DNA of 64,000 bases, from assembly GCA_964187785.1 (NCBI GenBank), contig OZ076409.1, positions 89,714,001 through 89,778,000 of the forward strand, in the 5' to 3' direction. Below the pieces are notes generated by a model that was given only the letters and a program-made list of their open reading frames with translations, was not told the origin of the DNA and did no database searches. Origin of the DNA: Amphiscolops sp. MND2022. Its lineage: Eukaryota. The translations under genes were made by a program, and so were the position numbers. Of this stretch, positions 1 through 64,000 are shown one piece after another (position 1 is the first letter of the stretch; every line of letters begins with the position of its first letter).

Positions 1-435
1 TACTTTCGGAGCCGATTAGCCTAAAACTCATTCTAGCAGAATGCAAAAAGAAAGATAAAATGCATAAATGGCAATACTGCCGATACATAAGTTTCACTTA
101 AATAACACTTAGCAGGTTCAAGTAACACGATTTGAGTTTTAAGTTCTAAACACATCCCAAAAAGTATCTCTTAAAAAACTTCATTTGGGACAGTCGTTTC
201 TCTACACCATTGTAATCAAAACCTTTCAATGAATAAGCCAATATGTAGAACTGAATAGAGTGGTAACTTCAATTTACCGATCATTTAAACTTCACCCTTT
301 CGAACCCGAAGAACCAGGAAGACCATTTACAGGAGACAATTCACATCCAGGCTTCTCAAATCCGGTATACGAAAATTACTTTCTTTCAATAGAACGAACA
401 TGTAGTAATAACCACTAAAAGGTGACATTGCAAAC

Positions 436-971
436 CTTCAGTGTCCCATATTGACCTTCAATCGTTCTGAGCTTCACTTCGAATCTGGTGGTGTTGGCTT
501 GGCACCTGAAAGTGACCAGCATGAAGTTTCCTTCTGTGGGGTCGCACTCACTAGTGCTCATGACAGCGGAACTCTTCTCAGAATCAATGATATCAATGGG
601 CACGTCACTTTGCAACAGAATGACGTCAAGGGACACCTGTGTCTCTAGAGCCAGAACATAGCTGGCATCTTCACGGCTGATCACCAGTTTGTCGTTCACT
701 GAGAAGGCAGAAGCGGCCGAATAGGAGCCACTTTTGGAATTGGCAATTTGTTGGAACTTTTCCTTCTCGCGTTGCAAATTACTCTGCATAGATTTAATTT
801 CACCTTCCAGCTCCTGCACTTTCTGGCTCTGCGTTTCGTTGACTACTGCCGCTAAAGGTTCGGCCGATGTATGTACAATTACATCTTGCATCTCAGGTGT
901 CAGCCCAAAAACCCAACCTTTGTATGTTGTCACTATGATCTCATCAATTCCCATCGAATTTACTTGCCCAC
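436..971 (-). CDS. BBS7: BBS7 coding exon 5 (gene continues beyond window start)
   Basis: DEIIVTTYKGWVFGLT...QSDVPIDIID...FRCQANTTRFEVKLRTIEGQYGTLK matches BBS7. Acceptor gttacag|, donor AAG|gtttgc. Length 536 nt. Confidence 0.93.
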
Positions 972-1574
972 CTGTAACAGTCGTTCAAGTCATATTAGCA
1001 CCATCAGGAATATTTTGAATCCACAAATTTTGAATCTCGGGAAAAGGCAGCATTTATCACACAGAAAAATCGGAAATTGGACCATGTTTCTTATTTGCCC
1101 CAGGTACACCTTGTTTCTCATTCCTCAAACACGAAAACAACTTTTATGCTTGAAAAACTTCTTGGGCAAATGAAAGAAACTGAAATTGCTATTTGGCTAT
1201 TAATACTTAAGGGATTGTCTTTAGAGTTGTTTCGACATTTGCAGCAAAAAAATCATCCCTGGAACGAGCTAAAATTGTATTAAAAAAGGTCCTGTTTTAA
1301 CGCTTCTATTCTCCGCCATACATAAAAATGAGCAACTTTTAACTGTGAATCAATGTAAAAGATAGGATTATGTTGTTATTAATTATTTTATTGGACGAAA
1401 TTTCAGCGCAAGCTCGATGTCGACATCATTGTTTTTGAACCTTGTTTCGTTTCTTACTCCCCCATGTGGGGTTTTTTACTACCCCATGTGGGGAACCATG
1501 TTGGGGAAAAAAGAAAAATGGACCCGGAATTTTCTGAAACCTAGTGATTAGTCAGTCAACAGAATGAAACTTGC

Positions 1575-1902
1575 TTCTAATTCCTGTGATTGATTCGTTG
1601 GCGCTGAATGAATAGATCAACTTGGGATCTTCGAAGTCAGAAAATGTGAAAACTTCGACGTAGCCATCATCACGCCCAACCAGCATAGCTTCGGGTTCAT
1701 CAGGGCCAAGCATGGGGTAGAAATCAATGCAGGTGACTCCACCTCGACCGAGGTCATTCGCGTGAGACCAGCCATGATCCGGACTAATTTTGCCCAGATT
1801 GATCACACCCAATTGTCCGTCATTTGTGCCGTACACAGTATCTTCACCCGAATTTCCTCCAGTACGATTCAATAACATGACAACAACAGGGTTCCCAGGG
1901 AC
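1575..1902 (-). CDS. BBS7: BBS7 coding exon 4
   Basis: VPGNPVVVMLL...GEDTVYGTNDG...VGRDDGYVEVF...ESITGIR directly continues exon 3 (human YAVEVPGPP). Acceptor ttttcag|. A frame-preserving exit needs the GC donor A|gcaagt. Confidence 0.9.
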
Positions 1903-2039
1903 CTGAAAAGCAGGCCCATTTCCAATCACTTTTCTACACAACTATTGAAACAAATACGAAGGACGTTCATGTAGCTTTTTTCAAAAGCAAATATTGCTTC
2001 TAGATTTTCCGTTGATTGATTTTTTGACAACTGATTGAT

Positions 2040-5000
2040 TTTATTGATGTAGCTGATTATTGTAATATTTACCTTTGAAATTCACGCCTAATATTCAAGA
2101 GGTTTTCATGGAAAAAAGCTAGATCTGAAAATAGGCGCTGTGGTTTGACTACTCTCCGTGCAAAGCAAAGATTGCATTTAAAAATGAACGCTTGTGTTGA
2201 CAAGGAAATGTTTCCGGAGATCGAGTAAAAAACGTTAAAGGATGTTGCTTTTGTGGTTGGTCCTTGAGTTTGAAAAAGCAAAAAGTTTGAATTGCTGTTG
2301 TTTCACAAGAAGTATTCTTCCAAAAATCCTTTCGAAATGTTCATCTTTAACCAGAAACTAATCTGCGGGTTCTTCTCAGTCAGTGATATTATCAGCTCAC
2401 TCACAAGTTGCCTCTAAAACTCGCGCTTAGAAATTTTAAAAGTTATTTGATAACTTTTGAAGGACTGCAAAATATTGCCAGAATCAGTTGGGTGTGAAAT
2501 GTTTTGTGTTTGGCGTGTTACCGCGATACAATAGCCCCAAGATTTCCGAACTGAAACATAAACGGATGGAGAGTCTGAAGAATAAATATGCCGGGGTCTC
2601 CAAATTCATAAAACTGTTCCATTTGGACAAGACCGACGGAGTTCACCTTTAACGGAACACATATTTCTTGTTAACAAACGTCATAAACAAGCTACTAAAT
2701 GAAATTCTATGAAAACAGCAAAATAAATAAAACATGAAACATTTCGTTGATTTTGTTCAGATTCAATGTTTGGAAACATTTTAGTTGAAAAACTAGTTGA
2801 ACTCGCCCTCATTATCACGTCAGCAGCTTTTTGTGGTCAATTGGGCTCCTTGATTAGTTGAAGCACTTTTTTGCTAGGTCACGGTCATGAAACTATACTT
2901 ATTAACTTCGTGATAGAATATCCACCTAGCGTAGGAAGTCCTACATAGAGGGACATTTATTGATGTAGCTGATTATCGTAATATTTACCTTTGAAATTCA
3001 CGCCTAATATTCAAAAGGTTTTCATGGAAAAAAGCTAGATCTGAAAATAGGCGCTGTGGTTTGACTACTCTCCGTGCAAAGCAAAGATGGCATTTAAAAA
3101 TGAACGCTTGTGTTGACAAGGAAATGTTTCCACAGATCGAGTAAAAAACGTCAAATGAGGTTGCTTTTGTGGTTGGTCCTTGAGTTTGTAAAGGCAAAAA
3201 GTGAAAATGTTTTGAAACTGTCGTTCCTGTTCGGACAGGTGATTCTTGTGGATATTTCAAGCAGACCTATTATATATAATGGAGTTCTTTCCAATTAATA
3301 TTTCACACTCGTTTTTCCCCAACCTCACGAGCGAGTGCTATGGTCGTAAGAAGAGCTAATATTGAGTATCATGTCGCCCGGAGAATGCTTAGAATACATA
3401 CAATCGCCTAAAAACTCCCATGTCTCTCACTGAGGAAGCGCTTTTCAGAGGTTACACCAAAATTTGGTATCGGCTTGACGAAAATATACAGCCTTTCTGA
3501 AATCTTCAGTTAAAAATCACAAAGAGCAATCAGGTATTCCCCAGTTATCAGCAGTGTGGGACCAGCGCCAGCTTCCCGAAAATGATTTGAACAGCCATCT
3601 TACCAAAAATAGGCCCCTCCGGGGCTCAGTACTATTTCTGCTTTAATCTTTATTTTTTTAAAACAAAAAATCATTAATAAAAGAATCATATCTGGAATAC
3701 CAATACACTCCTGTTTAATCATTACTTAGAGCACAATTAATCACTGTACAAGTTTACACCGCCTTTAATTCTTCTCGGACTAAAGAAAATATAACTAAGC
3801 GTAGACGAAGTTTCGCATTCGCATTTGAATGCAGGCGAAGCTCTCAACGAACGAATAATTAACACTCATTCGCTTCATCTCAATGACGTCAGCATACGAA
3901 TGGATAATTACCACTCGCTCGTTCTATCGCACTAGAATTGAATTGTTGTCGGCAGCTTTCCCACGCTTACACTCACTGCCGAACAAAATATCTGAATTAT
4001 TCAGTAGGACGAAATTTGACGACTGAAAAAAAAAAGGACCAACTTTGAGGTTACAATAACATTCCTGCTAAAGCAGAAATATTAAAAACAGTATCTGATG
4101 TCTCAAGAAGATAATCATTTGGTTGATTTCAGTTTATTATCGAGAAACGCACTGGCTTATACTTAAAAGAACTTCGTCAAGTTTCGCTATTTCGTAACGT
4201 TTCAACAATTTTTGTTTCTATTTGAAGCACGCAGCAACTAAACTGCAATTCACAATCTCTTGTCGGTTTCTATTATCCTTTTCGAAAAATGAGTGATAGA
4301 CATACGGTTGATCTAGAAAAAGGCCGGTCTTACGATGCCGCAATAGTGTTCTGCGGGAACAATGACTTGACAATTCTAATTATTCTCGGAAGCAAAGATG
4401 TCTCCTACCATGAATGGCACAACCTTTTCCCAAGTTCTGCAAAATAAACTGCCGAACATTTAACCAGTTGTAATCTTGAAGCAATCAACAGTTTGAATTG
4501 CTGTTGTTTCACAAGAAGTATTCTTCCAAAAATCCTTTCGAAATGTTCATCTTTAACCAGAAACTAATCTGCGGGTTCTTCTCAGTCAGTGATATTATCA
4601 GCTCAATCACAAGTTGAAAATGCGGGAGCCAGAAAACAACTTGATTTTCTTGATAATGTCAACAGAAGTTGACGAAACGTCGAATTTATGAAGTTTTTAT
4701 TCTGCCACTCTTTTCTCATACAATCACAAGTTGCCTCTAAAACTCGCGCTTAGAAATTTTAAAAGTTATTTGATAACTTTTGAAGGACTGCAAAATATTG
4801 CCAGAATCAGTTGGGTGTGAAATGTTTTGTGTTTGGCGTGTTACCGCGATACAATAGCCCCAAGATTCCCGAACTGAAACATAAACGGATGGAGAGTCTG
4901 AAGAATAAATATGCCGGGGTCTCCAAATTCATAAAACTGTTCCATTTGGACAAGACCGACGGAGTTCACCTTTAACAGAACACATATTTCTTGTTAACAA

Positions 5001-8000
5001 ACGTCATGAACAAGCTACTAAATGAAATTCTATGAAAACAGCAAAATAAATAAAACATGAAACATTTCGTTGATTTTGTTCAGATTCAATGTTTGGAAAC
5101 ATTTTAGTTGAAAAACTAGTTGAACTCGCCCTCATCATCACGTCAGCAGCTTTTTGTGGTCAATTGGGCTCCTTGATTAGTTGAAGCACTTTTTTGCTAG
5201 GTCACGGTCATGAAACTATACTTATTAACTTCGTGATAGAATATCCACCTAGCGTAGGAAGTCCTACATAGAGGGACATTTATTGATGTAGCTGATTATC
5301 GTAATATTTACCTTTGAAATTCACGCCTAATATTCAAAAGGTTTTCATGGAAAAAAGCTAGATCTGAAAATAGGCGCTGTGGTTTGACTACTCTCCGTGC
5401 AAAGCAAAGATGGCATTTAAAAATGAACGCTTGTGTTGACAAGGAAATGTTTCCACAGATCGAGTAAAAAACGTCAAATGAGGTTGCTTTTGTGGTTGGT
5501 CCTTGAGTTTGTAAAGGCAAAAAGTGAAAATGTTTTGAAACTGTCGTTCCTGTTCGGACAGGTGATTCTTGTGGATATTTCAAGCAGACCTATTATATAT
5601 AATGGAGTTCTTTCCAATTAATATTTCACACTCGTTTTTCCCCAACCTCACGAGCGAGTGCTATGGTCGTAAGAAGAGCTAATATTGAGTATCATGTCGC
5701 CCGGAGAATGCTTAGAATACATACAATCGCCTAAAAACTCCCATGTCTCTCACTGAGGAAGCGCTTTTCAGAGGTTACACCAAAATTTGGTATCGGCTTG
5801 ACGAAAATATACAGCCTTTCTGAAATCTTCAGTTAAAAATCACAAAGAGCAATCAGGTATTCCCCAGTTATCAGCAGTGTGGGACCAGCGCCAGCTTCCC
5901 GAAAATGATTTGAACAGCCATCTTACCAAAAACAGTATCTGATGTCTCAAGAAGATAATCATTTGGTTGATTTCAGTTTATTATCGAGAAACGCACTGGC
6001 TTATACTTAAAAGAACTTCGTCAAGTTTCGCTATTTCGTAACGTTTCAACAATTTTTGTTTCTATTTGAAGCACGCAGCAACTAAACTGCAATTCACAAT
6101 CTCTTGTCGGTTTCTATTATCCTTTTCGAAAAATGAGTGATAGACATACGGTTGATCTAGAAAAAGGCCGGTCTTACGATGCCGCAATAGTGTTCTGCGG
6201 GAACAATGACTTGACAATTCTAATTATTCTCGGAAGCAAAGATGTCTCCTACCATGAATGGCACAACCTTTTCCCAAGTTCTGCAAAATAAACTGCCGAA
6301 CATTTAACCAGTTGTAATCTTGAAGCAATCAACAGTTTGAATTGCTGTTGTTTCACAAGTATTCTTCCAAAAATCCTTTCGAAATGTTCATCTTTAACCA
6401 GAAACTAATCTGCGGGTTCTTCTCAGTCAGTGATATTATCAGCTCACTCACAAGTTGCCTCTAAAACTCGCGCTTAGAAATTTTAAAAGTTATTTGATAA
6501 CTTTTGAAGGACTGCAAAATATTGCCAGAATCAGTTGGGTGTGAAATGTTTTGTGTTTGGCGTGTTACCGCGATATAATAGCCCCAAGATTCCCGAACTG
6601 AAACATAAACGGATGGAGAGTCTGAAGAATAAATATGCCGGGGTCTCCAAATTCATAAAACTGTTCCATTTGGACAAGACCGACGGAGTTCACCTTTAAC
6701 GGAACACATATTTCTTGTTAACAAACGTCATAAACAAGCTACTAAATGAAATTCTATGAAAACAGCAAAATAAACAAAACATGAAACATTTCGTTGATTT
6801 TGTTCAGATTCAATGTTTGGAAACATTTTAGTTGAAAAACTAGTTGAACTCGCCCTCATTATCACGTCAGCAGCTTTTTGTGGTCAATTGGGCTCCTTGA
6901 TTAGTTGAAGCACTTTTTTGCTAGGTCACGGTCATGAAACTATACTTATTAACTTCGTGATAGAATATCCACCTAGCGTAGGAAGTCCTACATAGAGGGA
7001 CATTTATTGATGTAGCTGATTATCGTAATATTTACCTTTGAAATTCACGCCTAATATTCAAAAGGTTTTCATGGAAAAAAGCTAGATCTGAAAATAGGCG
7101 CTGTGGTTTGACTACTCTCCGTGCAAAGCAAAGATGGCATTTAAAAATGAACGCTTGTGTTGACAAGGAAATGTTTCCACAGATCGAGTAAAAAACGTCA
7201 AATGAGGTTGCTTTTGTGGTGGGTCCTTGAGTTTGTAAAGGCAAAAAGTGAAAATGTTTTGAAACTGTCGTTCCTGTTCGGACAGGTGATTCTTGTGGAT
7301 ATTTCAAGCAGACCTATTATATATAATGGAGTTCTTTCCAATTAATATTTCACACTCGTTTTTCCCCAACCTCACGAGCGAGTGCTATGGTCGTAAGAAG
7401 AGCTAATATTGAGTATCATGTCGCCCGGAGAATGCTTAGAATACATACAATCGCCTAAAAACTCCCATGTCTCTCACTGAGGAAGCGCTTTTCAGAGGTT
7501 ACACCAAAATTTGGTATCGGCTTGACGAAAATATACAGCCTTTCTGAAATCTTCAGTTAAAAATCACAAAGAGCAATCAGGTATTCCCCAGTTATCAGCA
7601 GTGTGGGACCAGCGCCAGCTTCCCGAAAATGATTCGAACAGCCATCTTACCAAAAACAGTATCTGATGTCTCAAGAAGATAATCATTTGGTTGATTTCAG
7701 TTTATTATCGAGAAACGCACTGGCTTATACTTAAAAGAACTTCGTCAAGTTTCGCTATTTCGTAACGTTTCAACAATTTTTGTTTCTATTTGAAGCACGC
7801 AGCAACTAAACTGCAATTCACAATCTCTTGTCGGTTTCTATTATCCTTTTCGAAAAATGAGTGCTAGACATACGGTTGATCTAGAAAAAGGCCGGTCTTA
7901 CGATGCCGCAATAGTGTTCTGCGGGAACAATGACTTGACAATTCTAATTATTCTCGGAAGCAAAGATGTCTCCTACCATGAATGGCACAACCTTTTCCCA

Positions 8001-10551
8001 AGTTCTGCAAAATAAACTGCCGAACATTTAACCAGTTGTAATCTTGAAGCAATCAACAGTTTGAATTGCTGTTGTTTCACAAGAAGTATTCTTCCAAAAA
8101 TCCTTTCGAAATGTTCATCTTTAACCAGAAACTAATCTGCGGGTTCTTCTCAGTCAGTGATATTAGCAGCTCACTCACAAGTTGCCTCTAAAACTCGCGC
8201 TTAGAAATTTTAAAAGTTATTTGATAACTTTTGAAGGACTGCAAAATATTGCCAGAATCAGTTGGGTGTGAAATGTTTTGTGTTTGGCGTGTTACCGCGA
8301 TACAATAGCCCCAAGATTCCCGAACTGAAACATAAACGGATGGAGAGTCTGAAGAATAAATATGCCGGGGTCTCCAAATTCATAAAACTGTTCCATTTGG
8401 ACAAGACCGACGGAGTTCACCTTTAACGGAACACATATTTCTTGTTAACAAACGTCATAAACAAGCTATTAAATGAAATTCTATGAGAACAGCAAAATAA
8501 ATGAAACATGAAACATTTCGTTGATTTTGTTCAGATTCAATGTTTGGAAACATTTTAGTTGAAAAACTAGTTGAACTCGCCCTCATTATCACGTCAGCAG
8601 CTTTTTGTGGTCAGTTGGGCTCCTTGATTAGTTGAAGCACTTTTTTGCTAGGTCACGGTCATGAAACTATACTTATTAACTTCGTGATAGAATATTCACC
8701 TAGCGTAGGAAGTCCTACATAGAGGGACATTTATTGATGTAGCTGATTATCGTAATATTTACCTTTGAAATTCACGCCTAATATTCAAAAGGTTTTCATG
8801 GAAAAAAGCTAGATCTGAAAATAGGCGCTGTGGTTTGACTACTCTCTGTGCAAAGCAAAGATTGCATTTAAAATGAACGCTTGTGTTGACAAGGAAATGT
8901 TTCCGGAGATCGAGTAAAAAACGTTAAAGGATGTTGCTTTTGTGGTTGGTCCTTGAGTTTGAAAAAGCAAAAAGTTTGAATTGCTGTTGTTTCACAAGAA
9001 GTATTCTTCCAAAAATCCTTTCGAAATGTTCATCTTTAACCAGAAACTAATCTGCGGGTTCTTCTCAGTCAGTGATATTATCAGCTCACTCACAAGTTGC
9101 CTCTAAAACTCGCGCTTAGAAATTTTAAAAGTTATTTGATAACTTTTGAAGGACTGCAAAATATTGCCAGAATCAGTTGGGTGTGAAATGTTTTGTGTTT
9201 GGCGTGTTACCGCGATACAATAGCCCCAAGATTCCCGAACTGGAACATAAACGGATGGAGAGTCTGAAGAATAAATATGCCGGGGTCTCCAAATTCATAA
9301 AACTGTTCCATTTGGACAAGACCGACGGAGTTCACCTTTAACGGAACACATATTTCTTGTTAACAAACGTCATAAACAAGCTACTAAATGAAATTCTATG
9401 AGAACAGCAAAATAAATAAAACATGAAACATTTCGTTGATTTTGTTCAGATTCAATGTTTGGAAACATTTTAGTTGAAAAACTAGTTGAACTCGGCCTCA
9501 TCATCACGTCAGCAGCTTTTTGTGGTCAATTGGGCTCCTTGATTAGTTGAAGCACTTTTTTGCTAGGTCACGGTCATGAAACTATACTTATTAACTTCGT
9601 GATAGAATATCCACCTAGCGTAGGAAGTCCTACATAGAGGGACATTTATTGATGTAGCTGATTATCGTAATATTTACCTTTGAAATTCACGCCTGATATT
9701 CAAACGGTTTTCATGGAAAAAAGCTAGATCTGAAAATAGGCGCTGTGGTTTGACTACTCTCCGTGCAAAGCAAAGATTGAATTTAAAAATGAACGCTTGT
9801 GTTGACAAGGATATGTTTCCGGAGATCGAGTAAAAAACGTTAATGTTGCTTTTGTGGTTGGTCCTTGAGTTTGAAAAGGCAAAAAGTTTGAATTGCTGTT
9901 GTTTCACAAGAAGTATTCTTCCAAAAATCCTTTCGAAATGTTCATCTTTAACCAGAAACTAATCTGCGGGTTCTTCTCAGTCAGTGATATTATCAGCTCA
10001 CTCACAAGTTGCCTCTAAAACTCGCGCTTAGAAATTTTAAAAGTTATTTGATAACTTTTGAAGGACTGCAAAATATTGCCAGAATCAGTTGGGTGTGAAA
10101 TGTTTTGTGTTTGGCGTGTTACCGCGATACAATAGCCCCAAGATTTCCGAACTGAAACATAAACGGATGGAGAGTCTGAAGAATAAATATGCCGGGGTCT
10201 CCAAATTCATAAAACTGTTCCATTTGGACAAGACCGACGGAGTTCACCTTTAACGGAACACATATTTCTTGTTAACAAACGTCATAAACAAGCTACTAAA
10301 TGAAATTCTATGAAAACAGCAAAATAAATAAAACATGAAACATTTCGTTGATTTTGTTCAGATTCAATGTTTGGAAACATTTTAGTTGAAAAACTAGTTG
10401 AACTCGCCCTCATTATCACGTCAGCAGCTTTTTGTGGTCAATTGGGCTCCTTGATTAGTTGAAGCACTTTTTTGCTAGGTCACGGTCATGAAACTATACT
10501 TATTAACTTCGTGATAGAATATTCACCTAGCGTAGGAAGTCCTACATAGAG
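2040..10551. repeat. Six-unit tandem array with three length classes (~915, ~1725, ~2324 bp) inside BBS7 intron 3
   Basis: The unit start ttattgatgtagctgattat recurs near 2041, 2957, 5280, 7004, 8731 and 9646. Units are nearly identical apart from defined deletions. Confidence 0.95.
4289..4975 (+). pseudogene. Fragmented SGNH/GDSL-hydrolase-like coding relic within the array unit
   Basis: YDAAIVFCGNNDL (4331-4369, GxND block III), FVFGVLPR (4826-4849) and DGVHL (4958-4972, DxxH block V). Interrupted by stops, and block I GDS is not seen. Confidence 0.55.
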
Positions 10552-12010
10552 TAAGCACAAAATAGTTGAGTGGATCTTTTCAGTAACAGGTGAACAATTG
10601 AACTATTTGAACGTCTCAAAAAAATTATTCTTGAAAACACATTGAAAAGGCTGCTTGAATTCGGCAAATGTAGCAGTGTTTTTGTTTTCTGGCTCATCAG
10701 AGCGTTAACGGTGGCAGTTTTACAACGACGAGTTTGTGGAAAACTGGTTCTAACTCAAACAATTGATTTTCGGTAATCTTTTTGCATGCGGTTTTTGCGA
10801 CAGTTGTCTGGCTCGTACGGACACTAACAGTGAGTGTAAGGCTATTATCTTCACAAGTTTTTAATGGACAATAATCAAAACTTGACATGAAATTTTCGGA
10901 AACTTGTTGCTTCAATAGTTGTCTGACTGTTCAGGTATGAGTGACTGTAGTACGGCAACGTTACTTACTTTCATGAGAAATCTAGCGAATCACACATGAA
11001 GTTAACACACAGCTGAAACTTGTTCAATCAAATTAGTTTTTTTACGAGTATCGATGGATTACTCTAACTTTGGGCAGCACTTGGGTATCAAATACTTGAT
11101 CAAATTCATCAGTTTTATTCTTTACACGAGTCATATCAAAAGCACAATAGCGTTATTCTTTCCACAAGTGGCCACAGCAGAAAAGTGAGTTTTTGAACTT
11201 GAGTGACTGTACTCAAAAACCAACAATTGACCGTACTATTTTAGAGAAAAATAGTCGTTGTCCGGATTGTGGAACTTTCTTGAAAGACGGCCCTGATTCT
11301 TGCCATTTACATCAGCGAGAGTGCTTCAGCTCAGTGAGTTGTAATCAGTATTTTCCTAAAGTTCGAAGTATGTGAAATTTCCAATATTTCCTTTATGTTT
11401 TAGGACACACGTAAAGGAACCTCCTGAAAATACCAAATTAAACAGACTAATTTTTGCTTTCCGTAGATTGAACTTTGTTTCCCGACGTACAATAGTTACG
11501 AAGTTCATACACGAAAGATGAAAAAACAGTTCTAAACATCACACTTCTGTTTACTTCTCACAGTCTTGACAATTCAACAGTTTCAAACATTAGATACTTT
11601 AACGGTAAATGAACTCTCTTCTATAAACCCAATTTCTCAACTGAAACTGAAATTATTCCAATGCTTTTTTTAGTCGAACAACAGACAATAAATTCAGATG
11701 GCCATCAAACACATGAACTATCAAACACATCTAGTAAGTTTCCCTTACAATTTACGCCGAAACCTTTTTCGTGGAAATAATTTGCCAAATATGAAAGGAA
11801 TTTTTAGCTTCGCGTCCAAACGGGGACACAGGATAGTCCAAACTCTGATTTGGTTTTCTTTCATTTCCCAAACTTGTCTTTCCACATCAATAGAGCACTG
11901 ATTGATAGAATTATCAAAATATGAACACATCTAACATTCCCACATATGGTGATGCCCTTGTCAATTACGACGCTGGCTTCTTGAAAAATGTCCAAGGTGA
12001 TGGAGACTGA

Positions 12011-12352
12011 TTGTTGCATGCATTCTGTTTGCTGCTGACTAGATCCTTGGCATTCTCTCGAGAAATTAGGCAGTTAATTTGTGACCCTACTGAGACGCTT
12101 CGTTTACATCCTCAAACGTATTCTTGCAACGGGGAAACCTGCCGTGATTCCGTTGAGTACGTTAAGGAAATGTGTATGCGTCAGTCTGGTGTTTTTGGTA
12201 CCGACCGAGAAAAAACCGTGTACAACAGTTTAACACACTTGAGAGTTGTTGTTTTTGTTAGCGATAGTAACAGATGGATTGTCTTCGAAGGTTCTGAAAA
12301 CTTCCAATCTTTAGGCCAGATTTTCTTGTTCAAAGAAAACAACCATTTTTAA
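12011..12352 (+). mobile_element. Possible decayed Mutator/MULE-type DDE transposase fragment
   Basis: The motifs LICDPT and VFGTDREKTVYNSL resemble the first two catalytic-Asp motifs (VDPTF...FGTDGE) of invertebrate MULE transposases. Spacing is shortened. Confidence 0.4.
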
Positions 12353-15300
12353 AAAGTGAAATCGCTCGTTTATAAAAGCAATTACCTTGCACAAAATATT
12401 ATTCCCAAAAGAGTTAGCACCCCCTCGCCCTTCGGTGACGAATCCATTACAACTCAACAGAATCTCCTGTCGATGGGTTTCACCTACCACGACTATTTCA
12501 GATACCATTATGAAGAACAAAAGTATTTTTTTTAATGTTCTGAAGTCAAAGTTTTTGTCCGCTGTCTCGTCGGAAAGTTCTTCACAGTCTGCAACTTGTT
12601 TCAAATGTTTGCGCTCGTCCACAGAAGCGTACTGTTGAGATTTCTCTCTGTGTATTTTGAAAGTGTGACTTCAGCTTTAACTGACTTTGGATTCAATTTA
12701 AAAACCAAAAATTCTCAAATTTGTTGTTCTCAATGTCTAAAGTACATAACAAAAGAAGGAAGTTATTTTGTGATTGGTGGACGTACCAGCTCGCAGATGC
12801 TGCGGTAGAAATGCCCCAAACCAAAGTTACATCTGAAGGCATTGACAGACGGAAAAGAGTTTTGGAAGTCACGACAGCCTGTGCGGAGGAGACAGCTAGC
12901 AACTTTTACACCTTAACATGTAACATGTCCCAGCATCTCGGAAAGAAGCCTTTATTTGATGCTCTCAATAACTTTACCAAAGATGCAGACAGAGACATTT
13001 TCCAATCTGCTCTTCAAAGTTGTATGGGATTTTTCGTCAGAATGTGAGAAAATGTTTTTTCTTGTCAGGCAGTATATCGAAAAGTCACACGAGGAAAAGT
13101 CACACGAGGAAAAGTCACACGAGCAACACCTAAGAAAAAAGAATTTGGCGGCAGTGAGTGTTCCAAACTACGCAAAGAAATCTGCCCAATGCTCATTGCC
13201 TACTATGGTCCATGAGAACAAAACCGATTCGGTGTTTCAAGATCGCAATGAGCTATTTGTCGTAGGACAAACTTGAAAATATAAAACTAGTCAAGTCGTT
13301 CGACGAGCTTTCAAACTGTACAAAGAAGCTCTTGTTATACACTTACATATGTGTCAAGCTGCGAGTTTTAGATGCCATAAACAAGTCTATGTTAATGGTG
13401 AAACGCATTGTAGATACCCAGAATACACTCCAGTAATGAATATATTTTGAAAGAGGTCGAGGTTCAGCACTCCGATGAAGCTTTCGCCTTACTTGAAAGT
13501 CTAAGTTTAGCAAAAACGTTTCCTGAGTACGTAAACAAGTTTTCAGTCACCGACGAGCTCAAAGCAGGACAACGGTGCAACCCGAAAGAAAAAAATGCGA
13601 CGCCATTCAGTCCCGATTTGTTCCTCATTACACGTTCAGAGAACAACCTTTTAATTTGCGATCAATACATTCAAGCCAGGTTTATTGCCAAGTACGCAGC
13701 TGGTTTAAACGAAAAAGCACTAGTCATGTTCAAGCCTCGACAAAGCTCTAGTTATATCATTGTAGAAGTCGATGGTTGTGGACATAGTATTTAATTATTT
13801 TCTCATATATAGCAATAATTGTTTTTCTCATACCATTCTTGAATGAAATCAAACACCTTGCACGAAATATTATTCCCAAAAGAGTTAGCACCCCCTTGCC
13901 CTTCAGAGACGAATCCATTACAACTCAACAGAATGTCCTGTCGATGGGTTTCCCCTGTCGATGTGTAGCACGACTACGTTAGACACCATAATGAAGAACG
14001 AAAGCATTTTTAAAAAATGTTCTGAAAAGTCAAATTTTTTGTCCCTTGTCCCGTCGGAAAGTTCTTCACAGTCTGCACTTTTTTCAAATGTTTGCGCTCG
14101 TCCACAGAAGCGTAATGTTGAGATTCTCTCTGTGTATTTTGAAAGTGTGACTTCAGCTTTAACTGACTTTGGTTTCAATTTAAAAAGCAAAAATTCTCAA
14201 ATTCATTATTCTCAATGTTTAATGTACATAACAAAAGAAGGAAGTTATTTTGTGATTGGTGGACGTACCAGCTCGCAGATGCGGCGGTAGAAATGCCCCA
14301 AACCAAAGTTACATCTGAAGGCATTGACAGACGGAAAAGAGTTTTGGAAGTCACGACAGCCTGTGCGGAGGAGACAGCTAGCAACTTTTACACCTTAACA
14401 TGTAACATGTCCCAGCATCTCGGAAAGAAGCCTTTATTTGATGCTCTCAATAACTTTACCAAAGATGCAGACAGAGACATTTTCCAATCTGCTCTTCAAA
14501 GTTGTATGGGATTTTTCGTCAGAATGTGAGAAAATGTTTTTTCTTGTCAGGCAGTATATCGAAAAGTCACACGAGGAAAAGTCACACGAGGAAAAGTCAC
14601 ACGAGCAACACCTAAGAAAAAAGAATTTGGCGGCAGTGAGTGTTCCAAACTACGCAAAGAAATCTGCCCAATGCTCATTGCCTACTATGGTCCATGAGAA
14701 CAAAACCGATTCGGTGTTTCAAGATCGCAATGAGCTATTTGTCGTAGGACAAACTTGAAAATATAAAACTAGTCAAGTCGTTCGACGAGCTTTCAAACTG
14801 TACAAAGAAGCTCTTGTTATACACTTACATATGTGTCAAGCTGCGAGTTTTAGATGCCATAAACAAGTCTATGTTAATGGTGAAACGCATTGTAGATACC
14901 CAGAATACACTCCAGTAATGAATATATTTTGAAAGAGGTCGAGGTTCAGCACTCCGATGAAGCTTTCGCCTTACTTGAAAGTCTAAGTTTAGCAAAAACG
15001 TTTCCTGAGTACGTAAACAAGTTTTCAGTCACCGACGAGCTCAAAGCAGGACAACGGTGCAACCCGAAAGAAAAAAATGCGACGCCATTCAGTCCCGATT
15101 TGTTCCTCATTACACGTTCAGAGAACAACCTTTTAATTTGCGATCAATACATTCAAGCCAGGTTTATTGCCAAGTACGCAGCTGGTTTAAACGAAAAAGC
15201 ACTAGTCATGTTCAAGCCTCGACAAAGCTCTAGTTATATCATTGTAGAAGTCGATGGTTGTGGACATAGTATTTAATTATTTTCTCATATATAGCAATAA

Positions 15301-17685
15301 TTGTTTTTCTCATACCATTCTTGAATGAAATCAAACACCTTGCACGAAATATTATTCCCAAAAGAGTTAGCACCCCCTTGCCCTTCAGAGACGAATCCAT
15401 TACAACTCAACAGAATGTCCTGTCGATGGGTTTCCCCTGTCGATGTGTAGCACGACTACGTTAGACACCATAATGAAGAACGAAAGCATTTTTAAAAAAT
15501 GTTCTGAAAAGTCAAATTTTTTGTCCCTTGTCCCGTCGGAAAGTTCTTCACAGTCTGCACTTTTTTCAAATGTTTGCGCTCGTCCACAGAAGCGTAATGT
15601 TGAGATTCTCTCTGTGTATTTTGAAAGTGTGACTTCAGCTTTAACTGACTTTGGTTTCAATTTAAAAAGCAAAAATTCTCAAATTCATTATTCTCAATGT
15701 TTAATGTACATAACAAAAGAAGGAAGTTATTTTGTGATTGGTGGACGTACCAGCTCGCAGATGCTGCGGTAGAAATGCCCCAAACCAAAGTTACATCTGA
15801 AGGCTTTGACAGACGGAAAAGAGTTTTGGAAGTCACGGCAGCCTGTGCGGAGGAGACAGCTAGCAACTTTTAAACCTTAACATGTAACATGTCCCAGCAT
15901 CTCGGAAAGAAGCCTCTATTTGATGCTCTCAATAACTTTACCAAAGATGCAGACAGAGACATTTTCCAATCTGCTCTTCAAAGGTGTATGGGATTTTTCG
16001 TCAGAATGTGAGAAAATGTTTTCTCTTGTCAGACAGTATATCGAAAAGTCACACGAGCAACACCTAAGAAAAAAGAATTTGGTGGCAGTGAGTGTTCCAA
16101 ACTACGCAAAGAAATCTGCCCAATGCTCATTGCCTACTATGGTCCATGAGAACAAAACCGATTCGGTGTTTCAAGATCGCAATGAGCTATTTGTCGTAGG
16201 ACAAACTTGAAAATATAAAACTAGTCAAGTCGTTCGACGAGCTTTCAAACTGTACAAAGAAGCTCTTGCTATACACTTACATATGTGTCAAGCTGTGAGT
16301 TTTAGATGCCATAAACAAGTCTATGTTAATGGTGAAACGCATTGTAGATACCCAGAATACACTCCAGTAATGAATATATTTTGAAAGAGGTCGAGGTTCA
16401 GCACTCCGATGAAGCTTTCGCCTTACTTGAAAGTCGAAGTTCAGCAAAAACGGTTCCTGAGTACGTAAACAAGTTTTCAGTCACCGACGAGCTCAAAGCA
16501 GGACAAAGGTGCAACCCGAAAGAAAAAATGCGACGCCATTCAGTTCCGATTTGTTCCTCATTACACGTTCAGAGAACAACCTTTTAATTTGCGATCAATA
16601 CATTCAAGCCAGGTTTATTGCCAAGTACGCAGCTGGTTTAAACGAAAAAGCACTAGTCATGTTCAAGCCTCGACAAAGCTCTAGTTATATCATTGTAGAA
16701 GTCGATGGTTGTGGACATAGTATTTAATTATTTTCTCATATATAGCAATAATTGTTTTTCTCATACCATTCTTGAATGAAATCAAACACCTTGCACGAAA
16801 TATTATTCCCAAAAGAGTTAGCACCCCCTTGCCCTTCAGAGACGAATCCATTACAACTCAACAGAATGTCCTGTCGATGGGTTTCCCCTGTCGATGGGTA
16901 GCACGACTACGTTAGACACCATAATGAAGAACGAAAGCATTTTTGAAAAATGTTCTGAAAAGTCAAATTTTTTGTCCCTTGTCCCGTCGGAAAGTTCTTC
17001 ACAGTCTGCACTTTTTTCAAATGTTTGCGCTCGTCCACAGAAGCGTAATGTTGAGATTCTCTCTGTGTATTTTGAAAGTGTGACTTCAGCTTTAACTGAC
17101 TTTGGTTTCAATTTAAAAAGCAAAAATTCTCAAATTCATTATTCTCAATGTCTAATGTACATAACAAAAGAAGGAAGTTATTTTGTGATTGGTGGACGTA
17201 CCAGCTCGCAGATGCTGCGGTAGAAATGCCCCAAACCAAAGTTACATCTGAAGGCTTTGACAGACGGAAAAGAGTTTTGGAAGTCACGGCAGCCTGTGCG
17301 GAGGAGACAGCTAGCAACTTTTAAACCTTAACATGTAACATGTCCCAGGATCTCGGAAAGAAGCCTTTGTTTGATGCTCTCAATAACTTTACCAAAAATG
17401 CAGACAGAGACATTTTCCAATCTGCTCTTCAAAGTTGTATGGGATTTTTCGTCAGAATGTGAGAAAATGTTTTCTCTTGTCAGGCAGTATATCGAAAAGT
17501 CACACGAGCAACACCTAAGAAAAAAAATTTGGTGGCAGTAAGTGTTCCAAACTACGCAAAGAAATCTGCCCAATGCTCATTGCCTACTATGTTCCATGAG
17601 AACAAAACCGATTCGGTGTTTCAAGATCGCAATGGGCTATTTGTCGTAGGACAAACTTGAAAATATAAAACTAGTCAATTCGTTC

Positions 17686-20600
17686 TGGAAAATTAATTCT
17701 ATTCAACAATATATTGCAAGCCCCACCGTACAAACACAACTGAAACATAGGTTAACAATCTGCCCGTGTTTTACAATGTATTGAATAGATTAATTAATTA
17801 ATTTTAAAATTACGTCACAGTCAGAGTGTAGCGATTAGACAGGCATAGACACGGAACACACACGTGCGCGTGAGTGTTCACGCGTGGTTGAATGAACAAA
17901 ATGAATACATTACCAGGCGCGTATATTTGTGCTTGGGAAATACATGGTAAAGACTATAACAGACACAGGGAGTAGGGTAAATAAAATGAATACATTATGC
18001 AGCACGTTTCTATCATAATGAGGATGAAACTGCACACATAAGCAAAGAAATAGAGTAACAGGGGAATAATCTGAATACCTTATACAACTGGTGTTGGGGA
18101 ATTTCAAGGGTGTGGAATATTGATTTATAACAAAATGCATACATTATAGATCAGCATAGTGAATAAAAATCAACATATAAACGACAGTACACAAACAAAA
18201 GATGAATTAAACAACCGAATACAGAGAGTGCACCAATATGATAGACTGCAATTTCACCTATAATTTCGGAATTTTTGAAGTTTTGAGGCAGTTTGAAAGT
18301 AATTCTGCCGCTCTGCTGCTGCATTTAGTTAGCGAATCTGCCAGTTGTAATTCTGTTGATACCCATATAACTTTCTGGACGGATTTTTCGCTAATCATAC
18401 TTCGTAAATATCCCAGATCGACTCTCAACCGGCGATCACACACAGATGTGGTAGAATATAGGTTTTCTACAAGAGACGCATTATCGGTTATGGCAACTAT
18501 AGGAAATTCTACATTCAAAATTTCGTTGAAAAGTTGCTGGCATGAATATGCGGCATCAATACCCTCCACCATGGCAATTGTTTCAGCTGAAAGTGTGCTT
18601 CTAATTATACGTATAAGCCGCGAAGATCTCCAACGTAACAGGGAACAAGGACATACTTTATCGTCGCTAACAGATGCTAAAAAGACCAGATATCCTCCCT
18701 GAGTACCCCCATCGTCGTAATTGTTAAATGATGCATCAGAATAGACAATAATTGCCCATTTGTCGTTCGGGGAAAGTTTTGAGAAGGTCAATCGGCATTC
18801 CGCGACGGAGTGTAGCACTTTCCTAATTATCTTGTTGGCTTGTAAGAAATCAGATACCGTTCCATTTTCAATCTTACTGCTAAAAAAACTAGTTTGAAAA
18901 GCCAGATCTGGGCGTGAATGCACTGTCAGCCACAGTAATTGTCCAATGCATACTCGAAGACTTTTCTTCTCCGCTCGTGTCAGCTTGGATGATTTTTCTG
19001 ACTTCCTCTGCAGATCAATAGAAATTTCGTTAAGAGCTGCAGCATAGGTGGTTTGGTCAATACTACAAGCGCCATTTCCTTTACGTGAAATGTCAACACC
19101 AAGATATTTACATGGCACGGACGTAATTTTTCCAATAACAAACGTACAATTTAAATAGTTCACCACAGTTTGTTCGAACAGCGAGTCACCGGCCCACCAG
19201 AAATCGTCTACATGCACGGTAAGAACATCGTTGCAGACACTGTTTTCGCGCCTATAAAATACACAGTTATCATACTTCGATTTCACACACCCAGTGGCCA
19301 ATAGTTCGTCGCAGACTCGGTTAAACCATTGTCGGGGAGCGTCGGTCAGGCCATAGACCGCCTTCTGTAGTTTCCAGAGGGTATTTGGTTGACGAGCCTC
19401 TATGGGTGGCAGTAAATACACATCGCGTTTTATTTCAGATCCCTGGAGAAATGCAGTTTTCACGTCAATGCACCCAGAATTCCAATGTGGCCTTGACGCG
19501 AATAACGCTAGTACTGCTCGGAAAGATTCTTTTGAACACGTCGGTGAAACTTTCAGCACAATATCGTATTCAGGATCCTCGAAACCACGCGCAACAAGTC
19601 TGGTCTTTTTCGTGTCTTCCTTTTCACTGCATACCCAGCGGGTAGTAATAAACTGTTGATTCTCCAGGGGTACTTTGGTATAAACGTTGAATTGCTCCCA
19701 ACTTTGAAGCTCTTTAGTTTTCGCGTTCTCGAAGTCTTCTTCCTGGACCGTTGCAATCAGAGCTGTTACAGTTTCCCAATGGGAAACTCCATCCTGCAGA
19801 TCGATTGCTCCTCTTGTGCCGAGTAAGCATTCTGGTTCCGTGTACTCAATATTAGCCCAGTGCTTGTGTATTCCTTTGGACTTACCGGCGCGTCCAATTA
19901 CGCGAGCCTCATAGGTTCTGTCATCTCCAGGAGTGGAAAAGCGTATCATAGCATTTCTGGAGGGGAAGACAATATGTTTCGAGGACTCCACTTGCTGGTC
20001 ATCAGGTTCACATCCCTGCTTAGTGCTAGAGACCTCGTTTTTCTGATGATCAGCTGGTGCATCGTCGTTGGGCGTTCCCTTCTCCTCTTGGTCCACGTCT
20101 TCGGTCTCACATGTTCGCTCTTCGAATATGGAGTGATCAATGCAATCGTTATTTTGACTCAATTGTTTTGGTGACGCTGTAGTGGGACTTTGTTTATAGA
20201 TTTTGAGCTCCTCTACTGTTCGCGCCACCTTCCGAAGTTGAGTGCAATGAATCCTTGACACATATCCTCCTTGTTTGACGACGACTGTCGGTCCTTCCTG
20301 ACCAATTAATGTTGCAGGACCTCTCCAGACTGAATCTCTCTGACGTTTGAAATAAACACGATCCCCTTGATCAAAGGGACCATCATCCGAGCGGGTGTTG
20401 TACCTGAGAGCCTTCTTTATTCGATCTAACGATTCCGCTTGTAAATACGACTGTCTGGTCAAGTGTAGCAATTTCAAATGATTAGCAACAGATACAGAGG
20501 TTGTAACGTTTTACAGCGCCGGAGGCTTATTTGTTACGACATTGGGAATAGTGGGGTTGCTCCCAAAAACAATTTGGTATGGCGTAAATCCGTTCTTGTT

Positions 20601-22665
20601 GAAAAGACAATTTTTGGCATGGGCTGAATACTTCATTATAATCTTGTCGTTAAAATCAGCGTTTGACGAGCATTCTCGTGACTTCAAAAACGTTTCTGTC
20701 AATACACTGTTATGTCGCTCACAAATACCGTTCGACCAGGGACTTTCACCAGGTGTAGCAATTATTTCAACGTCATAATTTTCACACATAGATCGAAACT
20801 TGTCATTGTCAAATTCGCCACCATTATCAGTTAGGACTTTTTGGGGCATGCCATAAACAGATCCCCAGATTTCCAAGACTCCATTTATAATGGTTTCAGG
20901 TTTCTTGTCGTAAATTAGCGTTGCTGCGCTATACCTGCTAAACATATCGATAACGTGTAGATAGTAGACGTCCCTGCCCAGAGTGGTTAATTCATGAAGA
21001 TCCATAGCCAAGACCTCGTTGAAACTTGTTGCCATTGGAAGGGAAGCTACGGGTTTTGGCCTCGCTTTGCCAAAACGAATACAGATATCACATTTCCGTA
21101 CGACTTCATCGATTGCATCAAGTGTACTTTTGTCATTGATGCCCGCGTTTTTCAGAAGTTGTTGCAGCTTTGAACTCGAGCAATGACCAAACTGACAATG
21201 CAATTTCTCAATTTGAGCTCTAGTAATGTCTCCAGTGGCAATAAAGGCTGTGTGATCAGTGTAACCTGTGGGCAGGATTTCAATTAACATAGGACCAGTA
21301 GAACATTCACGGAGGTCAATATGCGCGTCTAACCCTTCCAGTGTAACGAATTTCTGTTTTGTATGGATCACCATACCAGCCTTCTTCATCGATTTTATAC
21401 TGATTAAAAGTGGTAGATCGCCTGGAATAATTTCACAATTGAGACGACAAGTGACAGCACCAAACTTGACTGGTAAGAGAACTTTATAGGTTGCTTCTAC
21501 GCGTTTGTTGTCGCCAAAGACAATGGCGGCGGTTGACTTTTCATGTGACAGGGGTAGCAAACCAGAAGGTAGTAAATTGACATATGCCTTGAACCCCGCA
21601 TCTCCAGCCACCGTCGCTGTACAGGCGGTATCGAGTATGCCAGAGGTTTTACACTCAGTCAACAATTTTGTACATTGCATAGCGAACGTAAGATAGACTT
21701 TCTCGCCGTCTTCATCGTTTTGAATTGAAAGTTTTGCCAGTGGCTGGTCGGTATCGCCGTCTGGACAGTCCTTTGCCCAATGAAACCGGGAGGCACACAC
21801 CGCGCATGACGTAATACGACCACTGCTGTCCGTGGGATTTGTTCCCCGACAGCCACGCATACCAAATCGCTTGCCTCGCGATTGGCCTCTGTTTGTAAAT
21901 GATGATCTTCCGCGACTGTTTTTCCACTGCTCATGTCTGCCACGGTATTTTCCAGCCCATAATGCAGACTCCTATGTCTGGACAACGGGATCAGAGTCTG
22001 TCGAGGCCACAAAAGCTGGTTCTTCTTTGACAACCGGTGCGTTAGAACTACTGGCTGTGGACGAAGCATAGATACGTTTCAAGGCACTCTTCATGGCAGT
22101 GAATTCCAGTTTTGGTGTTGCCGCTAATACCAATTGTTTCTCCTTAACATCTAAACTCGTTGAATGCAGGAGTTTGCATGCAAGAACAGAATCAGATAAA
22201 GTCATCTTGTGTTTCTGAATTCTTGAATAGGCACTTTCAAAGTCGACAATGTGTTGAACTACGGATTTTGAGCCTCGTGTTAAGGACTCGAATCTCTCAT
22301 AGGCCTCAAAAGCCTGATCTGCGCTTCTTTCGCAAATGCCTTCTCCAACTTCGCGAGGAGAGTCTGTAGGCCAGTATCGGCCTTAAGTTCGTCGATAGAT
22401 ACTTCCATGGCGACTTCGCGTTTTCTTCCGTGTAATGAAAGCGCAACTGCTGGTCCTTGTTTGGTCTTCGCCAAATCGGTAACTAGTTGCCATAATTCCA
22501 TCTCAGTCTTCCAGGCATCGAAGGGCTTCTCATCCTCCCATGACGGCGGGGTTTTACAGCTTGAACTGGCGTTGTTTAACATCCTGCTACCATGAGAAAA
22601 TTAATTCTATTCAACAATATATTGCAAGCCCCACCGTACAAACACAACTGAAACATAGGTTAACA
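17686..22665 (-). mobile_element. Near full-length Ty1/copia LTR retrotransposon, GalEa-like, 4980 bp
   Basis: LTRs at 22593-22665 and 17686-17757 (TG...CA, one indel). gttc is duplicated at 17682-17685 and 22666-22669. PBS TGGTAGCAG. Domain order is gag-CCHC-PR-IN-RT-RH. Confidence 0.95.
18258..22582 (-). pseudogene. copia gag-pol with 1 frameshift (~22320) and 2 in-frame stops (21972, 20511)
   Basis: CAVCASRFHWAKDC knuckle, ILDTAC protease, HHCC plus DLHEL/TDNGGEF/SNGICE integrase, TRWV/RLVARGFE/DVKTAFLQG/YGLTDAPRQW/HVDDF RT, YSDASF/LADSLTK RNase H. Confidence 0.93.
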
Positions 22666-23739
22666 GTTCGACGAGCTTTCAAACTGTACAAAGAAGCTCT
22701 TGCTATACACTTACATATGTGTCAAGCTGCGAGTTTTAGATGCCATAAACAAGTCTATGTTACTGGTGAAACGCATTGTAGATACCGAGAATACACTCCA
22801 GTAATGAATATCTTTTGAAAGAGGTCGAGGTTCAGCACTCCGATGAAGCTTTCGCCTTACTTGAAAGTCTAAGTTTACCAAAAACGGTTCCTGAGTACGT
22901 AAACAAGTTTTCAGTCACCGACGAGCTCAAAGCAGGACAACGGTGCTACCCGAAAGAAAAAAAAACAAAATGCGACGCCATTCGGTCCCGATTTGTTCCT
23001 CATTACACGTTCAGAGAACAACCTTTTAATTTGCGATCAATACATTCAAGCCATGTTTATTGCCAAGTACGCAGCTGGTTTAAACGAAAAAGCACTAGTC
23101 ATGTTCAAGCCTCGACAAAGCTCCAGTTATATCATTGTTGAAGTCGATGGTTGTGGGACATAGTATTTAATTATGTTGTTTATTGCAATAATTTTGGTGT
23201 TTTTCTTTCTCATACCATTCTTGAATGAAAGTTTTTGTTCTGCGATTTTTCAGCTATAATGGACGTTTTAGGATTGTGATAGGTAGTACATTTATCAAAG
23301 GTTTACAGTGAAAGTGACAAGGAGATTCAGGCTTAGAAAAATGTCTTTTTTCAAAGAAAAACTCAACGGCTCTCATGGACTTTTTCATGTTTTTCAGGCT
23401 GCTGGGACTTTTCTCCAAAGCACAGAGGAATACTGCCAGGATTTTCTTAGCTACAGAAAGTTTTACTAAAACTTGGCAAGCAAGGTCCCTGAATTTTCCG
23501 TTTTATGAAATAAATACCGATAAAACAAAAATCGTCATCTATATAAATGATAAACGTGAAATCGTCATCTAAATAAAAGTGAAATAAATGATCAAAACCT
23601 TCTGGATACTGTCTGGATATAGTGAGAAAGAAGTGAAAAAGAAGGCTACCGCTCACTCAGAGCTCAAATCACAAACTCGAAGAAAGACGAGGAACTTTCT
23701 CGCGGATATTTAAAAATAACAGAATGGGATAATACCAAC

Positions 23740-24002
23740 CTCAACTTCATACTGCAACTGTGAGTTATCCAGAACTCTCAGCAATCTATCTTGACAAGCC
23801 AAAACTGCCCGCATGTCGCTATCAGAGGCATTGAGGACACATATGTCATTTATTTTGTCAGTGCAAAGGTAGTAATCAGTTTCTTTCAAGTCAATAAATT
23901 TATTGTACACATTATCTGTGGCGAGAAACAAACTGCTTCCTTTGACGACGCAAGATTTAATTGCACTGCTCATCCCAGAAGGAAATGTCAAGAAGTTTTT
24001 AC
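23740..24002 (-). CDS. BBS7: BBS7 coding exon 3
   Basis: GKNFLTF...DKINDICVL...VLACQDRLLRVL...YEVE matches BBS7. Acceptor tttcag|, donor GAG|gttggt. Length 263 nt keeps the frame. Confidence 0.93.
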
Positions 24003-24215
24003 CTGAAACATTTATGCATTCTACACCACGTTGAACCACGCCCAAACCAGCGGTAAAGTTTAGCAGCGGTAAAGTTTATAGTTTAACCATAATGGTTGAA
24101 AAGGTTGTAAGGTTAAGTATCTCAGCATCTGTTTAAAAGTTCAAACATGTAAAACTTTGTTGAACGTTCTCTGACTTGAAAAAATTATAGAGTAATCATC
24201 AATCAACGAACTAAC

Positions 24216-24405
24216 CCTTTCTCGTGAATGCTTTAATCTCAGAACCGGATGCTGCGAACATTTTATCCAAAGCAGTTCCCAACTGTCCTCCTAGGGCTAT
24301 TGCTGATGCCTTCTTTGGCAGAGGAGCTTTAAAAATGATGTTGGGCGCTCCTTTCTTTACTCCAAACACCAGCAAATTCCCAGAGCTGTCGCCAACAACA
24401 ATTTT
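24216..24405 (-). CDS. BBS7: BBS7 coding exon 2
   Basis: KIVVGDSSGNLLVFGVKKG...AASGSEIKAFTRK matches BBS7 (KVVIGDHDG...EIRGFTKR). Acceptor ttacag|, donor G|gttagt. Length 190 nt keeps the frame. Confidence 0.93.
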
Positions 24406-25194
24406 CTGTAAAACATGACGGGTGTATGATATCAATTCTAATGATCAGTGAGGTTTCAGCTTCGAATGCTTGAAGAAGCAACTTGCTGTGAATGTGAACT
24501 TTAGCGTTCGCTCTGGACTGCAAATATTATGAAAAAAATTTCAATAATATCCAGGTTTGTTGAACTCGGGTAAGTGTTAACCTTGGATAAAATTGGATCA
24601 GAACTGTAAACATGCGGAGCTAAACCCAAATTATTGAGTTGAATGTCAACGTGTGAGACAATATGTGGAAATGAAGGTAAAATTTTGATGGCAGTTTCTC
24701 ACGAGATCCGCCCTGAACAACTGAAGTTGCCACGCCAAATGCTGGACTTCTTTCAGCTTGACTTCATTACTTGTGCCGCATGTGCGGTAAAGGAGTCAGA
24801 AACGGATTGAAATATTGAAAAACAAATTACGTACTTTGTCGTTTGGTCATTTTTGGATTCATTTTGGCTATGTTTCTCATATCATTTCGCACGCAGGGGC
24901 ACCTTTAGGCGTAGAGTGACTTGTTATATTTTATAAAAATCGTATGGACAGTTTTTGACAATGTTTAAATTTTCGTTGAAAGGTCGGGAGAAAACAGCAC
25001 AAGTGCAGTATAAGTTTTGAACCAATAAAAGGACCAGTTTAATCCGTAGTTTAACTCTACAGGTACAAAACAACGAAAAACTCATCTCAAATAGGGTTTA
25101 CGCTGACACGTGGGATTTCTCCAAAGTGTAATATTCCAAATCATCCAAACTAAGATTACTTCTGAAAATGAAATCAATCAACTAATTAATTTAC

Positions 25195-25290
25195 CTGTGT
25201 TTGACCATCTTTAGAAGGGAGCAGTTCCAGACACTTCAGATCAACATGCCCAACATTGATGTAGTCTACTCTCTGCAGACTCAAAGACAT
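25195..25290 (-). CDS. BBS7: BBS7 coding exon 1 (Bardet-Biedl syndrome 7, BBSome subunit)
   Basis: Manual translation gives MSLSLQRVDYINVGHVDLKCLELLPSKDGQTQ, which matches the BBS7 N-terminus (human MDLILNRMDYLQVG...). It ends at a phase-0 donor CAG|gtaaat. Too short to appear in the ORF track. Confidence 0.9.
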
Positions 25291-25765
25291 CTATCTGAAA
25301 ACCAGTGAGTTAACTACTGGAATTCCGAGATGAATCAGTCGAAACGGTCATGTAACCAGAATTCCGGGCTGTAGATACGCAAACAGGAAAATGGAAAAAG
25401 GACTAAACAAATGTAACTAATGAAAGTAGGACTAACACTCTCAAAAATCATACGTGTGAATTACAACTATTTTTCGGGTTTTCATTCGAAATTAGAACTG
25501 ATTTTGGTTTTAAAACAGATTTGGACTAACACCTGCGATTGAGTATGAGCTGGTCTTTTTAACGACGAGAGCTAGCATGTATGAACGAAATTAGAATCCA
25601 TCCTAATTAGAATATTAGAATTACAATATTTTTTCTTTCGAAATCGAATAAAAATTAGAATTACAATATTTTTTCTTTCGAAATCGAATAAAAATTCAAT
25701 GAGTTATATCACACAGTGCTTCAGAAAATTTCGGAATTTCCCAAAATTTTTACATAAGTAGCTTA

Positions 25766-26303
25766 AACAAGCCGGGAACGGCCCAAGTCGGCGCCATATC
25801 TAAGGCTCAAAAATAACAAAAGGACTTCAAAGTGTCAAGTATTCTCTTCTACAGTACCCGCGTGAGGAAAACTTAAAAAAATCCGATTTTTTTTGAATTT
25901 TTTTCGAATTTTTTTGGTCTCCGGTAAGTCGCATAGTGCCGAAAAATTGTAAAAGGGGGCCATTTGGGAGGTTTTGAACATCCATTCTTATGCAAAATAG
26001 AAAAAAAATGAAGGGTGGACCCTTTGGAGACATTAAAAAAAATTGCGAAAAAAGTCTCACAAAGCCGAAAAAAAACCTGCACAAAAAAAATTGATCAAGG
26101 GCGGGACTCGAACCCACGTCCTTCTGCTTGGCAGACCTCAAAAAGGTTAATTAACCTCTATGCCAAGTGCCAGCAGTGATAGCTAGCGTTGCAGTTACTG
26201 TTAGCAGCTATTTATAACTCTTCATAAAATCTGTCACTTCGTTGGTCTTAAAAAAAGTCACTACTATAGTCTGCGTTTTTCTTCGAAAAGCGCCGACTAA
26301 AAA
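25766..26303 (-). mobile_element. Helentron-associated non-autonomous element (HINE/DINE-1-like), copy 1
   Basis: Minus strand reads T-run + subTIR agtcggcgc ... subTIR gcgccgact + hairpin gccg-ttcc-cggc + ttgtt. It has internal modules gtcgcatagtgccgaaaaattgtaaaagggg. Confidence 0.7.
26098..26172 (-). other. tRNA-derived Pol III promoter-like module inside HINE copy 1
   Basis: A-box-like TGGCATAGAGG and B-box GGTTCGAGTCC at tRNA-like spacing. No intact cloverleaf. Confidence 0.6.
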
Positions 26304-26993
26304 CCGGGAACGGCCCAGGTCGGCGCCCGCTCAAGGTTCAAAAAAGTCAAGTATTTTGAATATGCAAAAGGACACTTTTAAAACTTCATCAACTTTGCAG
26401 TGCCAAAAATACCCCAAGCGATACGCATAAGACTCGAAAACCACTTTTTCTCCAACTGGAGAGGGGAATTTGAGGGAATTTTTTTCGAAAAGTTTGATGA
26501 AGGTCTTGGTAAGTCGCATATTGCCGAAAACCATAAGGAATCCTGTCGCAAATCGCTTCGTTTCTGGTAAAAATTGAGGGGGGCTTTGATAAAAGCAAGT
26601 TAGAAAAAAGTCACATCGAAAAAACGCCTGTCTTTAAAATAAGACCAAATTCGGATATAGCGTGCTGAGAAAACGGGCGAAAATTAATTTTAAGGCGAAA
26701 TCATTTTGAAAAACCTCAATGCCGAAAATTGTAAAGGACCCTTTGGGCTTTTTGAAAATCCAATTTGTTAGAAAAAAATTGAAGGGGGAACCTTGGGAGA
26801 CATAAAAATTTCTCGAAAAAAGTCTCACAAAGACTGAAGCAGGTACTCGAACCCCCTAAATCGATTGGTAGAAGTTGCAAGTTAGTGAGCAACAGCTTAT
26901 AAAATCTGTCAGTTCGTTGGTCTTGAAAATTCTAAGAAAAAAAAGAAAGTCACAACTTTAGTCTGCTCTTTCGATAAAAGCGCCGACTAAAAA
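26302..26993 (-). mobile_element. HINE-like element, copy 2 (abuts copy 1 head-to-tail)
   Basis: ccgggaacggcccaggtcggcgc at the left end and aaagcgccgactaaaaa at the right end. Confidence 0.65.
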
Positions 26994-27095
26994 CTACTGA
27001 TCAGAAGAAAATCTCACAATCAATTTTGTTTCCTTGACACTGTTCTTTAACTTTCGATTCTAACACTTCTGAAAATGTTTGTAAAATGAATAGCC

Positions 27096-27645
27096 AACAA
27101 GCCGAGAACGGCCAAAGTTGGCGCCATATCTAAGGCTCAAAATTTAAAAGGGGGACCCTTCGGGCTTTGTGAAACTCCAACTGGTTGCAAAAAATTTAAA
27201 AAAATCAAAGGGGGGACCCTTTGGAGACATGAAAAAATTTCCCAAAATTTTTTTTAAATGAGATTTTCGAACAGTGTCACAGTGCCGAAAAATGTAAAAG
27301 GGGGACACTTTGCGATTTTTTGACATCCATTGTGTTGCAAAATATCGAAACAAATGAAGGGGGACCCTCTGGTGCAATCCAAGAAACTTCAAAAAAAGTC
27401 GCATAGTTCCGAAAAAAAGTGGGGCTAAGGTGGGATCTCTATTGTGTTTTCGAGGTTGTGGACGTCTGTTTTGTTTTTTCTTTTCGTTTTGGACGCGCTT
27501 CTGAGGTTGGAGTTGTTGAGGTTTGAAGTTGTTGAGGTTTGAGGTTGTTGAACAAATGAACAAAAAAGTGGACCTTTCGTGTCTAAAAAAAACTACCCAC
27601 TGTAATAGTCGGGCACATTTTCTACTAAAATGCGCCGACTAAAAA
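27096..27645 (-). mobile_element. HINE-like element, copy 3
   Basis: aacaagccgagaacggccaaagttggcgcc at the left and gcgccgactaaaaa at the right. Internal gaggtt/gtt low-complexity tract at ~27500-27550. Confidence 0.65.
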
Positions 27646-28267
27646 CAGCTGTAATTCCGTGAAACATTCATATCTCTAACTTTCAATTTTAACAATTTTC
27701 TTGAAAATGCCCTCCTCAACTTACTCAGCAAAATGATCACAAACTGCGAAGCTGCACAGTTTTCAAGAAAGCTTTCTCAGAAAATATTAAACGTAAACGT
27801 TAAGGAAATGTGTCGAGGCTAAAAACGATTCGGGTTTTTTCTTCTGACCAATAGTTTTTGAGATATTGCGTAATAAAACTCGAAATATCCCAAATCTCTC
27901 CTCAAAATACCATGTGATATAACTTTTGGAACATTGATTCGACTTCAAAGCAAACACGGTTGCAATTCTGATCAAAATTGACGTTTGCTCCGGAGACTTT
28001 TTGTGAAACAAATAAATTGAATGATCTTGCGCTTTGCAAATTGTCATTAGTCAAATTGAATGTTTTGAGCTTTTTGGAACCCTACCGCGCACATAAATCC
28101 AAAACAAATCATTAGTTTCAACACACTCACATGAATTTTATGCGTATATTTTGGAAAGTTTCAGAACAGTGCAAAAAACTCGAAATTTAATGGATTTTGA
28201 TTTTAGACCTCAATTACAGAACAGAACCGTAACAGCCAATCACTTTGCGGAACCACTTCAGCATATA

Positions 28268-28445
28268 CAGTAAACCCTCGATTATCCGCCACCATTGGTC
28301 CAGCACGAATTATGGCGGATAAGTGAGAGTGGCGGTTAATCAAGGGAGCTTAGACACGGGTGCTATAGCAAAATGTCCCCGTTGATTTGTGGCGGTTGAC
28401 CAAAGGTGGCGGATAATCGAGTGGCGGATAATCGAGGGTTTACTG
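28268..28445. mobile_element. Tc1/mariner/pogo-type MITE, 178 bp
   Basis: Perfect 25-bp TIR cagtaaaccctcgattatccgccac, flanked by TA on both sides. Confidence 0.92.
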
Positions 28446-28576
28446 TAGATTGTTTTGATTGGCTGAGAAGAGTTCCCCGATGCCACCTTTTAAAACAGTG
28501 GAACACGAAAAATAACTGATTTTGATTTCAATCAATTTGAATTTGTAGGTTCTAGTTACCCTGATGTTCAAATGTT

Positions 28577-28582
28577 TTTATT
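28577..28582 (-). promoter_or_regulatory. candidate polyadenylation signal of CCT6
   Basis: AATAAA on the minus strand ~240 nt after the stop. The context is AT-rich, so a chance match is possible. Confidence 0.3.
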
Positions 28583-28823
28583 ATTATGGTATCGTTTGTT
28601 ATGATTAGCTCATCTGAACTAGAAATGGTGTTCGTGCCTCAATTTGTTCGTACTACTCATGCGAGCTTTAAAATGGATTTTCACCAATAAATTTTCAATT
28701 TCCAACAATCACTCAAAATTTTGTACACAAATTAAACAAGGCATTCTTTTCTGAAGTGCAGCAAGCGCATGATTGCCATGATTGCTTTGGTTTAGCTTTT
28801 GTTGTTGAGATACCAATCGTTGT

Positions 28824-29606
28824 TTATCCCTTCAATGAAGACATGCCGGCTTTCATTATTTCGTCGACCAGGAGTAAATTGGACGCAATTACTGTGCATG
28901 AATGAATCAACTGACGCTTCACACAGTAGTTATCAACCACTCCGGCTTGCAGAGCATCCATTGCTTTTCCGGTCTTCAAGTCCAAACCAGGGAACTTGAT
29001 AGATTCCGAGCCCAAACTGTCCATCAAAGTCACAATCGACTCCTGGGCGTCCAATCCAGCGTTTTGAGCCAGCACTTTGGGAATGATGAGCAAGGCGTCT
29101 GCAAATGCTTGAATGCCAAGCTTGGCTCTTCCTTGTACTTCTTTCTTGTACTTAACCAACTCTTGGCTAGCATACACTTCAAAGGCGCCAGCTCCCGGAA
29201 TCAGACAATCGTCCTGCATTGCGTTTTTCACTGCACGGAGTCCATCGTGAATTGCATCTTTGATTTGGGTTAAGGTGTGTTTGTTCGGACCTTTGATAAG
29301 TAGAGTTACACTGTGTGGGTTTTGGCACTTTTCCACGAAAGTGAATTTATCTTCTCCCAACACAGTTTCGTAAGCCAGCCCACATTGACCCAACACATCT
29401 GGGGACAGACCTTCGAAGCTGTTGATAGCCTGGCCACCACAAGCAAGAGTAATTCTCTCCATGTTTCTTCGCTTTGCTCGTCTGAGGGCGATGATGTTTT
29501 CTTTGGCAAGAGCGTCCAAGGAAAGGGGGTCGATTCCTTTCTGGTTAATCAGCAGGAAACCTTTCTTGGGATCATCTCCACAAACTTCTTTCTTCAAAGC
29601 AATAAC
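28824..29606 (-). CDS. CCT6: T-complex protein 1 subunit zeta, coding exon 2
   Basis: [16 protein letters not shown]..., [15 protein letters not shown]-terminus [16 protein letters not shown]. Acceptor ttaacag|. The spliced total is 534 aa. Confidence 0.97.
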
Positions 29607-29901
29607 CTGTTAAAACGCAAAACGAAGTAAATTACTTTCGTGTGCTTACAAACTGAACAACAACATTAAACAGTATACTTTCACCAATTTGTTCGTAACT
29701 GAGATGAAAATTATTATTACTATTATTATAAAGACTTCGTCGATATGTCACAAGGAAAAGCTTCCGAATTTAAAGCAGGCATTTGATACATTGTTACACA
29801 AAGGCAGAAACCAGTCAAGGATGTGAAAGGATTGTTTAACGATTTCTAAGCAGTCACAAAAAACGTGTAATTTCAAACACCAGACACATAATAGAAATAA
29901 C

Positions 29902-30723
29902 CTGCTGGACTCTCTCATCAATGAGACATCTTTCCGCAGCCACTAACTTCTCCCTTTCCTCGGCAGATTTATAGAAGAAACCCGAGTTTACTTCGGTCTT
30001 CTCATACTCTAGAGATACATTGCAAGTCAAGACGAAACAATTTTCTCCTTTCTTTGGCATATTAGGATGTCTGGCTCCGTGATCCATCACAATGCCACGA
30101 ACAAGTTGAGTATCTACATCCAGCTTGTGCATCATTTCCATAATTTCCACCATATGCAAATCTAATGGCTTTCCCTCAATTTTTATGGCGAGAACTGCAT
30201 CGACAATTTTTTCCGTTAAAAGGTCAGCTAGTTCAGGGTGCACTTTGGTTCTCAAACTGGTTCGGGCAACGTTACAGAGAGCTTCACGATCTATTTTTCC
30301 ACTCAAACATTTCATATCATCGAGCAAACTCAGGCATTTTTGTTTAGCTAAAGTAAATCCCTCTGTGAGCAATCGGGGGTGAAGCCCTTCAGATACGTAA
30401 AGCTCAGCTTGCTTGATAAGCTCGCCTATGATCAGAACATTCGATGTAGTTCCATCTCCAGTGACGTCATCTTGGGCCGTGGCCACTCGGGCCACCAGTG
30501 AAGCTGTGGGATGTTGAATTTGCATTTCGTGCAGCAAAACATTCCCATCTTTCGTGATTTTGATATCGCCTGCTCCAGAGACTAACATTTTCATCGTACC
30601 TTTGGGGCCCAGATTTGTTCTCAAGACATCCTGGAGGCCTCTAGCAGCAGTGATGTTAACAGAAAGAGCTTGTGCTGCTCTGGCAATTTCAGCCTTGGGA
30701 TTGAGAACTTTGACAGCAGACAT
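29902..30723 (-). CDS. CCT6: T-complex protein 1 subunit zeta, coding exon 1
   Basis: [12 protein letters not shown]..., [22 protein letters not shown]-binding motif, [25 protein letters not shown] are CCT6-specific. Donor CAG|gttatt. 274 codons. Confidence 0.97.
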
Positions 30724-31339
30724 GTCTGAAAAAGTAATCTCAAATGATCGGCAATTTACATAAGGTCTAGACCACAAACAAAGTTTATGAACAAAATTGC
30801 TACTGAACAAAAACTCTAGGGAAACAGCAAGTTGAGAGATCTAACTGGAATTTGAGGAAAATTATTTCAACAAAAAATCAGACGGCATGATGATTTGAAA
30901 TAGCGTCTCCTTCAGAGAAAGCATTGGTCTAGTTGTTGCATGCACGGTCACCCTCGCAGTTAAAGACCAACTCACACTCAATCGCTTTGCAATCTTCGGC
31001 GCCGTTAGGTTTTCCCTCCGCCTCGACCCCGCTCAGCAAGAACTGCACTGGCGGCCGCGAGGAACTGGGGAATGTGATAAAAGGGTGCTAGCGAGTCATT
31101 TCATAGGAAAATGCCTGCCATTTATTAGATCTCGGGCAGTTTCACCGTTTTAGATCTACAGATGAAAAATTGTAAATGCGCATGTCGAATCGTTAGATCC
31201 TATTTTTGTTTCCTCTAATTTGACATTGAAAGCAACAAATATATACGAAACACTACAAATGTAGTAGTAAAAGACTTAAATTCTACTTTTATGTAGATAT
31301 TAAACAGCCTGTTTATTTATGATAGAAAATATAAGAACA

Positions 31340-32065
31340 AAAATCAACAGCAATAGCACTTCAAAAACCTACAATCCGATTTATCATAGCCATATTTAAA
31401 GTAGTTTCGGAAAATATTTTTCAGTTTAGGCTTAAATGAGGTCGTGTCGAAGAAGTCATTCTCGAATTTCGATGATACGAAATTAGCTCGATTAACAACT
31501 CTGTTCATGAAAAAGCGGTCGGTGGACTTCAGTCTTGTTTTCTTCTGAGAAGTTTTCGTGATGAAAATCGGGTGGCATAGTGGCGGGAAGCTCCTTTGTA
31601 GAACAGTCCTGAACATATCGGAGAATCTTTGACAATACATTGATGGGGTGGGCGGAAGTAGGTCGAAGGAACGGGATCGAAAATCAGAGTTAGTCCTCAG
31701 GTGGACATACCAAATTTTTGAATGGGATCGAAACAACTCGGATCGAAATTTTTATAACGTAGTCAGATATGTTCACATACCCCTAGTGCCCTGAATGCAG
31801 GAGCGAAGCGACGTGCCATATGGCCATGCCTCAATGTTGCTACTTGGCGAAGAGAGCGAAGCGACCGAGCCATACAACAAATACGATGAAATTCGACCGC
31901 CTTCCATTCGATCCCTGCAATTCGATCATAAGGTTCGACCTCTGTCCTTTCGACCAGAAAAATTCGACCTATTTACAGCCACCCACATTGATGTAGGTAA
32001 AGGGGGTCGTTCAACTGAAATATCAAAGAAAAGGGAAGCAAATTGAGGGCTAATAGCCGATCCTT
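31340..32065 (-). mobile_element. 3' relic of CR1/L2-like LINE, interrupted by a MITE
   Basis: DDYKDRLLALNLLPFS and RFFMNRVVN resemble CR1/L2 ORF2 C-terminal motifs, and the two parts are contiguous across the MITE. Confidence 0.65.
31646..31984. mobile_element. Mutator-type MITE, 339 bp, with 9-bp TSD
   Basis: Imperfect TIRs GGGTGG...TAGGTCGA. acattgatg is duplicated at 31637-31645 and 31985-31993. Confidence 0.85.
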
Positions 32066-32091
32066 ATAATCATCAATATATATATATATAT

Positions 32092-34550
32092 CCTGAAGAA
32101 TTGATCAATCCACTCTGCGCATGGCAAGACCCCTTTTGAGATGTTTCACGGAAGGAAGCCTGACCTTTCACATCTTCACGTGTTTGGGTGCCAGTCGTTT
32201 GTGCTCAACGAAGTCAGGAAGAAGCTGGACAGCAAAGCACGGGAAGCTATTCTACCGGGATACTAGGGAAATTCTAAGGCATATGTAGTAGCCTCAACAG
32301 ATGGGTCAGAGACAAGAGCACCAAAGGTCTGGGTATCACGGAACGTCAACTTCAACGACGATGCATTTCCTTACCAACGTGGTCCTGCAGTCACCCAAGT
32401 GGAGAGCGAGGACGATGATGCATCTCAATCAGATGTTGATGATCTGAAATCGGGGTCAGATGAACAATGCGAGACCACATCTACGAAAACCCATGCAATC
32501 CAGGGCGAATCAGAAGATAACATCAATCCAGATGAAGGGACATCCAATGTTACAGACAGTACATTAGCAGTGCAGCAGACGACAACCAGATGTTCGGGAA
32601 GGACTCGAAGGGCGCCTCAACACTTCGGTGACTATTTGACAGGGAGAGAATTGGGGAACCTGGCACTTCACTGTGATGCTTTGATTTCAAGCGGCCTTCC
32701 AAGCAATAGAGCAGACGCCCTGGCGGATCCCAACTGGAAAGCAGCGACGGACAGAGAGTTCAAATCTTTGGAAGAAAATGGTGTCTGGGAGCTAGTCAAG
32801 CCACCATCAGGACAAGGCATCATCAGCGGAAAAAGGCATTTTGCTCATAAACTAGATGACGAAGGAAACGTGGTAAAGTACAAGGCGCGATTCGTGGCAC
32901 GGGGTTCCACTCAGACGCCAGGCATTAATTTTCACGACACCTACTCACCAACAGCGAAGCTGTCTACACTCAGAACTGTCCTGGCATGTGGGGTGAAGCT
33001 GGGTATGCATTTCAATCACATGAACATAAAGACAGCATACCTGAACGCACCAATTCAAGAAGACATCTACTTTGAGCAGCCAGAGGGGTACCAAAAAGGC
33101 AAACAGATGATGTGCAAGCTTAAGCGGTCACTTTATGGACTAAAGCAATCGGGGCGCAATTGGTTTGAGTGTCTCTCCTCCCATCTGTTTGAGCTCAACT
33201 TCAAGGCATCACTTCACGACCCTTGCTTGCTGACTCTGACGAGGAATGGTCACAAGTGCTGGATAGTGATCTGGGTGGATGATTTTCTTTACGGGTCAAC
33301 TGACAGACAATTTACCACGTGGTTCAATGACAAGATGAGCGAGCGGTTCAACATTGGCGAAAGCGGTCCTCTGACGTGGTTCTTGGGAATTTCCTTCAAA
33401 TGGGGTGACGGTTCGCTGACAATGAAGCATCAGGGGTATGTGAGCAACCTACTTCGCAAACACGGTATGGGCGAGTGCAAGGCAGCTTCAACACCACTCG
33501 CAGACAAGCTGGATCTGACGAAGGATCAGATGCCAGAGGACGGATCAGATGAGCAACAGCAAATGTTGAGACATGACTACAGAGGTCTGGTGGGTAGCAT
33601 TGCTTACCTATCACTGTCCACTCGACCTGACCTGGCATTCCCGGCCCACCTACTTTCTTGATTTCTTAGCAACCCTGGATTTGCTCACTGGCAAGCAGCG
33701 AAGCACGTGTTACGCTACCTCAGAGGTACAGCTGACGTGGGAATCACTTTCATGAAGTGCGATGATACAGGCCTAAATGGATACACGGATTCAGACTATG
33801 CCAGCTGCAAGGACGATAGACGAAGCATCACTGGTTTCTGCTTCAACGTGGGTAGTGAAGCAATATCATGGGCTGCTAGACGACAAACATGTGTAGCGAC
33901 TTCAACCACTGAGGCAGAACTTCATGCCTTGAGCGAAGCCGTAAAGGAAGCGGCGCATTTGCGGGGGATTCTGGACACTCTTGGAGAATCCGGAGCGACG
34001 ACTTTGTTCACGGACAGTCAATCGTGCCTAGCATTGGCAACCAGAGATGACAACAGCGCTAAGACGAAACACTTTGCAACTAGGATGGCCTATGAGCGGG
34101 AGACAGTGAAGAATCAGTCGATAGATCTGAAGTTTATTGCAAGTGGTGACAATTGCGCTGACATTTTCACGAAGGGACTGGGTAAGACAAAGACGCAACA
34201 ACACCTTGCTCGGCTGTCGGCAATGCGGGGGTATCAAGGTTTGCCATCCGCCTCGCAAGGCGGGAACGATCAAATGATGAGCCACGACCCCTAAGGTTCA
34301 AGTTCCTGCCATATGACATCGCACACACAACTTTTGATGCCGCACATTGATGTACCTGTTTGTGCGATACAACATACAACTCTTGATACCGCACATTTTT
34401 TGTTGACTGACAGGTACCTGTCGCGGTGCTATATATACCCGATGCTGAACCAATTCTACCATCAATTGCAATTGTAAATCCATAAACCAAGTCTGATCAT
34501 AACTAATCAATCTCAATTCAGTTCTTCATTCCTACTCAACCTGTTTTGAA
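32092..34550 (+). mobile_element. 5'-truncated Ty1/copia (IN C-terminus, RT, RNase H, 3' LTR 34232-34550)
   Basis: KTPFEMFHGRKPDLSHL, YKARFVARG, LYGLKQSGRNW, IWVDD, YTDSDY, ADIFTK. The PPT gcggggg precedes a 319-bp LTR. The element starts after an (AT)n tract. Confidence 0.93.
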
Positions 34551-34849
34551 TTATATTTATATATAAAAATTATAAAATGAAGCCCCTCTTTGCGGGCAGG
34601 TATGGAACAGAACAATTTAAGAACAGTTACAATATAGTGGAAGCATACATATTAGGCAGGATCGCCTACGGCAGTTTCAGTTCATTAAATAATGATTGTA
34701 CCGGAGATGAAATTTCTAATAATGGCACAGTCATCAGAGAGGAAAAGATCAAGAGAATTGAGATGAAAGTGCCTGAAATTACAATAATTTGGACAATAGA
34801 AGAAATAGTGGTAGCTGTTCAGCTCTGACGTTCCACAAATACACTTGTT

Positions 34850-35464
34850 TCAAGCTAACCTTCGTGAGCTTCCGTTGAGAAGATCGCTTATCATATTGGC
34901 AATCAAAGGGTTCCCGTCCAGTAAAGGTGAATGAATCGTTTCTTGTGGCAAGTTGGAAATGAAATTCCTGAGGAAATTGTCATTATACGGACTGTTCCAT
35001 CTGCGGTTCCATTTATCCCTGATGAAGGCATTGATGGAGTCCCGAGTGTAAGAATGAGACATATGAGTTCTTTCAAATCTTCTCAGTTTGCTTAGGAGAA
35101 GGGAGGAGAGACTACTGGGTCTAGTCAATGTTTTGACATGCGTCGCCGTAACTAAATCATCTTTATTCACTGATTTGATTAAAAATTTTATTTCAATTGA
35201 AGAACAAAAAATATCTATAGGAGGAATCCCCATCAACACTTCATTAGCTGCTATCTTTGGAGACATGCTGTGTTTCATTATGGAGCGAATGATTCGATTT
35301 TGTACAACCTGTAGGCTTGCATAGTTTCTTTGGGCCCATATCGGCTCCGCATATAATAACTGTGGTCTGATTATGGTTTTATACAGATAGGCTTGTGTTG
35401 GTATACTGAGGCCCCACCTGTTAGAGCATTTACTCTTATAATCTGTTATACTCTCTATAATCAT
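34850..35464 (-). mobile_element. non-LTR retrotransposon ORF2 C-terminal fragment (I/Jockey-group-like)
   Basis: LYKTIIRPQLLYAEPIW...LQVVQNRIIRSI...EVLMGIPPI post-RT motifs. Confidence 0.75.
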
Positions 35465-35520
35465 CTATAGGTCCAAACCAACGAGTAACGTTATTTTGAA
35501 TGACTTCTAATTTCGATAAA

Positions 35521-38500
35521 TGTCAAGGCTTGCCATTCGCCTCGCAAGGCGGGAACGATCAAATGATGAGCCACGACCCCTAATGTTCAAGTTCCTGCCA
35601 TATGACATCGCACACACAACTTTTGATGCCGCACATTGATGTACCTGTTTGTGCGATACAACATACAACTCTTGATACCGCACATTTTTTGTTGACTGAC
35701 AGGTACCAGTCGCGGTGCTATATATACCCGATGCTGAACCACTTCTACCATCAATTGCAATTGTAAATACATAAACCAAGTCTGATCATAACTAATCAAT
35801 CTCAATTCAGTTCTTCATTCCTACCCAACCTGTTTTAAAAGGTTATGGGACCAGCAGCTTCCCAGACGCCGCCATCTACTTAGCTGATCACAGCCTCACC
35901 AGCGCAGATCACGATGACGGTACCACGACACTCTCGACAAGAGAAGCTTCTGTTTAGTGGACGCGAGGATGACTTCCCCACTTTTCTGGAGCAGTTCGAA
36001 GAAAGAGTCTATGCCCTGGGACTTTCTGACTGCCTTCTGGACGGAATCAAAACACCACCCCGCCCTCCGTGGAGGACGAAAACACATGCAATCCAGGGCG
36101 AATCAGAAGATAACATCAATCCAGATGAAGGGACACCCAATGTTACAGAGAGTACAACAGCAGTGCAGCAGACAACGGGTGGGCGGAAAGAAGTCGAAGG
36201 AACGGGATCGAAAATCAGAGTTAGTCCTCAGGTGGACATACCAAATTTTTGAATGCGATCGAAACAACTCGGATCGAAATTTTTATAACGTAGTCAGATA
36301 CGTTCACATACCCCTAGTGCCCTGAATGCAGGAGCGAAGCGACGTGCCATATGGCCATGCCTCAATGTTGCTACTTGGCGAAGAGAGCGAAGCGACCGAG
36401 CCATACAACAAATACGATGAAATTCGACCGCCTTCCATTCGATCCCTGCAATTCGATCATAAGGTTCGACCTCTGTCCTTTCGACCAGAAAAATTCGACC
36501 TATTTACAGCCACCCACATTGATGTAGGTAAAGGGGGTCGTTCAACTGAAATATCAAAGAAAAGGGAAGCAAATTGAGGGCTAATAGCCGATCCTTATAA
36601 TCATCAATATATATATATATATCCTGAAGAATTGATCAATCCACTCTGCGCATGGCAAGACCCCTTTTGAGATGTTTCACGGAAGGAAGCCTGACCTTTC
36701 ACATCTTCACGTGTTTGGGTGCCAGTCGTTTGTGCTCAACGAAGTCAGGAAGAAGCTGGACAGCAAAGCACGGGAAGCTATTCTACCGGGATACTAGGGA
36801 AATTCTAAGGCATATGTAGTAGCCTCAACAGATGGGTCAGAGACAAGAGCACCAAAGGTCTGGGTATCACGGAACGTCAACTTCAACGACGATGCATTTC
36901 CTTACCAACGTGGTCCTGCAGTCACCCAAGTGGAGAGCGAGGACGATGATGCATCTCAATCAGATGTTGATGATCTGAAATCGGGGTCAGATGAACAATG
37001 CGAGACCACATCTACGAAAACCCATGCAATCCAGGGCGAATCAGAAGATAACATCAATCCAGATGAAGGGACATCCAATGTTACAGACAGTACATTAGCA
37101 GTGCAGCAGACGACAACCAGATGTTCGGGAAGGACTCGAACGGCGCCTCAACACTTCGGTGACTATGTGACAGGGAGAGAATTGGAGAACCTGGCACTTC
37201 ACTGTGATGCTTTGACTTCAAGCGGCCTTCCAAGCAATACAGCAGACGCCCTGGCGGATACCAACTGGAAAGCAGCGATGGACAGATAATTCAAATCTTT
37301 GGAAGAAAATGGAGTCTGGGAGCTAGTCAAGCCACCATCAGGACAAGGCATCATCAGCGGAAAGTGGCATTTTGCTCATAAACTAGATGACGAAGGAAAC
37401 GTGGTAAAGTACAAGGCGCGATTCGTGGCACGGGGTTTCACTCAGACGCCAGGCATTGATTTTCACGACACCTACTCACCAACAGCGAAGCTGTCTACAC
37501 TCAGAACTGTTCTGGCATGTGGGTTGAAGCTGGGTATGCATTTCAATCAGGTGGACATAAAGACAGCATACCTGAACGCACCAATTCAAGAAAACATCTA
37601 CATGGAGCAACCAGAGGGGTACCAAAAGGGCAAACAGATGGTGTGCAAGCTTAAGCGGTCACTTTATGGACTAAAGCAATCAGTGCGCAATTGGTTTGAG
37701 TGTTTCTCTTCTCATCTGTTTGAGCTCAACTTCAAGGCATCACTTCACGACCCTTGCTTGCTGACTCTGACGAGGAATTGTCACCAGTGCTGGATAGTGA
37801 TCTGGGTGGATGATATTCTTTACGGGTCAACTGACAGTCAATTCACACGTGGTTCAATGACAAGATGAGCGAGCGGTTCAACATTGGCGAAAGCGGTCCT
37901 CTGACGTGATTCTTGGGAATTTCCTTCAAATGGGGTGACGGTTCGCTGACAATGAAGCTTCATGGGTATGTGAGCAACCTACTTCGCAAACACGGTATGG
38001 GCGAGTGCAAGGTAGCTTCAACACCACTCGCAGACAAGCTGGCGCTGACGAAGGATCAGATGCCAGAAGACGGATCGGATGAGCGGCAGCAAATGTTGAG
38101 ACATGACTACAGAGGTCTAGTGGGTAGCACTGCTTACCTCTCACTGTCCACTCGACCTGACCTGGCTTTCCCGGCCCACCTATTTTCTCGATTTCTTAGC
38201 AACCCTGGGTTTGCTCACTGGCAAGCACGTGTTACGCTGCCTCAGAGACACAGCTGACGTGGGCATCACTTTCATGAAATGCGATGATACAGGCCTAAAT
38301 GGAGACACGGATTCAGACTATGCCAGCTGCAAGGACGATAGACGAAGCATCACTGGTTTCTGCTTCAACGTGGGTAGTGGGGTAATATCGTGGGCTAATA
38401 GAAGACAAACGTGTGTAGCGAATTCAACCACTGAGGCAGAACGTCATGCCTTGAGCGAAGCCGTAAAGGAAGCGGTGCATTTGCCGGGGATTCTGGACAC

Positions 38501-39072
38501 TCTTGAAGAATCCATAGCGACGACTTTGTTCACGGACAGTCAATCGTGCCTATCATTAGCAACCAGAGAAGACAACAGCCCAAAGACGAAACACTTTGCA
38601 ACTCGGATGGCCTATGTGCGGGAGACAATGAAGAATCAGTCGATTGATCTGAAGTTTATTGCAAGTGGTGACAGTTGCACTGACATTTTTACGAAGGGAC
38701 TGGGTAAGACGAAGGCGCAACAACACCTTGCTCGGCTGTCGGCAATGCGGGGGTGTCAAGGTGTGCCATCCGCCTCGCAAGGCGGGAACGATCAAATGAT
38801 GAGCCACGACCCCTAAGGTTCAAGTACCTGCCAGGTGACATCGCACACACAACTTTCGATGCCGCACATTGTTGTACCTTTTTGTGCGATACAACATACA
38901 ACTCTTGATACCGCACATTTTTTGTTGACTGACAGGTACCTGTCGCGGTGCTACATATACCCGATGCTGAACCACTTCTACCATCAATTGCAATTGTATA
39001 TACAAAAACCAAGTCTGATCATAACTAATCAATCTCAATTCAGTTCTTCATTCCTACCCAACCTGTTTTAAA
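35521..39072 (+). mobile_element. Internally deleted, chimeric Ty1/copia with two 319-bp LTRs (35521-35839, 38754-39072)
   Basis: PBS GGTTATGGGACCAG (half-tRNA-iMet type) at 35841. gag start (KLLFSGREDDFPTFLEQFE) is fused to the IN-RT linker, followed by degraded RT/RH. No matching TSD found. Confidence 0.9.
36177..36515. mobile_element. second copy of the Mutator-type MITE (lacks left TSD)
   Basis: Near-identical to 31646-31984 at offset 4531. The right flank is the same as copy 1, while the left flank is copia linker. Confidence 0.85.
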
Positions 39073-39099
39073 TCAGTCTTGTTGGGAAACCATAGGACT

Positions 39100-39960
39100 G
39101 ATCCATAGGTGACTATTGGTAGGATATAAAGTTTTTAAACTTGTGATTTTACATTAGCTGGTAAGGTAGTCGGTAAGGACCGCTTTAGCATCATGAATCG
39201 CAAAAAAGCTTTTCTGATACGAACATCGATGTGGGCTGACCATTTCAAATCAGACGTAAAATTGATACCCAAATCAATAATAGGGACCGTAGAAAACTCA
39301 ATATCTTTAGAATCAAAGACCAATACACGTCTATCAGAAATTTTATAGCGATGAGTAAACCATAGCAGTTCAGTTTTCGTGTTATTGAATTCCTTTCTAT
39401 TTGCTTTCGCCCAATCATAAATCCTTATGAGAACAATCTGGAGTTAAATGGGATTTGCATTTGAGATTTTCGAATCGTCTGCAAAGAGTAGCAATGTTGA
39501 GTTGACACAAACACAAGGCAAATCATTGATGAATATTAAAAATAATAAGGGTCCAATAACAGAGCCTTGGGGACACCACTTTTGATTGGAAGGGCAGTTG
39601 AGAGACAGTCGTCAATCTAACTCGTTGTTCACGATCTTCCAGAAAATTTTTCAAGAGTTTGAGTATATTGCCACCATTTCCAAAACTGGCAACCTTTTTC
39701 AATAAAATTTCATGGTCAACACGATCAAACGCTTTGCTGGAATCAAGATGACCTGTTAAAACTTCATCTCCTCTGTCGAGGTTGTTGTATATGTAATGTA
39801 AGTGAATTAACAAATGCGATTGTATCGATTTGCGTTTCATGAACCCATGCTGTAAATGGGATATCTTTTTTGAACAGTGAGGATTGAGTTTTTTAAAAAG
39901 GAGCCGTTCGAAACAAATTGAAAGACGGGATAAAGGTAAAAACATATACGAAATAATTTA
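39100..39960 (-). mobile_element. CR1/L2-like LINE reverse-transcriptase relic
   Basis: QHGFMKRKS, LDSSKAFDRVDH, FLEDREQRV, and a GVPQGSVIGP-like motif after a frameshift. Confidence 0.85.
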
Positions 39961-40102
39961 AAAACACGATTCTATCATCCGATCATTTTGCCAAAAATTT
40001 TGTGGTGCAACTGAAGACGATTTAACCACACACTATCGAAAGTCTTCTCGAGATAACTAATCAGAGAGAGAGAGAAAACACTGTATTATTGTATAGGGAT
40101 AG

Positions 40103-43100
40103 CTGATGCCAGTATAAAATAGGTGTAGATTGATTTACGCTGGAGCATAAACGATTTTTTCAAGTTTTTTGGGGCGATAAATCAGGTGAAGCCGAAATCA
40201 CGCCAAGTATGAGATGTATGGATAGGCATACGACTACTTTCCAAAGTTAGATGCTGTCTGAGACGACTTTTGAATGTGTGTAGATTTATACTAGTGTCTC
40301 TCAAGTACAACGGTAGTGAGTTCCACTTCGAAGAAGAATGATGAAAGAAAGAACTGAAGAGAGATACATGACTTCCCACGTATATTATCTGATTAGTGCA
40401 ATTGTCCCACCTACAAATCGCTGCAGGCAATTTTAAAGTGCTCTGGAAGGCTTTTTTTAGTATTTTTGAGATATTGGGACAAAAATAGTAGAGATTTCAA
40501 CTCGATAAGTTGTTTTATTCCAATCTTTTTCTTTTTTTTCCTCTCAGATCACTCGACGATTTAAAGCTCGAACGGAAGTAGACAGATTTTGATGCCCAGT
40601 TCATCTGTTTCTTGAAGGAAAGTAGTAAAAGAGGGGATATTTGAATGAAACAAATCGCAAAGTATTCGAAATGACTGATTATTAGCGCGTGGAAAAGCAT
40701 GACTAAGACTGTGGTTGGAAAATTGTGTTGTATAGATTCAATAGTTTTTATTCCAACTGTCATGTTTTTTAGAAACTGCTTCTTACCTGGGTTTAGAAAG
40801 TCAAGTGTTGATCTAACGTTATTCCAAAATATTCACATTCACGTTTCTTTTTGACAACTGAGGAGCTCACGAGAACAGTTCCGGAGTCTAGTTGTCACTT
40901 GTCACTTTTCAAGAAAAAGTCATGAATTCTGTTTTACTGCCATTCAAATTTAGTCGATGGGACTTAAAGTAACTTTCAAGTTTCAAAATTTTTGTTTGTG
41001 TTGGAGTTTAAGTTTCTTTGTTCAGGAATATCAACATATTCTGAAGCTAAAACGTCTTGTACGTTTTCGTGGGTCTCAGTCCTGGAACTCAAACAACCTG
41101 GATCCAACGATGAAAAATTAGTCAAACTATCTACATTAGCGGACAGATTCTCAATCAACTTGAGGATTTCTCTTTGAAAATGCTCTCTGTCTCTCAAACG
41201 TTTCTACATTTTATTCTCCACTTCAAAATCTTCAAATCTCTTCAAAATCTTGTTCCGAAATACAGTTGTTTTCATCAGTCGGGACACTTGAATTCTCCAC
41301 TAGGTCTGAGTCCTCCACTGGGTCTCTCCTTAACTTTCTCTTCTGTGATTTCTCAGGCATTGAAAAAAAAGAATTTTGAAACTCAAGAGATTTAAATTAC
41401 TCGATGTGCTTAGATTCAGATTAGGACGTTCGAACAGATTCTCGGGAAAAGTTTTACAAACAAGAGAACAGTTAGTTGGAATAATAGCGAGTTGAACAAA
41501 CACAATACAGTATTCTAAGATGATCCGAATTAATCAGTTAATCAGTTAAAGGTTTCAACAATTAGTTCACAGAAAAAAGTTACAATGATCACTTTCAAAT
41601 TAAACGAGTTACATCAATTTGAAATTTCAACTGCTCCTGTCTTAACCCGCCTCAGGTATTAATACTTTTCGCTAGACACACGGGATAAATCGCGCGCGTG
41701 AACTCACACCTCGTTCAGCCCGGCGTCTTTCCGAGGCGAGGAATTTCCGAAGTAGGTAGGCTTCCTCGGACTTCGGCTCTCGGCGTTATCCCACTTTAAG
41801 AAAAGTGGGAATCAACTTTCTGCCGAAGTTCCAATTGCGCGTCCCTTCTCCTTCATTCCCCGCCAATTAGTGACGCCGAAGATGAAGTTGGCAATGAAAG
41901 TTCATGGATCTATCTACTGACGCGGGAAAAGAAACAAATTTTCCATCGAAACAAAATGCAATTCAAGTGCAAAAATTACAAAATATGGAATAAGTGCATT
42001 TTCCAATTAAACGTCAAATGAATACTGCTCATAATAAGCATTTTACGTGAATCAAACAATTAATTATTCTCGCCACACCCCTGGTAGCACGGTCTACTTT
42101 AGGTTGATTGAACGGTAGACCAGGAACGTTGGCTCAAAGTACATGAACAAATCTCACTCCGAATGAAACGATTAACAAATATTGGTATACTAAAGTGGTT
42201 AATACATGAGGGAAAGGATAATATTGCACCAATGAAAGAAAATTACTCATATCTTTGAACTGATGCCAGTATAAAATAGGTGTAGATTGATTTACGTTGG
42301 AGCATAAACGATTTTTTCAAGTTTTTTGGGGCGATAAATCAGGTGAAGCCGAAATCACGCCAAGTATGAGATGTTAGGATAGGCATACGACTACTTTCCA
42401 AAGTTAGATGCTGTCTGAGACGACTTTTGAATGTGTGTAGATTTATACTAGTGTCTCTCAAGTACAACGGTAGTGAGTTCCACTTCGAAGAAGAAAGATG
42501 AAAGAAAGAACTGAAGAGAGATACATGACTTCCCACGTATATTATCTGATTAGTGCAATTGTCCCACCTACAAATCGCTGCAGGCAATTTTAAAGTGCTC
42601 TGGAAGGCTTTTTTTAGTATTTTTGAGATATTGGGACAAAAATAGTAGAGATTTCAACTCGATAAGTTGTTTTATTCCAATCTTTTTCTTTTTTTTCTCT
42701 CAGATCACTCGACGATTTAAAGCTCGAACGGAAGTAGACAGATTTTGATGCCCAGTTCATCTGTTTCTTGAAGGAAAGTAGTAAAAGAGGGGATATTTGA
42801 ATGAAACAAATCGCAAAGTATTCGAAATGACTGATTATTAGCGCGTGGAAAAGCATGACTAAGACTGTGGTTGGAAAATTGTGTTGTATAGATTCAATAG
42901 TTTTCATTCCAACTGTCATGTTTTTTAGAAACTGCTTCTTACCTGGGTTTAGAAAGTCAAGTGTTGATCTAACGTTATTCCAAAATATTCACATTCACGT
43001 TTCTTTTTGACAACTGAGGAGCTCACGAGAACAGTTCCGGAGTCTAGTTGTCACTTGTCACTTTTCAAGAAAAAGTCATGAATTCTGTTTTACTGCCATT

Positions 43101-44419
43101 CAAATTTAGTCGATGGGACTTAAAGTAACTTTCAAGTTTCAAAATTTTTGTTTGTGTTGGAGTTTAAGTTTCTTTGTTCAGGAATATCAACATATTCTGA
43201 AGTTAAAACGTCTTGTAGGTTTTCGTGGGTCTCAGTCCTGGAACTCGAACAACCTGGATCCAACGATGAAAAATTAGTCAAACTATCTACATTAGCGGAC
43301 AGATTCTCAATCAACTTGAGGATTTCCCTTTGAAAATGCTCTCTGTCTCTCAAACGTTTCTACATTTTATTCTCCACTTCAAAATCTTCAAATCTCTTCA
43401 AAATCTTGTTCCGAAATACAGTTGTTTTCATCAGTCGGGACACTTGAATTCTCCACTAGGTCTGAGTCCTCCACTGGGTCTCTCCTTAACTTTCTCTTCT
43501 GTGATTTCTCAGGCATTGAAAAAAAAAAGAATTTTGAAACTCAAGAGATTTAAATTACTCGATGTGCTTAGATTCAGATTAGGACGTTCGAACAGATTCT
43601 CGGGAAGAGTTTTACAAACAAGAGAACAGTTAGTTGGAATAATAGCGAGTTGAGCAAACACAATACAGTATTCTAAGATGATCCGAATTAATCAAATAAT
43701 CAGTTAAAGGTTTCAACAATTAGTTCAAAGAAACAAGTTACAATGATCACTTTCAAATTAAACGAGTTACATCAATTTGAAATTTCAACTGCTCCTGTCT
43801 TAACCCGCCTCAGGTATTAATACTTTTCGCTAGACACACGGGATAAATCGCGCGCGTGATTTCACACCTCGTTCAGCCCGGCGTCTTTCCGAGGCGAGGA
43901 ATTTCCGAATTAGGTAGGCTTCCTCGGACTTCGGCTCTCGGCGTTATCCCACTTTAAGAAAAGTGGGAATCAACTTCCTGCCGAAGTTCCAATTGCGCGT
44001 CCCTTCTCCTTCATTCCCCGCCAATTAGTGACGCCGAAGATGAAGTTGGCAATGAAAGTTCATGGATCTATCTACTGACGCGGGAAAAGAAACAAATTTT
44101 CCATCGAAACAAAATGCAATTCAAGTGCAAAAATTACAAAATATGGAATAAGTGCATTTTCCAATTAAACGTCAAATGAATACTGCTCATAATAAGCATT
44201 TTACGTGAATCAAACAATTAATTATTCTCCCCACACCCCTGGTAGCACGGTCTACTTTAGGTTGATTGAACGGTAGACCAGGAACGTTGGCTCAAAGTAC
44301 ATGAACAAATCTCACTCCGAATGAAACGATTAACAAATATTGGTATACTAAAGTGGTTAATACATGAGGGAAAGGATAATATTGCACCAATGAAAGAAAA
44401 TTACTCATATCTTTGAACT
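40103..44419. repeat. Direct tandem duplication of a 2157-bp composite of TE relics
   Basis: ctgatgccagtataaaatagg at 40103 and 42260. Paired ORFs are offset by ~2157 bp with few differences. Confidence 0.95.
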
Positions 44420-45329
44420 AAACAGTCTTATGGGTTTTACGAATATTTATAATTTGTAATCGCCAATTGCGAGACTGGAGCGTTGTCTCAAATTCAAATA
44501 AATGTGGTCCGCACTTGACATTTAACAAATAACATTTTGCGTCATATTTCTGCACTGTTCTTCGTATTTTAGTTTCCACGAGGTCAATTTGGTTCATAAA
44601 GGGTCGCGTGTACTGATATTGGAGGGTATGTAGTCTACAATTTAAGAAATTCAACAACTGGGAGTTAGATTCAATATTGTCTAATTATTCGGTTGCCCGG
44701 GTGGTTGACTCAAAGTTAGCAGTAGTAAATTCATTTATTAGCATCGGTATTATGTTATAGGTGGATATTTCTTCCTTGCCGTACTTGTTTTCCCGTATTT
44801 CAACTTCTTATAAGTTGGGATTACATTAAAATTGTACGAAATATTCATCATCTATAGCATCGTTATCGGTAATTTAATCGAGCGACTGGGCGTGCGTCCC
44901 AGTTTTCGGTTGACTGGTGAGCTGCCAGGAGAGGCCACTCAGCTAGCACAGTGAATTTGCGCTAAGCGCTGATTGGTCAATTAATATAAGAAAATTAATT
45001 TGCTTATTCCCGCTGTTATTGTGGCAGTAAGCTGGTCGGTGCACTGGTTGGAATAATTTCAATCAGCACGCAGTTCGTTTTACTGTAAACAAATCACACT
45101 CATTGCAGTTAATATAATTTATGTATTTACATATTTATGTATTTTAGGTACTGCATAGGGATCAAGGTTTTGATATTATTTAAACAACTATTTTATTGTT
45201 TGTATTTTAATTGTTGTTTGTTGGTTTGGTTCTTTCAGGTTTTTATGCTCATTCTTCGGTTTCTTTCGGGTCACTTTCTTCGCTTCTCTCCTCCGGTGTA
45301 ACCAGTTGATTTTTTTCTCCACATGAACT

Positions 45330-45480
45330 CTGCGGCTGTGACATTTTGCAAACATTGCAAAGCAATGTCAGGCTCCTGGTGACTACAAAAAAGCAAACAA
45401 TCATAGGCGTACTGGATAATGCGAGCATCCTCCGTTATCTGTCCAGTCAGGTCATTGACGTATAGGTTGAAGTCAAGATA
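45330..45480 (-). mobile_element. short LINE RT fragment
   Basis: Manual translation FNLYVNDLTGQITEDARIIQYAYDCLLF is a degenerate YADD region. Confidence 0.65.
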
Positions 45481-47099
45481 CTACGAAGTCAAGATACAGT
45501 CCTTTCAATGTTAGAAGCAAGTAGTGTTTGGTAACGATCCGCAGTGCCGAGCACCGAATTCAGGGCGGCGTAAAACTTGGTCAGTTGAAGGGATCAAGCA
45601 GCCATTACAACTGCCGTGACTGTAAGCAGGGTGGGATGAAATTCAAAGTCCCTCGTGTTGTAAAAATACATTATCATTGCGGGCACGACATCAGGGGATT
45701 TGGACGGGCTATCCGCATCATCATTTTTCAGAACTACATCAAAACATTACAACCTCGATCCCATTCTCTAATTCGCTAGCAGCCCCCATTCAAAATTTTC
45801 AACGAAAATGAAAGTACTTTCAACGTATCAATGAAATTTGAAAAAGGGGATAATTTTTTTTCTTGTTCGGAATTTAACTTTGGCAATCGCTTCTGCAAGC
45901 AACGCCAGTTGTACATTTGAGGGTGAGGGTGAGTTATCGATTTAGCATTACTAAATTAATTTACCAATTATTTATTGTTATTCAGCTCATTGTACTGACT
46001 CTTTTCGGGAAAGCGTCTGTCTTTTGAAACAGGTAGATATTAAAAGTGTATCAACATATTGGTTACTTGATAACGCATTGATAACTGAGTGAAGATCCGT
46101 TCCGGTATCTTTGGATTTAAAAAAGGGTGTGAGAATTTTGTAGGACTTTGCAATCATCAATTTAACTCTAACTTGCTGTCAACAAACTATTTCTAAATCA
46201 AAACGTAACTTTATAGTATGTATCGTCATTTGAGAGGGAGAACTCTTCAACTTTCGCCTGTTAAACCAGTGAGACCAACTAAGAGGTCAGGAAGAAACCT
46301 CCCGAAGAACGAAGAACCATCTTGCAGTTATGGAAACAATATTCCCGAAGCGGAAGCAAAGCCACTCTGCCGTTCAACTCTGATCTTTGAAAGAATCACC
46401 CGAGTTTCAAACGCACTAGCATTTTTTGCCGAGGCACTAGTGAGAGAAGAATGTTTCGCAGCCTGGGAGGCTCTTGGCTTCAGTAACGCCCAGGTTGCAT
46501 CAACGTTGATTGAATTCGACGCAGTGAAGACACACAAGCTCTGCGTGCATCCAAATATGAGAAGTTCTTAACCCAAAACCTCAAAAACGAGAAAGTTTAT
46601 CAAATGGTTTACAAATAAGTAATCGATATTAGATTTTAAAAGACATTTATGCAAAATAACAGTTTGAAAGTCAAAACCAAACATGTCAATTGAAAGGATT
46701 TTATTTTCTTCCCATCCTGTTTTTGTTTAGGGGTCGCATCTTGAGAGTATGGAGAATATCAAGAATGTACCTACTCCTGTTTTTGGGAACTATCAGAAGT
46801 TCACTGAAATGGCCGTAATCACAGTGGAGCCATTCATGGCAAAAACTACCATCGATGACATGGCGGGGTACACTGCCACCGTGGAGAAGGGTACTTCATC
46901 AAGTGAGATGAACCACACTGCAACCCAAAATTACCTGTTGTCGTTATGCTTCCACCTAAGAACCAACATATGATTGATGAAAAGACTGATCTCTTACTGT
47001 CTGTATCTCTTAGAATTGTAGTTTCTCAAGAACTTTTCGAGAAGCGTAACGAGATTCACGAGGGTGATAGCACTGTCCGGAGAAAAAGAAGGTGCATTA

Positions 47100-49620
47100 T
47101 GTGTCCATAGAAATATTCATTTCGTTTTTTAGTTTGAGCTTGAAAGGACGATTGACCTTCATCGCTGTACTCAAACAATTAGGATGCTCCGTGCCCAGCA
47201 GATTTTGACGAGAGTCGAGGTTCGGCTTAAATCCGTGTCTAAAGACTGTACTCATGAAATTATTCTGTACTGCTGTGTCGTAATTGACGTGCTTCTCAAA
47301 CCATATCGGTGCTGCAATAGAAAATGAGTAAGAAGGTGGTATTGTACAGACAAACTAGTGTTGAAACTGCAAGGCGCCATTGACTACAGCAGAACGACTG
47401 GATTATGTTCCAATTTCACGCTGCTTTTTCGATTGTACTTTAATCTCGGTAGTTGAGCTTGTTACCAATAGACTCTGTTGTTTTTTGAACTTGACATGAA
47501 TCACCACGTAGGGACGGACGCTCGAATTCATTTTCTTCGCAGTTGAACAGGATCGATTCAGGTTTCCCTCCGTTCACTAACATTCTCCAATCAGCATACC
47601 ATTTCTCGATGTCGAAACAATTTTTCAAAAAAGGGTCGATAAGCCTGACGAACCTTTCCCAGTGACAAAGACAGAGATATTGTCAGCAAACATGATATTC
47701 TGTGCTTGTTTACTGAGAACGTCATTCAGAAAGACTATGAAAAGGAGTTGCGACAACACAGTTCTCTTTGGGACGTCAAAATGAAATTTGGAAGATTGAT
47801 ATCCATTCATTTCGATAGAAGCAACACTGATTTTTGGAAACGTTTTAGTGATCCGATATATTTTGTTATAAATTTTGTGCCCTATCATTTTAAAGAAACG
47901 ACCGTCCGTCCACACGCTATCAAAAGCCTTTTCGAAGTCTATGTTTTGCAGAATCGTTAGCAAACATCAACGTTACTAAGATGGAGTCTCTAAAGTAATC
48001 GAGTAACGTTTTTTTCAGGGAAACCCTCCTGTTCGTCCCCAGGCAGTCCATTGACATCAAGAAATGTATTTTCCTTCTCGGTGCAATTATTTTTTTCAGA
48101 CTTTAACCGAGCCGGCTGGAGATTGAAAAAAGGTTTATATGAAGAGCAATCATCATACCATACCTTTCTTTGTTTGGTTTGCGAATGACGACGAATCGGG
48201 AATCCGTCATTGGCCGCACATAATCTTCCCAGAAAACATTGTTAAAAAGTCAGTAGAAAAGAGAGTGCTTTATCACCTAAATTCTTGATCATTGTCACCA
48301 ACAATATCTAAAAATTTAGTGGTACTCCATTTCAAAATGGCATTTTTCATTTCATCGATTGTTGTTCCATCTTGAAATTAATCATATACATGTTCTGGAT
48401 CATCTTGTGGTTGATTTATCATGGCTCCTACTTTCAATTCTGGTGCATCATTGAAACCCTAGTTTTTCGAATGTTCTCCGCCATAGACCGTGGTTTCAAA
48501 TTCAATGCTAATTTCCTCTTGAGCATATGAAAACCTCCCTACTTTACTGCGTACTAGTCCAACTTCTCCATGTTTAGTGTTGAGTATTGTTTTGCAAGAA
48601 GCCCAAAACTCACTTTCTCTTTTATGCTCGAGCGATGACAGAGACCTTCCCATCGAATGAGATAGGCTTTTTTAGAAGAGTTTGAAACTGTTCCTTCGCT
48701 GCCGTCAGCTTCTGTCTGTTCTCGAAATTTGATTTGTAGTTGAACTGTTTTCGAAATTTTTGAAACTTATTGCTTTCAAAAAGACTTCCGCTCATTTTTG
48801 TTTTGGTTTCATTCTGAAAAACACTATCAGCTTTTTCTGTTTTAGTTGTTGAGGCAATGCTTGCTTATTAAGATCACTCAGGCCACATATTTCATCATAC
48901 AAGACGGCGAAGTCAAAATCAACCATCATTTTTGATACAGAGCTTCTCGAAGTCGGCGCGTGTAGACTACGCGCCTCAAAAACTATTTGTACCTGTTTGT
49001 TGTAGGTTGTGCAGTCAAGTGATTGCGCTCCGTGGTTTCCGCTGCAGTTGGCACACCATGCATGTTGATTGTCTTTGCAGTTGTCGACAGAGTGCTTGCC
49101 TGAGCAATGTTTGCATGTTTGCATGTCACTTTCGAATGGCACCTGGAACTGATGTGTGCGAACTTCTGACATCGGTAGCAGCGGATTGTTTCTATTCCAT
49201 GCTCTTTGGAATCGACTGGTTGATAGGACAAATGGTCAAAACAACCTCGTCGTTTATCACCCAGTCAAATTAGTTTTTCTGGGAAACGTCGATTTCACAA
49301 TTTGCAGTGATTTACTATCGCTTTTGACAAATTGACTGACTCTGACGCCTTGGAATTTATCCGTTAGAGATGTTGCTATGTCTGAGTTGGGTAATTGTAA
49401 CGGAACTCCCCTTATTACTAGTATTCCGAGTGGACGAGTCACCAAAAAATCCGGCCTTCTATCCCTGAAAAGACAGGCAGTCTACCCTGATGTTGTGAAC
49501 TCAAGTTGTATACTACCCTGTGCATTAATAAATGCGTTAACAACCTTTTTCTTTGGGTTTATGGAAGCAACACGCTTTTGATTTCGATACTACTTCTTGA
49601 TCAGCAATGCGATATTTTGA
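47100..49620 (-). mobile_element. Degraded I/Jockey-group LINE (ORF1 with CCHC knuckles plus partial ORF2)
   Basis: IRCYRCQKFAHISSRC / CKHCSGKH / CANCSGNH triple knuckle. IDFEKAFDSVW and LLFIVFLND...MFAD RT motifs. Confidence 0.8.
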
Positions 49621-50159
49621 TGTCTTGATCAGCAATGTGTTGCGATAGTAATGAATTTGTCGTGTTCCACTTCTGATGTGATCGCACTAGATTAATGACA
49701 ACAAAAACGCTTTCGATTCAATAAACCAAAAAAGCATGCAGGCGAAGATTTTTGAAACACACCTCGAAGATTGTAAGTACTCACACTCAGCGTACACTCA
49801 GCCAAGTTTTCGTTTTTTTACGGCGATTCAGTAACCCAGCACTGTGAAGTGACCCAGCAAGGAATATCTGAGTCGCCAGCTTTGTTTCCATTCTGGATCT
49901 GGTTGACAGTTTGGAGTCGAAAATAAACTATTTTATCACAACGATAGAACTTTTAGTCATTTATGTAACTTTATGAATACAGAACCGTTTCATAATATCT
50001 CAAAAAAATCGTTGAAGCAGAGACAACACTGTAACTCCAAATTAAACCCAATAAATGCATTTTTTCCCTTTGTGGCATCACTGAAAAACGACTATAGACA
50101 ATTTTGGCATCCTTCCAAGAAACTCCGCTCAGGATCAAAACACCTACGAAAGTTAAACT

Positions 50160-51180
50160 TATCATTCTCGGTTCCCCGCTCGGTCCACAATTGCGGGCAG
50201 ACTCATTGGAAAAAAATTTATGAACTGGAAAAAGTTAGTGGAATTGATGAAAAACTGGAGAAACTGGAAAAATGAATTGAAAAACAAATAATTTTTTAAT
50301 GTTGGGAAACTGCTTCGGAAACTGCTTGTTGGACTTTTTGAGAACCAGAACATGTTTCAACTAACAAGCTCTATAAGGAAAAGTTTACAAAAAACCGTAC
50401 GCGACAAGCTTTCCAAAGAGTGTACCGTGAACTTCGACGATATTTCGAGTACCCTGTGCCATCTGCCCGCTGAAATGCGTGGTCTTGGGGTTTCATCTGC
50501 ATCATTATTAGCACTTTCCGCCTTTTCGGCCTCAGCTTTCGTTGCGCGTGAATTTCTCACGACAATTTTTTCGGAAACCTGCTGAGACGTTTCGTTCACA
50601 AACGCGCTTAAGAAGTTGCTGAGTTTAACAGACGAACAAGAAAGTCCTCACGATGAAACACAGCAAAATCGGACACAACTTGTCTACGTCAAGACTTGAT
50701 TTCTAGGAAAAATGACAAACGTTTGAATGTTGTTACCGCTCATCAAGGCAGGGTCGGGTCCCATTTGCTGAACGTTATCCCTTTCAGGAACCTATGCCTG
50801 AAATTTGATGATCAGAGTGTTCGGATTTCGATTGGGTTACATCTGGGTTGCGCTTACGTGCTACTGTGGTCAGAATTAAACGGGACGGTGTACACGGTCT
50901 ATCTCGCACCAAGACTGCTGGTCGCTTCTCACGTCATGCTGCTCTCAGTTCGTTCAAAAAGCAGACGTTGGGATCTCTCGACTTTCCTCCAATGCTCGAG
51001 CCGCGTGGACTGTACCGTACTGATGACAAACGCACAGACGATGTTACCATGATTCCTTGCTAAATGGGTAAACAAGTGGTGTGGGATGTCACGGTTGTGG
51101 ATGCTCGTGCATCCAGTTGCATGAATCAAGGGGAGCCACAGCAACAGATGCTGGAGGGCGTAAAATTGAGAAGTATCGCG
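50160..51180 (+). mobile_element. 3' relic of RLE-type (CRE/Hero-like) non-LTR retrotransposon
   Basis: LPAEMRGLGVSSASLLALSAF, HGLSRTKTAGRFSRH (decayed CCHC) and EPRGLYRTDDKRTDDVTMIP...WDVTVVD (decayed RPD/PD-D nuclease). Confidence 0.7.
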
Positions 51181-51224
51181 AATCAGTTGTATAAGAACCC
51201 AAGCTCGACATGATTGTGAGAAAA

Positions 51225-51305
51225 TAGTCATTACAGGGTTCGAACCTGCATCTCAAGACACATCTAGCTAGCAGTCAAGTGCCTTAACCACTAGACCAAA
51301 TGGCT
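51225..51305 (-). pseudogene. tRNA-Ser(GCT)-derived pseudogene or SINE head
   Basis: TGGTCTAGTGGTTAAGGC D-arm, CT-GCT-AG loop, long variable arm and GGTTCGAACC T-arm. The acceptor stem pairs 6/7 but the anticodon stem is broken. Confidence 0.7.
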
Positions 51306-51598
51306 TGTTTAATCTCAACAGTCATTCGACTTATCAGTAACAACGCAGTTGTTACAGTAGAATATGAAAACTTCTCAAAACCGGCGGATATGGAAGTACA
51401 GATTTCTTCAGGCGACAGCAGTGAATTTTCATCAAGCGTCTATGAGAACCTGTATATCATTGCAGCTTTTTCAAATTTGTTTCTACCAGACGACTGGGAG
51501 AGTGGCTGGTATGAGTAATTTATTGGTTGTTTTTTTGTTTTTCAATGGTCTACTTTGATAGTGGCTGGTATGGGGTTTCCTTTAGTTGCAGATCACGG

Positions 51599-51643
51599 GT
51601 TTGTTGTTGTTGTAGTTGTTGTTGTTGCAATTGTTGTTGTTGT
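51599..51643. repeat. (GTT)n microsatellite
   Basis: Imperfect gtt run. Confidence 0.9.
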
Positions 51644-51959
51644 GACTTTACAGTTGTTAAAAGAATTCTCCACGACAGTTTTATCAGAATAACCTAGTTG
51701 CGTTTCGGCAGTTTTGGCAGTCACAGTATATTGGGTAGGTGCACAATTGGTCTTCAAGATAGAGCTGGCAAAGTCATAATTCTATTTTTGAGGACCAAAG
51801 GTTCGAAAAATGCCACTTTCTCCGGAAGTTTGTTCGCAAGTCGGCATGTCTTGAAACAGAACTCAGCATGAGCATTCTCAGTATGGGCAGTTTTTTTTAT
51901 CAAACATCATTCTGCCCTTTTAGACATTGTTGTTGTAAAGTTCAAGTCTACCTCCGTGA

Positions 51960-54900
51960 AGCGCATTTCGTTAAATTATTTTAATAGGAATAACAGGTTC
52001 TTTAGTTGGAAGAACATAGGCACTGTTAGAAGATTGCATTATAAGAGAAGCTCTTTGTCAGTCGAATGATAGTCGCGGAATACTCATTTGAGGACTCTTT
52101 TTTGGAAATTTACCAGTAATTTTAAACTGGTTCTGGAACAACCGAAGCAGCAACAAGCCAATGACAAAAGTGGCAGAAACATAGATTTATTCCAGTTTAG
52201 CCTGATTCGCATTTGTGTAGCGGAGGTGTTCCTTTTGATAAAGAAGAAAACTATATTGGCTTTACGAAGTTCGCTTTCAATATGGGTTGACCATGACGAA
52301 TTACTAGTTACCAGCAATCCAAGATCTTTGGCAGATGTACGTCCCAGAAGAGGTGAATGACTCAAATGGAATTGTTCTTCCCTGGTGCCTCGGAGTATTA
52401 CTACAAAATAAGTGAGGTCCTCGACTGCAAAAACCATTTTGTTTTCACTCCCCATTTAATAAAGTTATCAAGGTCTGTTTGAATATCTTTTTTGTTGTTA
52501 ATCACTACTCTTTTCATGTCGTGAGCATGTAAGAAAAGTTCACTTTAGATTAAATAATCCTGTAGAACGTTGATAAATAAAAGAAACAGCAACTGACCAA
52601 TAACAGACCCTTACGGTACTCCACTTGTTATGAGATTTTGTTCAGCGCGTTCATTGCCACAACGGACAGTTTGGTATCGATTTGTTCAATAATCATTGAG
52701 AACCTCCAGTAGGCAACCACCAATTCCTAATGAGGAAACATTTTGACGTAAATGAAAATGAGGAACTTTGTCAGAACCTTTCGCCATGTCTGCATTTAAT
52801 ACACTAATGAAATTAGTTTTTGGGTGGTTATAGCTATTGTCAATTGTCTGTAAAAGAGAAAGCAAATATACTTTGACAGACGTGTTCTTGACACAGTCAT
52901 GTTGGGAAGAAGTTATTTGGTCTGAAAAACAGTCGTAAATAGACGAGCACAGACACGTTTCAAGGATTCTCCCGAATATATCAAGTTTTGCAACTGGTCG
53001 TTAATTTAACACATCTTTTTTGCTAGACTTTTTGTGACTAGGTGAAATTTCCACCCTTTGGTATTTTCCACACTTTGGTATATTTTCTAATTTTTGGTAT
53101 TCCTCGAGATAAGATTGAGTGCTTTGCTCAGAGGTGCCGCCAAGTTTTTGATGAACAAATGCGGAATACCATCAGGGCCTCTAGGTTTAGTCTTACCAAA
53201 CGTCGAGATACTTTCGATTATTACTAAGTGTTGTGTCAAAAATTGTTGTTTTGGGTCTTTGCAACAAATATTACTTAGTGACTCGTTTTTTGGCAAATAA
53301 ACAGATTGGAAATAATTATTAAAAAGATTTAACGTTTCTTTGACGCTGTTAGATTCTTGAACGTTTAAAACAACTGTTGAAGGAAGAGCGGACTCTTTAC
53401 TCATTCGTTTGAATTGTTTAAACATCAAATCAGTGTTTCAACTTCGGTAATTTACTCTGTGTTTCAAGTTCTTTCAACAGATGACGGATCTCCGCGGTGA
53501 ACCAACTTGGTAACGTTCGTCTGTGATTCGTTCGTCGAGCAACACAATCTTCAATAGTATCATTGAGATAAACATAAAATTCGTATACCATGTTATCTAT
53601 GTTCAAATAACAAGTCGGCGGCTCGAAGAGGGAACTTTCCATAGCCAATCATATTTCATCATTGAAACTGTATGCAGTTTTTGAAACAGTTTGGTTTATG
53701 TAGACGGGCATTTCGTTTTCTAGGGCAAAAGGTGTATGATTTGATATACTGTACATTTTTGCAACAATACGATTTTCTTTGCAAGGTATTGAGAGGTTTC
53801 TATGTAAGCAATATCAAGAGTGTTCTTCCAGCACGTTGGAATAGTCACTGCTTGCTGTAGACAGTGTTCATCAAAAAGACCCAGGACCTCACTCTCAAAA
53901 TCATCTTCACTTTGAAAAGTTTCCTGATTTGTCTGGGGGAAGGTTAAATCTCCACAAAAAAGTATGATTTTTCGGGAATCTCGTCGACAATGTTAACATC
54001 AAATCAAAATCACTTACGGTGTATTGGTACACGCTCTCTTTAGGAGGATTGTAAGATGTGCAGATATTCAGCTTATCGTTGTTGACAATATCTTCGGCTG
54101 CAACACAACACTGGGGTAAGTTGTGCTGAATTTTCTCCGAAAGGAAGACTTTTAGTTACAGCATACAGTGTCCACCATGAGTAGATGTGTTCTCTTCACA
54201 AGAGTGCCTATCAGCTCGATAAAGCTCATAATTTCCGAGAAAAACTTCTTCATCAGAGATACTTGAATGAAGCCCTGGTTTCGCAACACATGCAGCTAGA
54301 AAACCGCTGCCAATTACAGCAGCAGAGAATTCTCTTCGCCTGTCTTCGTTTATCGAGCTATTTGCCTCTAAGACTATCACGTTTATTGAACATAGTCACT
54401 TGGCGGTAGGAGTAATTTCAATTTTGCCATCATCTTGGAAAAGTTCAAAATTTCCTATCTTGAGCGTACTCCTAGCGACTCCAATTTGAATTACTTCTCG
54501 TCTCTTTTTCAAGCTTTCATTTTCTTTGAACGCTTCCTCTTTCGTTAACGCTTGTAATATGTATATGTTTCTGTTCATCAGTTCTGTTCATCTTTCGATT
54601 TATTTGGCAAACATTGTTCACTTTTCCAATTCAGTCAATACTTCAATCGTTTTTCTGGGCTTTGCTCTAGAGTTGTCAAATTTTCCAAGTCTTGTCACAC
54701 TAATTTTTGGACTTGTGACTCCCAGTGCATTGGAATCATGTTCCAGTATCTCATTTGTCAGTTGGATGTTCTTCTTGGCTGGTTTATTAAAATTTTCAGG
54801 GATACCCTGAATTCGCAGACTTTTGTTGGTGTCGTGATCAACTTTTTTGTGGTTTTGGTTTGGTATCTCGATTTTTGAGCCACAGGATACTTTGCTCTCA

Positions 54901-55128
54901 AAAAGCTTGGTGAGAGATTTTTCACATGAGTTCAATTTCATTTCCATCATCAAAGACATTTTTTGCTCAATTTTCGCAAATTTCGCTTCAAAATCTGGAA
55001 ATTGGTTGAAGACGTGAGACCCTTCTTGGCTGAAAAGGTCAGTACGATCTGATCGTGCCCTTCGCCGGAGGCAACGACTTACCAACCGGCAACACTCAAA
55101 CTCTTGCGAGGAATATCTTCGACCTTGA
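51960..55128 (-). mobile_element. Degraded CR1/L2-like LINE (ORF1, APE endonuclease, RT fragments)
   Basis: SLRIQGIPE...RLGKF...PRKTIEV (ORF1), YELYRADR...HGG (APE), GPDGIP (pre-RT) and RT C-terminal fragments. Confidence 0.8.
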
Positions 55129-58100
55129 TGTAGTATCCTCTGAAGTTGCACTCAGAATCTTCGTTATCCCGGTTTCTCCCCGGCTAAACATCCCTGACCA
55201 CGCCAAGGCATGAAATCGACAACTAGAAAGCAACAACAATCGCCGGTGGTTTTACAGAGGCATATCCCGAAGCATCTACAGCGTCGAAAAGCTTACTACC
55301 CGAGTCGACATCCACCTCGAGCCACCTTCTGCCCCCAGATCGACGAACGAGGTCACCCCCAAACATACGAGTGCCGTCGGGGTCATTGCACCTGCCGTGC
55401 TAAGCCATGTAAGCTGTCTTCAGGTAAGCGACTTCACTATTCTGCTACTACGGTACTTCCTTAAGTTCCTCGCTGCTGTTGTCTTTTTTCGAGTACCTCT
55501 TAGCAATTTTCTATGTGCTGTAATCCTTCTTCTGTCTCTCATGAAGTTCAACTTGCCCGACTTGCCATCAAACCCTTCTCCCGAGAAGTGAAAATGGTGG
55601 AAGAATTGCTTCGAGGACGGTTTACGTATCAAAGGCACAACCGAAGATGCTGACAAATTAGTTTTCCTTCGTACATTTGTCGACTCCGACTTTTTCACCC
55701 TCCTCAAAAGTTATGCAACGTTTGCAGACGCACTGAGAACGTTGGACAGGCAGTTTATGAAGCCACGAGAGTGCTCTTTGCCCCGTCATCAAAAGCTCAG
55801 TGCCTGTCAGAGAGACAACGAATCCATCGTACAGTTTTCGTTGGAAGGCTGAAACGACTTGTTGAAGAATGCGAATGCACCTATCTGACCGTCCCAGCAC
55901 ATGATGACTATCTAGTACAAGGACGCCTTAATATCAGGGCTCAGGTCTGACTACAATCGGGCATGATTGTTGGAACTGGACGACTCAAAGGCCGACATCG
56001 ATAGCTGCATATCGCTTGCATGTGCTATCAAACTATCCAGTGACTTTTCGAAGTGCTCAATCTTCAACTGTAGCTGCGGCCTAGCGGTTCTCTTAGACAG
56101 AAGTTCTCAACAACTGCTGCCAAATATTGTATGAAGGTCAGTGCGAGACGCAAGGTGACTGCCTTGGCAAATGGCGACTCCTTGGTTTCGTCAGATACCC
56201 CTCAAGCGAAATTTGAGGTAAACCAAAGGACCTACCAAGTTACCTTCACTGTCGCAAAACACATGGTTGCGGTGTTTATCTCGGGGTTGACGTTTTCCGA
56301 CAACATCACTTTGTCTAACTGGAGTTAAGTGGTGATCGACCAGAGACTGTTACATGCGCCGGGATCAATGAATTTGTCTTGAAACTGAAATCGCCTCTCC
56401 GACCATAGTTTCCAGTTCAGTCTATAGTGCAAAATCGATCACTACAAAATCGCGCCGCTACAAACCGCAAGACGTCGCTTTCATGGAGTCCGGGGTTACC
56501 CTCATGCTCACTGAGGGCAATATGGGAGTTTCAACGTCTCCGTGGCGGGCACAAGTCTTTGTCCTTAGGGACGGTCTCAAGCCACGGATGGTGACCATCT
56601 ATTCGCCGACAATAAATCGTTATACGTACATGGATGCGTTTCCCTCCCCAAATAAGCAAGATCTGCTTTATTAAACATCTGAAAACACTGTTTTTTCGAA
56701 AATCGATTTGAAGTCTGCGTATCATCAAACCCCACTCCATCGCAAGGACATGCCATTCACTGCGTTCGAAGTAAACGGCCGACTTTATGAGTTCGCCTGA
56801 CTTCCCTTTGGGGCACAAACTATGTAGCGGCGCTTCACCGAGAAATGACAGCCCTTGTGCGCCGCCACAAAATGGAGCGAACATACTCATTCCTTGATGA
56901 TGTGATCATCGGAGGCTGATCCTCCGAGGAAGAACACCAAGAAAACCTGAAGAACTTCCTAAATTGGCCGAGATGGAGGGTCTGACGCTGAACAAAGCTA
57001 AGTGCGTTTTTGGCTTTAAAACAGTGCAAATGCTTGGTCACATCGTGGGAGTTGGATCTAAACGCCCTGATCCGAGCCGAATCAAGACTCTAATGGTTTT
57101 CTTTAGCACCGAAATCTCGTCAGCAGTTGAAACGTCTTCTTGGATTCTTTGCGTACAACGCAAAGTGGGTTGCAGGTTACTCAAATATGGTTGCTCCTCT
57201 AGTCGGAGCACAGAAAAAATTGGTCTTTCCTCTCAATCAAGCATCTCGACTGGCTATCGCAACTCTCAAGAAGGAAGTGGCCTCCGCTGTACTCTGACTT
57301 CCCCCGGGCAAAAGAGCCCCTCGTTCTCCAAACCGACGCACCCGGAACCGGTATCGGAGCGACACTCAGTCAGGGCGAAAAATTTGTCGGCTTCTTGAGA
57401 GTTTTGAAAAATAGCGAAATGGAAACGAAATGGTTGTCGAACGGAACGCTATGGCTATTTTGGAAGGCTTTCTCGGACATGCTACGTACGTCTCGAGATT
57501 TAGTTCGCACCGGTTCCTTAGTTCGTGGATGAGTTTAGTAGGTTTCCGTTCGACTTCCCTCTCCAAAACATCACGTCTAGTAGCGTCATCGAGTGTCTTT
57601 CGACACTTTTTGTCAACTTCGGAACCCCCGGATTCATTCACTCCGACCGGGGCACACAGTTCGTGTCATCGGAATTCCAAAACTTCTGCCACCAAAATGG
57701 AGTTGCAACTCCAAAACTACGCCCTATTATCCTCAATGCATAGGCCAAAACGAACGCTAAAACGGAATTGTGCTGAAGGCCGTTCAGTGCCTGTTACACT
57801 CCGCAAATCGCCCATTCTCTGACTGGGAATGTGTCCTACCATCGGCGCTCTCATAGATCCGGACACTCATCAATACCGTCACCAAGGAGAGTCCGCATGA
57901 CCGCTTTTTTTGTTTCAAACGAGGTGAGCCGCTAATCCGTCCCTCCAGGAGCGCACTTTGGATCAAGGCAGACACTCCCGCTTACCTCCGGTAATCCGTA
58001 AGGGCAAAAGACCCAGTTCCACAGTTGTGCCAGTACAGACATCCGAAGTTATCTCCCCATACAATGCACGCGTCTCCTTTGGCGATGGGCGTGGTGAAAC

Positions 58101-58200
58101 GGTTTCAACCAGTGATCTCTTTCGATGACCACCGGATTAACAACGAAGGAACGATCTCGCGACCAGGCGATCAGTGCAGAGAGGAGGAGACAAACGTAGA
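55129..58200 (+). mobile_element. Degraded Ty3/Gypsy relic with candidate 5' LTR 55129-55452
   Basis: SPWRAQV, FSKIDLKSAYHQ, TAFEVNG-LPFG, FLDDVII (RT) and DEFSRFPF...IHSDRGTQFVS (IN) occur in RT-RH-IN order. The candidate LTR runs tgtagta...tactacg. Confidence 0.85.
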
Positions 58201-58387
58201 CGGTATGGAACCAGTCTGTAGAAAACAAGTTTGTAAAATCCAGTTTGTAGAAAAGTGAGGTCCAGTTTGTAGAATTTTTTCTACAAACTGGATTTTACAA
58301 ACTGGTCAGGTCCTGTTTGTAACATACCAGTTTGTAGAACTCTGAAATTGCAGTCAAACAATAAGACCATAAATGTGGGAATGTTTC

Positions 58388-59567
58388 AAAGTATAAAACG
58401 TGCCTCGGAAGTGTCCCCATTTCCTCTAGTGCCCCGCGGCCCCTTGGGGCCGCGTATGGTCCCATCTTGCAAAGTGAAGTTGAACTTCAATAGCAAAGAC
58501 CTAGCGGGAACGGAGATCGTATAGGGAGCTGGTCTTGGCGACGGTGAGGGCGAGCGTGCATACGCCGGGTATGCCCCAATTTTCAGTTTTTAGATCTTAT
58601 TCATTTAGGCGTTGGAGCTCCCAGGATCTTGTGTGACGGATGTATAGCTTTCAGAAATTTGATACCAGTTTGTAGAATTTTATGTTCATTTTTTAAAAAA
58701 AAATCCAGAGACGACCTAATTCACGTAGACTCCGACTTCGGAACCCAGTCTGAGCGGAGTGTACGCCTTTGATCTAATTGCTTGGGTCTAATGGAATTAG
58801 AGCTAACTGTTAGGTTCAACTTTCAGATCTAATTTTATCTAAAATAATTGAGTCTAACTCCTTTACGATCTGATATGTGTTCTGCAAGCGAAAAAATGAT
58901 GTGGGGCATATGCGATGTATGCACGCTCGCCCTCACTGTCGCAAAGACCAGCTCCCACTACGATTGCTTCGCGATCTCCGTTCCCGCTATGTCTTTGCTC
59001 CTGTTCGACCTCGCTTAGCAAGATGGGAATATAAGCAGCCCCAAGGGGCCGCGGGGCACAAGAGGAAATGGGGACATATCCGAGGCACGTTTTATACTTT
59101 ATATCACTTTTTAGTTTCAGAATTTTATGTTCATTTTTTTAAAAAAAAATCCAGAGACGACCTAATTCACGTAGACTCCGACTTCGGAACCCAGTCTGAG
59201 CGGAGTGTACGCCTTTGATCTAATTGCTTGGGTCTAATGGAATTAGAGCTAACTGTTAGGTTCAACTTTCAGATCTAATTTTATCTAAAATACTTGAGTC
59301 TAACTCCTTTACGATCTGATATGTGTTCTGCAGGCGAAAAAATGATGTGGGGCATATGCGATGTATGCACGCTCGCCCTCACTGTCGCAAAGACCAGCTC
59401 CCACTACGATTGCTTCGCGATCTCCGTTCCCGCTATGTCTTTGCTCCTGTTCGACCTCGCTTAGCAAGATGGGAATATAAGCAGCCCCAAGGGGCCGCGG
59501 GGCACAAGAGGAAATGGGGACATATCCGAGGCACGTTTTATACTTTATATCACTTTTTAGTTTCAGA
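58388..59567. mobile_element. Foldback-like element with ~200-bp diverged inverted arms; right part tandemly duplicated (~445 bp)
   Basis: 58388-58578 is inverted at 58902-59100 and again at ~59348-59546. A direct repeat unit starts at 58674 and 59119. Confidence 0.75.
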
Positions 59568-60931
59568 TCATAATTGACTTATTTTTTTTCTCAAATTAGA
59601 AGAGATATTTAGACTTGATTATTTAGATCAATTAATTTAGATCTCAGTTTTGCCCCCTCTCTTAGATCTATTTCATTAGACCTGATTCCACGTAGCCGTC
59701 TGAGCCACCTGAATCTGTGGAACCAGATAAGAAATCTCAAGCCAATCCGAACTCAATTGCTCCCACCTGGCGACGCTCGGCAAGAAACAGGAAACCACCT
59801 ACATACCTGGGCGATTTTGTGTTGGCGACGAACTAGAGACTTTCGAAGCGGGAAGGATTGTTATCAATGTAATATAAAAGGTAAATAATGATGTTGTGTT
59901 ATTTTTGTTAGCCTAACTTTTGTATATGTATGCTTCAGATGAATGCTTATCCAATGGAAACTTCCTGCAGGAGGTAGTGTTTTCCCTCACGACACTTAGC
60001 TGTTTTAGAAATAACGTTTGGTAGTAGTATGTGAATTACTTCCCTTTTACTATAAATAAAAGGCTATATGAAGAATATAATAACTCGCACTCAGTTCCGA
60101 CAATTCGGGCAGTTATACGATTAAACTGGTTATTCATGTATTGCATTGGACAATATTCCAACAAGTTCCTTCTCTAAAGTTCATTTTCCAATCAGTAATT
60201 GCGAGAAGATTGGGAAAATTTTACTAGATTATAAAATTGCAAATTACTTTTGCTCCCGCTAGCTCTCTGCTTCTGCTGGATCTCGCTTAGTAAGACTTTT
60301 GTTGGCGGACACGGGAATCGGTGAATGGGATGCCGTTCAGAAGTTTAACCTCAATGTATTTACATGGTTTTCGGGTTCTGTCCAAAATGAATCTAAAATG
60401 CCTTGGACCACACTACTCTGAATGTTCCGATGGGGTCCACCCTATTTAACGATTGCTATTGAGTTCGGTCAAATTTCACTATTTAGCCGATGATAAGATC
60501 AGAGGTTAGCAATCAATTGAATAGATTTCCGTTGACGGAAATCAATTGACGGAAACTAGTTGCGGAAGCCTAAATAACTGACGGAGTAATTGTTTCATCG
60601 CTGTCACTAACGGTAACAATTATAAGACGAGTATAAACCAATCAAATTCAAATACGTTTGAGAGTTAAGAACCCCACATATTAACTGACTTTAGGAAAAC
60701 ACTTGTTCCTGAAAACCTTGAACAACAGATCTTTATATTACATGTACATACAGCGATGAGGAATACTGGAGTGCGCAAACAATCGAAAAAAATCAAATTG
60801 GAATAATACGCTACGCGTCAACTTGATGTGTTGTGCGTTTTTTTGGGTGTAATTTTCAATTAACTGTAATTAATGCAATAATTGTTTTGTTCACAGCTAA
60901 TTGTTTGTTGAATAATTTTTTTGTTCCGTAG

Positions 60932-62218
60932 CAGGGGGTGGCAAAAACTAATTGACAATTATAATTGATTCTGAAAACACAAAAACCAATTAATTGATAA
61001 TTGGGCTCACGGCCATTCAATTATTGCCAATATTTGGCAATTATTGCAATTCAAGAACCTCCTGTTGCAGCAATCTCCTGGACAAAAAATTCCAGGATTG
61101 TATGTTAAATTTAATTCACGTCGGGTTCAATGCATATGTACGCCGCAAATCACTCAGTGGCATTCACTATATCGTTGACGACACACAAGTCCCAAAATCT
61201 CTTATTGAACCCCAGGAACAACTGTAGTTCGAGCTTATACGGAGTCAAATTCTGTCTTAATTCGTCAAACGCATAGCCAGCCGAACTAAAGAAGCGCTCC
61301 AATGTGTTTGACGTTGGCAGTAGAAACTTGCAGCTGATGTACTTCAACTTAGGGGCCTGTTTCTGTCTCTTCGCGAGCACTTGAGAAGCAAAATCGTCAA
61401 AATCTTCTTCATCTTCGATTTCTTTAATATCTTGAACATTAGTTTTTCTCAACTTCCGACACCCCAATTGCTCGCCAAAGTCGGCTTGTTGTCCAAAGTT
61501 ACTGCAATGAAATCATATTGTTATTCCGCGCTCTGTGAGGTTTCATCAAGAAGTGGTGAAAAAGCAAGTAGAGCGGTCTCATAATCTTTACTCGGGCAGG
61601 GGTAGCAGGCAACAGCTCCCAAAAAATGAGTGCTTCCAGTGGTCCAGCTATCGATCATAACAGCAAAACTTTCAGGCAACTCGCGGGCTATTCTTTTTTC
61701 AACTGTTGTAGCAGTCAGGTGGAGGTACTTTTCCAACGTGTTTCTTGAAACATTTCCAAGTTTGGAATATTTTCTGGTCAGTTCATCTTCGACAAACGAA
61801 AACGGTTTGAGGTTGATGCAAACCCATTCAAGCCATCCATAGAGATTCTCGGATTTCTTACAATGCATGAATTTCAATGTCATCTGACTTGTTTTTGCTT
61901 CCGGTTGGTTTTCATGCTGCACTCTGATGTGTGTCATTAGATTTGTCTAACCGATTCCTTGTTTCTTTTTTGAAAATTTTTCCACAACTGCACTTGCAAT
62001 TATCATTTTCAACAAGCTTCAAATATTTCAAAAAAAATAATTTTGCTTTAGTTCCGCTGCTAAAACTCATTTCCACCTGAAAATAAGCCTATTCAATTAT
62101 TGCAATAATTGGGGACACCCGAACCAAATAATTGGTAATTGGGGAGACAACCAAACAATTATTATTGCCAATTAAACTGGCAACTAATTGGAGACCAATT
62201 AAATATTGCCAGCCCCTC
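60932..62218 (-). mobile_element. Internally deleted hAT transposon
   Basis: TIR aggggg/ctggcaa. Imperfect 8-bp flanks ttccgtag/ttccgtga. BED-like CxC..HxxxxH, FAVMIDSWT catalytic Asp, and a PTSNTLERFFS dimerisation domain. The central part is missing. Confidence 0.85.
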
Positions 62219-63399
62219 TTCCGTGAAACTGCGTTAATTGATTGCTTAGCCCTGGATGAAACTGTCTGGCAATTTGAAAGATTAACTTGTAATATGACTC
62301 CAAACTGTAATCTCATTTCCATTTTTGCCTGGAATTAATGAATCAATGCTGTGCCATCTTGTTGTTTTCCAAATTTCCGCCTGTTTGTTTCTGAAGGTGA
62401 GCTCACAATGAAGTTAAGAACAATATTTCTAGTTGTTATCTACAATCTTTCGTCTTTGTATTTCTCTGCCGTAGGTTGTATGGCCGAACGGTAATAAAAT
62501 TCAGAATAAATTTCTAACAGAACAGAATCGAAAACTTAATTTTGAATCGGTTTAAAAACTTCCATGTGTGATAATCTTCTCGTGTGCGGTCTTCATTTAT
62601 GACCACAGAGTCATTTAGATTGATGTTTTGTATGCTCAAAGGTTGCATTGGCGTTCTAAGTTCGTTTAAATTAGATGGCCTGAAAGGATTATCCTGTATC
62701 TCACATTCTTGATTTTCTGGCTCAGATGCGGTTTCTTCACCGTCTTCATTACTTGTGTATTTCGAAGTTCCTGCTCTGGGGGTGCTTTGTTCTCGATATC
62801 TCCTGTTTGGTACGGACTGTGTTCTTCTGTTACTTTTCATCTTTTTCAGTATTTTCTCTAATTTTTCATCCATTTCTTTTCTTAAGTTTGTACTTCTTTG
62901 TTCGTTTTATCTGTTATTCTTTGGGTCCAAATTTGCATTTCGTTTTCATTTTGTGTTCCGCTATCTAGAGTTATTTCTTCGTCCCTAACTGAGCTAACAT
63001 TTTCAAAGTTACTTAAAGTTTCTATAACAGTTTCATTACCTTGTGATGTCTCTAGTTCTGATGTGCTCAACTCTCTCTCAAGTGAGGGTGATTGTCCTCG
63101 TCTAGATCTCCTATTTCTCTTGTTACCCATTTTGGCCAGGTTAAAATGCAATGTTGGAGAGAAGAATTTTAATTAAGTTTGAGAAGCAAAGTAAAATCGG
63201 GTTGAAATGAGATTGAAGAAAATGTGCATAACGTTGAATTATCGAAGTTGAAACAAAGGTTGTGAAGATGAAAAGAGGGGTCTGATCAGTCTGGAAGTTT
63301 TCTGTTGAATGAATATTATTGGGTTCCTTACTCTCCTTTTTAATTTGGGCTATATTTAGCAGCATGACAACCAATTTTTGGAATCTCACGGTTACATCA
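62219..63399 (-). mobile_element. Putative LTR-type element relic: TGATGTAAC start plus basic N-terminal ORF (MGNKRNRRSRR...)
   Basis: Frameshifted ORF pieces 62882-63151 and 62514-62873 lie behind a TGATGTAAC-initiated segment. The same architecture is seen at 40976-41616. No catalytic domain is present. Confidence 0.4.
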
Positions 63400-64000
63400 C
63401 GATTATGTAATTACTAAAAATAGTACCCAATCTGATATAAAAATAGGTTTGTAAGTTACATAACTTCTATAAATAGATTCCTGCATGACGAATATTTTCC
63501 TGTGTTTTGATTGGTCAACACACTAACTGCATCAATCCGTTCATCGTTTTAATGAGAAAAATGTGGCAACACGTAGTATGACTCATATGTAATGCAAGTG
63601 TTAATTTCAACATAATGTAGCACGTATGATTAAGTCAACGTAATGAGTCATACTTCTAAAAGATATAATTGAGTTGAAAAAAGCAATATTGTACTGCAAT
63701 ATGCTGCAAACTCAGTGCGGCAGATTAACTCAAATATTAAAGTCCTTACGTACTAATGCATCATACAAATCATGCATAATTTATTCATTTCACTACAAAT
63801 CATGTTGAGCGGTATTATACATCAAATATGTTAACACCTTGTAACATTTAGTGAATTGTTTATGAATGGGTATTATTTTACGAGCACAGTTAACTAAAAT
63901 AGCAAACAAATTTAAATAATGCTGGTGTAAAAAAATCAAATATGAATTCATGCAAAGCAAGTTTCAAGAAGTGATGAGTTTTCTTCAGTTTGAAATAGTA

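Follow-up and report, generated by a model that had tools for sequence, protein, structure and literature searches.

Structure and insertion site of the element

The window analysed here, a stretch of 64,000 nucleotides from the genome of the acoel Amphiscolops sp. MND2022, contains a GalEa-type Ty1/copia element of 4,980 bp (17686–22665, minus strand). Its 5' LTR (22593–22665, minus strand; 73 bp, TGT...CA) and its 3' LTR (17686–17757, minus strand; 72 bp) show no substitution between them and are set apart by a single 1-bp indel close to the 3' end. The 5' LTR adjoins directly the PBS (22582–22592, minus strand), whose 11 nt can pair with the 3' terminus of the host's initiator tRNA-Met; genes for this tRNA were found in the host. 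The 3' LTR is preceded by a 3' untranslated region of 500 bp (17758–18257, minus strand), which ends in a weak purine tract and contains neither AATAAA nor ATTAAA in its last 150 nt. A 4-bp target-site duplication (TSD), GTTC, flanks the element on its 5' side (22666–22669) and on its 3' side (17682–17685). The insertion took place in one unit of a tandem repeat of approximately 1.45 kb, and because three other units of this repeat (at 13284, 14766 and 16218) keep the empty site, both junctions of the element are fixed independently. The repeat lies in intron 3 of the host BBS7 gene (about 1903–23739, minus strand, 21.8 kb), and the element is held there in sense orientation.

These data bear out what had been predicted from the window about the 72/73-bp repeats bounded on both sides, their TG...CA ends with a single indel, and the sense orientation in a BBS7 intron. 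The element in BBS7 is a single sense case: the strand skew of the flanks, a weak proxy for orientation, gave no sign of bias over 47 copies (26/47 positive, p 0.5).

Coding region and relationships

A single gag-pol frame (18258–22582, minus strand) encodes gag with CX2CX4HX4C, a protease with DTAC, integrase, RT and RNase H. The order gag-PR-INT-RT-RH, with rve upstream of RVT_2, together with two direct LTRs (TG...CA) and a TSD, identifies a Ty1/copia element. The motifs found in its protein (CAVCASRFHWAKDC, DTAC, KTRLVA, DVKTAF, HVDD, SRPDL, SDAS and ADSLTK) correspond to the GalEa set (CX2CX4HX4C, DT[AG]C, KARLVA, DVK[AT]A[FY], [HY]VDD, [TS]RPD[IV], SDAS, ADxxTK), two of them being off by one residue; they agree, as does the tRNA-Met PBS, with the GalEa-type assignment made earlier. 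In the phylogenetic tree, 26 families from the host genome and five metagenomic relatives formed one clade (100/100), apart from five other copia rows. No relatives were found on viral contigs. The 4.8-kb coding interior rules out a non-autonomous element of the TRIM/SMART kind.

The copy cannot be regarded as intact, because its frame is shifted near 22325 and interrupted by stops at 21972–21974 and 20511–20513; open frames of 1,386–1,501 aa are present in 21 of 48 related copies. It differs from a sister copy in a neutral pattern (57/49/47 over the three codon positions), and all eight indels between the two are gaps in the BBS7 copy. The description of the element as young holds only in a relative sense: the LTRs are indeed free of substitutions, but 0/72 is still compatible with about 4% divergence, and the frame has decayed.

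As far as the accessible descriptions go, metazoan GalEa elements (GalEa1, Cico1, Zeco1, Olco1, CoRex1-2; PMC3587641, PMC5445492) share with the present one the TGT...CA ends, a tRNA-Met PBS, the single frame, the motifs CX2CX4HX4C, DTAC, DVKTAF, HVDD, SDAS and ADxxTK, a variable purine tract, a length of about 4.5–5.1 kb and a mostly 5-bp TSD. The same sources give KARLVA and TRPDI where KTRLVA and SRPDL are found here, and the PBS TGGTAGCAGAGC instead of TGGTAGCAGGA; the latter matches the host tRNA, and the letters differ because the host tRNA differs. They mention no acceptor in the LTR, in the parts accessible.

Short LTRs across copies and families

The sister copy has LTRs of 78/78 bp, and a solo LTR also measures 78 bp; both are flanked by 5-bp TSDs, so that the 4-bp TSD is a trait of the BBS7 copy. 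Compared with the sister LTRs, both LTRs of the BBS7 copy lack the same 5-bp unit, and the 73-bp form must therefore have passed through reverse transcription. The minimal LTR of the original prediction is thus genuine and inherited, and other copies do not have the long LTRs that would make this one a symmetric deletion derivative. Nor is the family exceptional, as had been thought. Among 30 related families in the host genome, LTRs range from 69 to 172 bp (median 95.5); they are shorter than 100 bp in 19 families and shorter than 80 bp in three, and one family combines identical 69-bp LTRs with an open frame of 1,444 aa. TSDs of the 48 delimited copies were of 5 bp in 32, 4 bp in seven and 6 bp in one, with none in eight. 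It is extremely improbable that the short LTRs were produced by deletion or by faulty assembly: a 4-bp TSD beside a 1-bp LTR indel, where sisters have 5-bp TSDs, could raise this suspicion, and such single-base details do rest on the assembly, but the sister copy, the solo LTR, the TSDs in 40/48 delimited copies and the open 69-bp family all speak against it.

For comparison, LTRs of 133 bp (CoRex2), 217 bp (CoRex1) and 138–311 bp (fungal GalEa) are given in the accessible parts of the GalEa literature. The SMART/FRetro129 elements of grasses are similar in having 85-bp LTRs and in being often intronic, and the portion of their description that we could consult (PMC3281118) reports that no termination signal was found and discusses a dependence on host genes. 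They are, however, non-autonomous elements of 292 bp whose putative autonomous relatives have LTRs of 105–117 bp, in contrast to the coding elements with 69–88-bp LTRs of the acoel genome.

A host-type acceptor motif in the LTRs

The new observation is that most of these tiny LTRs contain TTTCAG, the same motif as the host splice acceptor. In the BBS7 element it lies at 22648–22653 (minus strand; positions 13–18 of the 5' LTR) and at 17740–17745 (minus strand) in the 3' LTR. Host acceptors, namely five cis sites together with those that precede the start codons of BBS7 and CCT6 by 4 and 2 nt, read TTTTCAG, TTTACAG, GTTTCAG, TTAACAG or GTTACAG, and the TTTCAG of the LTR matches their motif. It was present in the LTRs of 19/30 families, against 2.0 ± 1.3 expected from dinucleotide shuffles (maximum 6), in none of the 30 on the antisense strand, and in 105 of 1,317 windows of 95 nt from flanking DNA. 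Across the 30 families, the best acceptor-like AG is separated from the LTR end by 42–71 nt (18 bp from the LTR start in the BBS7 copy), and LTR length correlates with the part upstream of this AG (rho 0.84), not with the downstream part (rho −0.08). Within this zone, TTYCA/TTTYA is followed by G in 23 families, by T in four, and by C and A in one each; motif variants retain the AG and differ at −3/−4, as acceptors do. AG is scarce in the 20 nt upstream of the motif (eight families vs 13.6 expected, p about 0.02). The base after the AG is A in 16 families, T in 11, G in two and C in one, and the next base is T in 23/30, in a table biased by its own anchoring to the AG. No branch-point enrichment was seen (10 vs 7.6 ± 2.3 expected). 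TTNYAG is missing from 5/30 families, namely from three of the six with LTRs of at least 135 bp as compared with two of the 24 with shorter ones (Fisher p 0.04). Judging from these sequence patterns, TTTCAG is a candidate 3' splice acceptor at a putative U3/R border.

When two metagenomic GalEa-like elements were examined (L122 and L117), one, with a long LTR, had TTTCAG 48 nt before the LTR end, and the other a weaker, T-rich GGCAG; the motif is therefore possibly clade-wide and older than acoels. No GalEa LTR sequences from hosts without a spliced leader (SL) were present in the searched supplements of PMC6238403.

The LTRs show little else that could act as a signal. A TATA box was found in one of the 15 family LTRs long enough for it, the other 15 of the 30 being too short to hold one; a DPE at +28 to +33 occurred in 0/30, and AATAAA in just 1/30 and not in the LTR of the BBS7 copy. 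Neither TCAKTY (13 vs 9.9 ± 2.6) nor TTCA followed by a base other than G (21 vs 19.4) was enriched, no element at fixed spacing downstream of the motif was seen among the family LTRs, no poly(A) signal could be located, and the 5' end has no stable RNA structure (z +1.16 and +0.27). A G-rich motif, GGTGGGG (22629–22635, minus strand), is present in the 5' LTR; among the 15 families that were scored, its GGG stands 42 ± 3 nt ahead of the LTR end, and it is possibly a GU-rich element downstream of the poly(A) site. That the LTR of the BBS7 copy has neither a TATA box nor AATAAA fits the minimal LTR of the original prediction. As for the suggestion made there that control lies elsewhere or in host read-through, read-through is plausible, whereas control wholly outside the LTR does not fit an LTR that retains a G-rich motif alongside the conserved TTTCAG. 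Two further candidates were rejected: the G-rich motif as a second primer site pairing with the body of the host tRNA-Met (mean z +0.59, −0.47 and −0.23 for three tRNA segments), and a U3 sequence imitating the SL (mean z −0.27; 10 nt were shared by the family L076 only, which is plausible by chance among 30).

Spliced leaders in the host genome

SL RNA genes, whose leader ends in TAAATAG, are present in the host genome, which has 1,220 SL+GTA sites; where examined, these sit in tandem units of approximately 904 bp with 5S rRNA. According to the accessible part of PMC9911081, 30.2% of the genes of another acoel, Symsagittifera roscoffensis, are SL trans-spliced. The acceptor-like site of the LTR is of the kind on which an SL would be expected to act: it resembles the 3' splice sites of the host, is unpaired and lies close to where the element begins. 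Two LINE-like families of the same genome occur both as SL, spacer ending in TTTCAG and body, and as SL joined to the body, the paired forms (L196 vs L214, L228 vs L229) being 96% identical beyond the junction; the SL+body forms could alternatively have originated by deletion between two AG dinucleotides. Like the GalEa elements, these are retroelements of an SL host with TTTCAG at the 5' end, but in them the entire SL is passed on as DNA, which is not so in the GalEa LTRs. No genomic SL-LTR-PBS fusion was found at gaps of 38–68 or 66–96 nt. An SL initially placed inside a BEL/Pao LTR (L211/L226) proved to lie about 100 bp outside it.

Possible mechanism and alternatives

In the reading that we favour, and to which we give somewhat less than an even chance, the element in BBS7 is a decayed GalEa copy with an inherited 73-bp LTR carrying TTTCAG, whose RNA would have been capped by SL trans-splicing and not started from a U3 promoter. 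Transcription would start upstream, either pervasively or as read-through from the host. The SL would be joined after the AG of the LTR, the host leader supplying the cap. U3 would be the 16–126 nt before the AG, in the BBS7 copy little beyond the integrase end, and R and U5 the 42–71 nt after it. Minus-strand DNA, primed by tRNA-Met(i), would switch to the 3' R within R; therefore the SL would not be inherited, and U3 with its acceptor would be rebuilt from the 3' LTR. Only slightly less probable, in our view, is that a whole acoel radiation of autonomous copia elements swapped the LTR promoter for a trans-splice acceptor, with U3 cut down to the integrase end, riding on host or pervasive transcription and taking the cap from the host leader.

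Several observations count against SL trans-splicing. The first strand transfer would be hampered by a 31-nt SL on the genomic RNA; fusions and branch-point enrichment are missing; the bases after the AG also fit an Initiator; the motif is present in a long-LTR metagenomic relative, with a weaker version in a second; and the flanks show no sense-orientation signal. A precedent, Cer1 of C. elegans, is an LTR retrotransposon whose RNA undergoes SL trans-splicing, but it belongs to Gypsy/Ty3, and in the accessible part of PMC3315495 SL1 is found only on a 2.4-kb spliced RNA, the 8-kb gag-pol RNA having no SL1.

A different view of the motif, unlikely but far from negligible, is that it serves as Initiator in a minimal core promoter devoid of a TATA box, with the start at the A of CAG and an LTR that is self-sufficient but enhancer-dependent; the human Initiator consensus is BBCABW. 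A start site is needed at the U3/R border of every LTR, the AG is followed by A or T in 27/30 families and then mostly by T, the motif also occurs in the long-LTR metagenomic relative, and strand transfer would be free of the SL problem, in keeping with the lack of SL fusions. INR motifs such as TCAKTY do occur in LTRs, according to the accessible part of PMC3601003, but TCAKTY and TTCA before a non-G base are not enriched here, although a looser Initiator would still be compatible. Moreover, the G is near-invariant and the C variable, no DPE or other fixed-spacing downstream element accompanies the motif, and the motif is identical to the host splice acceptor. That the acceptor acts in cis, the 3' LTR giving a spliced subgenomic gag RNA or the 5' LTR accepting an upstream host exon, we regard as improbable. 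The motif statistics are the same as for trans-splicing, Drosophila copia makes a spliced subgenomic gag RNA, and copia elements with a single gag-pol frame need a means of making excess Gag. Against this, the 16 families with open frames share no donor after gag/protease (the best bins reached at most 6/16 and fell in RT/RNase H coding motifs), and splicing to host exons would place a long host sequence before R. Also improbable, in our view, is that the motif acts at a different step, be it packaging, integration or the formation of the 3' end, and that the shortness of the LTRs stems from deletion pressure on a U3 that the elements can do without. The five families without TTNYAG, the eight gaps of the BBS7 copy relative to its sister and the failure to locate a poly(A) signal would suit it, but the match to the host acceptor is strand-specific, position-restricted and accompanied by AG depletion upstream.

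Implications

LTRs by definition carry a promoter. If SL trans-splicing is the correct reading, and a U3 of 16–30 bp ends in an acceptor, a retrotransposon would be able to cede initiation and capping to host trans-splicing, and a coding element would define the minimum requirements of an LTR. LTRs as short as 69 bp, under the minima set in LTR searches of the clade, would then be allowed. Neither an LTR-borne trans-splice acceptor replacing a promoter nor GalEa LTRs below 100 bp were encountered in the open-access literature searched, as far as its accessible text goes. LTRharvest was run with a minimum of 100 bp in surveys of the clade (PMC11889832, PMC8220671, and PMC5445492 in its accessible part) and of 80 bp in PMC6238403. 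Since 19/30 families fall below the former limit and three below the latter, Copia elements have probably been undercounted in genomes of this kind, whatever the mechanism. Finally, the sense copy adds two acceptor-like sites to the BBS7 intron.

Structure, insertion site and age of the element

The GalEa-type Ty1/copia element occupies positions 17686-22665 on the minus strand, in sense orientation in a BBS7 intron, as originally predicted; the intron is intron 3. Its 5' LTR (22593-22665, 73 bp, TGT...CA ends, with the PBS directly 3') and its 3' LTR (17686-17757, 72 bp), both on the minus strand, differ only by one base missing near the end of the latter. The predicted repeats (73/72 bp, TG...CA, a single indel) were borne out by this comparison, by a 4-bp target site duplication (TSD) on both sides and by three empty sites: the insertion lies in a single unit of a ~1.45-kb tandem repeat, three further units of which retain the empty site. 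The domain order (Pfam: rve, then RVT_2) is that of copia. The element is a real, ordinarily coded and decayed GalEa-type copy. Complementarity of its PBS to the host initiator tRNA extends over 11 nt, against 9-18 nt across families. Initiator tRNA-Met genes gave 336 pattern matches in the genome of the source acoel, and form a dense array on contig C8 from 62.05 Mb (L112-L115), spaced by multiples of ~213 bp.

The host is an acoel, because the BBS7 exon at 415-984 shares 82% identity with BBS7 of Convolutriloba macropyga (next best match, 53%). Intron 3 (21.8 kb) is filled by two young tandem-repeat arrays (~2040-10300 and 12640-23260; units of ~0.9-2.3 kb and ~1.45 kb). Degenerate remnants of Gypsy-like RT lie elsewhere in the window, at ~55000-59500, accompanied by direct and inverted repeats of local extent.

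Genome-wide, the LTR has five matches, namely the two of the window copy, two of a second full copy (L007; LTRs 78/78 bp with four differing sites, TSD 5 bp) and a solo LTR (78 bp, TSD 5 bp). Long LTRs in other copies, which would have made the window copy a deletion derivative, are therefore not the case, and its tiny LTR is inherited. Since both its LTRs lack the same 5-bp unit, the 73-bp form passed through reverse transcription. Between the two full copies there are 179 substitutions; those in the scanned frame show no preference for a codon position (57/49/47), with 34 codons changed synonymously and 114 non-synonymously. Both copies are decaying: one frameshift and two stops break the frame of the window copy, and seven stops lie in the scanned part of L007. 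The predicted youth of the element holds to the extent that it is probably the younger of the two, its frame being already decayed.

LTR lengths across the clade

Sixty further loci were compared, 20 from 30 DNA matches and 40 from 89 RT matches, long frames being favoured. LTR pairs were obtained in 48 of 62 loci in the main delimitation; L006 and L041 were delimited separately, and 12 gave no pair. At 80% identity over 2 kb the loci fell into 30 families, and one LTR per family was measured. Lengths ranged from 69 to 172 bp (median 95.5), with 19 families below 100 bp and three below 80 bp; for four representatives, which lacked a TSD, the length is accurate to within a few bases. In the family with the 69-bp LTR, one copy has two identical LTRs and an uninterrupted reading frame of 1,444 aa. 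Short LTRs are scattered over deep branches of an RT/RH tree of 36 rows, which omits four families with short RT hits and does not include published GalEa references. Within this clade in this genome short LTRs are the rule, and the family is not the exception in shortness that it had been taken for. Published GalEa LTRs measure 133 and 217 bp in one shrimp species and 138-311 bp in fungal elements (PMC3587641, PMC5445492). The shortest precedent found was that of the SMART elements, which are non-autonomous and have an 85-bp repeat (PMC3281118).

Two families (L054, L055, L057, L058, L094) have a 4-bp TSD in 5/5 copies, where 5 bp is usual for the clade. L040/L041 (C1, 51.87-51.88 Mb) form a tandem pair of GalEa-type copies with a common middle LTR.

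An acceptor-like motif in the LTRs

TTTCAG occurs in 19 of the 30 family LTRs, against 2.0 +/- 1.3 expected from 300 dinucleotide shuffles; for TTNYAG the count is 25 families (10.7 expected). TTTCAG was found in 0/30 on the antisense strand and in 105/1,317 flank windows. The motif's final G hardly varies (it is present in 23 families, with T in four, C in one and A in one), and AG is scarcer just upstream (8 vs 13.6 families expected, p about 0.02). When LTRs are anchored at the best AG, 42-71 nt lie downstream and 16-126 nt upstream, and LTR length follows the upstream part only; the window copy has 18 bp there. Its tiny LTR is part of a radiation that spans the genome and conserves an acceptor-like motif. 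Outside this clade, the repeats are longer and have no motif in the zone ahead of the LTR end (BEL/Pao, 325 bp; second copia of the window, ~317 bp). The latter, unrelated and partly tandem-duplicated, lies at ~31650-39100 on the plus strand, with three copies of its LTR-like repeat, a TATA-like box and no TTNYAG.

A DPE was found in 0/30 family LTRs, a TATA box in 1/15 and AATAAA in 1/30; a poly(A) signal of the elements was sought and none was located. In the 15 families scored for it, a second, G-rich motif sits at a distance of 42 +/- 3 nt from the end of the LTR, and its pairing with host tRNA was no better than that of shuffles.

The host spliced leader

Trans-splicing of a spliced leader (SL) is reported for 30.2% of genes of Symsagittifera roscoffensis (PMC9911081 and its preprint). 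A search of the present genome with the published leader gave 2,378 matches (<=3 mismatches), of which 1,220 are followed by a GTA donor. Among the matches listed, the latter form a tandem array on contig C1, and at the one locus examined they alternate with 5S rRNA genes and have a predicted fold resembling SL RNA. The array runs from 16.23 Mb (L104-L109) with a unit of ~904 bp.

A further 462 dispersed copies continue with a base other than the GTA donor; in 30 fetched, the SL was followed by TTTCAG in 10 and TTTCCGG in 8. Many stand at the head of LINE-like frames (translations judged by eye; L096-L103, L196-L233), with unrelated upstream flanks and, in some families, an additional, apparently re-spliced SL+body form. 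Two families exist both as SL, spacer ending in TTTCAG and body, and as SL+body, with 96% identity past the junction. These pairs are read as fossils of trans-splicing at TTTCAG; a deletion between two AGs is a possible alternative origin of the SL+body form. In one repeat family (L096, L099, L100, L200), the 3' part of the SL is repeated in inverted orientation directly after it, a predicted hairpin, and a T-rich acceptor-like stretch comes next.

The form of TTTCAG recurs at five host cis acceptors in the window and immediately ahead of the start codons of BBS7 and CCT6. CCT6 (28824-30724) and BBS7 (25290 downwards) lie head to tail on the minus strand, ~3.5 kb apart, with TTTTCAG 2-4 nt ahead of both start codons; they are candidate SL-spliced genes, possibly co-transcribed.

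A possible mechanism

The LTR lengths, the TTTCAG motif, its match to host acceptors and the SL genes are direct observations, and a trans-splicing scheme can be proposed around them. The AG would be the U3/R border; transcription from upstream and SL trans-splicing would give a capped RNA, with the gag start ~65 nt after the AG. tRNA-Met(i) would act as primer, strand transfer inside R would drop the leader, and the 3' LTR would be the source for rebuilding U3, which could therefore shrink to the integrase end. Less likely, the acceptor would act in cis, for instance to make a spliced gag RNA such as that of Drosophila copia.

The motif may instead be a TATA-less Initiator. The human Initiator consensus is BBCABW, and the bases after the AG (A/T, then T) fit an Initiator as well. 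A leader on genomic RNA would complicate strand transfer, and SL1 is kept off the full-length RNA of Cer1 (PMC3315495), which argues against trans-splicing. In a set of 80 metagenomic loci, an LTR end was visible in just two elements of GalEa-like type: one has a weaker site, the other a long LTR with TTTCAG 48 nt before its end, which may also count against the SL mechanism. Other copia LTR pairs of that set had TTNYAG in the zone in 1/15. No SL-LTR-PBS fusion was found in the genome, a weak test, as such copies are expected to be rare. Both leading models put the U3/R border within 2 nt of the same place, so that the assignment of about 16-18 bp to U3 and about 55 bp to R+U5 is more secure than the proposed mechanism. 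Finally, one 5' LTR (L076) has among its first bases a 10-mer that is matched perfectly in the 5' part of the SL, which, being 1/30, is plausible by chance.
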